DNA of 64,000 nucleotides. Source: Escherichia coli (GTDB lineage Bacteria > Pseudomonadota > Gammaproteobacteria > Enterobacterales > Enterobacteriaceae). The notes under the pieces were generated by a model. That model ran no database searches and was not told the origin of the DNA. It saw only the letters and a program-made list of their open reading frames with translations. The stretch lies in NCBI RefSeq assembly GCF_013122565.1, contig NZ_CP053258.1; one strand, 5' to 3'. Position numbers and translations under genes: made by a program. Position 1 is the first letter of the stretch. The number at the start of each line of letters is the position of its first letter. Below are positions 1 to 64,000 of the stretch, one piece after another.

Positions 1-1109
1 GCGCGGGGATTGCCGCATTTCGTACTGGCAACGCTCCGGCTATTTTGCAGGTTTATGAAGTTGGCACCGCCACCATGATGGCATCCAAAGCCATTAAACC
101 GGTATATGACGTGTTTAAAGAGGCGGGGATTCAATTCGATGAGTCGCAGTTTGTGCCGACGGTTTCCGGTTACTACTCCGACAGCAAAACGGGCCACTTA
201 CTCTCCCAGCCGTTCAACAGCTCGACTCCCGTTCTCTATTACAACAAAGACGCCTTCAAGAAAGCGGGGTTAGACCCGGAACAGCCGCCGAAAACCTGGC
301 AGGATCTGGCGGACTATGCCGCAAAACTGAAAGCCTCCGGAATGAAGTGCGGCTACGCCAGCGGCTGGCAGGGCTGGATCCAACTGGAAAACTTTAGCGC
401 CTGGAACGGTCTGCCGTTTGCCAGCAAAAACAACGGCTTTGACGGCACGGATGCGGTGCTGGAGTTCAACAAGCCGGAGCAGGTGAAACACATCGCCATG
501 CTCGAAGAGATGAACAAGAAGGGCGATTTCAGCTACGTCGGGCGTAAGGATGAATCCACCGAGAAGTTCTATAACGGTGATTGCGCGATGACCACCGCCT
601 CTTCCGGTTCTCTCGCTAATATTCGTGAGTACGCCAAATTTAACTATGGCGTAGGCATGATGCCTTACGACGCCGATGCGAAAGATGCACCGCAAAACGC
701 CATTATCGGCGGGGCCAGCCTGTGGGTGATGCAGGGCAAAGATAAAGAAACGTATACCGGCGTGGCGAAGTTCCTCGACTTCCTCGCGAAGCCAGAAAAC
801 GCTGCCGAGTGGCATCAGAAAACCGGTTATCTGCCAATCACCAAAGCAGCGTATGACCTGACCCGTGAGCAGGGCTTTTATGAGAAAAACCCAGGGGCGG
901 ATACCGCGACGCGTCAGATGCTGAACAAGCCGCCGTTGCCGTTCACCAAAGGGCTGCGTCTGGGCAACATGCCGCAGACCCGCGTGATTGTGGATGAAGA
1001 GCTGGAGAGCGTGTGGACCGGTAAGAAGACACCACAGCAGGCACTGGATACCGCCGTTGAGCGTGGGAACCAGTTACTGCGCCGCTTTGAGCAGTCTACG
1101 AAGTCTTAA
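1..1109 (+). CDS. ugpB: sn-glycerol-3-phosphate ABC transporter periplasmic binding protein, 5'-truncated by the window edge
   Basis: ORF 45..1109 translation recognised as the UgpB C-terminal region; reading frame is open to the window start; followed by ugpAECQ. Confidence 0.9.
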
Positions 1110-1117
1110 TCAGTGTA

Positions 1118-1188
1118 ATGTCGGATGCGTTTCGCTTATCTGACCTGGCATCGCGTGTAGGCCGGATAAGCGAAGCGCATCCGGCACA
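1118..1188. repeat. REP/BIME-type palindromic repeats in the ugpB-ugpA intergenic region
   Basis: Inverted REP-like units seen directly, e.g. gccggataagcgaagcgcatccggca. Confidence 0.6.
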
Positions 1189-1206
1189 GTTCAGGAATTA
1201 ACCGTA

Positions 1207-2094
1207 ATGTCATCATCCCGTCCGGTGTTCCGCTCGCGCTGGCTGCCTTATCTGCTGGTCGCGCCGCAGCTCATCATCACCGTTATCTTTTTTATCTGGC
1301 CTGCGGGCGAAGCGTTGTGGTACTCGCTGCAAAGCGTCGATCCGTTTGGTTTCTCCAGCCAGTTTGTCGGCCTGGATAACTTCGTCGCGCTGTTTCATGA
1401 CAGCTACTATATCGACTCCTTCTGGACGACGATAAAATTCAGCACCTTTGTCACCGTCAGCGGTTTGCTGGTGTCACTGTTCTTCGCGGCGTTGGTGGAG
1501 TACATCGTGCGCGGCAGCCGTTTCTATCAAACCTTGATGCTGCTGCCGTATGCCGTGGCTCCCGCCGTTGCTGCCGTATTGTGGATCTTCCTGTTTAACC
1601 CCGGTCGCGGGCTGATCACCCATTTTCTCGCTGAGTTCGGCTACGACTGGAACCACGCGCAAAACAGCGGTCAGGCAATGTTTCTGGTGGTGTTTGCCTC
1701 GGTGTGGAAGCAAATCAGCTACAACTTTCTGTTCTTCTATGCCGCGCTGCACTCCATTCCCCGTTCGTTGATTGAAGCCGCAGCTATTGACGGCGCAGGG
1801 CCGATTCGCCGCTTCTTTAAGATTGCTCTGCCGCTTATCGCTCCGGTGAGTTTCTTCCTGCTGGTGGTGAACCTGGTGTACGCCTTCTTCGACACCTTCC
1901 CGGTGATCGACGCCGCCACGTCCGGCGGGCCGGTTCAGGCCACCACTACGCTGATTTATAAGATCTACCGCGAAGGCTTTACCGGACTGGATCTGGCTTC
2001 GTCTGCCGCGCAGTCGGTGGTGTTGATGTTCCTCGTCATCGTGCTGACGGTGGTGCAGTTCCGCTATGTTGAAAGCAAGGTGCGTTACCAATGA
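1207..2094 (+). CDS. ugpA: sn-glycerol-3-phosphate ABC transporter permease
   Basis: 295-aa polytopic membrane protein with the ABC permease EAA-type loop; position in the ugp operon. Confidence 0.92.
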
Positions 2095-2936
2095 TTGAGA
2101 ACCGTCCATGGCTGACAATATTCAGCCATACCATGCTGATCCTCGGGATCGCGGTGATCCTCTTCCCGCTGTACGTGGCGTTTGTCGCGGCGACGCTGGA
2201 TAAACAGGCCGTCTACGCCGCGCCGATGACGCTAATCCCCGGCACGCATCTGCTGGAAAACATCCACAACATCTGGGTAAACGGGGTAGGCACGAATAGT
2301 GCGCCGTTCTGGCGGATGTTACTTAACAGCTTCGTGATGGCGTTCAGCATCACGCTCGGCAAAATTACCGTCTCGATGCTCTCGGCATTTGCCATTGTCT
2401 GGTTTCGTTTTCCACTACGTAACCTCTTCTTCTGGATGATTTTTATCACCCTGATGTTGCCGGTTGAAGTACGTATCTTCCCGACGGTGGAAGTCATCGC
2501 CAACCTGAAGATGCTCGACAGCTACGCAGGTTTAACGCTGCCGCTGATGGCCTCGGCGACCGCGACGTTTCTTTTCCGCCAGTTCTTTATGACCCTACCG
2601 GATGAACTGGTGGAAGCCGCGCGGATCGACGGCGCGTCGCCAATGCGCTTCTTTTGCGACATCGTTTTTCCGTTGTCCAAAACTAATCTGGCGGCGTTGT
2701 TTGTGATCACCTTTATTTACGGCTGGAACCAGTATTTGTGGCCGTTGTTGATTATTACCGACGTGGATCTCGGCACCACCGTGGCAGGGATCAAAGGGAT
2801 GATCGCCACTGGCGAAGGCACCACAGAATGGAACTCGGTGATGGCTGCGATGTTGTTAACGCTGATCCCTCCGGTGGTGATTGTTTTAGTGATGCAGCGT
2901 GCCTTCGTGCGCGGCCTGGTCGATAGTGAGAAATAA
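2091..2936 (+). CDS. ugpE: sn-glycerol-3-phosphate ABC transporter permease
   Basis: 281-aa membrane permease; 4-nt overlap with ugpA. Confidence 0.92.
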
Positions 2937-2937
2937 G

Positions 2938-4008
2938 ATGGCAGGACTGAAATTACAGGCAGTAACCAAAAGCTGGGATGGCAAAACCCAGGTGATTAAA
3001 CCGCTGACCCTTGATGTGGCGGATGGCGAATTTATCGTGATGGTCGGGCCGTCTGGCTGCGGGAAATCGACGCTGCTGCGCATGGTTGCCGGGCTGGAGC
3101 GGGTGACCGAAGGCGATATCTGGATCGACCGCAAGCGTGTCACCGAAATGGAGCCGAAAGATCGCGGGATTGCGATGGTGTTCCAGAACTACGCGCTTTA
3201 TCCGCATATGAGTGTTGAAGAAAACATGGCGTGGGGGCTGAAAATTCGCGGCATGGGCAAGCAGCAAATTGCCGAACGGGTTAAAGAAGCGGCGCGTATT
3301 CTGGAGCTGGACGGCCTGCTCAAACGTCGCCCGCGCGAGCTATCTGGCGGTCAGCGCCAGCGTGTGGCGATGGGCCGCGCGATTGTGCGCGATCCGGCGG
3401 TGTTCTTGTTTGATGAGCCGCTCTCTAACCTCGATGCCAAGCTGCGCGTGCAGATGCGTCTTGAACTGCAACAGCTGCACCGTCGCCTGAAAACGACTTC
3501 ACTCTACGTTACTCATGATCAGGTTGAGGCGATGACGCTCGCCCAGCGAGTAATGGTGATGAACGGCGGCGTTGCCGAACAGATTGGCACGCCAGTGGAA
3601 GTTTACGAAAAGCCCGCCAGCCTGTTTGTAGCGAGTTTTATCGGCAGTCCGGCGATGAACCTGCTGACAGGCCGCGTGAATAATGAAGGCACGCATTTCG
3701 AACTGGACGGCGGTATTGTGCTGCCGCTAAACGGTGGCTACCGTCAGTATGCCGGGCGTAAAATGACTCTCGGCATTCGCCCGGAACATATAGCGCTAAG
3801 CTCGCAGGCAGAAGGTGGTGTGCCGCTGGTGATGGACACGCTGGAGATCCTCGGCGCTGATAACCTGGCGCACGGACGCTGGGGCGAACAGAAGCTGGTG
3901 GTACGGCTGGCGCATCAGGAGCGCCCGACGGCAGGCAGCACGCTGTGGCTGCATCTGGCGGAAAATCAGCTGCATCTTTTTGATGGTGAAACAGGACAAC
4001 GAGTATGA
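2938..4008 (+). CDS. ugpC: sn-glycerol-3-phosphate ABC transporter ATP-binding protein
   Basis: Walker [13 protein letters not shown] signature LSGGQRQR, Walker [11 protein letters not shown]. Start taken at MAGLKLQ (2938) rather than the longer ORF start 2899. Confidence 0.92.
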
Positions 4009-4748
4009 GTAACTGGCCTTATCCCCGCATCGTCGCTCATCGTGGCGGCGGTAAGCTGGCCCCCGAAAACACCCTGGCGGCAATCGACGTCGGGGCAAAA
4101 TACGGTCATAAGATGATCGAATTTGACGCGAAGTTATCGAAAGATGGCGAGATCTTTCTGCTCCATGATGACAACCTCGAACGCACCAGCAACGGCTGGG
4201 GCGTCGCGGGTGAACTGAACTGGCAGGATTTACTGCGCGTGGATGCGGGCAGTTGGTACAGCAAAGTGTTTAAAGGTGAGCCGCTGCCGTTGCTTTCGCA
4301 GGTGGCGGAACGCTGTCGTGAACACGGGATGATGGCGAATATCGAAATCAAACCCACCACTGGCACTGGACCATTAACGGGCAAAATGGTGGCGCTGGCG
4401 GCACGCGAACTGTGGGGCGGTATGACGCCGCCGCTGCTGTCATCGTTCGAAATTGATGCTTTAGAAGCCGCACAGCTGGCGGCACCGGAACTGCCGCGTG
4501 GTTTATTGCTTGATGAATGGCGCGACGACTGGCGAGAACTGACCGCGCGGCTGGGCTGCGTCTCTATTCATCTCAATCATAAGTTACTCGATAAAGCGCG
4601 AGTGATGCAGTTGAAAGACGCCGGATTACGGATTCTGGTTTATACCGTCAATAAACCCCAGCGCGCGGCAGAGTTGCTGCGCTGGGGCGTGGATTGCATC
4701 TGTACCGATGCGATTGACGTGATTGGTCCGAACTTTACGGCCCAATAG
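4005..4748 (+). CDS. ugpQ: glycerophosphodiester phosphodiesterase
   Basis: 247-aa GDPD-family protein (HRGG motif near the N-terminus); overlaps the ugpC stop. Confidence 0.9.
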
Positions 4749-5175
4749 TTTTCAACGGAATGTCAGGCTGCGGCGTGCTGGGCTGATTCAGCATGTCGCC
4801 GTTTCTCCTCTCCGGCAGCATATGCTGCTGATTCAACGAACTATCCGGATTACGGTTGCTGTTTAACATCCCGCCGTTGGTGTTGGGCAGCATTTGCTGC
4901 CGGGCGGGATTTCGCTCCCCCGGCTGTGACTGCAACACCCGCTGAGAATTATTGTTTATCTGGTTTTCTAAATGCTGCTGTTGCAACTGAGTTTGCGTTT
5001 TCAGTTGCTGATTCAGCATCCCTTTTTGCTGGATTTGCTGCGTTTGCATCTGGGTTTGCATCCGCTGCTGGCTGGGGATCTGATATCCCGGCTGGTTGGG
5101 GTTATTCAGAGTATTAATGGGCTGTGCAAAGCCGACAAACGGCAGGAGTGCCGTAAGAATCAGAAGTCGTTTCAT
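4735..5175 (-). CDS. yhhA: Gln-rich secreted protein YhhA (DUF2756-like)
   Basis: 146 aa with signal peptide and Q/N-rich low-complexity body; conserved position between ugpQ and ggt. Confidence 0.8.
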
Positions 5176-5294
5176 CGCGTATCCTCCTCTGAAGATATCC
5201 TTTAAGTTTACTCGCTTCCCGACAAAACGATGATTAATTCAGAGTTATATACCAGGCTTAGCTGGGGTTGCCCCTTAATCTCTGGAGAATAACG

Positions 5295-7037
5295 ATGATA
5301 AAACCGACGTTTTTACGCCGGGTGGCCATTGCTGCTCTGCTCTCAGGAAGTTGTTTTAGCGCCGCCGCCGCGCCTCCTCCGCCACCTGTTTCTTATGGCG
5401 TGGAGGAAGATGTCTTCCATCCGGTACGCGCGAAACAGGGGATGGTGGCGTCTGTCGATGCCACTGCCACCCAAGTGGGGGTAGATATTCTAAAGGAGGG
5501 CGGGAATGCCGTTGATGCTGCCGTGGCAGTGGGCTACGCGCTGGCGGTAACGCATCCGCAAGCAGGGAATCTGGGCGGTGGTGGTTTTATGCTGATCCGC
5601 TCGAAAAATGGCAACACCACGGCTATCGATTTCCGCGAAATGGCACCCGCCAAAGCGACCCGCGATATGTTCCTCGATGATCAGGGCAACCCGGACAGCA
5701 AAAAATCACTCACTTCGCATCTGGCTTCCGGCACGCCCGGTACGGTAGCAGGTTTCTCGCTGGCGTTGGATAAATACGGCACCATGCCGTTGAACAAAGT
5801 GGTGCAACCGGCGTTTAAACTGGCACGCGATGGTTTTATCGTTAACGACGCGCTGGCTGACGATCTCAAAACCTACGGCAGTGAAGTGCTGCCGAATCAC
5901 GAAAACAGCAAGGCTATCTTCTGGAAAGAGGGCGAACCGCTGAAAAAGGGCGACACGCTGGTGCAGGCGAACCTGGCAAAGAGCCTGGAGATGATTGCTG
6001 AAAACGGCCCGGACGAATTCTATAAAGGCACGATTGCGGAACAGATCGCCCAGGAGATGCAGAAAAACGGTGGCTTGATCACTAGAGAAGATTTAGCGGC
6101 CTATAAAGCGGTGGAACGTACACCGATTAGCGGCGAATATCGCGGGTATCAGGTTTACTCGATGCCACCGCCATCTTCCGGTGGGATTCATATCGTGCAG
6201 ATCCTCAATATCCTGGAAAACTTCGATATGAAGAAATACGGCTTTGGCAGTGCCGACGCGATGCAAATCATGGCAGAAGCCGAGAAATATGCCTACGCCG
6301 ACCGCTCGGAATATCTTGGCGACCCGGATTTTGTCAAAGTCCCGTGGCAGGCGTTGACCAATAAAGCCTATGCCAAATCTATTGCCGATCAAATAGATAT
6401 CAATAAAGCGAAGCCATCCAGCGAAATTCGTCCTGGCAAGCTTGCGCCTTATGAGAGTAATCAAACTACCCATTACTCAGTGGTGGATAAAGACGGTAAC
6501 GCGGTGGCGGTGACCTATACGCTGAACACCACCTTCGGTACGGGCATTGTCGCGGGCGAGAGCGGTATTCTGCTTAATAACCAGATGGATGATTTCTCCG
6601 CCAAACCGGGCGTACCGAACGTTTACGGGCTGGTGGGCGGTGATGCCAACGCCGTCGGGCCGAATAAACGCCCGCTGTCATCGATGTCACCAACCATTGT
6701 GGTGAAAGACGGTAAAACCTGGTTAGTGACTGGTAGCCCAGGCGGTAGCCGGATCATCACTACCGTGCTGCAAATGGTGGTGAATAGCATCGATTATGGT
6801 ATGAATGTCGCCGAAGCGACCAATGCACCGCGTTTCCACCATCAATGGTTGCCGGACGAGCTGCGTGTCGAAAAAGGGTTTAGCCCGGATACGCTCAAGC
6901 TGCTGGAAGCAAAAGGTCAGAAAGTGGCGCTGAAAGAGGCGATGGGCAGTACACAAAGCATTATGGTTGGGCCGGACGGTGAGTTGTACGGCGCATCCGA
7001 CCCGCGCTCGGTGGATGATTTAACGGCGGGTTATTAA
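5295..7037 (+). CDS. ggt: gamma-glutamyltranspeptidase
   Basis: 580-aa protein from MIKPTFLRR with signal peptide; GGT family; autoprocessing Thr in the QTTHYSVVD region. Confidence 0.93.
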   Translation: MIKPTFLRRVAIAALLSGSCFSAAAAPPPPPVSYGVEEDVFHPVRAKQGMVASVDATATQVGVDILKEGGNAVDAAVAVGYALAVTHPQAGNLGGGGFMLIRSKNGNTTAIDFREMAPAKATRDMFLDDQGNPDSKKSLTSHLASGTPGTVAGFSLALDKYGTMPLNKVVQPAFKLARDGFIVNDALADDLKTYGSEVLPNHENSKAIFWKEGEPLKKGDTLVQANLAKSLEMIAENGPDEFYKGTIAEQIAQEMQKNGGLITREDLAAYKAVERTPISGEYRGYQVYSMPPPSSGGIHIVQILNILENFDMKKYGFGSADAMQIMAEAEKYAYADRSEYLGDPDFVKVPWQALTNKAYAKSIADQIDINKAKPSSEIRPGKLAPYESNQTTHYSVVDKDGNAVAVTYTLNTTFGTGIVAGESGILLNNQMDDFSAKPGVPNVYGLVGGDANAVGPNKRPLSSMSPTIVVKDGKTWLVTGSPGGSRIITTVLQMVVNSIDYGMNVAEATNAPRFHHQWLPDELRVEKGFSPDTLKLLEAKGQKVALKEAMGSTQSIMVGPDGELYGASDPRSVDDLTAGY

Positions 7038-7041
7038 TATC

Positions 7042-7075
7042 TTAAGCCCTCTCCCGGTAGGTGAGGGCTTAAATG
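7042..7075 (+). terminator. hairpin terminator after ggt
   Basis: Inverted repeat aagccctctcccggtaggtgagggctt immediately after the ggt stop. Confidence 0.55.
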
Positions 7076-7097
7076 ACAAACTTAGATTGCAAATTAT

Positions 7098-7586
7098 CTA
7101 TTTCACCCGCGCCATATAATACGCATCGACATATTCACCATTACGAAAAGCGTAATTTTTGCCGGTGCCTTCTATGTGAAATCCCAATTTTTTATAGACT
7201 GTGATTGCCGGGGCGTTATCCGCAAACACCGTCAACTCAATACGATCTATCCGTAACCAGTTGTCGCACATTTCAATCAATTCGCGGATCAGGGCGCTGG
7301 CGATGCCGCGGTTGTGCCAGCGGGAGTCAACACAGATACCAAAAGTTGCAACATGACTGCGGCGTGGGCCTTGATAAGCCTCAATGAAAAGATGACCCAC
7401 TACGATGCCATCAATGCAGGCAACCAGTTGTTTAAAACCTTGGCGATCTTTCAATCTTTCTGGCCACCAGCCTTCCGAAGGATGAGGTAGTTGTAGCGTG
7501 TTGCAATACACCTCCGGCTGGGCGTGAATCTGCCTGATGGCCTCGTAATCGCGCGTTTCAGCATGGCGTATCACTATCTCACTCAT
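7098..7586 (-). CDS. yhhY: GNAT-family N-acetyltransferase YhhY
   Basis: 162-aa protein from MSEIVIRHAETRDYEAI; the ORF-track N-terminal extension (to 7664) was rejected. Confidence 0.85.
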   Translation of the reverse strand: MSEIVIRHAETRDYEAIRQIHAQPEVYCNTLQLPHPSEGWWPERLKDRQGFKQLVACIDGIVVGHLFIEAYQGPRRSHVATFGICVDSRWHNRGIASALIRELIEMCDNWLRIDRIELTVFADNAPAITVYKKLGFHIEGTGKNYAFRNGEYVDAYYMARVK

Positions 7587-7683
7587 TCCTTTGTCCTCTT
7601 TGGGGTAAATGTCCCTTTCAACATCATTGACTTTCAAATGCGAGTCAAATGCATTTTTTTGCAAAAAGTGTTGGACAAGTGCG

Positions 7684-7703
7684 AATGAGAATGATTATTA
7701 TTG
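7684..7703 (+). promoter_or_regulatory. Fur box in the ryhB promoter
   Basis: aatgagaatgattattattg resembles the Fur consensus GATAATGATAATCATTATC and lies immediately 5' of ryhB. Confidence 0.7.
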
Positions 7704-7707
7704 TCTC

Positions 7708-7797
7708 GCGATCAGGAAGACCCTCGCGGAGAACCTGAAAGCACGACATTGCTCACATTGCTTCCAGTATTACTTAGCCAGCCGGGTGCTGGCTTTT
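7708..7797 (+). ncRNA. ryhB: small regulatory RNA RyhB (iron-sparing, Fur-repressed, Hfq-dependent)
   Basis: Sequence gcgatcaggaagaccctcgcggagaacctgaaagcacgacattgctcacattgcttccagtattacttagccagccgggtgctggc followed by a T-run is recognised as RyhB; it lies in the yhhY-yhhX intergenic region with an intrinsic terminator hairpin at its 3' end. Confidence 0.9.
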
Positions 7798-7918
7798 TTT
7801 TTGATCTTTCGTTCTCAATTTATCCACGGGAGTGCTTGTGTTCGTTATGCGCACTCCAGTAGGAACCACGTCCGCTTTGCGCTAAGGTGTAAATAACCAC
7901 CTTAAAAAGGACGAAATC

Positions 7919-8956
7919 ATGGTCATCAACTGCGCCTTTATTGGCTTCGGCAAAAGCACCACCCGTTACCATCTGCCGTATGTACTTAACCGCAAGGATA
8001 GCTGGCATGTCGCGCATATTTTTCGCCGCCATGCAAAGCCGGAAGAACAAGCTCCCATTTACTCTCATATCCATTTCACCAGCGATCTCGACGAAGTGCT
8101 AAACGATCCCGATGTTAAGCTGGTTGTTGTCTGCACCCATGCGGACAGCCACTTCGAGTACGCGAAGCGCGCGCTGGAAGCCGGGAAAAATGTGCTGGTC
8201 GAAAAACCGTTCACCCCGACGCTTGCCCAGGCGAAAGAGCTGTTTGCTCTGGCGAAAAGTAAAGGGCTGACCGTCACGCCATATCAGAATCGTCGCTTTG
8301 ATTCCTGCTTCCTGACGGCGAAAAAAGCGATTGAAAGCGGCAAGCTGGGAGAGATTGTCGAAGTGGAAAGCCATTTTGACTATTACCGCCCGGTGGCAGA
8401 AACCAAACCTGGGCTGCCGCAGGATGGCGCGTTCTATGGCCTTGGTGTGCATACGATGGACCAGATTATTTCTCTGTTCGGTCGCCCGGATCACGTCGCT
8501 TATGACATCCGCAGCCTGCGTAATAAAGCCAATCCTGACGACACCTTTGAAGCGCAGCTGTTTTATGGCGACCTGAAAGCCATCGTCAAAACCAGCCATC
8601 TGGTGAAAATCGATTATCCGAAATTTATCGTTCACGGTAAGAAAGGTTCGTTTATTAAATACGGTATCGACCAGCAGGAAACCAGCCTGAAGGCTAATAT
8701 TATGCCGGGCGAACCGGGATTCGCAGCGGATGATTCGGTCGGTGTGCTGGAGTATGTCAATGACGAGGGTGTGACGGTCAGAGAAGAGATGAAGCCAGAG
8801 ATGGGCGATTACGGGCGCGTTTATGATGCGTTGTATCAAACCATCACCAACGGTGCGCCAAATTACGTCAAGGAATCTGAAGTTCTTACCAATCTGGAAA
8901 TCCTTGAACGCGGATTCGAGCAAGCCTCTCCCTCCACAGTGACTCTCGCGAAGTAA
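7919..8956 (+). CDS. yhhX: Gfo/Idh/MocA-family NAD(P)-dependent oxidoreductase
   Basis: 345 aa; N-terminal Rossmann motif AFIGFGKS; conserved position. Confidence 0.85.
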   Translation: MVINCAFIGFGKSTTRYHLPYVLNRKDSWHVAHIFRRHAKPEEQAPIYSHIHFTSDLDEVLNDPDVKLVVVCTHADSHFEYAKRALEAGKNVLVEKPFTPTLAQAKELFALAKSKGLTVTPYQNRRFDSCFLTAKKAIESGKLGEIVEVESHFDYYRPVAETKPGLPQDGAFYGLGVHTMDQIISLFGRPDHVAYDIRSLRNKANPDDTFEAQLFYGDLKAIVKTSHLVKIDYPKFIVHGKKGSFIKYGIDQQETSLKANIMPGEPGFAADDSVGVLEYVNDEGVTVREEMKPEMGDYGRVYDALYQTITNGAPNYVKESEVLTNLEILERGFEQASPSTVTLAK

Positions 8957-9078
8957 GTTTGATGGCCCCTCGAATAGTTCAATTTTTTTGAACAGAGGGG
9001 TCAATTTTCACCCTCTATCATCCCAGGCAGATCGGGTCCACACTAAGCCCATCGAAATCATTCAGGGGGCGAATACAA

Positions 9079-9774
9079 ATGATCTACTTACGCAAAGCAA
9101 ATGAACGTGGTCATGCAAATCATGGCTGGCTGGACTCCTGGCATACTTTCTCTTTTGCCAACTATTACGATCCGAACTTTATGGGCTTCTCCGCGCTGCG
9201 CGTGATTAACGACGACGTGATTGAAGCAGGACAGGGCTTCGGCACTCACCCGCATAAAGATATGGAGATTTTGACCTACGTGCTGGAAGGTACTGTTGAG
9301 CATCAGGACAGCATGGGCAATAAAGAGCAGGTTCCGGCGGGTGAGTTCCAGATTATGAGTGCGGGTACGGGTATTCGTCACTCAGAGTACAACCCAAGCA
9401 GCACCGAGCGTCTGCATCTGTATCAGATCTGGATCATGCCTGAAGAAAACGGTATTACGCCGCGTTATGAACAGCGTCGCTTCGATGCCGTACAGGGCAA
9501 ACAGCTGGTGCTCTCGCCGGATGCGCGAGATGGTTCATTGAAAGTGCATCAGGATATGGAACTGTATCGTTGGGCGTTGCTGAAAGATGAGCAGTCGGTG
9601 CATCAGATTGCCGCTGAACGCCGCGTCTGGATCCAGGTGGTGAAAGGCAATGTCACCATTAACGGCGTGAAAGCCTCGACCAGCGATGGTCTGGCAATCT
9701 GGGATGAGCAGGCGATCTCCATCCATGCGGATAGCGACAGCGAAGTGTTACTGTTCGATCTGCCGCCGGTTTAA
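9079..9774 (+). CDS. yhhW: pirin-like quercetin 2,3-dioxygenase
   Basis: 231 aa; cupin metal-binding His motifs (HPHKDME...); conserved position upstream of gntR. Confidence 0.88.
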   Translation: MIYLRKANERGHANHGWLDSWHTFSFANYYDPNFMGFSALRVINDDVIEAGQGFGTHPHKDMEILTYVLEGTVEHQDSMGNKEQVPAGEFQIMSAGTGIRHSEYNPSSTERLHLYQIWIMPEENGITPRYEQRRFDAVQGKQLVLSPDARDGSLKVHQDMELYRWALLKDEQSVHQIAAERRVWIQVVKGNVTINGVKASTSDGLAIWDEQAISIHADSDSEVLLFDLPPV

Positions 9775-9997
9775 AACTCAACGGCATCTTTGAAGCCTGC
9801 CTTTTTGCAGGCTTCCTCGCTCGCTCCGGTCGCGTGCTGATGTACGCTTCCGGGGTTTTGCCGCGTCGTTAGCACAATGCGATGCAATTGATTTAGTGTA
9901 TATCTAATAATTGTAAACAAGCACTGTTTTCCCCGGGAAGGTTCTGATGCGTCCGTGTTAAACTAAGAGAATCTATCTCTTTTGTACCTTCAGGACG

Positions 9998-10993
9998 ATG
10001 AAAAAGAAAAGACCCGTACTTCAGGATGTGGCTGACCGTGTAGGCGTGACCAAAATGACGGTCAGCCGTTTTTTACGCAACCCGGAGCAGGTTTCCGTCG
10101 CTCTACGCGGCAAGATTGCCGCCGCTCTTGATGAACTGGGCTATATTCCCAATCGTGCGCCCGATATCCTCTCTAACGCCACCAGCCGGGCGATTGGCGT
10201 CCTGTTACCTTCTCTCACCAACCAGGTTTTCGCGGAAGTATTACGCGGAATCGAAAGCGTCACCGACGCGCACGGTTATCAGACCATGCTGGCGCACTAC
10301 GGTTATAAACCGGAAATGGAGCAAGAACGCCTCGAATCCATGCTCTCATGGAATATCGACGGCCTGATCCTCACCGAACGTACCCACACGCCGCGCACCT
10401 TAAAGATGATTGAAGTGGCGGGTATTCCCGTGGTGGAACTGATGGACAGCAAGTCGCCATGCCTCGATATTGCCGTCGGTTTTGATAACTTTGAAGCAGC
10501 ACGCCAGATGACCACTGCCATTATTGCTCGCGGGCATCGCCACATTGCCTATCTCGGCGCACGTCTCGACGAACGTACTATCATCAAACAGAAGGGGTAC
10601 GAACAGGCGATGCTGGATGCAGGTCTGGTGCCGTATAGCGTGATGGTTGAGCAATCTTCTTCTTATTCTTCCGGTATTGAACTGATTCGCCAGGCGCGGC
10701 GGGAATATCCGCAGCTGGATGGCGTGTTCTGTACCAACGATGACCTGGCGGTCGGCGCGGCGTTTGAATGTCAACGTCTGGGGTTGAAAGTTCCTGACGA
10801 TATGGCGATTGCCGGTTTCCACGGTCATGACATTGGTCAGGTGATGGAGCCACGACTGGCGAGCGTGCTTACGCCGCGTGAGCGGATGGGCAGTATTGGC
10901 GCTGAACGCCTGCTGGCGCGTATTCGTGGCGAATCTGTGACACCGAAAATGTTAGATTTAGGTTTCACCTTGTCACCGGGCGGATCTATTTAA
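9998..10993 (+). CDS. gntR: gluconate repressor, LacI family
   Basis: 331 aa; N-terminal helix-turn-helix VTKMTVSRFLRN plus periplasmic-binding-like fold. Confidence 0.92.
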   Translation: MKKKRPVLQDVADRVGVTKMTVSRFLRNPEQVSVALRGKIAAALDELGYIPNRAPDILSNATSRAIGVLLPSLTNQVFAEVLRGIESVTDAHGYQTMLAHYGYKPEMEQERLESMLSWNIDGLILTERTHTPRTLKMIEVAGIPVVELMDSKSPCLDIAVGFDNFEAARQMTTAIIARGHRHIAYLGARLDERTIIKQKGYEQAMLDAGLVPYSVMVEQSSSYSSGIELIRQARREYPQLDGVFCTNDDLAVGAAFECQRLGLKVPDDMAIAGFHGHDIGQVMEPRLASVLTPRERMGSIGAERLLARIRGESVTPKMLDLGFTLSPGGSI

Positions 10994-11072
10994 GCCCACA
11001 AATTTGAAGTAGCTCACACTTATACACTTAAGGCACGGATGGATATTGCTTCTGATATTGTCCGGCCGGACA

Positions 11073-11101
11073 ATGTTACCGATAACAGTTACCAGTAACA
11101 T
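11073..11101 (+). promoter_or_regulatory. GntR operator upstream of gntKU
   Basis: Near-palindrome atgttaccgataacagttaccagtaacat, matching the GntR operator type (ATGTTAC...GTAACAT). Confidence 0.75.
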
Positions 11102-11131
11102 TTTTAATTCTTGTATTGTGGGGGCACCACT

Positions 11132-11659
11132 TTGAGCACGACTAACCATGATCACCACATTTACGTCTTGATGGGCGTATCGGGCAGCGGCAAATCTGCG
11201 GTCGCCAGTGAAGTGGCGCATCAACTTCATGCCGCGTTTCTTGATGGCGATTTCCTCCATCCACGGCGCAATATCGAAAAAATGGCGTCTGGCGAACCGC
11301 TGAATGACGACGATCGCAAACCGTGGTTGCAGGCGCTGAACGACGCCGCGTTTGCTATGCAGCGCACTAATAAAGTGTCGCTGATCGTCTGTTCTGCATT
11401 GAAAAAACACTATCGCGACTTGCTGCGTGAAGGTAATCCGAATCTCTCTTTCATCTACCTGAAAGGCGATTTTGATGTGATTGAAAGCCGCCTGAAAGCG
11501 CGCAAAGGCCATTTCTTTAAAACCCAAATGTTGGTGACGCAGTTTGAAACGCTGCAGGAGCCGGGTGCGGACGAAACCGATGTACTGGTGGTAGATATCG
11601 ATCAACCGCTGGAAGGTGTTGTGGCAAGCACCATTGAGGTTATTAAAAAAGGCAAATAA
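11132..11659 (+). CDS. gntK: gluconokinase (thermoresistant)
   Basis: P-loop GVSGSGKS; product begins STTNHDHHIY, which implies a TTG start at 11132 inside the longer ORF 11111..11659. Confidence 0.88.
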   Translation: MSTTNHDHHIYVLMGVSGSGKSAVASEVAHQLHAAFLDGDFLHPRRNIEKMASGEPLNDDDRKPWLQALNDAAFAMQRTNKVSLIVCSALKKHYRDLLREGNPNLSFIYLKGDFDVIESRLKARKGHFFKTQMLVTQFETLQEPGADETDVLVVDIDQPLEGVVASTIEVIKKGK

Positions 11660-11662
11660 GTA

Positions 11663-13003
11663 GTGACTACATTAACGCTTGTTTTAACAGCAGTAGGGTC
11701 TGTTTTACTGCTGCTGTTTTTAGTCATGAAGGCGCGTATGCACGCTTTCCTGGCTTTGATGGTGGTGTCCATGGGGGCTGGCCTTTTTTCCGGTATGCCG
11801 CTCGATAAAATCGCAGCGACGATGGAAAAAGGGATGGGAGGCACCCTCGGCTTCCTGGCGGTGGTTGTCGCCCTGGGAGCTATGTTTGGCAAGATCTTAC
11901 ATGAAACCGGCGCAGTCGATCAGATTGCCGTCAAAATGCTCAAATCCTTCGGTCACAGCCGCGCGCATTATGCCATCGGCCTTGCGGGGCTGGTCTGTGC
12001 GCTACCGCTGTTCTTTGAAGTGGCGATTGTTCTGCTGATTAGCGTTGCTTTCTCAATGGCGCGCCACACCGGTACGAACCTGGTGAAGCTGGTAATCCCA
12101 TTATTTGCAGGCGTGGCGGCAGCGGCTGCGTTCCTGGTGCCTGGACCAGCGCCAATGCTGCTGGCATCGCAGATGAACGCCGATTTTGGCTGGATGATCC
12201 TGATTGGCCTGTGTGCGGCAATTCCGGGAATGATTATTGCTGGGCCGCTGTGGGGTAACTTTATCAGCCGTTACGTTGAGCTGCATATTCCTGACGACAT
12301 CAGCGAACCGCATCTCGGCGAAGGCAAAATGCCATCTTTCGGATTCAGCCTGTCGCTGATCCTGTTGCCGCTGGTGCTGGTGGGGCTGAAAACCATTGCC
12401 GCGCGTTTTGTGCCAGAAGGCTCTACCGCTTACGAATGGTTCGAGTTTATTGGTCATCCGTTTACCGCGATTCTGGTTGCTTGTCTGGTGGCGATTTACG
12501 GTCTGGCAATGCGTCAGGGCATGCCAAAAGACAAAGTGATGGAGATTTGCGGTCACGCGCTGCAACCGGCGGGGATCATTCTGCTGGTGATTGGTGCAGG
12601 CGGCGTGTTCAAACAGGTGCTGGTTGACTCTGGCGTAGGTCCGGCACTCGGCGAAGCGTTAACCGGCATGGGCCTGCCGATTGCCATCACCTGCTTCGTG
12701 CTGGCAGCGGCGGTGCGCATCATTCAGGGGTCTGCCACCGTTGCCTGCTTAACGGCGGTAGGACTGGTAATGCCGGTCATTGAACAACTGAACTACTCCG
12801 GTGCGCAAATGGCGGCGCTGTCGATTTGTATCGCCGGTGGTTCGATTGTTGTCAGCCACGTTAACGACGCTGGTTTCTGGTTGTTCGGTAAATTTACCGG
12901 CGCGACCGAAGCCGAAACGCTGAAAACCTGGACCATGATGGAAACCATCCTCGGCACTGTCGGTGCCATCGTTGGGATGATTGCGTTCCAGCTGTTGAGT
13001 TAA
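11663..13003 (+). CDS. gntU: low-affinity gluconate:H+ symporter (GntP family)
   Basis: 446-aa polytopic GntP-family transporter; apparent GTG start at 11663, 4 nt after the gntK stop. Confidence 0.9.
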   Translation: MTTLTLVLTAVGSVLLLLFLVMKARMHAFLALMVVSMGAGLFSGMPLDKIAATMEKGMGGTLGFLAVVVALGAMFGKILHETGAVDQIAVKMLKSFGHSRAHYAIGLAGLVCALPLFFEVAIVLLISVAFSMARHTGTNLVKLVIPLFAGVAAAAAFLVPGPAPMLLASQMNADFGWMILIGLCAAIPGMIIAGPLWGNFISRYVELHIPDDISEPHLGEGKMPSFGFSLSLILLPLVLVGLKTIAARFVPEGSTAYEWFEFIGHPFTAILVACLVAIYGLAMRQGMPKDKVMEICGHALQPAGIILLVIGAGGVFKQVLVDSGVGPALGEALTGMGLPIAITCFVLAAAVRIIQGSATVACLTAVGLVMPVIEQLNYSGAQMAALSICIAGGSIVVSHVNDAGFWLFGKFTGATEAETLKTWTMMETILGTVGAIVGMIAFQLLS

Positions 13004-13015
13004 TTACTGCGACAA

Positions 13016-13050
13016 ATTACTGCGAGCTTGCTCGCAGTAATTCATTTCTC
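13016..13050 (+). terminator. perfect palindromic hairpin after gntU
   Basis: aattactgcgagc-tt-gctcgcagtaatt followed by a T-rich tract; half-site also directly repeated at 13002-13012. Confidence 0.6.
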
Positions 13051-13142
13051 TTTTCTCCTCTCTTCATCTTTTTGATCTCTCTCGCAAATTTACCTGCTAA
13101 TAATCCGTTCTAATCACTGCCTAAAGATCGCAGGAGATAAAG

Positions 13143-15239
13143 ATGGAAAAGCACGGAGCTGAATTGCTTTTACAGCGGATGTTAGGCAATACCACCGCTA
13201 CTTTCAGGGAAGGTCAATGGGAAGCCATGGACGCGGTGGTGAACCGACGGCGAAAACTGCTGGTTGTCCAACGCACTGGCTGGGGGAAAAGCGCCGTGTA
13301 CTTCATCTCCAGTAAAATCTTCCGCGATCGCGGCGCTGGCCCGACAATTATCATCTCTCCTTTGCTTGCCCTGATGCGTAACCAGGTTGCCGCCGCTGAA
13401 CGGTTAGGTATTACGGCTGAAACGTTGAATTCTACAAACAGGGAAGAATGGCAGCGCATTAGCGATAAGTTGCTGCAAGGTGCGGTCGATTGCTTGCTGG
13501 TTTCCCCGGAACGTTTGGCAAACCAGGACTTTATCGAAACGGTTTTATATCCTATAGCCGATCGTATTGGTTTGCTTGTGGTCGACGAGGCGCACTGCAT
13601 CTCTGATTGGGGCCACGATTTTCGCCCGGATTACCGACGTATATTAGATATTTTGCGCCAACTGCCTGCGAATACCCCTGTTCTGGGTACAACCGCGACA
13701 GCGAATAACCGTGTCGTTGAGGATATCCGTCAGCAATTGGGTGACATTGTGATTCAGCGTGGAACGCTGGCTCGCGAAAGTTTGGCGCTTGATGCCTTAG
13801 TCTTAGGTGAACAGTCATCCCGTCTGGCATGGTTAGCAACGGTTATCCCTCAGTTTTCCAAATCGGGAATTGTTTATACCCTGACTACTCGCGATGCCGA
13901 ACTTGTCGCCGAGTGGTTAAGGACAAATGGTATCAGTGCATTTGCTTACTACAGCGGCGTGACTTGTGAAGGCGCGGAAGATTCTAATACTGCCAGGGAA
14001 TATCTGGAGCAGGCGCTGCTGGCAAATAAAATCAAAGTGCTGGTCGCGACGACGGCATTAGGTATGGGGTTTGATAAACCTGATTTAGGTTTCGTCATTC
14101 ATTATCAAATGCCGGGGTCTATTGTCGGTTACTACCAACAGGTAGGGCGTGCCGGGCGTGCTATAGATTCCGCTGTTGGCATATTGCTTTGTGGTGGTGA
14201 AGACCGCGCTATTCATAAATTCTTCCGTGAAAGCGCCTTTCCTGCGGAGGCGCAAATTCATGAAATACTCAACGTACTTAGCGAGAATGACGGTCTTACC
14301 CTACGAGGCATTGAACAACGGACGAATCTCCGTTATGGGCAAATAGAAAAAGCACTGAAATTATTGGTAGCTGAAAATCCATCGCCTGTGGTGTATACCG
14401 AGAAATTATGGCGCAGAACTATCGTCAGTTTCTCTCCTGACCATGAACGAATTAACCATTTGATGAATCAGAGAAAAAGTGAGCTGGCAGACGTTGAAAG
14501 CTATGTCACGACCAAGGAGTGCAAAATGCAATTTCTGCGCCGCGCACTCGATGAGCCAAGTGCCGAACGTTGTGGTAAATGTAGCAGTTGTCTTCAGCAT
14601 CCGTTGTTGTCGCCCGATATTGATAGCGGCTTACTCCATGCGGCAAATTTATTTATTAAACACGCTGACCTGCCATTAAATCTCAATAAACAGGTAGCAT
14701 CTGGGGCTTTTACGCAATACGGATTTAAAGGGAACTTGCCTGCGGGTTTACAAGGATCTACGGGGCGAGTCCTTTCTCGTTGGGGAGATTCCGGGTGGGG
14801 AAAGCAGGTAGCACAGGAGAAAAAAACGGGGCGATTCAGTGATGAGCTGGTGGAGGCATGTGCGGAAATGGTTCGCCAACGCTGGAATCCGCATCCTGAA
14901 CCAACCTGGGTATGCTGCGTTCCTTCATTAAGGCACCTCGACCTGGTTCCTAATTTTGCCCGGCGACTGGCGGCGAAACTTGGCTTACCTTTTATTGATG
15001 CCATTGAAAAAGTCGTGGACAATCCACCGCAGAAAATGCAGCAAAACCGTTTTCACCAGTGTCAAAATCTCGACGGGGCGTTTGTGATTACCCCTCCTTT
15101 GATGCCAGGTCCGGCGTTGCTGGTTGACGATATCGTGGATTCTGCATGGACGCTGACAGTTCTGACAGCACTGTTACGCCAGGCAGGTTGCCCGACGGTT
15201 TATCCTCTTGCCCTTGCTTCTACCTCGGTAAAAAATTGA
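13143..15239 (+). CDS. RecQ-family superfamily-2 DNA helicase fused to a C-terminal ComF/GntX-like phosphoribosyltransferase-like domain
   Basis: 698 aa. Walker A QRTGWGKS (aa 43-50); DEAH box VVDEAHCISDWGHDFRPDY (nt 13584-13595); motif III TATA; motif VI QQVGRAGR; Cys cluster ERCGKCSSC; C-terminal LLVDDIVDSAWTLTVLTALL resembles the PRPP-binding loop of PRTases (compare GntX VIVDDVVTTGSTVAEIAQLL in this window). Confidence 0.75.
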   Translation: MEKHGAELLLQRMLGNTTATFREGQWEAMDAVVNRRRKLLVVQRTGWGKSAVYFISSKIFRDRGAGPTIIISPLLALMRNQVAAAERLGITAETLNSTNREEWQRISDKLLQGAVDCLLVSPERLANQDFIETVLYPIADRIGLLVVDEAHCISDWGHDFRPDYRRILDILRQLPANTPVLGTTATANNRVVEDIRQQLGDIVIQRGTLARESLALDALVLGEQSSRLAWLATVIPQFSKSGIVYTLTTRDAELVAEWLRTNGISAFAYYSGVTCEGAEDSNTAREYLEQALLANKIKVLVATTALGMGFDKPDLGFVIHYQMPGSIVGYYQQVGRAGRAIDSAVGILLCGGEDRAIHKFFRESAFPAEAQIHEILNVLSENDGLTLRGIEQRTNLRYGQIEKALKLLVAENPSPVVYTEKLWRRTIVSFSPDHERINHLMNQRKSELADVESYVTTKECKMQFLRRALDEPSAERCGKCSSCLQHPLLSPDIDSGLLHAANLFIKHADLPLNLNKQVASGAFTQYGFKGNLPAGLQGSTGRVLSRWGDSGWGKQVAQEKKTGRFSDELVEACAEMVRQRWNPHPEPTWVCCVPSLRHLDLVPNFARRLAAKLGLPFIDAIEKVVDNPPQKMQQNRFHQCQNLDGAFVITPPLMPGPALLVDDIVDSAWTLTVLTALLRQAGCPTVYPLALASTSVKN

Positions 15240-16441
15240 TGAATCTTTCAGCCAATGCACAAGCAACTCTCCTGCTAACCAGCGATTTTTCTCGCGCGGC
15301 GGCGAGTGAGTATAACCCTCTTAGTAATAGTGAATGGGGGAAGTTTGCATTATGGCTGAAGCACCAACGTATCAGTCCCGCCGATCTTCTGGTGCCGCAA
15401 CCGCAAGAGAAACTTACAGGCTGGAGCGATCCGCGTATTTCTCAGGAGCGTATTCTTGGCTTGCTGGCGCGTGGTCATAGTCTGGCGTTGGCGGTAGATA
15501 AGTGGCAACGCGCCGGTTTATGGATCTTAACCCGCGGAGATGCCGATTATCCCGTTCGCTTGAAAAACCGATTGCGAACGGATGCACCTCCCGTTTTATT
15601 TGGCTGTGGGAATAAAGCATTACTGCAAGCGGAAGGTATGGCGATTGTTGGCTCGCGAGATGCTCCGACTGACGATTTGCGCTATACCCAACAACTGGCC
15701 GCGAAACTGGCCCAACAGGGGATTTGCGTTATCTCTGGTGGTGCGCGAGGTATTGATGAATGTGCAATGGCGTCGGCACTGGAGGCCGGGGGAACTGCCG
15801 TTGGCGTATTAGCTGATAGCTTGTTAAAAACGAGCACGTTAGTGAAATGGCGTGAAGGGCTTATAGCAGGCAACCTGGTGTTGATTTCGCCGTTTTACCC
15901 AGAGGTACGTTTCACTGTCGGCAATGCGATGGCGCGGAATAAATATATTTATTGCCTTGCTGAAAGCGCAATGGTTGTACGTGCGGGAATGTCCGGTGGA
16001 ACGATAACCGGGGCGATGGAAGCATTAAAACATCAGTGGCTGCCTGTGCAGGTTAAACCAAATCAGGATATGCAATCAGCCAATTCACGATTAGTAGAAA
16101 ATGGGGCGTCATGGAGTACTGAACAGGCTGAGAATGTGACGTTCAGACTGCCAGACGTTACTGGGCTGATTTATGACAAAGCACTCCGTAACGCTCAACC
16201 AGAACTGTTTTCGCTGCATGAAGATGACGCAAATTACGCAGTAATGCCCGCGCATACGCCTGTCGATTTTTATCAACTCTTTGTGGCGGAACTGGCGATC
16301 CTTGCAAAGGAATCGATAAGTATTGAAAGGCTGGCGTCTTGTACTGGTTTAACCATCGAACAAATTCGTGTGTGGCTGAACCGCGCAGAAGAAGAGGGAA
16401 GGGTTATTCGATTGGGCGAAGGTCATTATCAGTTCAGGTAA
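15239..16441 (+). CDS. DprA/Smf-like (SLOG Rossmann-fold) DNA-processing protein with a C-terminal winged-helix-like tail
   Basis: 400 aa from MNLSANAQ; ATG overlaps the helicase TGA (TGATG). DprA core motifs MAIVGSRDAP...GICVISGGARGIDECAMASALEAGG (nt ~15737-15757); C-terminal SIERLASCTGLTIEQIRVWLNRAEEEGRVIRL looks like a winged helix. Confidence 0.75.
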   Translation: MNLSANAQATLLLTSDFSRAAASEYNPLSNSEWGKFALWLKHQRISPADLLVPQPQEKLTGWSDPRISQERILGLLARGHSLALAVDKWQRAGLWILTRGDADYPVRLKNRLRTDAPPVLFGCGNKALLQAEGMAIVGSRDAPTDDLRYTQQLAAKLAQQGICVISGGARGIDECAMASALEAGGTAVGVLADSLLKTSTLVKWREGLIAGNLVLISPFYPEVRFTVGNAMARNKYIYCLAESAMVVRAGMSGGTITGAMEALKHQWLPVQVKPNQDMQSANSRLVENGASWSTEQAENVTFRLPDVTGLIYDKALRNAQPELFSLHEDDANYAVMPAHTPVDFYQLFVAELAILAKESISIERLASCTGLTIEQIRVWLNRAEEEGRVIRLGEGHYQFR

Positions 16442-16444
16442 TAA

Positions 16445-16481
16445 AACAGGTGCCGCGTCTGGTTGTGTGCAGCACCTGTTT
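16445..16481. terminator. bidirectional hairpin between the convergent DprA-like gene and yhgN
   Basis: Inverted repeat aacaggtgc...gcacctgtt lying between the two convergent stop codons. Confidence 0.55.
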
Positions 16482-16486
16482 GAACC

Positions 16487-17080
16487 TTACCCCTTCATCC
16501 ACATTCGAATGCCGTCGAGGAACATCTGGGTTGCCATCATCACCAGAATCAATCCCATCAGGCGTTCAAGTGCGTTCACCCCTTTCTCGCCCAGCAGACG
16601 TAAAAATAGCGAAGACTGTAGCAGGATGACAAAGGTGCCGCCCCAGGCCAGCAGCAGAGCAATCACCAGATGTCCCATCTGATTCGGGTACTGATGAGAC
16701 AACAACATCAGCGTGGCGAGAATAGTCGGCCCGGCGACTAACGGAATTGCCAACGGCACGATAAACGGCTCTTCACCTGCCGGAAGCCCGCTGCTATTTC
16801 CTGAAGCGCTGGGAAAAATCATCTTAATGGCGATCAGAAACAGAATGATGCCGCCAGAAATGGAGACGGTTTCTGCTCGCAGGCTGAGAAATGCCAGAAT
16901 TTTCTCACCCGCAAACAGGAACACCAGCATCACCAGGAGAGCAATAAGCAACTCTCGCACCATGATTGCCCGCCGTCTTTTCGGTTCAGTATGTTTCAGT
17001 ACGGACATGAAAATAGGTAGGTTTCCGAGCGGATCCATAATCAGGATCAATAAAACTGCTGCAGAAATGATTTCATTCAT
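16487..17080 (-). CDS. yhgN: MarC-family (UPF0056) inner membrane protein
   Basis: 197-aa polytopic membrane protein; conserved position upstream of asd. Confidence 0.88.
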   Translation of the reverse strand: MNEIISAAVLLILIMDPLGNLPIFMSVLKHTEPKRRRAIMVRELLIALLVMLVFLFAGEKILAFLSLRAETVSISGGIILFLIAIKMIFPSASGNSSGLPAGEEPFIVPLAIPLVAGPTILATLMLLSHQYPNQMGHLVIALLLAWGGTFVILLQSSLFLRLLGEKGVNALERLMGLILVMMATQMFLDGIRMWMKG

Positions 17081-17271
17081 AACTCAAATTCCCTGATAAT
17101 TGCCGCGGACTTTCTGCGTGCTAACAAAGCAGGATAAGTCGCATTACTGATGGCTTCGCTATCATTGATTAATTTCACTTGCGACTTTGGCTGCTTTTTG
17201 TATGGTGAAAGATGTGCCAAGAGGAGACCGGCACATTTATACAGCACACATCTTTGCAGGAAAAAACGCTT

Positions 17272-18375
17272 ATGAAAAATGTTGGTTTTATCGGCTGGCG
17301 CGGTATGGTCGGCTCCGTTCTCATGCAACGCATGGTTGAAGAGCGCGACTTCGACGCCATTCGCCCTGTCTTCTTTTCTACTTCTCAGCTTGGCCAGGCT
17401 GCGCCGTCTTTTGGCGGAACCACTGGCACACTTCAGGATGCCTTTGATCTGGAGGCGCTAAAGGCCCTCGATATCATTGTGACCTGTCAGGGCGGCGATT
17501 ATACCAACGAAATCTATCCGAAGCTTCGTGAAAGCGGATGGCAAGGTTACTGGATTGACGCAGCATCGTCTCTGCGCATGAAAGATGACGCCATCATCAT
17601 TCTTGACCCCGTCAATCAGGACGTCATTACCGACGGATTAAATAATGGCATCAGGACTTTTGTTGGCGGTAACTGTACCGTAAGCCTGATGTTGATGTCG
17701 TTGGGCGGTTTATTCGCCAATGATCTTGTTGATTGGGTGTCCGTTGCAACCTACCAGGCCGCTTCCGGCGGTGGTGCGCGACATATGCGTGAGTTATTAA
17801 CCCAGATGGGCCATCTGTATGGCCATGTGGCAGATGAACTCGCGACCCCGTCCTCTGCTATTCTCGATATCGAACGCAAAGTCACAACCTTAACCCGTAG
17901 CGGTGAGCTGCCGGTAGATAACTTTGGCGTGCCGCTGGCGGGTAGCCTGATTCCGTGGATCGACAAACAGCTCGATAACGGTCAGAGCCGCGAAGAGTGG
18001 AAAGGGCAGGCGGAAACCAACAAGATCCTCAACACATCTTCCGTAATTCCGGTAGATGGTTTATGTGTGCGTGTCGGGGCATTGCGCTGCCACAGCCAGG
18101 CATTCACTATTAAATTGAAAAAAGATGTGTCTATTCCGACCGTCGAAGAACTGCTGGCTGCGCACAATCCGTGGGCGAAAGTCGTTCCGAACGATCGGGA
18201 AATCACTATGCGTGAGCTAACCCCAGCTGCTGTTACCGGCACGCTGACCACGCCGGTAGGCCGCCTGCGTAAGCTGAATATGGGACCAGAGTTCCTGTCA
18301 GCCTTTACCGTGGGTGACCAGCTGCTGTGGGGGGCCGCGGAGCCGCTGCGTCGGATGCTTCGTCAACTGGCGTAA
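17272..18375 (+). CDS. asd: aspartate-semialdehyde dehydrogenase
   Basis: 367 aa from [16 protein letters not shown] (NAD(P)-binding); the longer ORF start at 17212 was rejected. Confidence 0.93.
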
Positions 18376-18390
18376 TCTTTATTCATTAAA

Positions 18391-18412
18391 TTTGGGGCGC
18401 GATGCCGCCCCT
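18391..18412 (+). terminator. hairpin after asd
   Basis: ggggcgcgatgccgcccc GC-rich inverted repeat just after the asd stop. Confidence 0.5.
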
Positions 18413-18647
18413 GTTAGTGCGTAATACAGGAGTAAGCGCAGATGTTTCATGATTTACCGGGAGTTAAATAGAGCATTGGCTATTCTTTAAGGGTGGCTGA
18501 ATACATGAGTATTCACAGCCTTACCTGAAGTGAGGACGACGCAGAGAGGATGCACAGAGTGCTGCGCCGTTCAGGTCAAAAAAATGTCACAACCAGAAGT
18601 CAAAAATCCAATTGGATGGGGTGACACAATAAAACAGGAAGACAAGC

Positions 18648-20834
18648 ATGTCCGATCGTATCGATAGAGACGTGATTAACGCGCTAATTGCAGGCCATTT
18701 TGCGGATCCTTTTTCCGTACTGGGAATGCATAAAACCACCGCGGGACTGGAAGTCCGTGCCCTTTTACCCGACGCTACCGATGTGTGGGTGATTGAACCG
18801 AAAACCGGGCGCAAACTCGCAAAACTGGAGTGTCTCGACTCACGAGGATTTTTTAGCGGCGTCATTCCGCGACGTAAGAATTTTTTCCGCTATCAGTTGG
18901 CTGTAGTCTGGCATGGTCAGCAAAACCTGATTGATGATCCTTACCGTTTTGGTCCGCTAATCCAGGAAATGGATGCCTGGCTATTATCTGAAGGTACTCA
19001 CCTGCGCCCGTATGAAACCTTAGGTGCGCATGCAGATACTATGGATGGCGTCACAGGTACGCGTTTTTCTGTCTGGGCTCCAAACGCCCGTCGGGTCTCG
19101 GTGGTTGGGCAATTCAACTACTGGGACGGTCGCCGTCATCCGATGCGCCTGCGTAAAGAGAGCGGCATCTGGGAACTGTTTATCCCTGGGGCGCATAACG
19201 GTCAGCTCTATAAATACGAGATGATTGATGCCAATGGCAACTTGCGTCTGAAGTCCGACCCTTATGCCTTCGAAGCGCAAATGCGTCCGGAAACCGCGTC
19301 TCTTATTTGCGGGTTGCCGGAAAAGGTTGTGCAGACTGAAGAGCGCAAAAAAGCGAATCAGTTTGATGCGCCAATCTCTATTTATGAAGTTCACCTGGGC
19401 TCCTGGCGGCGTCACACCGACAACAATTTCTGGTTGAGCTACCGCGAGCTGGCCGATCAACTGGTGCCTTATGCTAAATGGATGGGCTTTACCCACCTCG
19501 AACTACTGCCCATTAACGAGCATCCCTTCGATGGCAGTTGGGGTTATCAGCCAACCGGCCTGTATGCACCAACCCGCCGTTTTGGTACTCGCGACGACTT
19601 CCGTTATTTCATTGATGCCGCACACGCAGCGGGTCTGAACGTGATTCTCGACTGGGTGCCAGGCCACTTCCCGACCGATGACTTTGCGCTTGCCGAATTT
19701 GATGGCACGAACTTGTATGAACACAGCGATCCGCGCGAAGGCTATCATCAGGACTGGAATACGCTGATCTACAACTATGGTCGCCGTGAAGTCAGTAACT
19801 TCCTCGTCGGTAACGCGCTTTACTGGATTGAACGTTTTGGTATTGATGCGCTGCGCGTCGATGCGGTGGCGTCAATGATTTATCGCGACTACAGCCGTAA
19901 AGAGGGGGAGTGGATCCCGAACGAATTTGGCGGGCGCGAGAATCTTGAAGCGATTGAATTCTTGCGTAATACCAACCGTATTCTTGGTGAGCAGGTTTCC
20001 GGTGCGGTGACAATGGCTGAGGAGTCTACCGATTTCCCTGGCGTTTCTCGTCCGCAGGATATGGGCGGTCTGGGCTTCTGGTACAAGTGGAACCTCGGCT
20101 GGATGCATGACACCCTGGACTACATGAAGCTCGACCCGGTTTATCGTCAGTATCATCACGATAAACTCACCTTCGGGATTCTCTACAACTACACTGAAAA
20201 CTTCGTCCTGCCGTTGTCGCATGATGAAGTGGTCCACGGTAAAAAATCGATTCTCGACCGGATGCCGGGCGACGCATGGCAGAAATTCGCTAACCTGCGC
20301 GCCTACTATGGCTGGATGTGGGCATTTCCGGGCAAGAAACTGCTGTTCATGGGGAACGAATTTGCCCAGGGCCGCGAGTGGAACCATGACGCCAGCCTCG
20401 ACTGGCATCTGTTGGAAGGCGGCGATAACTGGCACCACGGTGTCCAGCGTCTGGTGCGCGATCTGAACCTCACCTACCGCCACCATAAAGCAATGCATGA
20501 ACTGGATTTTGACCCGTACGGCTTTGAATGGCTGGTGGTGGATGACAAAGAACGCTCGGTGCTGATCTTTGTGCGTCGCGATAAAGAGGGTAACGAAATT
20601 ATCGTTGCCAGTAACTTTACGCCGGTGCCGCGTCATGATTATCGCTTCGGCATTAATCAGCCAGGCAAATGGCGTGAAATCCTCAATACCGATTCCATGC
20701 ACTATCACGGCAGTAATGCAGGCAATGGCGGCACGGTACACAGCGATGAGATTGCCAGCCACGGTCGTCAGCATTCACTAAGCCTGACACTACCACCGCT
20801 GGCCACTATCTGGCTGGTTCGGGAGGCAGAATGA
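18648..20834 (+). CDS. glgB: 1,4-alpha-glucan branching enzyme
   Basis: 728 aa, GH13 family; first gene of the glgBXCAP cluster. Confidence 0.95.
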
Positions 20835-22804
20835 CACGACTCGCCATTGGCAAACCCGCTCCCCTCGGCGCGCATTACGACGGTCAGGGCGTCAACTTCA
20901 CACTTTTCTCCGCTCATGCCGAGCGGGTAGAGCTGTGTGTCTTTGACGCCAATGGCCAGGAACATCGCTATGACTTGCCAGGGCACAGTGGCGACATTTG
21001 GCACGGTTATCTGCCGGATGCGCGCCCGGGTTTGCGTTATGGTTATCGCGTTCATGGCCCCTGGCAACCCGCCGAGGGGCATCGCTTTAACCCGGCGAAG
21101 TTGTTGATTGATCCTTGCGCGCGGCAAATTGACGGGGAATTCAAAGATAACCCGCTGCTGCACGCCGGTCATAATGAACCTGACTATCGCGACAACGCCG
21201 CCATTGCGCCGAAATGCGTAGTGGTGGTTGATCACTATGACTGGGAAGATGATGCCCCGCCGCGCACGCCGTGGGGCAGCACCATCATTTATGAAGCCCA
21301 TGTTAAAGGATTAACGTACCTGCACCCGGAGATCCCGGTCGAGATCCGTGGCACTTATAAAGCCCTGGGGCATCCGGTGATGATCAACTATTTGAAACAG
21401 TTGGGCATTACCGCGCTGGAACTACTGCCGGTGGCGCAGTTTGCCAGTGAACCACGTCTGCAACGCATGGGGCTAAGTAACTACTGGGGTTACAACCCGG
21501 TGGCGATGTTTGCGCTGCATCCGGCGTATGCCTGCTCGCCAGAAACGGCGCTGCATGAGTTTCGCGATGCAATCAAAGCACTGCATAAAGCGGGTATCGA
21601 AGTCATTCTTGATATCGTGCTCAACCATAGTGCGGAACTGGACCTCGACGGCCCGTTATTCTCGCTGCGTGGGATCGACAACCGTAGCTATTATTGGATA
21701 AGAGAAGACGGCGATTATCACAACTGGACCGGTTGTGGCAACACGCTCAATTTGAGTCATCCGGCGGTGGTGGAGTATGCCTGCACCTGCCTGCGTTATT
21801 GGGTAGAAACCTGCCACGTCGATGGTTTCCGCTTTGATCTGGCGGCAGTCATGGGCCGTACGCCAGAGTTCCGTCAGGATGCGCCGTTGTTTACCGCTAT
21901 CCAGAACTGCCCGGTGCTCTCGCAGGTGAAGTTAATTGCTGAACCGTGGGATATCGCTCCTGGTGGTTATCAGGTGGGAAATTTCCCGCCGCTGTTTGCC
22001 GAGTGGAACGATCATTTCCGCGATGCTGCCCGTCGTTTCTGGCTACATTATGATTTGCCTCTGGGGGCGTTTGCCGGGCGTTTTGCTGCCTCCAGTGATG
22101 TTTTTAAACGTAATGGTCGTCTGCCGAGTGCCGCGATTAATCTCGTCACCGCGCATGACGGTTTTACGCTTCGCGACTGCGTTTGTTTCAACCATAAACA
22201 CAATGAAGCAAACGGAGAAGAAAATCGCGACGGGACCAACAACAATTACAGTAACAATCATGGTAAAGAAGGGTTAGGCGGTTCTCTTGACCTGGTTGAA
22301 CGGCGGCGCGACAGTATTCACGCCCTGTTAACAACGTTGTTGCTCTCCCAGGGTACGCCGATGTTACTGGCCGGTGACGAACACGGTCACAGCCAGCATG
22401 GCAATAACAATGCCTACTGTCAGGATAACCAATTAACCTGGTTGGACTGGTCGCAGGCAAGCAGTGGTTTAACCGCATTTACCGCCGCGTTAATCCATCT
22501 GCGCAAGCGCATTCCCGCTTTGGTGGAGAATCGCTGGTGGGAAGAAGGCGACGGCAATGTCCGTTGGCTAAATCGATATGCTCAACCTTTAAGCACGGAT
22601 GAGTGGCAAAACGGGCCGAAACAGCTGCAAATTCTGCTCTCGGATCGCTTTTTGATCGCAATTAACGCCACGCTTGAGGTAACAGAGATTGTTTTACCTG
22701 CTGGGGAGTGGCACGCCATTCCCCCATTCGCTGGAGAGGATAACCCAGTGATTACGGCTGTCTGGCAGGGACCTGCACACGGATTGTGTGTGTTCCAGAG
22801 ATGA
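20831..22804 (+). CDS. glgX: glycogen debranching enzyme
   Basis: 657 aa, GH13; 4-nt overlap with glgB. Confidence 0.95.
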
Positions 22805-22821
22805 TAAAAAAGGAGTTAGTC

Positions 22822-24117
22822 ATGGTTAGTTTAGAGAAGAACGATCACTTAATGTTGGCGCGCCAGCTGCCATTGAAATCTGTTGCCCTGATACTGGCGG
22901 GAGGACGTGGTACCCGCCTGAAGGATTTAACCAATAAGCGAGCAAAACCGGCCGTACACTTCGGCGGTAAGTTCCGCATTATCGACTTTGCGCTGTCTAA
23001 CTGCATCAACTCCGGGATCCGTCGTATGGGCGTGATCACCCAGTACCAGTCCCACACTCTGGTGCAGCACATTCAGCGCGGCTGGTCATTCTTCAATGAA
23101 GAAATGAACGAGTTTGTCGATCTGCTGCCAGCACAGCAGAGAATGAAAGGGGAAAACTGGTATCGCGGCACCGCAGATGCGGTCACCCAAAACCTCGATA
23201 TTATCCGCCGTTATAAAGCGGAATACGTGGTGATCCTGGCGGGCGACCATATCTACAAGCAAGACTACTCGCGTATGCTTATCGATCACGTCGAAAAAGG
23301 CGCACGTTGCACCGTTGCTTGTATGCCAGTACCGATTGAAGAAGCCTCCGCATTTGGCGTTATGGCGGTTGATGAGAACGATAAAATTATCGAATTCGTT
23401 GAAAAACCTGCTAACCCACCGTCAATGCCGAACGATCCGAGCAAATCTCTGGCGAGTATGGGTATCTACGTCTTTGACGCCGACTATCTGTATGAACTGC
23501 TGGAAGAAGACGATCGCGATGAGAACTCCAGCCACGACTTTGGCAAAGATTTGATTCCCAAGATCACCGAAGCCGGTCTGGCCTATGCGCACCCGTTCCC
23601 GCTCTCTTGCGTACAATCCGACCCGGATGCCGAGCCGTACTGGCGCGATGTGGGTACGCTGGAAGCTTACTGGAAAGCGAACCTCGATCTGGCCTCTGTG
23701 GTGCCGGAACTGGATATGTACGATCGCAATTGGCCAATTCGCACCTACAATGAATCATTACCGCCAGCGAAATTCGTGCAGGATCGCTCCGGTAGCCACG
23801 GGATGACCCTTAACTCACTGGTATCCGGCGGTTGTGTGATCTCCGGTTCGGTGGTGGTGCAGTCCGTTCTGTTCTCGCGCGTTCGCGTGAATTCATTCTG
23901 CAACATTGATTCCGCCGTATTGTTACCGGAAGTATGGGTAGGTCGCTCGTGCCGTCTGCGCCGCTGCGTCATCGATCGTGCTTGTGTTATTCCGGAAGGC
24001 ATGGTGATTGGTGAAAACGCAGAGGAAGATGCACGTCGTTTCTATCGTTCAGAAGAAGGCATCGTGCTGGTAACGCGCGAAATGCTACGGAAGTTAGGGC
24101 ATAAACAGGAGCGATAA
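22822..24117 (+). CDS. glgC: glucose-1-phosphate adenylyltransferase
   Basis: 431 aa from [11 protein letters not shown]; nucleotidyltransferase motif GGRGTRL. Confidence 0.95.
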
Positions 24118-25550
24118 TGCAGGTTTTACATGTATGTTCAGAGATGTTCCCGCTGCTTAAAACCGGCGGTCTGGCTGATGTTATTGGGGCATTACCCGCA
24201 GCACAAATCGCAGACGGCGTTGACGCTCGCGTACTGTTGCCTGCATTTCCCGATATTCGCCGTGGCGTGACCGATGCGCAGGTAGTATCCCGTCGTGATA
24301 CCTTCGCCGGACATATCACGCTGTTGTTCGGTCATTACAACGGGGTTGGCATTTACCTGATTGACGCGCCGCATCTCTATGATCGTCCGGGAAGCCCGTA
24401 TCACGATACCAACTTATTTGCCTACACCGACAACGTATTGCGTTTTGCGCTGCTGGGGTGGGTTGGGGCAGAAATGGCCAGCGGGCTTGACCCATTCTGG
24501 CGTCCTGATGTGGTGCATGCGCACGACTGGCATGCAGGCCTTGCGCCTGCGTATCTGGCGGCGCGCGGGCGTCCTGCGAAGTCGGTGTTTACTGTGCACA
24601 ACCTGGCCTATCAAGGCATGTTTTATGCACATCACATGAATGACATCCAATTGCCATGGTCATTCTTTAATATTCATGGGCTGGAATTCAACGGACAAAT
24701 CTCTTTCCTGAAGGCCGGTCTGTACTATGCCGATCACATTACGGCGGTCAGTCCAACCTACGCTCGCGAGATCACTGAACCGCAGTTTGCCTACGGTATG
24801 GAAGGTCTGTTGCAACAGCGTCACCGTGAAGGGCGTCTTTCCGGCGTACTGAACGGCGTGGACGAGAAAATCTGGAGTCCAGAGACGGACTTACTGTTGG
24901 CCTCGCGCTACACCCGCGATACGTTGGAAGATAAAGCGGAAAATAAGCGCCAGTTACAAATCGCAATGGGGCTTAAGGTTGACGATAAAGTGCCGCTTTT
25001 TGCAGTGGTGAGCCGTCTGACCAGCCAGAAAGGTCTCGACCTGGTGCTGGAAGCCTTACCGGGCCTTCTGGAGCAGGGCGGGCAGCTGGCGCTACTCGGC
25101 GCGGGCGATCCGGTGCTGCAGGAAGGTTTTCTTGCGGCGGCAGCGGAATACCCCGGCCAGGTGGGCGTTCAGATTGGCTATCACGAAGCATTTTCGCATC
25201 GCATTATGGGCGGCGCGGACGTCATTCTGGTGCCCAGCCGTTTTGAACCGTGCGGCTTAACGCAACTTTATGGATTGAAGTACGGTACGCTGCCGTTAGT
25301 GCGGCGCACCGGTGGGCTTGCTGATACGGTTTCTGACTGTTCTCTTGAGAACCTTGCAGATGGCGTCGCCAGTGGGTTTGTCTTTGAAGATAGTAATGCC
25401 TGGTCGCTGTTACGGGCTATTCGACGTGCTTTTGTACTGTGGTCCCGTCCTTCACTGTGGCGGTTTGTGCAACGTCAGGCTATGGCAATGGATTTTAGCT
25501 GGCAGGTCGCGGCGAAGTCGTACCGTGAGCTTTACTATCGCTTGAAATAG
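24117..25550 (+). CDS. glgA: glycogen synthase
   Basis: 477 aa; KTGGL motif near the N-terminus; ATG overlaps the glgC stop. Confidence 0.95.
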
Positions 25551-28016
<2,466 letters not shown>

Positions 28017-28039
28017 GTTCACTAAAAAACAGAACGGGG

Positions 28040-28070
28040 CCAAAGGGTCCCGTTTTTTTTCGCCATCATT
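28040..28070 (+). terminator. intrinsic terminator after glgP
   Basis: Hairpin aacggggccaaagggtcccgtt followed by a run of 8 T. Confidence 0.7.
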
Positions 28071-28132
28071 TCGGAAAAGTGTCCAGAAGGGGCAAGGGGA
28101 CTCGGGGAGTATAATTTCGCCATTCAGAAAGA

Positions 28133-29650
28133 ATGGAAAGAATAATGCAAAACAGAAAATGGATTTTGACCTCGCTGGTAATGACTTTTTTCGGCATCCC
28201 CATACTGACGCAATTTTTGGCAGCGGTTGTTGCTATGCTGGGGGGCGGGCTTGCCGCTATTCTTGAGGTTTGCAATTTACTCTTTACGCCAGCAATTTAT
28301 CTTCTACTCAACGTCTTTATGCTGACTCTGGGGGCGATAATAATATTTTTCTCTGGTCGCGTGTGGGCGGGCGATAGTGCACCAGAAAAAAAAGAAATAG
28401 CCGTCTGGCGACAATGTCTTTTTTTAGTACCTGCTTTATTCACCCTGGTTGGCTGGATAATCACGCTACATCTGGCAGATTATCAATTTCGCCAGATGGG
28501 AGACGGTTGGTTGGCAAACCTTATGCTTCCCTGGTTGGGCGTTTTTTTAGTCTCATTAGTGGGTGGTGAGTACTGGTGGATAGTCATTATACCCGTTGGC
28601 GCGCATATCAGTTTTTCGCTGGGGTACGGTTGGCCGACCAGACATCTTTTAACGGGCACGTCCGGGTTACGTTGCCGTAATTCCCTCTTGTTTATCCTTC
28701 TCATGCTTGGTTTTGTCGCCGGTTACCAGGCTTATTTATATAAACAGCTTAATCCCGGCGTCGGTGTGCGTGAAAATATTGATACCTGGGCCTGGCGACC
28801 CGATAAACTCAATAATCAACTGACACCACTGCGTGGTAAACCGCAAATTCAGTTCACGCAAAACTGGCCGCGACTCGATGGTGCTACGGCGGCGTACCCA
28901 ATTTATGCCTCTGCATTTTATGCTTTAAGCGTTATACCGGAAGATTTTCACGCCAGGAAATATCTGGAGAACTCTCGTACCCCCGATGCGTATAACAGGA
29001 TTGTTAAAGGTGATGCCGATATTATTTTTGTGGCGCAGCCCTCCGGTGGGCAGAAAAAACGCGCTGAGGAATCGGGCGTCACTTTGCTGTACACGCCTTT
29101 TGCCCGTGAAGCGTTTGTTTTCATCGTCAATGCAGATAACCCGGTTAATTCCCTGACCGAACAACAAGTGCGTGACATCTTCAGTGGCGCAATTACCAAC
29201 TGGCGCACGGTTGGCGGTAACGATCAGGAGATCCAGACCTGGCAACGCCCGGAAGACTCAGGTAGCCAGACGGTGATGCAGGCGCAGGTCATGAAAAATG
29301 TACGTATGATCTCGCCGCAGGAGACCGAAGTGGCTGAAATGATGGGAGGGATGATTAAAGTTGTTGCCGAATACCGTAATACAAACAACTCAATAGGCTA
29401 CACCTTCCGCTATTACGCAACGCAAATGAATACCGATAAGAATATCAAATTGTTAGCGATTAACGGTATTGCACCGACTGCGGAAAACATCCGTAACGGC
29501 AAATATCCCTATATCGTCGATGCCTTTATGGTAACGCGGGAAAATATGACGTCAGAAACGCAAAAACTGGTGGAATGGTTTTTAACGCCGCAGGGGCAAA
29601 GCCTGGTGGAAGATGTGGGTTATGTGCCGATGTATCCAACAATGAAATAA
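28133..29650 (+). CDS. membrane-embedded protein with C-terminal PstS-like periplasmic binding domain
   Basis: 505 aa. N-terminal ~200 aa contains about 5-6 hydrophobic helices; C-terminal ~290 aa resembles PstS-family binding proteins (GATAAYPIYASAFY, WQRPEDSGSQTVMQ, VGYVPMYP). Start could be 28145. Confidence 0.55.
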   Translation: MERIMQNRKWILTSLVMTFFGIPILTQFLAAVVAMLGGGLAAILEVCNLLFTPAIYLLLNVFMLTLGAIIIFFSGRVWAGDSAPEKKEIAVWRQCLFLVPALFTLVGWIITLHLADYQFRQMGDGWLANLMLPWLGVFLVSLVGGEYWWIVIIPVGAHISFSLGYGWPTRHLLTGTSGLRCRNSLLFILLMLGFVAGYQAYLYKQLNPGVGVRENIDTWAWRPDKLNNQLTPLRGKPQIQFTQNWPRLDGATAAYPIYASAFYALSVIPEDFHARKYLENSRTPDAYNRIVKGDADIIFVAQPSGGQKKRAEESGVTLLYTPFAREAFVFIVNADNPVNSLTEQQVRDIFSGAITNWRTVGGNDQEIQTWQRPEDSGSQTVMQAQVMKNVRMISPQETEVAEMMGGMIKVVAEYRNTNNSIGYTFRYYATQMNTDKNIKLLAINGIAPTAENIRNGKYPYIVDAFMVTRENMTSETQKLVEWFLTPQGQSLVEDVGYVPMYPTMK

Positions 29651-29675
29651 CCCTTGAGAGAAGGGAATCAGGGCG

Positions 29676-30677
29676 ATGAATAAATTCACAGAAGTTTTAC
29701 TGCTAGGTGCGGTATTACTGGCGGGATACGCCGACCGGGAAGCATACTATAACAGCGTCAGGGAAGAAGAGAGTCATGGACTGACTTCTCTGCGGGGACA
29801 GCCTGAATTACGTTACAGCGAAGATTGGTCAAGATGGCCCAGAGTGTACGGCGCTACCGCCTTATACCCCCTGTATGCTTCTGCATATTATGAATTAGTA
29901 CCGGAGCCGAAAGATGCGGATCAAACCTCACTGGCCTGGCAGGCGTATGGTCTGCAGCAAACCCGAACAGCTGAAGCCTACGATAATCTGATTAAAGGTA
30001 CTGCGACTGTTATTTTTGTCGCGCAACCTTCTGAAGGGCAGAAAAAACGTGCAGAAGAAGCGGGAGTTAAGCTGAAATATACCGCGTTTGCCCGCGAAGC
30101 CTTTGTCTTTATCGTTGATATCAAAAACCCGGTGAATTCACTCAGCGAACAGCAGGTCAAAGACATTTTTAGCGGTAAAGTGAGTCGCTGGAATAAAGTC
30201 GGTGGCAGCGACGAACGCATAAAAGTGTGGCAGCGCCCGGAAGATTCCGGTAGCCAGACGGTAATGCAAGAGTTAGTTATGCAAGGCACACCGATGTTAC
30301 CCGCTAAAAAATCAACCATGGTTGATCTTATGGGTGGGTTAATTACCGAAGTCGCCGACTATCAAAACACGCCATCTTCAATCGGTTATACCTTTTATTA
30401 TTATGTTACGCGTATGAATAGTAATATGCTCAAAATGCGCAAGCAGATCAAATTATTAGCCATCAACGGCGTCGCCCCCACTGAGGAAAATATTCGCAAC
30501 GGATCTTATCCCTATATTGTGGACGCCTATATGGTGACCCGTGAAAATCCAGCACCGGAAACGCAAAAGTTTGTCGACTGTTTTTTAAGCCCGCAGGGGC
30601 AACAGTTGGTGCAGGATGTGGGGTATGTGCCTTTATACCCGATTACGAACTCTCGTAAAAAGGATTTTGAAAAATGA
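29676..30677 (+). CDS. secreted PstS-like periplasmic binding-domain protein, paralog of the preceding gene
   Basis: 333 aa with N-terminal signal peptide; shares GATALYPLYASAYY, WQRPEDSGSQTVMQ and VGYVPLYP with the upstream gene. Confidence 0.55.
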   Translation: MNKFTEVLLLGAVLLAGYADREAYYNSVREEESHGLTSLRGQPELRYSEDWSRWPRVYGATALYPLYASAYYELVPEPKDADQTSLAWQAYGLQQTRTAEAYDNLIKGTATVIFVAQPSEGQKKRAEEAGVKLKYTAFAREAFVFIVDIKNPVNSLSEQQVKDIFSGKVSRWNKVGGSDERIKVWQRPEDSGSQTVMQELVMQGTPMLPAKKSTMVDLMGGLITEVADYQNTPSSIGYTFYYYVTRMNSNMLKMRKQIKLLAINGVAPTEENIRNGSYPYIVDAYMVTRENPAPETQKFVDCFLSPQGQQLVQDVGYVPLYPITNSRKKDFEK

Positions 30678-30952
30678 AAATATCAATAAGTAAACTTAGT
30701 GAATTTAAAAAGGTTTCTTTATTATTTCTGGCCTACTCATTATTTATTACTGCTGGGTGTGTCAGTCATCAGAATGTTACTGAAAGTATAAAAGAAAAAC
30801 AGAGTTATAATATTACAAGGATACAGGGGAAACCCGTATTACAAATTCCCGAAAAGGAAGCAACGTGGTTGACCGTGGCGAGGGCCACTACGTTATATCC
30901 ATTGTACTCTTCGGCATATCACATGGTTATAGTTGAACCCAGTGGACACTGA
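30674..30952 (+). pseudogene. truncated third PstS-like paralog with lipoprotein signal peptide
   Basis: 92 aa; lipobox ITAGC, then only the first ~45 aa of the binding domain (IQGKPVLQIPE...ATTLYPLYSSAYH) before a stop; ATGA overlap with the upstream gene; very AT-rich DNA follows. Confidence 0.5.
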
Positions 30953-31027
30953 TTCTGATAATATAGAAAAATCAATGATTAACGTCTCTGTTAATATGGG
31001 TATTACTCAGTAAAGGTAAGAAAAATT

Positions 31028-31219
31028 ATGCTGAAACGATTATTTTTTATTATTCTTATTTTATCCGCAACGGGATGTTCTATTGTTGACACCTCTCTGG
31101 AGAAAAAAGACTTACTTAATTTATCTGTATATGAAAATAATATTGTTGATAATTCAGTGTTAATAAGAGTTGTAGCCAGTCAAAAGGTAAAAGAGACCTG
31201 GTATATATGCAACGAATAA
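31028..31219 (+). CDS. small putative lipoprotein (hypothetical)
   Basis: 63 aa; signal peptide with lipobox LSATGC; in the AT-rich block. Confidence 0.35.
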   Translation: MLKRLFFIILILSATGCSIVDTSLEKKDLLNLSVYENNIVDNSVLIRVVASQKVKETWYICNE

Positions 31220-31671
31220 TAGAAAAAGCTTTAACGGTTTTGCTTATGATTTACGCCGGATCAGCAGCTGCCGAAGGTAAAGTGAACGATTTATGCCACA
31301 TAGGTGATCGTGTAGATAAACTTGAGATTACAAATTATCCTCATGATTACGAGTCGCTAGTTGCAGTTGATGAGAAGCGATTGAATGAAATTTATAAATA
31401 CAAGGTTGAAATTACCTATCTTGATAATAAAGAAAGTAAAAAAATTGTTGAACTATTACAAATGGATTATGCGGAACAAGAAGAAAATGTTACTGATGTG
31501 AGGTGGCGGGTGAATATCACTTCATATGGAAATAAAAAATGTGATATCTATTTTGATGGTTTTGGCTTATGTGGAAAAATTAATGGTGAGAATGTCTGTT
31601 TCAGGCATAACGAAATGATACGGTGGATTGAGTCTCATATTTCTGTATTTCTACATAGTGTTAACGAATGA
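31207..31671 (+). CDS. small secreted hypothetical protein
   Basis: 154 aa; signal peptide ending AGSAAAEG; AT-rich codon usage. Confidence 0.4.
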   Translation: MQRIIEKALTVLLMIYAGSAAAEGKVNDLCHIGDRVDKLEITNYPHDYESLVAVDEKRLNEIYKYKVEITYLDNKESKKIVELLQMDYAEQEENVTDVRWRVNITSYGNKKCDIYFDGFGLCGKINGENVCFRHNEMIRWIESHISVFLHSVNE

Positions 31672-31690
31672 ATGTGAAAAAGGAATTTAT

Positions 31691-32143
31691 ATGCAATTTT
31701 TATTTAAAAATAATAAATTATTTTTTATAAGGATAAGGTTAGTTTCGGTTATTTTATTTTTATTTATGAGTACTTCCTTGTATGCTAAAAATCCATGTGA
31801 AGGACTTAAAGGTGATTTACCTGCGGCGCAGTTAATTCCACTTAAGAAAAATATTGCCAGGCAGTTGAATTCTGAAATGGAACAGGTAGTAGAAGTTAAT
31901 AAAGTTGAAATATTATCTTTCGATACCTTGCAGGAATGGTCAATTGTTGGTGTCGCTACCGGAGTATCAGATGATGCATTGTTAATTTATAAAGGGAATA
32001 TCACTAAAACTGATTATGTGGCATTATTTGGAGGCGCTGCAAGTATTAACGATGACATGATCCAATGGATAAACCAGAAAGCGCCGGGAATTCCAGATAA
32101 GTTGGCACAATGTTTTGCGTGGGGAGCTGTATATCGTGATTGA
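31691..32143 (+). CDS. small secreted hypothetical protein
   Basis: 150 aa from MQFLFKNNK with aagga Shine-Dalgarno 8 nt upstream; signal peptide ending LYAKNP. Confidence 0.4.
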   Translation: MQFLFKNNKLFFIRIRLVSVILFLFMSTSLYAKNPCEGLKGDLPAAQLIPLKKNIARQLNSEMEQVVEVNKVEILSFDTLQEWSIVGVATGVSDDALLIYKGNITKTDYVALFGGAASINDDMIQWINQKAPGIPDKLAQCFAWGAVYRD

Positions 32144-32161
32144 TAATAAAAGGACAACCAA

Positions 32162-32869
32162 ATGGAATTAGTTGATACGTTATTTGCAAGCCTCGCCGGT
32201 ACTGATCCTTTCACAGGCGTGGATATTACGATTGCCAAATGCGAATCGGCATATTGGGCCGAGGGCATTGTTCAGCTGCTCATTAACCAGGCCCTGGATG
32301 AAGGGGAAAAGTTCGTCGGTGCTGCCGGTCTTGAGGGATTGCTTCGATATGATGTCACATTAAATATTGGCTTAACGTCCAGCAATGTATGGCCGGGGTT
32401 TTCCCTCGATACCGCCACCATTGGCCGTCTTTGTGCCTGTGGTGCTGACTTTGGATTTGACCCTTATATCAGTGATGTACCAGATGTTCAATGTGACCTG
32501 AACACGACAAATGACTTCACCGTTCAATTTACGGCGATGCTCAACCCGGAGCGGGCGATCATAGCAAAGCGCCCGCTTAAAAAATGTGACTCCTGGATTG
32601 AGGATGTCTATATCTTTCAGGTCTTTAAAGAAGCCTGGAAGTTTCATAACGATAACAGCTTACGAGGATTTCGCGATAAGCAGGCTGAACTGAAACTCTA
32701 CGCGCGTCATTACTCAGTGGAAAATTGTATAGAGGAAAGCTGCCGTGACTGTAATAGTTGTATTCGGCCCAGCTTTTCCCTTTCTCGTAGTGCCATTATT
32801 CGCCTGAACGCGGCGAATGCTCGTTTTGTTTATCAACCGTTTACACGCGACCAGCGGGCGAGGGGGTAA
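32162..32869 (+). CDS. hypothetical protein, Cys-rich C-terminal part
   Basis: 235-aa ORF with no recognisable family; stop lies 2 nt before the next start. Confidence 0.4.
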   Translation: MELVDTLFASLAGTDPFTGVDITIAKCESAYWAEGIVQLLINQALDEGEKFVGAAGLEGLLRYDVTLNIGLTSSNVWPGFSLDTATIGRLCACGADFGFDPYISDVPDVQCDLNTTNDFTVQFTAMLNPERAIIAKRPLKKCDSWIEDVYIFQVFKEAWKFHNDNSLRGFRDKQAELKLYARHYSVENCIEESCRDCNSCIRPSFSLSRSAIIRLNAANARFVYQPFTRDQRARG

Positions 32870-32871
32870 TT

Positions 32872-33660
32872 ATGCAACCCAGTCCCGCCATGCAGAATAT
32901 TATTGCCCATGCCTGGGCGATATTTCATTTTTATCCTGCACCGCAACAGTTCAATATTTGCGTTCCTTGCTGTGTCAGCGAAGAGGTCGCGCAGGCGTTA
33001 CGGCAAACACCGTTACGTCAATTAACCGTTGAAATGATATATGAATGGAACAGTAGCGCGAGGCCTTTTGAACAACAGAATGATGAAATCCGTTACCTCC
33101 TTCCGAGACTGCTGGAATTACTGGCTCACGGTCATTGTCCTGCCATAAATGAAGAGTTATGCCTGAAACGTATTGGCGCTATTTCCCTGGACACCTGGCA
33201 GCCGGAGGAGCGTGATGTACTTACCGATTTTTCCCGCCAGTATATTCGCGATTTATTACTTACCCCGACATTGACCGATCTTGAATCTGCCCTCGTGATG
33301 TTTCATTTTGCCGGACTATCTATAACGGCTTTATTAGATGAGGCGCTGAACACGCCTGGCTATTGGGCTATCGCTTCGCTGGCCTATTTTTTGTATATCA
33401 AGCGTCCAAACGGCGAATTACGTAACGCGTTTATCTCACGCAAGCCGGATGGTGAAGTGATAACGCAGCAAATTAACGCCTGGATTGCGCAATCATGTCA
33501 CGCGCTGGCAGAACGCGCCGCGGCGGCGATTGAATGCTCGCCATCCCTTCCCGGCGGTGGACACACGGAGTACAGTGTTGACCTGAGCTACCTGATTGAC
33601 GAAAGCCTTTGTGCGCTTGTTGATTATCAATTGCTCTGGACGATGGACCGTAATGAATAA
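32872..33660 (+). CDS. hypothetical protein, paralog A of a tandem pair
   Basis: 262 aa beginning MQPSPAMQ; shares N-terminal Cys motif, NDEIRYLLPRL and other blocks with the next gene. Confidence 0.45.
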   Translation: MQPSPAMQNIIAHAWAIFHFYPAPQQFNICVPCCVSEEVAQALRQTPLRQLTVEMIYEWNSSARPFEQQNDEIRYLLPRLLELLAHGHCPAINEELCLKRIGAISLDTWQPEERDVLTDFSRQYIRDLLLTPTLTDLESALVMFHFAGLSITALLDEALNTPGYWAIASLAYFLYIKRPNGELRNAFISRKPDGEVITQQINAWIAQSCHALAERAAAAIECSPSLPGGGHTEYSVDLSYLIDESLCALVDYQLLWTMDRNE

Positions 33661-33671
33661 GGAGATTCACA

Positions 33672-34448
33672 ATGCAACCCAGCCCCGCCATGCAGGCATT
33701 AATTGAGCAGATTTATCATATTTTTCGTCGTTATCCGGTGCCGTCGAGATTTCATGTTTGTTGTCCTTACTGCTTTAGCGAAGAACAACAACAAGCCTTA
33801 AAAGGGGTTTCACTGCGTGCCATACCTTTCCCTTTATTACATGCCTGGGGAACAAGTATTGGCCCTAACCCACAAAATGATAATGAGATTCGCTATTTAT
33901 TACCCAGATTGTTTGACTTTATTGCCCAAAGGCAATTTCCAGGCATTTATGAAGGCTGCTGTTTACAGAGAATAGCAGAAGCAGATAACCAGAACTGGCG
34001 AGCGGATGAACTACAAATAATTAGCGATTTCGCCTATTTATATATGCAGGATTGGGTGTCGGTTAAGGAAGTTGTGGAGCTGGAAATAATATTAGAAATG
34101 TTTTATCGCGGTGGTATAAAGATTGAACCCTTACTTGACGCTATTATGTCCATTTCCGGTTACTGGCCGACGGCGTCAATGGCATGTTTGCTCTGGCGTA
34201 ACAGTAAAGAATACGTCGAAAATAGCGAGTTTGAGCAGAGTGATGATGATAAAACCATTACCACCCAAATCAATACCTGGGCTAGAAATAATCATCCTTT
34301 GCTGAAAGAACGCGCGCGGCAAGCGATTGAGAACCCGCTAAAACAGCCCGAACAGGGCACACGATATCAGGTCTGGGAAGACGACTGGATGATTGATGAG
34401 TGTTTGTGCGCAATGTATGACGCATCATCCGAATCATCAGGACAATAA
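33672..34448 (+). CDS. hypothetical protein, paralog B of a tandem pair
   Basis: 258 aa beginning MQPSPAMQ; paralogous to 32872..33660. Confidence 0.45.
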   Translation: MQPSPAMQALIEQIYHIFRRYPVPSRFHVCCPYCFSEEQQQALKGVSLRAIPFPLLHAWGTSIGPNPQNDNEIRYLLPRLFDFIAQRQFPGIYEGCCLQRIAEADNQNWRADELQIISDFAYLYMQDWVSVKEVVELEIILEMFYRGGIKIEPLLDAIMSISGYWPTASMACLLWRNSKEYVENSEFEQSDDDKTITTQINTWARNNHPLLKERARQAIENPLKQPEQGTRYQVWEDDWMIDECLCAMYDASSESSGQ

Positions 34449-34450
34449 AG

Positions 34451-34633
34451 ATGAATAAAATCAAACTTTATATTCCTCCGCTATTTCTCGGCTTTGTTAT
34501 TGTGCCGCTGTTGGTGTGGCCGACGGTGGTTGCGCTGGCGGCTTTTGGTATCACGCTGAGTTTTCTGGGGGAGTTACTGTTCTTAATCCCGATCATAGTC
34601 CGACGTATGTCACTTCTGGAAGCACAACTTTGA
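34451..34633 (+). CDS. small hydrophobic membrane protein, possibly the N-terminal part of a stop-interrupted gene
   Basis: 60 aa with two predicted transmembrane helices; same reading frame as the following ORF, separated by a single TGA. Confidence 0.3.
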   Translation: MNKIKLYIPPLFLGFVIVPLLVWPTVVALAAFGITLSFLGELLFLIPIIVRRMSLLEAQL

Positions 34634-34666
34634 TTATCGGCTGAATATACGCTTGTTTTCTGTGCA

Positions 34667-35050
34667 ATGGTGGGCGTTGGTTGGCAATTCTCTCGCAGAA
34701 CGTCACCTGAATTAAAAAACAGACTGCATTTTTGGCTGGTCTTTACACCGGTTTATTTCTGGTTGCTTCTGTGGAATATCATTTTCTATATCGGGCCAGC
34801 GAAAAATGCATTGCTGGAAAATATCCGCAATTTCTTTTTAACAATTGTCTGGTTACCGCTGAATTTTTCGCCACTTTGGTCCCAACCGTGGACTGACTTT
34901 GTCGGTCCAATAAGCGCACAGCTTGGTTTTGCGTTGGGATATTATTGCCAGTGGCGTAGCAAAAATAGAAGCCAGGGGCAGAAGTGGGGTGAGTGGGGAA
35001 CGTGTCTTAGTTTTGTTACGTTGGGTATGATGGCATGGGTTTTGCGGTAA
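34667..35050 (+). CDS. hydrophobic membrane protein, possibly the C-terminal part of a stop-interrupted gene
   Basis: 127 aa with predicted transmembrane helices; in frame with 34451..34633. Confidence 0.3.
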   Translation: MVGVGWQFSRRTSPELKNRLHFWLVFTPVYFWLLLWNIIFYIGPAKNALLENIRNFFLTIVWLPLNFSPLWSQPWTDFVGPISAQLGFALGYYCQWRSKNRSQGQKWGEWGTCLSFVTLGMMAWVLR

Positions 35051-35100
35051 TTTCCTGAATCAAAAAGCAGGCCAGATTGTTGACGAAGTGCGCTTTGTTC

Positions 35101-35199
35101 ATGCCGGATGCGGCGTGAACGCCTTATTCGGCCTACAAAATCATGCAAATTCAATATATTGCATAAACCACGTAGGCTTGATAAGCGTAGCGCATCAGG
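35101..35199. repeat. BIME: two inverted REP units
   Basis: gccggatgcggcgtgaacgccttattcggcctac and gtaggcttgataagcgtagcgcatcagg in inverted orientation. Confidence 0.7.
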
Positions 35200-35263
35200 A
35201 AATTTTGTGTTTGTCATCAGTCTCAGGCCAGATTGAAATCTGACCTGATCACCTTACGTTAAT

Positions 35264-36769
35264 TTACGACGCCAGCGACAACTTCTGCTGCGTATACTCC
35301 ACCAGCCACTGACTCACACGAGATTGTTGATCCGCATTCAGCCACATGCCTTGTTTTGTGCGACGCCACAGGGCATCGTCGGCGCGGCGGACCCATTCGT
35401 GATCCACCAGGTATTTCAGCTCCGCTTCGTAGAACTCATGACCGAAATCCTCCCCGAGGTCGCTTATCGCCCCTGCATTGCCGAGCAGCAGTTCGCTGTT
35501 GCTGCCGTAAGTGCGCGCGTAGTGACGTGCCAGCGATTCAGTCAGGAATGGATAGCGACGGCGCAGACGAGCGGCATAATCGTCGCGGTCACCTTCAATG
35601 GCACCACCCGGCAGCACGCTCTCTTTCGTCCACGCCGGGCCAATACCCTGATAATACGGCGTCAGTTTTTCCAGCGCATGTTCCGCCAGTTTGCGGTAGG
35701 TGGTCAGCTTACCGCCGAATACCGACAGCAGCGGTGCTTTGCCGTTTTCATCATGGATATCAAGGGTGTAATCACGGGTAATAGCCTGCGGCGAGTCGGA
35801 CTCATCATCACACAGCGGACGCACACCGGAGTAGGTCCAGACGATATCATCACGGCTTAGCTGCTTTTTAAAGTGCGTGTTATACACTTTCAGCAGGTAA
35901 TTGATTTCACTCTCTTCAATCTTCACTGCTTTCGGATCACCTTTGTATTCCACATCGGTGGTGCCGATGATTGAAAACTCGTCCATCCACGGGATCACGA
36001 ACACAATACGTTTATCTTCGTTTTGCAGAATGTAGGCTTGCTTCTGGGTATGCACGCGTGGTACCACAATATGGCTGCCTTTGATCAGGCGAATGCCATA
36101 AGGTGAGGGCAGATGCATCCCGTCGTCGAAGAACTGTTTCACCCACGGGCCGGTGGCGTTAACCAGGCCGCGCGCTTGCCAGCTATATTTTTTGCCGGTA
36201 TCGATATCTTCCGCTTCCACAATCCACAGGCCGTTTTCGCGGCGAGCAGAGGTGGCGCGAGTCCGAGTAAGCACTTCGCCGCCTTTACGCACCACCATCT
36301 GGGCGTTGGCGAGTACCAGACGGGCGTCGTCTACCCAACAGTCAGAATATTCGAATCCGCGCTTAATTTCCGGTTTTAACACTGAGTTTGCGCCAAAACG
36401 CAAACCGGTTGATCCCGGCAGGCTGGTGCGTTTACCCAGATGATCGTACATAAACAGACCAATGCGAATCATCCACGCCGGGCGCAGATGCGGACGATGC
36501 GGCAGGCGAAAACGCATCGGGAAGGCGATATGAGGGGCCATTTTCAGTAGCACTTCACGTTCAGCCAGCGCCTCGCTGACCAGGCGGAATTCATAGTGCT
36601 CAAGGTAGCGCAGGCCACCGTGAATGAGTTTTGAACTGGCGGAAGAGGTCGCACAAGCGAGATCCTGCGCCTCCAGCATCAGCACGGATAAACCGCGTCC
36701 AGCGGCGTCTGCCGCGATACCAGCACCATTGATGCCGCCCCCTATCACAATCAGATCTTTGGTTTCCAT
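35264..36769 (-). CDS. glpD: aerobic glycerol-3-phosphate dehydrogenase
   Basis: 501 aa from METKDLIVIGGGINGAG (FAD-binding Rossmann motif). Confidence 0.93.
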   Translation of the reverse strand: METKDLIVIGGGINGAGIAADAAGRGLSVLMLEAQDLACATSSASSKLIHGGLRYLEHYEFRLVSEALAEREVLLKMAPHIAFPMRFRLPHRPHLRPAWMIRIGLFMYDHLGKRTSLPGSTGLRFGANSVLKPEIKRGFEYSDCWVDDARLVLANAQMVVRKGGEVLTRTRATSARRENGLWIVEAEDIDTGKKYSWQARGLVNATGPWVKQFFDDGMHLPSPYGIRLIKGSHIVVPRVHTQKQAYILQNEDKRIVFVIPWMDEFSIIGTTDVEYKGDPKAVKIEESEINYLLKVYNTHFKKQLSRDDIVWTYSGVRPLCDDESDSPQAITRDYTLDIHDENGKAPLLSVFGGKLTTYRKLAEHALEKLTPYYQGIGPAWTKESVLPGGAIEGDRDDYAARLRRRYPFLTESLARHYARTYGSNSELLLGNAGAISDLGEDFGHEFYEAELKYLVDHEWVRRADDALWRRTKQGMWLNADQQSRVSQWLVEYTQQKLSLAS

Positions 36770-36880
36770 GCTGCCCTCATTCACTTTCGTTAAAGCTCAT
36801 AAATGTTCGTTATCGAACATATTAGCAAAGAATCGCGCTTTAGGTAACATTGAAAAAACATTTTAGAGTGATATGTATAA

Positions 36881-37285
<405 letters not shown>

Positions 37286-37317
37286 CGCTTTATACTGTCC
37301 CCTTTTGTGTGGAATAA

Positions 37318-38160
<843 letters not shown>

Positions 38161-38176
38161 TTCCAGGGATTTAGAA

Positions 38177-38935
38177 ATGAAACAAACACAACGTCACAAC
38201 GGTATTATCGAACTGGTTAAACAGCAGGGTTATGTCAGTACCGAGGAACTGGTGGAGCACTTCTCCGTCAGCCCGCAGACTATTCGCCGCGACCTCAATG
38301 AGCTGGCAGAGCAAAACCTGATCCTGCGCCATCATGGCGGTGCGGCGCTGCCTTCCAGTTCGGTTAACACGCCGTGGCACGATCGTAAAGCCACCCAGAC
38401 CGAAGAAAAAGAGCGCATCGCCCGCAAAGTGGCGGAGCAAATCCCCAATGGCTCGACGCTGTTTATCGATATCGGCACCACGCCGGAAGCGGTGGCGCAC
38501 GCGCTGCTCAATCACAGCAATTTGCGCATTGTGACTAACAATCTCAACGTTGCTAACACGCTGATGGTAAAAGAAGATTTTCGCATCATTCTCGCCGGTG
38601 GCGAATTACGTAGCCGCGATGGTGGGATCATAGGCGAAGCGACGCTCGATTTTATCTCTCAGTTCCGCCTCGACTTTGGCATTCTGGGGATCAGCGGCAT
38701 CGATAGCGACGGCTCGCTGCTGGAATTCGATTACCACGAAGTTCGCACCAAACGCGCCATTATTGAGAACTCGCGCCACGTTATGCTGGTGGTCGATCAC
38801 TCGAAATTTGGCCGTAACGCGATGGTCAATATGGGTAGCATCAGCATGGTCGATGCCGTCTACACCGACGCCCCGCCGCCTGCGGGCGTGATGCAGGTGC
38901 TGACGGACCACCATATTCAACTGGAGCTGTGCTGA
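38177..38935 (+). CDS. glpR: glycerol-3-phosphate regulon repressor (DeoR family)
   Basis: 252 aa from MKQTQRHNGIIELVKQQGYV (helix-turn-helix); the longer ORF start 38126 was rejected. Confidence 0.9.
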   Translation: MKQTQRHNGIIELVKQQGYVSTEELVEHFSVSPQTIRRDLNELAEQNLILRHHGGAALPSSSVNTPWHDRKATQTEEKERIARKVAEQIPNGSTLFIDIGTTPEAVAHALLNHSNLRIVTNNLNVANTLMVKEDFRIILAGGELRSRDGGIIGEATLDFISQFRLDFGILGISGIDSDGSLLEFDYHEVRTKRAIIENSRHVMLVVDHSKFGRNAMVNMGSISMVDAVYTDAPPPAGVMQVLTDHHIQLELC

Positions 38936-40515
38936 TCCTGCACGGCTTCCCACGTCAGACCAAAACGCGCCAGGTATTTGCGTAGCCGATCTGCGTCGTT
39001 GACGCTGGCTTTGCCCTGGCGCGAAACATCAAAAAGCTGGCGACCGGCAGCAGAAAGCGACTTTGCCTGGCGGCAGATAGCGATAACGTGTTCCAGTTGC
39101 AGTCGGTCAAAGAGATCGATGTTTTCTGCCTCCGCGCCCAGCAACGCCGTAAGCGCGGAAGGACGGGTCTCCTGCCAGTTATAGCGCAGACGGTTTATCT
39201 CATCTTCAACCACTTCCAGAGTGATGCGTCCGCTAGTGGCAAAGGTAGCCATCCGCGTGACGCTGGCAGAAAGCTCGCGAAAGTTACCGCGCCATGTTGC
39301 CTGGGGAGATGTCGCAAAGGCCAGCCAGGCACGCCGTGCTTCGGTGTTAAAACGTACGCTGTCGCCGGTAAGCGCGGCGTGTCGCTCCACTTCATAATCC
39401 AGGTTCGGTTCGATATCTTCCTGGCGCTGGCGTAGCCCCGGCAGGGTGAAGGTCCAGAGATTGATCCGCGCGTACAAGTCTTCGCGAAATTTGCCTTCGG
39501 CAACCAGCTGGCGCAAATCGCGCACCGTTCCGGCGATAAGCTGAAAATCACTGCTCACCTGGCGATCGCTGCCAAACGGATAAAAGGTTTTTTCTTCAAT
39601 GGCTTTAAGCAGCATTGCCTGTTCGTCTGCGCCCAGTTCGCCAATCTCATCAAGAAACAACATTCCGCCGTTGGCGCTGCGTAATAATCCTTCACGAGAT
39701 TCCCGCGCCCCGGTAAACGCGCCTTTCACATGACCAAACAGCGTCGACATGGCGGTATCGCCGCGCAGGGTTGCGCAGTTCACTTCCACAAACGCGCCGC
39801 TAAACTGATGCCGCGCCTGTTTTAATTCAAATATACGTCGCGCCAGAAATGACTTACCTGCACCGGTCGGGCCATTAAGCAGAATTGGCGCGCGGGATTT
39901 GATCGCTACTTTTTCAATCTGCTCAATCATGCGGTTGAAGTGGGGGTTACGCGTGGCAATGCCGGACTTAAGAAAATCGAGCGTTTGCTGCCGTTCCTCG
40001 GCAAAGCGGCTGGCGATGGCGTTATAACGGCTTAAATCGAGATCGATAATCGTCACTTCACCTGCGCCGCACGGCTGTTCTTTTTTGCGCGGAGGGGAAG
40101 ATTGTATCAGCCGGGCGGGCAGGTAACGCGCTTCCGCCAGCAGAAACCAGCAAATCTGTGCGACGTGGGTGCCAGTGGTGATGTGAATTAAATAGTCTTC
40201 TTTATCAGGTTGAAACGCGTAGCCACGGGCGAAATCATGCAGGCAGGCGTAAACCTCTTCGAAATCCCACGGGTTATGCAGTTCAATCTCAACGCTCACC
40301 ACTTCAGTTTCTGGCGAAACGCTGGCGATATCGCATTTAAGCGTTTCAAACAGCGAGCGCGAGCGGGCGTCGTGCAACAATTCCAGTCGATCGATGACTA
40401 ACGATTCTTGCTGGCATAAACAGAGTGTTGGACGCCATTTCGACCAGCGCTGACTGCCGCGTCCGGCATAATCCAGTACGGTGCCGACAAAGCCAAAAGC
40501 CACTGTTTTACGCAT
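38917..40515 (-). CDS. rtcR: sigma-54-dependent transcriptional activator of rtcBA
   Basis: 532 aa; AAA+ sigma-54 activator core ([14 protein letters not shown]) and C-terminal helix-turn-helix; divergent from rtcBA. Confidence 0.9.
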
Positions 40516-40649
40516 CTTAGATATCCTTATAAAAGACGATATTTCATTATCGGTAAATTGGCTTTGCGGGAAATCTCCGTTTACGGACTGGAAGATTTTA
40601 TCTATTTAAAAACAATGAATTAAAAAATTAAGCAGCTTATTTAATTTTC

Positions 40650-40665
40650 TGGCACGACGGTTGCA
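40650..40665 (+). promoter_or_regulatory. sigma-54 (-24/-12) promoter of rtcBA
   Basis: TGGCACgacggTTGCA is an exact match to TGGCAC-N5-TTGCA, about 40 nt upstream of rtcB. Confidence 0.8.
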
Positions 40666-40701
40666 ATTACCAGGACATACCAACGAAAAGAGAAAAACAA
40701 A

Positions 40702-41928
40702 ATGAATTACGAATTACTGACCACTGAAAATGCCCCGGTAAAAATGTGGACCAAAGGCGTGCCGGTAGAAGCCGATGCGCGTCAGCAACTTATTAATACG
40801 GCGAAGATGCCGTTTATTTTCAAACATATTGCGGTAATGCCTGATGTACACCTGGGTAAAGGTTCCACCATTGGTAGCGTGATCCCGACCAAAGGGGCGA
40901 TTATTCCGGCGGCGGTGGGCGTGGATATTGGCTGTGGAATGAACGCGCTACGTACCGCGTTAACGGCGGCAGACCTGCCTGAAAACCTGGCGGAGCTGCG
41001 TCAGGCGATTGAAACGGTCGTGCCGCACGGGCGTACTACCGGACGTTGTAAACGTGATAAAGGCGCATGGGAAAACCCGCCTGTTAACGTCGATGCGAAA
41101 TGGGCTGAGCTGGAGGCCGGTTATCAGTGGTTAACGCAAAAATATCCGCGTTTCCTTAACACTAACAACTATAAACACCTGGGAACGCTGGGAACGGGTA
41201 ACCACTTTATTGAAATCTGCCTTGATGAGTCGGAGCAGGTGTGGATTATGCTGCACTCCGGTTCACGCGGAATTGGTAACGCCATCGGGACTTACTTTAT
41301 CGATCTGGCGCAAAAAGAGATGCAGGACCAACTTGAGACGTTGCCGTCGCGTGATCTGGCGTACTTTATGGAAGGTACGGAATACTTTGATGATTACCTG
41401 AAAGCCGTGGCCTGGGCGCAGCTTTTTGCCAGCCTTAACCGCGATGCGATGATGGAAAACGTGGTAACGGCGTTGCAGAGCATTACGCAGAAAACGGTCA
41501 GACAGCCACAAACGCTGGCGATGGAAGAGATCAACTGTCACCACAACTATGTGCAAAAAGAACAGCACTTTGGTGAAGAGATCTACGTGACGCGTAAAGG
41601 CGCGGTGTCTGCGCGTGCTGGTCAATATGGAATTATTCCCGGTTCGATGGGAGCGAAAAGCTTTATCGTCCGTGGGCTGGGAAATGAAGAGTCGTTCTGT
41701 TCGTGCAGCCACGGTGCCGGGCGGGTTATGAGCCGTACTAAAGCGAAAAAACTGTTCAGCGTGGAAGATCAAATTCGTGCTACCGCGCATGTGGAATGCC
41801 GTAAAGATGCCGAAGTGATCGACGAAATCCCGATGGCGTATAAAGATATTGATGCGGTGATGGCGGCACAAAGCGATCTGGTGGAAGTTATCTACACCCT
41901 GCGTCAGGTGGTGTGCGTAAAAGGATAA
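40702..41928 (+). CDS. rtcB: RNA-splicing ligase RtcB
   Basis: 408 aa; RtcB family. Confidence 0.93.
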   Translation: MNYELLTTENAPVKMWTKGVPVEADARQQLINTAKMPFIFKHIAVMPDVHLGKGSTIGSVIPTKGAIIPAAVGVDIGCGMNALRTALTAADLPENLAELRQAIETVVPHGRTTGRCKRDKGAWENPPVNVDAKWAELEAGYQWLTQKYPRFLNTNNYKHLGTLGTGNHFIEICLDESEQVWIMLHSGSRGIGNAIGTYFIDLAQKEMQDQLETLPSRDLAYFMEGTEYFDDYLKAVAWAQLFASLNRDAMMENVVTALQSITQKTVRQPQTLAMEEINCHHNYVQKEQHFGEEIYVTRKGAVSARAGQYGIIPGSMGAKSFIVRGLGNEESFCSCSHGAGRVMSRTKAKKLFSVEDQIRATAHVECRKDAEVIDEIPMAYKDIDAVMAAQSDLVEVIYTLRQVVCVKG

Positions 41929-42960
<1,032 letters not shown>

Positions 42961-43009
42961 AACCCCTGCCGGATCAGACTCATCAGTGTGACTATCCGGT
43001 AGAGGTAAA

Positions 43010-43495
43010 TTACTCCAGAGTAATGGGATACAGTAAGGTAAGTGACTGGAATGGTGAAGGTACAAAGGCATACTTCAGATAGAAATTGCGTACTGAATCG
43101 TCTAAAGCATGAACAATGAGCGCACGAACCCCTACCTGTTGAGCTATGGACATTGTGCGATAGACTGCATCTTTCAACAATGCGACGCCCAGCCCTTTAC
43201 CTGCCCAGGCTTGATCAATTGCCAGTCTGCCTAATACGACAACAGGCAACGATTCGGGAGCATTACGTCGCATGGCTCCAGGGGTCAAATTACGTTGAAT
43301 ACTGCCTGTAGAAAGGCAGTAATAGCCGATTACCTGACGGGTATTGGCAATACAGATAACGTAAACACGAGACAGACCGGAGCTGTGATTTTTTAACTCT
43401 TTCTTTTTTAGCCATTCATTCATCCCGTGATCGGAACAGCAAAAGTCAGCCAGATTATGTTCAGACGTTAGGGGAGTAGGAGGCGTTATTCCCAT
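43010..43495 (-). CDS. GNAT-family acetyltransferase toxin of a type II toxin-antitoxin pair (TacT/KacT/ItaT-like)
   Basis: 161 aa; GNAT acetyl-CoA motif VLGRLAIDQAWAGKGLGVALL; 10-nt overlap with the upstream DUF1778-type gene. Confidence 0.7.
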   Translation of the reverse strand: MGITPPTPLTSEHNLADFCCSDHGMNEWLKKKELKNHSSGLSRVYVICIANTRQVIGYYCLSTGSIQRNLTPGAMRRNAPESLPVVVLGRLAIDQAWAGKGLGVALLKDAVYRTMSIAQQVGVRALIVHALDDSVRNFYLKYAFVPSPFQSLTLLYPITLE

Positions 43496-43764
43496 GGCGA
43501 TTTACGATTCATCAACGCGTTAATTTTGGCCTGACGCTCAGCAGTGATGGGGGCGTCCAGGGCAGCCAGAAATGCATCGTATTGCTCGTCATCAACGATG
43601 AATAGTCGTTGATCTAATAAGATGTCTTGCGCTTCACGGCATGCGGCATCCAGCATAAAATCAGTGCGCGATTTTGCGACCAGATTCGCTGCCATATCAA
43701 TCAGGTCACGCTGTGAGGCTTTCGCCCTGATATTGATTGGCGCTTCTTTGCTTTCCGGTTTCAT
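43486..43764 (-). CDS. DUF1778-type (ribbon-helix-helix) antitoxin partner of the GNAT toxin
   Basis: 92 aa; N-terminal PINIRAKASQRDLIDMAANL typical of TacA/KacA-like antitoxins; first in the operon. Confidence 0.7.
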   Translation of the reverse strand: MKPESKEAPINIRAKASQRDLIDMAANLVAKSRTDFMLDAACREAQDILLDQRLFIVDDEQYDAFLAALDAPITAERQAKINALMNRKSPWE

Positions 43765-43830
43765 ATTGATGAGCCTGTAGTGCGATTTTATATACAGTAT
43801 AAAGAGTGTACATAAAAACGCTATACAAAC

Positions 43831-46542
<2,712 letters not shown>

Positions 46543-47044
46543 TCACTTCACTGTGGAAAATGAGGAAATATTATTTTTTTTGCGCTTCGTAATTAATGGT
46601 TATAAGGTCGGCCAGAAACCTTTCTAATGCAAGCGATGACGTTTTTTTATGTGTCTGAATTTGCACTGTGTCACAATTCCAAATCTTTATTAATAATTCA
46701 CCTAAAACGACGCTGATCCAGCGTGAATACTGGGTTGTACGGTATTTTCCTTATATTCATCAGTTTCATTTAAGCAAGGGTTTCTGCTTCATTCCTGATG
46801 AAAGTACCATCTAAAAAGATAATCTTAATAAATCTATTAAGGGAGCACACTGGATATTTCACTTGTGAAACTGTTTCACTCCCTTACTTAATTGATAGAG
46901 TTACCTTCCGCTTTTTGAAAACACGCAACGACCATTTTTGCACTTAGATACAGATTTTCTGCGCTGTATGGCATTGATTTGCTGCTAATCCTGTGGTTTG
47001 CACTAGCTTTAAGTGGTTGAGATCACATTTCCTTGCTCATCCCC

Positions 47045-47085
47045 GCAACTCCTCCCTGCCTAATCCCCCGCAGGATGAGGAAGGT
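47045..47085 (+). promoter_or_regulatory. putative MalT boxes in the malPQ promoter
   Basis: GGATGA at 47074-47079 and GGAGGA on the opposite strand at 47050-47055, matching the MalT box type GGA[TG]GA. Confidence 0.5.
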
Positions 47086-47125
47086 CAACATCGAGCCTGG
47101 CAAACTAGCGATAACGTTGTGTTGA

Positions 47126-49543
<2,418 letters not shown>

Positions 49544-49552
49544 GGAAGCTCG

Positions 49553-51637
49553 ATGGAAAGCAAACGTCTGGATAATGCCGCGCTGGCGGCGGGGATTAGC
49601 CCCAATTACATCAATGCCCACGGTAAACCGCAGTCGATTAGCGCCGAAACCAAACGGCGTTTGCTTGACGCGATGCATCAACGTACCGCCACGAAAGTGG
49701 CGGTAACGCCAGTCCCGAATGTCATGGTTTATACCAGCGGCAAAAAAATGCCGATGGTGGTGGAGGGCAGCGGCGAATATAGCTGGCTGCTGACCACCGA
49801 AGAAGGAACGCAGTACAAAGGCCATGTAACTGGGGGCAAAGCGTTCAATCTACCGACGAAGCTGCCGGAAGGTTATCACACGCTGACGCTTACCCAGGAA
49901 GACCAGCGCGCGCATTGCAGGGTGATTGTCGCCCCGAAACGCTGTTACGAACCGCAGGCGTTGCTGAATAAACAAAAGCTGTGGGGTGCCTGCGTCCAGC
50001 TTTATACGCTGCGATCGGAAAAAAACTGGGGTATTGGGGATTTTGGCGATCTCAAAGCGATGCTGGTGGATGTGGCAAAACGTGGCGGGTCGTTCATCGG
50101 CCTGAACCCGATTCATGCGCTCTATCCGGCAAATCCGGAGAGCGCCAGCCCATACAGCCCGTCTTCTCGCCGCTGGCTGAATGTGATTTATATCGACGTT
50201 AACGCCGTTGAAGATTTCCATCTTAGCGAAGAGGCTCAGGCCTGGTGGCAGTTGCCGACCACGCAACAGACGCTGCAACAGGCGCGGGATGCCGACTGGG
50301 TCGATTACTCCACGGTTACCGCCCTAAAAATGACAGCATTACGAATGGCGTGGAAAGGTTTCGCGCAACGTGATGATGAGCAGATGGCCGCGTTTCGCCA
50401 GTTTGTTGCAGATCAAGGCGACAGCCTGTTCTGGCAGGCAGCCTTTGATGCGCTACATGCCCAGCAAGTGAAAGAGGACGAAATGCGCTGGGGCTGGCCT
50501 GCATGGCCAGAGATGTATCAGAACGTGGATTCACCAGAAGTGCGTCAGTTCTGCGCAGAACATCGCGATGACGTTGATTTTTATCTCTGGTTGCAGTGGC
50601 TGGCTTACAGCCAGTTTGCCGCCTGCTGGGAGATAAGCCAGGGCTATGAAATGCCGATTGGCTTGTATCGTGATCTGGCGGTTGGCGTAGCGGAAGGTGG
50701 GGCGGAAACCTGGTGCGACCGTGAACTGTATTGCCTGAAAGCGTCGGTTGGCGCGCCGCCGGATATCCTCGGCCCGTTGGGGCAGAACTGGGGATTGCCG
50801 CCGATGGATCCGCATATCATCACCGCGCGTGCCTATGAACCGTTTATCGAGCTGTTGCGTGCCAATATGCAAAACTGCGGCGCATTACGAATTGACCATG
50901 TGATGTCGATGCTGCGTTTGTGGTGGATACCGTATGGCGAGACGGCAGATCAGGGCGCGTATGTACACTATCCGGTGGATGATCTGCTTTCGATTCTGGC
51001 ACTCGAAAGTAAACGTCATCGCTGTATGGTGATTGGTGAAGATCTCGGTACCGTACCCGTAGAGATTGTTGGTAAGCTGCGCAGCAGCGGTGTGTACTCC
51101 TACAAAGTGCTCTATTTCGAAAACGACCACGAGAAGACGTTCCGTGCACCGAAAGCGTATCCGGAGCAGTCGATGGCGGTTGCGGCGACACATGACCTGC
51201 CTACGCTACGCGGTTACTGGGAGAGCGGGGATCTAACGCTGGGCAAAACCCTGGGGCTGTATCCGGATGAAGTGGTACTGCGCGGTCTGTATCAGGATCG
51301 CGAACTGGCGAAGCAAGGACTGCTGGATGCTCTGCATAAATATGGTTGTCTGCCAAAACGTGCCGGGCATAAGGCATCGTTGATGTCGATGACGCCGACG
51401 CTTAATCGTGGTTTGCAGCGCTACATTGCCGACAGTAACAGTGCTCTGTTAGGACTACAGCCGGAAGACTGGCTGGATATGGCCGAACCGGTGAATATTC
51501 CTGGCACCAGTTACCAGTATAAAAACTGGCGACGCAAGCTTTCCGCAACGCTTGAGTCGATGTTTGCCGATGATGGCGTGAACAAGTTGCTGAAGGATTT
51601 GGACAGACGGCGCAGAGCTGCAGCGAAGAAGAAGTAG
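49553..51637 (+). CDS. malQ: 4-alpha-glucanotransferase (amylomaltase)
   Basis: 694 aa; GH77 family. Confidence 0.95.
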   Translation: MESKRLDNAALAAGISPNYINAHGKPQSISAETKRRLLDAMHQRTATKVAVTPVPNVMVYTSGKKMPMVVEGSGEYSWLLTTEEGTQYKGHVTGGKAFNLPTKLPEGYHTLTLTQEDQRAHCRVIVAPKRCYEPQALLNKQKLWGACVQLYTLRSEKNWGIGDFGDLKAMLVDVAKRGGSFIGLNPIHALYPANPESASPYSPSSRRWLNVIYIDVNAVEDFHLSEEAQAWWQLPTTQQTLQQARDADWVDYSTVTALKMTALRMAWKGFAQRDDEQMAAFRQFVADQGDSLFWQAAFDALHAQQVKEDEMRWGWPAWPEMYQNVDSPEVRQFCAEHRDDVDFYLWLQWLAYSQFAACWEISQGYEMPIGLYRDLAVGVAEGGAETWCDRELYCLKASVGAPPDILGPLGQNWGLPPMDPHIITARAYEPFIELLRANMQNCGALRIDHVMSMLRLWWIPYGETADQGAYVHYPVDDLLSILALESKRHRCMVIGEDLGTVPVEIVGKLRSSGVYSYKVLYFENDHEKTFRAPKAYPEQSMAVAATHDLPTLRGYWESGDLTLGKTLGLYPDEVVLRGLYQDRELAKQGLLDALHKYGCLPKRAGHKASLMSMTPTLNRGLQRYIADSNSALLGLQPEDWLDMAEPVNIPGTSYQYKNWRRKLSATLESMFADDGVNKLLKDLDRRRRAAAKKK

Positions 51638-51644
51638 AGTGCGG

Positions 51645-51675
51645 TTGATGCCGGATGCGATGCATCCGGCAGTCA
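51645..51675. terminator. hairpin between the convergent malQ and gntT genes
   Basis: gccggatgcgatgcatccggc perfect inverted repeat. Confidence 0.55.
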
Positions 51676-51681
51676 GTGTTA

Positions 51682-52998
51682 TCAAATCACCATATTCAGC
51701 AGCAGACAGCCTACCAGACCGCACACCGAGATAATGGTTTCCAGCATCGACCAGGATTTGATGGTCTCGCCGATAGTCAGGTTAAAGTACTCTTTGAACA
51801 GCCAGAAGCCCGGATCGTTCACATGAGAGAAAATCACACTACCGGAACCAACCGCAATAACCATCAGCTCCGGGCTAACACCCGTCGTTGCAATCAGCGG
51901 TGCCGCGATACCACCCGCAGTGATTGCCGCAACGGTTGCGGAACCCAGCGCGATACGCAGTACGGCAGCAATCGACCAGGCCATAAGCAGCGGAGAAATG
52001 TTGGTTTCGTGCATCATGGAAGCAATGTATTTGTCCACGCCGCTGTCTACCAGCACCTGCTTGAACGCACCGCCACCACCGATAATCAACAGCATCATCG
52101 CAATGATTTTGATGGAAGAAACCAGCGTGTCGTTAATCTGATCCATTGAACGACCACGGTTCAGACCAAAGGTGAACATCGCAATCAGCACGGCAATCAG
52201 CGTAGCCATTACCGGGTCACCGAGGAACTCCGCTACCGGCAGGAACGCGTGACCTTTCGGCAGGATCATTTCGGCAATCGCACGCATCGCCATCAGCACA
52301 ACCGGCACCAGAGAGGTCCAGACGCTGACGCCAAAGCTCGGCATCTCTTCTTCGCTGAAGGTTTTCGCGCTGTAGAGACCTTCCGGGATTGGCTTATCGA
52401 TACCTTTCAACACGCGAGCGTAAACCGGACCGGCGAGAATCACGGTCGGGATTGCCAGAATAGTACCGTACAGCAGGGTTTTACCCATATCGGCATTGAA
52501 AATGGTGGCAATCGCAGTCGGGCCCGGATGCGGTGGCAGGAAGCCGTGGGTCACAGACAGTGCAGCCGCCATTGGTACACCAACATACAGCAGTGGAATA
52601 TTCGCGGAAGCCGCGATGGTAAACACCAGCGGCAGCATCAGCACAAAGCCCACTTCATAGAACAGGGCAAAACCAACGGTAAAACCGGTCAGTACCACCG
52701 CCCACTGGATGTGTTTTTTACCAAATTTGGCAATCAGCGTGGTGGCGATACGTTGTGCGCCACCGCAGTCTGCCAGCATTTTGCCCAGCATCGCGCCAAA
52801 ACCCATGATCAGGGCAAGGCTACCGAGCGTCCCGCCGACACCGGCTTTGATGGAGCCAATAACTTTATCCAACGGCATCCCTTGCATTAATCCAACAGCA
52901 AGCGCCACGAGGACGAGAGCGATGAAGCCGTTCATTTTGAAGCGGATCATCATGAGCAACAACAAGATTACACCGATAGCAACAATGACTAATGGCAT
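51682..52998 (-). CDS. gntT: high-affinity gluconate:H+ symporter (GntP family)
   Basis: 438-aa polytopic GntP-family transporter. Confidence 0.93.
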   Translation of the reverse strand: MPLVIVAIGVILLLLMMIRFKMNGFIALVLVALAVGLMQGMPLDKVIGSIKAGVGGTLGSLALIMGFGAMLGKMLADCGGAQRIATTLIAKFGKKHIQWAVVLTGFTVGFALFYEVGFVLMLPLVFTIAASANIPLLYVGVPMAAALSVTHGFLPPHPGPTAIATIFNADMGKTLLYGTILAIPTVILAGPVYARVLKGIDKPIPEGLYSAKTFSEEEMPSFGVSVWTSLVPVVLMAMRAIAEMILPKGHAFLPVAEFLGDPVMATLIAVLIAMFTFGLNRGRSMDQINDTLVSSIKIIAMMLLIIGGGGAFKQVLVDSGVDKYIASMMHETNISPLLMAWSIAAVLRIALGSATVAAITAGGIAAPLIATTGVSPELMVIAVGSGSVIFSHVNDPGFWLFKEYFNLTIGETIKSWSMLETIISVCGLVGCLLLNMVI

Positions 52999-53154
52999 GA
53001 TTTACCTGGCCTTTCATTTGTTATGGGTAACGTCAATTTTCTGACGACAAACTCTAATTATCCCAATCGGGAACAGAGATATTGCGGCACCACGACTGAT
53101 ACCCACTAAAACTAATTATTGTAGTCAGATGTCAGGAGTATGTTTGGTACCCAT

Positions 53155-53176
53155 GTGAATGATACGGGTAACATCT
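53155..53176 (-). promoter_or_regulatory. GntR operator in the gntT promoter
   Basis: Minus-strand reading agatgttacccgtatcattca matches the GntR operator half-site type ATGTTACC. Confidence 0.65.
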
Positions 53177-53302
53177 GGCGTTTGAGAATCACCAGAGCGG
53201 GGTAAATTTAAATTATGAGAGGTTGGTCATATTATCGCGGAGAAACGAAGGGAGGGATTTGCCAAAGCAATGCTGCGCCAACGTCTGGCACATGTTCAAC
53301 GT

Positions 53303-53358
<56 letters not shown>

Positions 53359-53934
53359 TTAGTAGTAGGAGTGTTCGCCGCGCTGGTGTTCGGTGAGATC
53401 GCGCACACCTTTCAGCTCCGGGAATTCGTTCAGCAGCTGCTTCTCGATCCCTTCTTTCAGCGTCACATCGACCATGGAACAACCGTTACAGCCGCCGCCA
53501 AATTGCAGAATGGCGTAACCGTCTTCGGTGATTTCCATCAGCGACACGCGACCACCGTGACCAGCCAGTTGCGGGTTGATCTGCGACTGCAACATATACT
53601 CAACGCGCTCCATCAGCGGCGCATCGTCTGCCACTTTACGCATTTTGGCGTTCGGGGCTTTCAACGTTAACTGGGAACCCAACTGGTCGGTAACAAAATC
53701 GATCTCTGCATCTTCCAGGTAAGGAGCGCTTAACTCATCAACATACGCGGTCAGCAGGTCAAATTTCAGGGCGGTGTCGGTGGCTTCCACAGCGTCCGGC
53801 GGACAATAAGAAACGCCACATTCAGCGTTAGGCGTGCCAGGGTTAATCACAAATACGCGGATTTGTGTCCCTTCTTCCTGATTTGCCAGCAGTTTGGCAA
53901 AGTGCGCTTGTGCAGCATCTGAAATACGGATCAT
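53359..53934 (-). CDS. nfuA: Fe/S cluster carrier protein NfuA
   Basis: 191 aa; degenerate A-type N-domain plus Nfu C-domain with CxxC (GGGCNGCSM). Confidence 0.93.
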
Positions 53935-53992
53935 AGTAATGGCCTAATAGTTGACTATTTTAGTTGGTTATAATACGCCCATCATCGAGGCT

Positions 53993-55484
<1,492 letters not shown>

Positions 55485-55510
55485 GCACTTTTGAATGGCG
55501 AGACAGAACT

Positions 55511-56387
55511 TTACTGGCTCGCCGCAGCCAATTCTTCCTCTGACAGCCCGGTAAATCGCAGAACGTCCTCAAGAGGGACTCCGGCATCCAGCATGGTTTT
55601 GGCAATAGCACGTATACCTTTCTGAAACCCCTCCTGCCGCAATCTTTCCGCAATAGTCATTAAACTCTCCTTGTGTTTCGGTGATCGTTCGGCCACACCG
55701 TCGATAAAATCGTTAAAACGTACCGCATCGCCAGTCTGTAGTATGTAATTAAACAGCCCTTTGATTTGTCTGTCATTAGCGTATCCACTACTTAATAAGC
55801 AGGCCATTTGCTCTACCAGCCCCAGCAGGTCGCGTTGACGAATATATTTTTGAATTAACTCCAGCAGCGCCATGCGTCGGTGCTGCATGATTTCATCATC
55901 AGGCATGACGGTGACATCAATCAGCGGAAATGCAGAGGCATAAAGCTGCCTTGCCAGTTTGGGATCGGCAAAACAATCCAGCCAACACAGCGAATAGGGA
56001 TAGGGGCTTTCAATACCGTGATAAAACAACAATGGCACTACCATCGGCAACGTTTTGTGTCCGGCATCCAGGTGGTTTTGCATTGCGGCAATGGCGTAGC
56101 GCATCATGCGAAATGCGATCAATTTGTTTGAGGTGCTTTGATGTTCAATCAGGCAATAGATATATCCTGGCCCTTGTTCCGTTTTCACCGACCACAGCAC
56201 GTCGGAATAACTTTCACGCAGATCGTCATCGATAAAGCTGCTCGACTCCAGCTTGAGGGTTTTCATATCACAGCGCGCGAATGGGTGCCGGTAAATGAAA
56301 CGCAAGAAAATCGCGAGCCGTCTCCGGTTGGCGTAAAAAGAGTTTGAACAGCGCATCGTGTGGGGTGGAACTCTGCTTTTTGCTCAT
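55511..56387 (-). pseudogene. rpnA: Rpn-family recombination-promoting nuclease (RpnA/YhgA-like) with an apparent frameshift near the 5' end
   Basis: ATG at 56387 with an aagga Shine-Dalgarno opens [39 protein letters not shown] and hits TGA at 56268-56270; the rest of the protein ([16 protein letters not shown]...) continues in another frame (ORF 55511..56356). Confidence 0.6.
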
Positions 56388-56589
56388 GGCGTTCCTTCAC
56401 CTGTTGTTTGAATGCCGCGACTTTACGCGCCACTCTGCGCCTGTGCATTAGCGAGTTTTCATCCCTGCGAGACGCTTTCAGAGGAACTTACGTCGCGCTG
56501 CAAGAATTGCATTTTTATGGAAAGCCGCACGCAAAAAAGCCCGGATGCAAACGCATACCGGGCTTTTCAAAACAGGCGATGGAGTATGG

Positions 56590-56826
56590 TTAACGCAGCG
56601 CCCACCACTCGCGCAGACAGGCTTTGCCTTCCGGGCAGCTTTTACAACTGCCAGAGAGGCAGCCGTCAGGTTCTTCCTGAATCCGCACGGCTTTGCCCAT
56701 GCTTTCCAGCTGTTGCAGCATGGCGTTAATCATTGGCTGCGGCGTGTTCAATGTCTGGCTTATCTGGGCCGCTTCCATACGGCCCCGTAACGCCAGCAAA
56801 TCACGTACCTGAATAAGTGAAGCCAT
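56590..56826 (-). CDS. feoC: ferrous iron transport protein FeoC (winged-helix with Cys cluster)
   Basis: 78 aa from [15 protein letters not shown]; C-terminal Cys cluster [15 protein letters not shown]. Confidence 0.9.
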
Positions 56827-59147
56827 TAATGGCAATCACCGGTGGTGCTGGCTGCGCAGCAACTACTTACCGACTTGCGGGTTGCCAGCAGTTCGATATC
56901 CACCCGGCTACGCGCGCGGCGCAGCAGACCGATAACCACGATGTTAAACAGGATAACCGTCAGAATGCACACCAGGCTGTAAGTTGGGTGCTGACTGTAG
57001 CTGGCGACTTGATAGAACAATGTTGCCAGCGAGTAAGCGATATTCAGCCCCCACAGGATGGAGAAGCCCATCCAGCCACGGCTTGATTCACGGGCGATGG
57101 CTCCCATCACCGAGATACACGGTACATACAGCAGGACGAAAATCAGGTAGCTGTATGCGGCAGCTGCGCTACCGAATTTCTGATCCATCACGCCCATCGC
57201 CCCGGTACCCATTTCGCCGTCGCCTTTGCTGGCTTCAATCGGGTTCATCAGTACGCTAAGGCTGAAGGTGTCTTTCAGGCTCTGCCAGGTTTCATCTACC
57301 GCACTGAACAGCTCTTCACCGAGGTTAAACTCTGCCGGATTGAACTCTTCGTCCTGAATATTTTCTGCGGTGTAGAGGGTGTTGAGCGTACCCACCACCA
57401 CTTCTTTCGCCATTGCGCCCGTAAACAGGCCAACCGTTGCCTGCCAGTTATCTTCATGCACGCCAATCGGCTTGAAGACTGGGGTGATCACCCGGCTGAC
57501 GGAAGCCAGCGCCGAGTCGTTGATGTTATCGACGATTTTCCCGCTCAACGAGAAGCTGTTGAAAGCGCTCAGGAAAATGCTGACGATGATAATCACTTTA
57601 CCAGCACGCAGAACGAAGCCTTTCAGACGCTGCCAGGTCTGGATAATCAGGCTTTTAACGTGTGGTACATGGTAGACCGGCAGCTCCATGACAAACGGCG
57701 TCGCTTCACCGCGCATGATGGTGTACTTGAGCATCAGGCCAGTCAGCACCGCCATCACAATACCGAGCATATACAGCGAGAAGACCGCCAGCGCGCCGTT
57801 CTGCCCGAAGAAGGCAGCCGCAAAGACCGCGAAGATAGCCAGACGCGCGCCGCAGGACATAAACGGTGCCATCATAATGGTCATCAGACGTTCACGCGGT
57901 GCATCAAGCGTACGTGCGCCCATTACCGACGGTACGTTACAACCGAAACCAACGATCAGCGGCACAAAGGATTTCCCCGGCAAGCCCAGCGCCTGCATCA
58001 GGCGGTCCATCACAAACGCTGCACGCGCCATATAGCCGGAGTCCTCAAGGAAGGAGAGGAACAGGTACATCATGCCGATCTGCGGCACCAGTGGCAGCAC
58101 GGTGTTAATACCGCCACCCAGGCCCTGGGCGAGGAAGATAGTCAGCCAGTCCGGGAAGTGGAGCGTGTAGCCAATCCATTGAATACCATGCACAAATAGC
58201 GCCACGGAGCCGACGTCAAACAGCGGCTGTAACGCCCCGCCGATGTTGATAGCCAGCAGGAACATCAGGTACATCACAAAGAGGAAAATCGGCAGACCGA
58301 GGAAACGGTTGAGCACGATTTTATCTACCGCAGTGGTGAAACGGCTGGGTTCTGCCGTCAGGGTGTTGCTTACCACATCACAGATGGCCGCAATGCACTG
58401 GTAACGCGCATCGGCAATGTGCAGCGCCGGATCATCCATTTCATTACGCAGACGGGCGAGGGCGGCATCCAGATGCTGCGACGCTTCACCGGCGTATGCG
58501 CGGCTGTAGATATCGCCTTCCAGCATTTGCAGGCCCAGCCAGCGACGTTGTTTCAGCGGGATGTCGGAAGGCATCACTTTTGCCAGTGAATCTGCTTCGT
58601 TGAGCAGCGGCTGTGCGTAATGCACCAGTTCCACATTCTCGTTAGCTTTATAGCGATCAATCGCCAGCTTGAGCGCTTCAATACCGCGACCACGGGTTGA
58701 AACCAGCGGGATCACTGGGCAGCCAAGACGCGCCGACAGAGCATCAATTTCAATACGAATATTTTGCTTCTCGGCAATGTCGAGCATGTTCAGCGCCACG
58801 ATGCAGGGAATGCCGAGTTCCAGCAGTTGTAGCGTCAGGTACAGGTTACGCTCAAGGTTAGACGCATCCACCACGTTAATCAGCAGGTCGGCGTCGCCAC
58901 TCAAAATGTAGTGACAGGCGATTTGCTCATCGAGCGAGGTCTGCGATGAGATGGTGGTCAGAGAATAGGTGCCGGGCAGGTCCACCAGCGTGACCTGATG
59001 ATCGGTGGTGGAGAATTGCCCTTCTTTACGTTCGACGGTAACGCCAGCCCAGTTACCTACACGCTGACGTGCGCCAGTGAGCTGGTTAAATAAGGTTGTC
59101 TTGCCAGAATTTGGATTACCAATTAAGCCTATGGTTAATTTTTTCAT
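56826..59147 (-). CDS. feoB: ferrous iron transporter FeoB
   Basis: 773 aa from [18 protein letters not shown] (G-protein domain) plus polytopic membrane domain. Confidence 0.95.
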
Positions 59148-59163
59148 TGTTGTTATCACCGTA

Positions 59164-59391
59164 TTAACAGGAAACCGCTTCCACTTCTAATAAGGCCAGA
59201 TCTTTTTTGCGTAATACCAGGCTCACACGACGGGTTTCGATATGAATGGGGTCGCCGAGTGGAGCGACGCGCACCACATTAAAAGAGGAGCCAGGTAACA
59301 TGCCAAGAGAAAGCAGTTTTTGGCGATATGCCGGGCTGATTTCACGGGAAAAGCCAGTGATTTTCCACGCAGTATCTGGAGTGTATTGCAT
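59164..59391 (-). CDS. feoA: ferrous iron transport protein FeoA
   Basis: 75 aa; SH3-like FeoA. Confidence 0.92.
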
Positions 59392-59501
59392 AGGTGCCTA
59401 CTTGTTTCTCATTAACTGGATAACTACCTCATGGGGCGTTTGACAGCGACATGAGACCAGATGATTTGCCAACGAAGGAGAGATTAAATAATCAACAGTA
59501 C

Positions 59502-59520
59502 AATGATAATGAGAATGGTT
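59502..59520 (-). promoter_or_regulatory. putative Fur box in the feoABC promoter region
   Basis: aatgataatgagaatggtt contains GATAAT-type hexamer repeats about 110 nt upstream of feoA. Confidence 0.5.
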
Positions 59521-59727
59521 TCTATCAGCAATACTTAAAATGTGTGCGAATGTTGGTTTGAATAATAATCTGACTCAATGTTGATGTGGCTCAAGGTTAT
59601 ATCGCAGCGAAAATATAATTCGAATAGCGAATTACCAGGACTGGTTAATGTTTAATTAAGGTTTCATTTGTTAATGAAGTGATAAGTATTAACGGAATAT
59701 ATTATGAGTTTGGTTGTGGAATAAAAA

Positions 59728-59748
59728 TGCCGGAGATATTCTCCGGCA
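59728..59748 (-). terminator. hairpin terminator after yhgF
   Basis: tgccggagatattctccggca perfect inverted repeat flanked by A/T runs. Confidence 0.6.
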
Positions 59749-59773
59749 CTTTTATGTCAGACAAGGCGTTCGT

Positions 59774-59808
59774 TGCCAGATGCGGCGTGAACGCCTTATC
59801 TGCCCTAC
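59774..59808. repeat. REP element
   Basis: gccagatgcggcgtgaacgccttatctgccctac; same REP type as at 35101. Confidence 0.65.
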
Positions 59809-59847
59809 GATTTCGTGCAAATTCGAACCGTAGGCCAGTACGGGCGT

Positions 59848-62169
59848 TTAACGTTTTTTGCCCATTGCCGCCGCCAGCGCATCCATCATCGCGCTATTAC
59901 CGGCAGGCTGTGCTTCACGACCGCGTGGTTTGGCTGCCGGGCGGTTGTTCTGCGGACGTTCATTACCGCCGCCGCGACGAGCGTTGGTTTCGCCAGGCTG
60001 CTCGTCCAGACGCATGGTCAGGGCGATACGTTTACGCTGAAGATCCACTTCCAGCACTTTCACCTTCACAATGTCGCCCGCTTTCACCACGGTATGCGGA
60101 TCTTCCACAAACTTGTTCGACAATGAAGAGATGTGAACGAGGCCGTCCTGATGCACGCCGATATCGACAAACGCGCCAAAGTTGGTGACGTTGGTCACCG
60201 CACCTTCGAGGATCATACCCGGTTGCAGGTCGTTCATTGTCTCGACGCCATCGGCAAACTGAGCGGTTTTAAATTCCGGACGCGGATCGCGACCCGGTTT
60301 TTCCAGCTCTTTGATGATGTCAGTTACCGTCGGTACACCGAATTTTTCATCAGTAAAGTCAGACGCTTTCAGGTTACGCAGCTCGCTGCTGTTACCCATC
60401 AGATCTTTCAATGCCTGCTGCGTCGCCGCCAGAATGCGTTCCACCACCGGATAGGCTTCCGGGTGGACGGTAGAAGCATCCAGCGGGTTATCGCCGTGGT
60501 TAATCCGCAGGAAGCCCGCGCACTGCTCGAAGGCTTTCGGCCCCAGACGGCTCACTTTCAGCAGTTGCTGACGGTTCTGGAACTGACCGTTCTCATCGCG
60601 CCAGGCCACGATGTTTTGCGCCATCATGCGCGTCAGGCCCGCCACGCGGGTTAACAGCGGAACAGAAGCGGTGTTGAGATCGACGCCAACGGCGTTTACG
60701 CAGTCTTCTACTACTGCGTCCAGTTTGCGGGCCAGTTGCGTCTGGCTGACGTCATGCTGATACTGACCTACGCCGATAGATTTCGGATCGATTTTCACCA
60801 GCTCCGCCAGAGGATCCTGCAAACGGCGGGCGATAGACACCGCGCCTCGCAGCGAAACGTCGAGATCCGGGAACTCCTGTGCTGCCAGCTCGGAAGCCGA
60901 GTAAACCGACGCGCCAGCTTCGCTGACGATCACTTTCTGTGCGGTCACTTTCGGGAACTGCTTCTGAACGTCGAGATAGAAACGCTCAGTTTCGCGGGAA
61001 GCTGTACCGTTGCCGATTGCCACCAGTTCAACGTTATGTTTTTCACACAGCGCAGCAACGGTCATCGCTGCTTTTGCGGCTTGTCCGGTGTGCGGGTAAA
61101 TGGTATCGGTCGCCACCAGTTTGCCAGTTGCATCGACCACCGCCACTTTTACCCCGGTACGCAGACCCGGATCTAGGCCCATCGTTGCACGCAGTCCGGC
61201 TGGGGCCGCCATCAGCAGATCGTGCAGGTTACGGGCAAAGACGTTGATTGCTTCATCTTCCGCGCGTTCGCGCACGGTGCCCATCAGTTCGGTTTCCAGA
61301 TGCATCAGCACCTTGATGCGCCACGTCCAGCTCACCACGCCTTTGCGCCAGCTATCCGCCGGGGCATTGTTCAGGCGCAGGCCGAGATGATCCATGATGA
61401 TTTGCTCGCAATAGCTCTCTTTTGGCGGCTCGTCGAACTGCGGATCGGCATTCAGCGAAAGCTGGAGTACGCCTTCGTTACGACCACGGAACATCGCCAG
61501 CGCGCGGTGAGAAGGCACCGTTGACAGCGGTTCGTGATGATCGAAATAGTCACGGAATTTCGCCCCTTCCTCTTCTTTACCGCTCACCACCGTCGAAACC
61601 AGATGCGCGTTCTTCCACAGATAATCACGCACTTTTGCCAGCAGCGCGGCATCTTCGGCAAACCGTTCCATCAGGATATAGCGCGCGCCGTCCAGCGCGG
61701 CTTTGGTATCTGCCACGCCTTTATCGGCTTCAATATATTGCGCAGCGGCGACTTCTGGCGTGTGTGACGGATCGCTCCACAGCAGGTCAGCCAACGGCTC
61801 AAGCCCTGCTTCAATGGCGATTTGCCCGCGGGTGCGGCGTTTAGGTTTGTAGGGCAGGTAGAGGTCTTCGAGTTCGGTTTTGCTTAGGGTGGCGTTGATG
61901 GCCTTCGCCAGATCATCGGTGAGTTTGCCTTGCTCGGAAATGGATTTGAGGATCGCCTGACGTCTCTCTTCCAGCTCGCGCAGATAGCTCAGACGCGTTT
62001 CCAGATTACGCAGCTGCGTGTCATCCAGACCGCCGGTGATTTCCTTACGATAACGTGCGATAAACGGCACGGTATTCCCTTCGTCAAGCAGGCGAACGGC
62101 AGCGTCAACCTGTTCCGGGCGCGCCTGAATTTCACCCGCAATAATGCGGCAGAACGAATCATTCATCAT
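59848..62169 (-). CDS. yhgF: Tex-like transcription accessory protein with C-terminal S1 domain
   Basis: 773 aa; Tex/Spt6-like YqgF and HhH domains, C-terminal S1 RNA-binding domain, basic tail. Confidence 0.92.
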
Positions 62170-62265
62170 GGTTTGAGTTCATCTTTTCGGATCAAAAATC
62201 AGGGGATAGTTATACGGACTGGCTGGCAAAAATGCCAGCCATCGGCAGGAGGTTAAGACTCTTCC

Positions 62266-62742
62266 TTACGGTTTCACGTACTCGATAGCATTCACATACC
62301 AGCTCGCTTCCCCGGCAGGGGTATTCACCACCGCCAAATCGCCCACCTCTTTTTTCAACAATGCGCGAGCCATCGGGGAATCGATAGAGATGTAATCTTT
62401 ACGGCCAAAAATTTCATCGTAGCCGACAATACGGAAACGGTGAGTCACGCCGTCGTCGTTTTCAATCTCCACCCACGCACCAAAAAAGACTTTGCCTTCC
62501 TGCTGCGGGGAGTAATCGACGATTTTGAGATTTTCCATGCATTTAGTGAGATAGCGCACGCGACGGTCGATTTCACGCAGACGCTTTTTATTATACTGAT
62601 AGTCAGCATTTTCGCTGCGGTCGCCCAGACTTGCGGCCCAGGTCACCTTTTTTGTGACCTCCGGGCGTTCTTCACGCCAGAGATAATTAAGCTCTTGTTT
62701 GAGTTTTTCATACCCTTCCCGGGTAACCAGGGGCGTTTTCAT
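62266..62742 (-). CDS. greB: transcription elongation factor GreB
   Basis: 158 aa from MKTPLVTREGYEKL; Gre family. Confidence 0.93.
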   Translation of the reverse strand: MKTPLVTREGYEKLKQELNYLWREERPEVTKKVTWAASLGDRSENADYQYNKKRLREIDRRVRYLTKCMENLKIVDYSPQQEGKVFFGAWVEIENDDGVTHRFRIVGYDEIFGRKDYISIDSPMARALLKKEVGDLAVVNTPAGEASWYVNAIEYVKP

Positions 62743-62969
62743 CTCGTTGATTCCCTTTGTCTGTTTGATAATGCGCACATTGGGTATAACGTGATCATAT
62801 CAACAGAATCAATAATGTTTCGCCGAATAAATTGTATACTTAAGCTGCTGTTTAATATGCTTTGTAACAATTTAGGCTGAAATTCATACCAGATTTAGCT
62901 GGTGACGAACGTGAGCTTTTTTAAGAATACACGCTTACAAATTGTTGCGAACCTTTGGGAGTACAAACA

Positions 62970-63689
62970 ATGCAAGAGAACTACAAGATTCTGGTGGTCG
63001 ATGACGACATGCGCCTGCGCGCGCTGCTGGAGCGTTATCTCACCGAACAAGGCTTCCAGGTTCGAAGCGTCGCTAATGCAGAACAGATGGATCGCCTGCT
63101 GACTCGCGAATCTTTCCATCTTATGGTACTGGATTTGATGTTACCTGGTGAAGATGGCTTGTCGATTTGCCGACGTCTTCGTAGCCAGAGCAACCCGATG
63201 CCGATCATTATGGTGACGGCGAAAGGGGAAGAAGTGGACCGTATCGTGGGCCTGGAGATTGGCGCTGACGACTACATTCCAAAACCGTTTAACCCGCGTG
63301 AACTGCTGGCCCGCATTCGTGCTGTGCTGCGTCGTCAGGCGAACGAACTGCCGGGCGCGCCGTCACAGGAAGAGGCGGTAATTGCTTTCGGTAAGTTCAA
63401 ACTTAACCTCGGGACGCGCGAAATGTTCCGCGAAGATGAGCCGATGCCGCTCACCAGCGGTGAGTTTGCGGTATTGAAGGCACTGGTCAGCCATCCACGT
63501 GAGCCGCTCTCCCGCGATAAGCTGATGAACCTTGCCCGTGGCCGTGAATATTCCGCAATGGAACGCTCCATCGACGTGCAGATTTCACGTCTGCGTCGCA
63601 TGGTGGAAGAAGATCCAGCACATCCGCGTTACATTCAGACCGTTTGGGGTCTGGGCTACGTCTTTGTACCGGACGGCTCTAAAGCATGA
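62970..63689 (+). CDS. ompR: osmolarity two-component response regulator OmpR
   Basis: 239 aa from MQENYKILVVDDDMRL; receiver domain plus winged-helix. Confidence 0.95.
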   Translation: MQENYKILVVDDDMRLRALLERYLTEQGFQVRSVANAEQMDRLLTRESFHLMVLDLMLPGEDGLSICRRLRSQSNPMPIIMVTAKGEEVDRIVGLEIGADDYIPKPFNPRELLARIRAVLRRQANELPGAPSQEEAVIAFGKFKLNLGTREMFREDEPMPLTSGEFAVLKALVSHPREPLSRDKLMNLARGREYSAMERSIDVQISRLRRMVEEDPAHPRYIQTVWGLGYVFVPDGSKA

Positions 63690-64000
63690 GGCGATTGCGC
63701 TTCTCGCCACGAAGTTCATTTGCCCGTACGTTATTGCTCATCGTCACCTTGCTGTTCGCCAGCCTGGTGACGACTTATCTGGTGGTACTGAACTTCGCGA
63801 TTTTGCCGAGCCTCCAGCAGTTTAATAAAGTCCTCGCGTACGAAGTGCGTATGTTGATGACCGACAAACTGCAACTGGAGGACGGCACGCAGTTGGTTGT
63901 ACCTCCCGCTTTCCGTCGGGAGATCTACCGTGAGCTGGGGATCTCTCTCTACTCCAACGAAGCTGCCGAAGAGGCAGGTCTGCGTTGGGCACAACACTAT
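63686..64000 (+). CDS. envZ: osmolarity sensor histidine kinase EnvZ, 3'-truncated by the window edge
   Basis: ATG at 63686 overlaps the ompR stop; N-terminus MRRLRFSPRSSFARTLLLIVTLLFASL; reading frame open to the window end. Confidence 0.9.
   Translation, partial: MRRLRFSPRSSFARTLLLIVTLLFASLVTTYLVVLNFAILPSLQQFNKVLAYEVRMLMTDKLQLEDGTQLVVPPAFRREIYRELGISLYSNEAAEEAGLRWAQHY

Follow-up and report, generated by a model that had tools for sequence, protein, structure and literature searches.

In the 64,000-nt stretch of Escherichia coli DNA analysed here (the window), rpnA (yhgA) very probably carries a genuine, recent and strain-private loss-of-function mutation, in which the loss of two bases would leave the toxin RpnA_L unmade and the nested antitoxin RpnA_S unaffected. 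The locus lies on the minus strand at positions 55511-56387 and measures 877 nt, as against 879 nt in intact alleles, and is flanked by feoC (56826-56593) and by the convergent bioH (54714-55484). The gene order feoABC-rpnA-bioH-gntX is the same as in the annotated E. coli strains A30 and O157, so that the gene occupies the orthologous position. RpnA of K-12 (NF007361, PF04754, PMC5350276), a recombination-promoting PD-(D/E)XK nuclease, has the same place between feoC and bioH and can be aligned over residues 1-292 once the window sequence is repaired, whereas the frame in the window is broken at codons 37-40.

The split of the reading frame was evident at the level of open reading frames. A Shine-Dalgarno sequence, AAGGA (56393-56397, minus strand), which is unchanged in intact alleles, precedes the rpnA start codon (ATG, 56387-56385); direct reading gives a spacing of N5, and not the N8 given in an earlier note on this DNA. 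From this start, 39 codons are followed by a premature TGA at 56270-56268 (5' fragment, 56268-56387, minus strand), and this fragment bears the codon of the catalytic residue D11 (56357-56355). The rest of the Rpn protein is found in the +1 frame, where the longest open reading frame spans 56356-55511 (281 aa). After the break, the ATG at 56266, which is the Met42 codon of the intact protein, supplies the first conserved Met and opens a 3' fragment of 251 codons (55511-56266, minus strand) that begins MKTLKLESS, ends AAASQ, and holds the codons of D63 (56203-56201), E82 (56146-56144) and Q84 (56140-56138). Only one base separates the premature stop from this ATG (TGA-T-ATG), and no Shine-Dalgarno sequence is present within the 20 nt upstream of it.

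Profile searches divided the protein at the same place. The 39-aa piece matched positions 1-32 of Pfam PF04754 (Transposase_31, YhgA-like) with E = 8.6e-9 and the long open reading frame matched positions 31-202 with E = 4.1e-76, the domain thus being divided between two frames. With the NCBIfam RpnA equivalog NF007361, for which the curated cut-off is 583 bits, the 39-aa piece scored 75.9 bits (model positions 1-39) and the 251-aa piece 568.2 bits (model positions 42-292), and neither reached the cut-off. It was passed solely by the version with two bases restored in silico, a 292-aa RpnA (668.1 bits over 1-292), and this repaired protein had 98% amino acid identity with WP_059320739.1 of strain A30; its frame showed no other defect and no second lesion. 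The gene therefore has the form of a frameshift pseudogene, with a reading frame broken relative to intact orthologues and homology resuming in another frame. These open reading frames, the split Pfam and NCBIfam matches and the alignment to intact alleles bear out the suggestion of the earlier note that rpnA is split near its start and two bases short.

For comparison, the junction was aligned with the annotated intact rpnA of A30 and O157:H7, with the corresponding sequences in seven further public assemblies, and with that of SRR11451197, the nearest relative that could be found. The intact alleles read GCGCTCTGTGAT at the junction and are exactly two bases longer than the window. All intact alleles examined carry CATTCACGCGCTCTGTGATATG, and the window carries CATTCGCGCG--CTGTGATATG, that is, CATTCGCGCGCTGTGATATG. 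The deletion can be placed anywhere within 56271-56280 (minus strand; window TTCGCGCGCTGTGA, intact alleles TTCACGCGCTCTGTGA), and the deletion-bearing junction sequence is CGCGCGCTGTGA. Two descriptions of the change are equally parsimonious on these alignments: loss of CT/TC from CTCT with an A>G substitution (His37Arg), or loss of CA with a T>G substitution. No intermediate allele, which would have told the lost pair and the order of the substitution and the deletion, occurred in any collection searched. Slippage in the CTCT repeat appears the more plausible deletion mechanism, and most likely one CT unit would have been lost during replication. A missing TG from a TG run had been proposed before; restoring it does return the reading frame and the same amino acids, but the CTCT of the intact alleles rules it out as the ancestral sequence, the lost pair being CT/TC or CA instead. 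The repaired protein was also looked up exactly in a collection of 15 billion proteins in its Arg37 and His37 versions, and both were absent.

A sequencing or assembly error, with a strain that really has an intact rpnA, would be one alternative, and two points speak in its favour: the lesion is unique to one strain in every collection searched, and short indel errors are common in long-read assemblies. The Logan collection, however, has both RpnA fragment proteins on one 60,219-bp contig built from the read set SRR11451224, and this contig was 100% identical to window positions 52511-59266 over 6,756 nt, junction included. This read set probably comes from the same isolate, and the comparison is one of assemblies. 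Because the k-mer-based Logan assembly was made independently from reads, an assembler error is ruled out and the lesion is placed in the DNA itself, although the mutation could still have arisen in the sequenced culture. Moreover, the context of the deletion is not a homopolymer. For a check of frame breaks, the 48 annotated genes of the collinear A30 region were translated and searched against the window, where 45 had a counterpart; rpnA was the only one of the 45 broken across frames, and 43 of the 44 others were full length in a single frame, the exception being ugpB, which is cut by the window edge. With rpnA as the sole broken gene, the assembly is not littered with indels. We therefore regard an artefact as very unlikely. 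Between pseudogenisation and sequencing error, the two readings left side by side in the earlier note, the identical SRR11451224 junction and the intact state of 43 of 44 genes favour pseudogenisation, with the amendment that the locus is only half dead, RpnA_S being intact.

The lesion was not recovered elsewhere. An 81-nt junction probe matched 4,658 of 5,426 complete E. coli genomes, none of them with the identical junction; the best identity was 96.4%, the value expected from the 2-nt gap together with one SNP, and the possibility that intact orthologues share these nucleotides and simply start elsewhere thus found no example among complete E. coli genomes. The exact junction pattern had no match in 100,044 species-representative genomes and in JGI metagenome contigs, and these sets likewise gave none for a gapped pattern able to detect intact Arg37 alleles as well. 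The closest relative found, SRR11451197, belongs to the same run series and has an intact 292-aa rpnA; its GntX protein is identical to that of the window and its DNA is 98.8% identical over 6 kb. The 2-bp lesion therefore appears private to this strain. In codons 1-243, comparison of the repaired rpnA with A30 shows 19 synonymous changes and 5 non-synonymous ones (dN/dS 0.067), and comparison with O157 shows 23 and 6 (dN/dS 0.065); between two intact alleles the ratio is 0.080. This low dN/dS (about 0.07), together with the lack of a second lesion, points to purifying selection until very recently and so to a recent event.

The strain itself is an outlier among the available genomes. Over the 24 kb from 40000 to 64000 its identity was at most 97.9% to any of the 5,426 complete RefSeq E. 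coli genomes, its feoB reached at most 98.9% identity to theirs, and exactly this FeoB protein is known from a single NCBI contig (QJU26593.1). Such divergence suggests that the strain may belong to a deep-branching E. coli lineage or a cryptic clade.

Other natural frameshift alleles of rpnA were found, which differ from that of the window in position and sequence, and none of which has its 2-bp deletion. In L004-L007, one base is lost in GCACCC, giving products of 41 aa and 251 aa whose stop and start codons overlap (ATGA) at Met42; in L009 and L011, a T5 run in the 5' end of rpnA is shortened to T4, and in L010 a T is gained. These indels are independent, lie within the first 40 codons, and each leave an open reading frame from Met42. 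In addition, an 89-aa RpnA fragment occurs in Shigella flexneri records, on 69 contigs. The RpnA_S region is intact in all these lesions (fragment proteins P0003, P0013-P0015 and P0017-P0019). As these alleles were found by their resemblance to the window fragments, they do not demonstrate a hotspot, and among the homopolymer changes some may be errors of assembly. Queries of 81 nt did not find these alleles in complete RefSeq genomes (best identity 98.8%, a gap being scored as a mismatch); only the top matches of these queries are interpretable, and since those span 82 bases they represent intact genes.

The consequence for the nuclease can be read from the catalytic residues. Kingston et al. 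2017 (PMC5350276) found that any one of the changes D11A, D63A, E82A and Q84K removes all RpnA phenotypes, namely recombination, toxicity and SOS induction. The window retains the four codons, with D11 in the 39-aa open reading frame and D63, E82 and Q84 in the 251-aa one, and they never occur on one polypeptide. Translation from the normal start would end at the TGA after 39 codons, and because D11 is separated from the other three residues, the full-length PD-(D/E)XK nuclease RpnA_L, the toxic component, should be lost. Judged from the sequence, then, this allele has probably lost its nuclease activity.

It is conceivable that the gene still functions, either through a programmed +1 frameshift at CUG-UGA-U, giving a full-length protein, or through reinitiation at TGA-T-ATG, giving a nuclease in two pieces or truncated at its N-terminus. 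The stop and the in-frame Met42 ATG lie one base apart, an arrangement favourable for reinitiation that could permit some synthesis of the 251-aa product, and the natural allele L004-L007 has its overlapping ATGA at the same Met. The ATG at 56266 has no Shine-Dalgarno sequence, however, and a product started at Met42 would be without D11, of which the D11A change is a null mutation. As for frameshifting, prfB (RF2) offers a likeness in its in-frame UGA followed by continuation in the +1 frame, but rpnA has neither the slippery CUU-U, nor an upstream Shine-Dalgarno stimulator (the upstream sequence is CGCGCG), nor conservation among orthologues: the frameshift was seen in none of the 4,658 genomes, and close relatives are in frame. 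The tRNA-Leu on CUG would be unable to re-pair on UGU, and local RNA folding (z = 0.18) was no better than that of shuffled sequence. Programmed ribosomal frameshifting was thus rejected, since it is unconserved and has no +1 re-pairing at CUG-UGA-U, no stimulator and no RNA structure, and a gene that still functions by either route is extremely improbable. A further, unlikely possibility is that a reinitiated 251-aa protein, lacking D11 and keeping the C-terminal dimerisation domain, would act as a second, dominant-negative decoy.

The 3' end of the gene has a different status from the rest. Previous studies described the rpn genes as genes within genes, in which RpnA_S is made from its own start on a short transcript arising inside the gene (Zhong et al. 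2023, PMC10327210). It is a 49-aa antitoxin that binds to the toxic full-length RpnA_L and inhibits it (PMC10327210). Experiments in K-12 placed the internal translation start at M244, mutating the K240/E241 codons abolished RpnA_S, and RpnA_L was below detection under laboratory conditions (PMC10327210); the transcription start of RpnA_S is known only from K-12 dRNA-seq data cited in the same paper. In the window, the RpnA_S cistron is intact (55511-55660, minus strand, 49 aa), its ATG being the M244 codon, and its product is identical to that of A30 and aligns end to end (1-49) with PDB 7TH0, the crystal structure of RpnA_S. A ribosome-binding site, AAGGAG, is located at 55667-55672 (minus strand), 6 nt before the ATG at 55660; it coincides with the K240/E241 codons and is the same in A30 and O157. 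Over the 160 nt that precede M244, a few synonymous SNPs are the only differences from intact alleles. A simple sigma-70 consensus scan returned no site anywhere in the region and is hence uninformative on the RpnA_S promoter. With a ribosome-binding site 600 nt downstream of the lesion, and presumably the internal promoter known from K-12, RpnA_S should be unaffected and probably continues to be made, as what would be an orphan antitoxin.

Set beside the known RpnL/RpnS toxin-antitoxin and anti-phage systems, the locus agrees in its intact nested RpnA_S, with internal start and ribosome-binding site, and differs in its toxin half, which is disrupted by the TGA after 39 codons, so that what is left would be an antitoxin lacking its cognate toxin. 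Most likely, therefore, the locus has lost its toxin and kept its antitoxin. The paper on these systems covers loss of rpnS, and toxin loss is not termed a pseudogene or a frameshift there (PMC10327210). That the locus now serves as an orphan-antitoxin module, in which RpnA_S inhibits an incoming RpnA_L with the same C-terminal variant (anti-addiction or immunity), is an unlikely reading. Because RpnA_L is below detection in K-12, its loss is probably nearly neutral.

Another reading is that the mutation, though real in the sequenced DNA, arose in laboratory culture and is not a natural allele. The lesion is private to one isolate, the gene has no accumulated decay, and RpnL proteins are toxic, inactivating mutations being readily selected in the laboratory (PMC10327210). 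Chromosomal RpnA_L of K-12, however, is not only undetectable but also checked by RpnA_S, so that such selection should be weak, and the present data do not tell a laboratory origin from a recent natural mutation; we consider a laboratory origin highly improbable. The preferred reading stays that of a recent loss of the toxin in this strain.

The C-terminal part of rpnA also shows signs of exchange. A 1.8-kb segment (53921-55726), which takes in bioH and gntX completely and rpnA from about codon 221 to its 3' end, matches the SRR11451197 contig with 100% identity, and its flanks are about 1.2% different. Codons 244-292 are identical to A30 and highly diverged from O157 (dS 0.51, dN 0.19). The pattern resembles a recombination tract with one end inside rpnA, in keeping with the strain-to-strain C-terminal hypervariability reported for RpnL/RpnS systems, which the C-terminal domain of rpnA likewise shows here. 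Elsewhere in its genome, SRR11451197 has about 520 extra bases between gntT and malQ (L014, 6012-6533) that are missing at window positions 51632-51662, and the 117-aa open reading frame in them had no Pfam match.

Several other regions of the window deserve mention. Between glgP and glpD, two tandem PBP_like_2 / PstS-family substrate-binding genes (28133-30677) are present, the first of which (505 aa) is intact in the window and annotated as frameshifted in A30. They are followed, up to glpD, by about 4.5 kb (30680-35260) that is missing from A30 and contains several open reading frames, among them two adjacent paralogues (32872-33660, 262 aa, and 33672-34448, 258 aa) that both begin MQPSPAMQ; these two and a 235-aa open reading frame (32162-32869) had no Pfam match. 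Between gntU and yhgN (13143-16441), a gene for a 698-aa RecQ-family helicase shares 94 nt with a gene for a 431-aa DprA/SLOG-domain protein, and this pair, which is also found in A30, is possibly an accessory module for DNA processing or defence. At 7040-7900, the yrhA, yrhB and yrhD genes of A30 have no counterpart in the window, and the yhhY homologue nearby is only 82.7% identical. The RyhB sRNA is located at 7737-7801 and the ES036/CssrF sRNA at 35137-35179. A GNAT-family acetyltransferase and DUF1778 pair between rtcA and malT (43013-43764) is intact, 98-100% identical to the A30 pair, and has the architecture of a TacT/TacA-like toxin-antitoxin system.

Taken alone the lesion matters little, being one more strain-specific pseudogene of a non-essential and mildly toxic accessory nuclease gene; indeed, it is an ordinary strain-private frameshift pseudogene. 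For annotation, rpnA should be flagged as a frameshifted pseudogene and the nested RpnA_S cistron should be kept nevertheless. As a natural toxin-minus, antitoxin-plus allele, it could be used together with the other N-terminal frameshifts to probe the role of RpnS independent of RpnL. If loss of the toxin alone, upstream of M244, is enriched across E. coli and Shigella, this would indicate that selection shapes gene-within-gene toxin-antitoxin systems.
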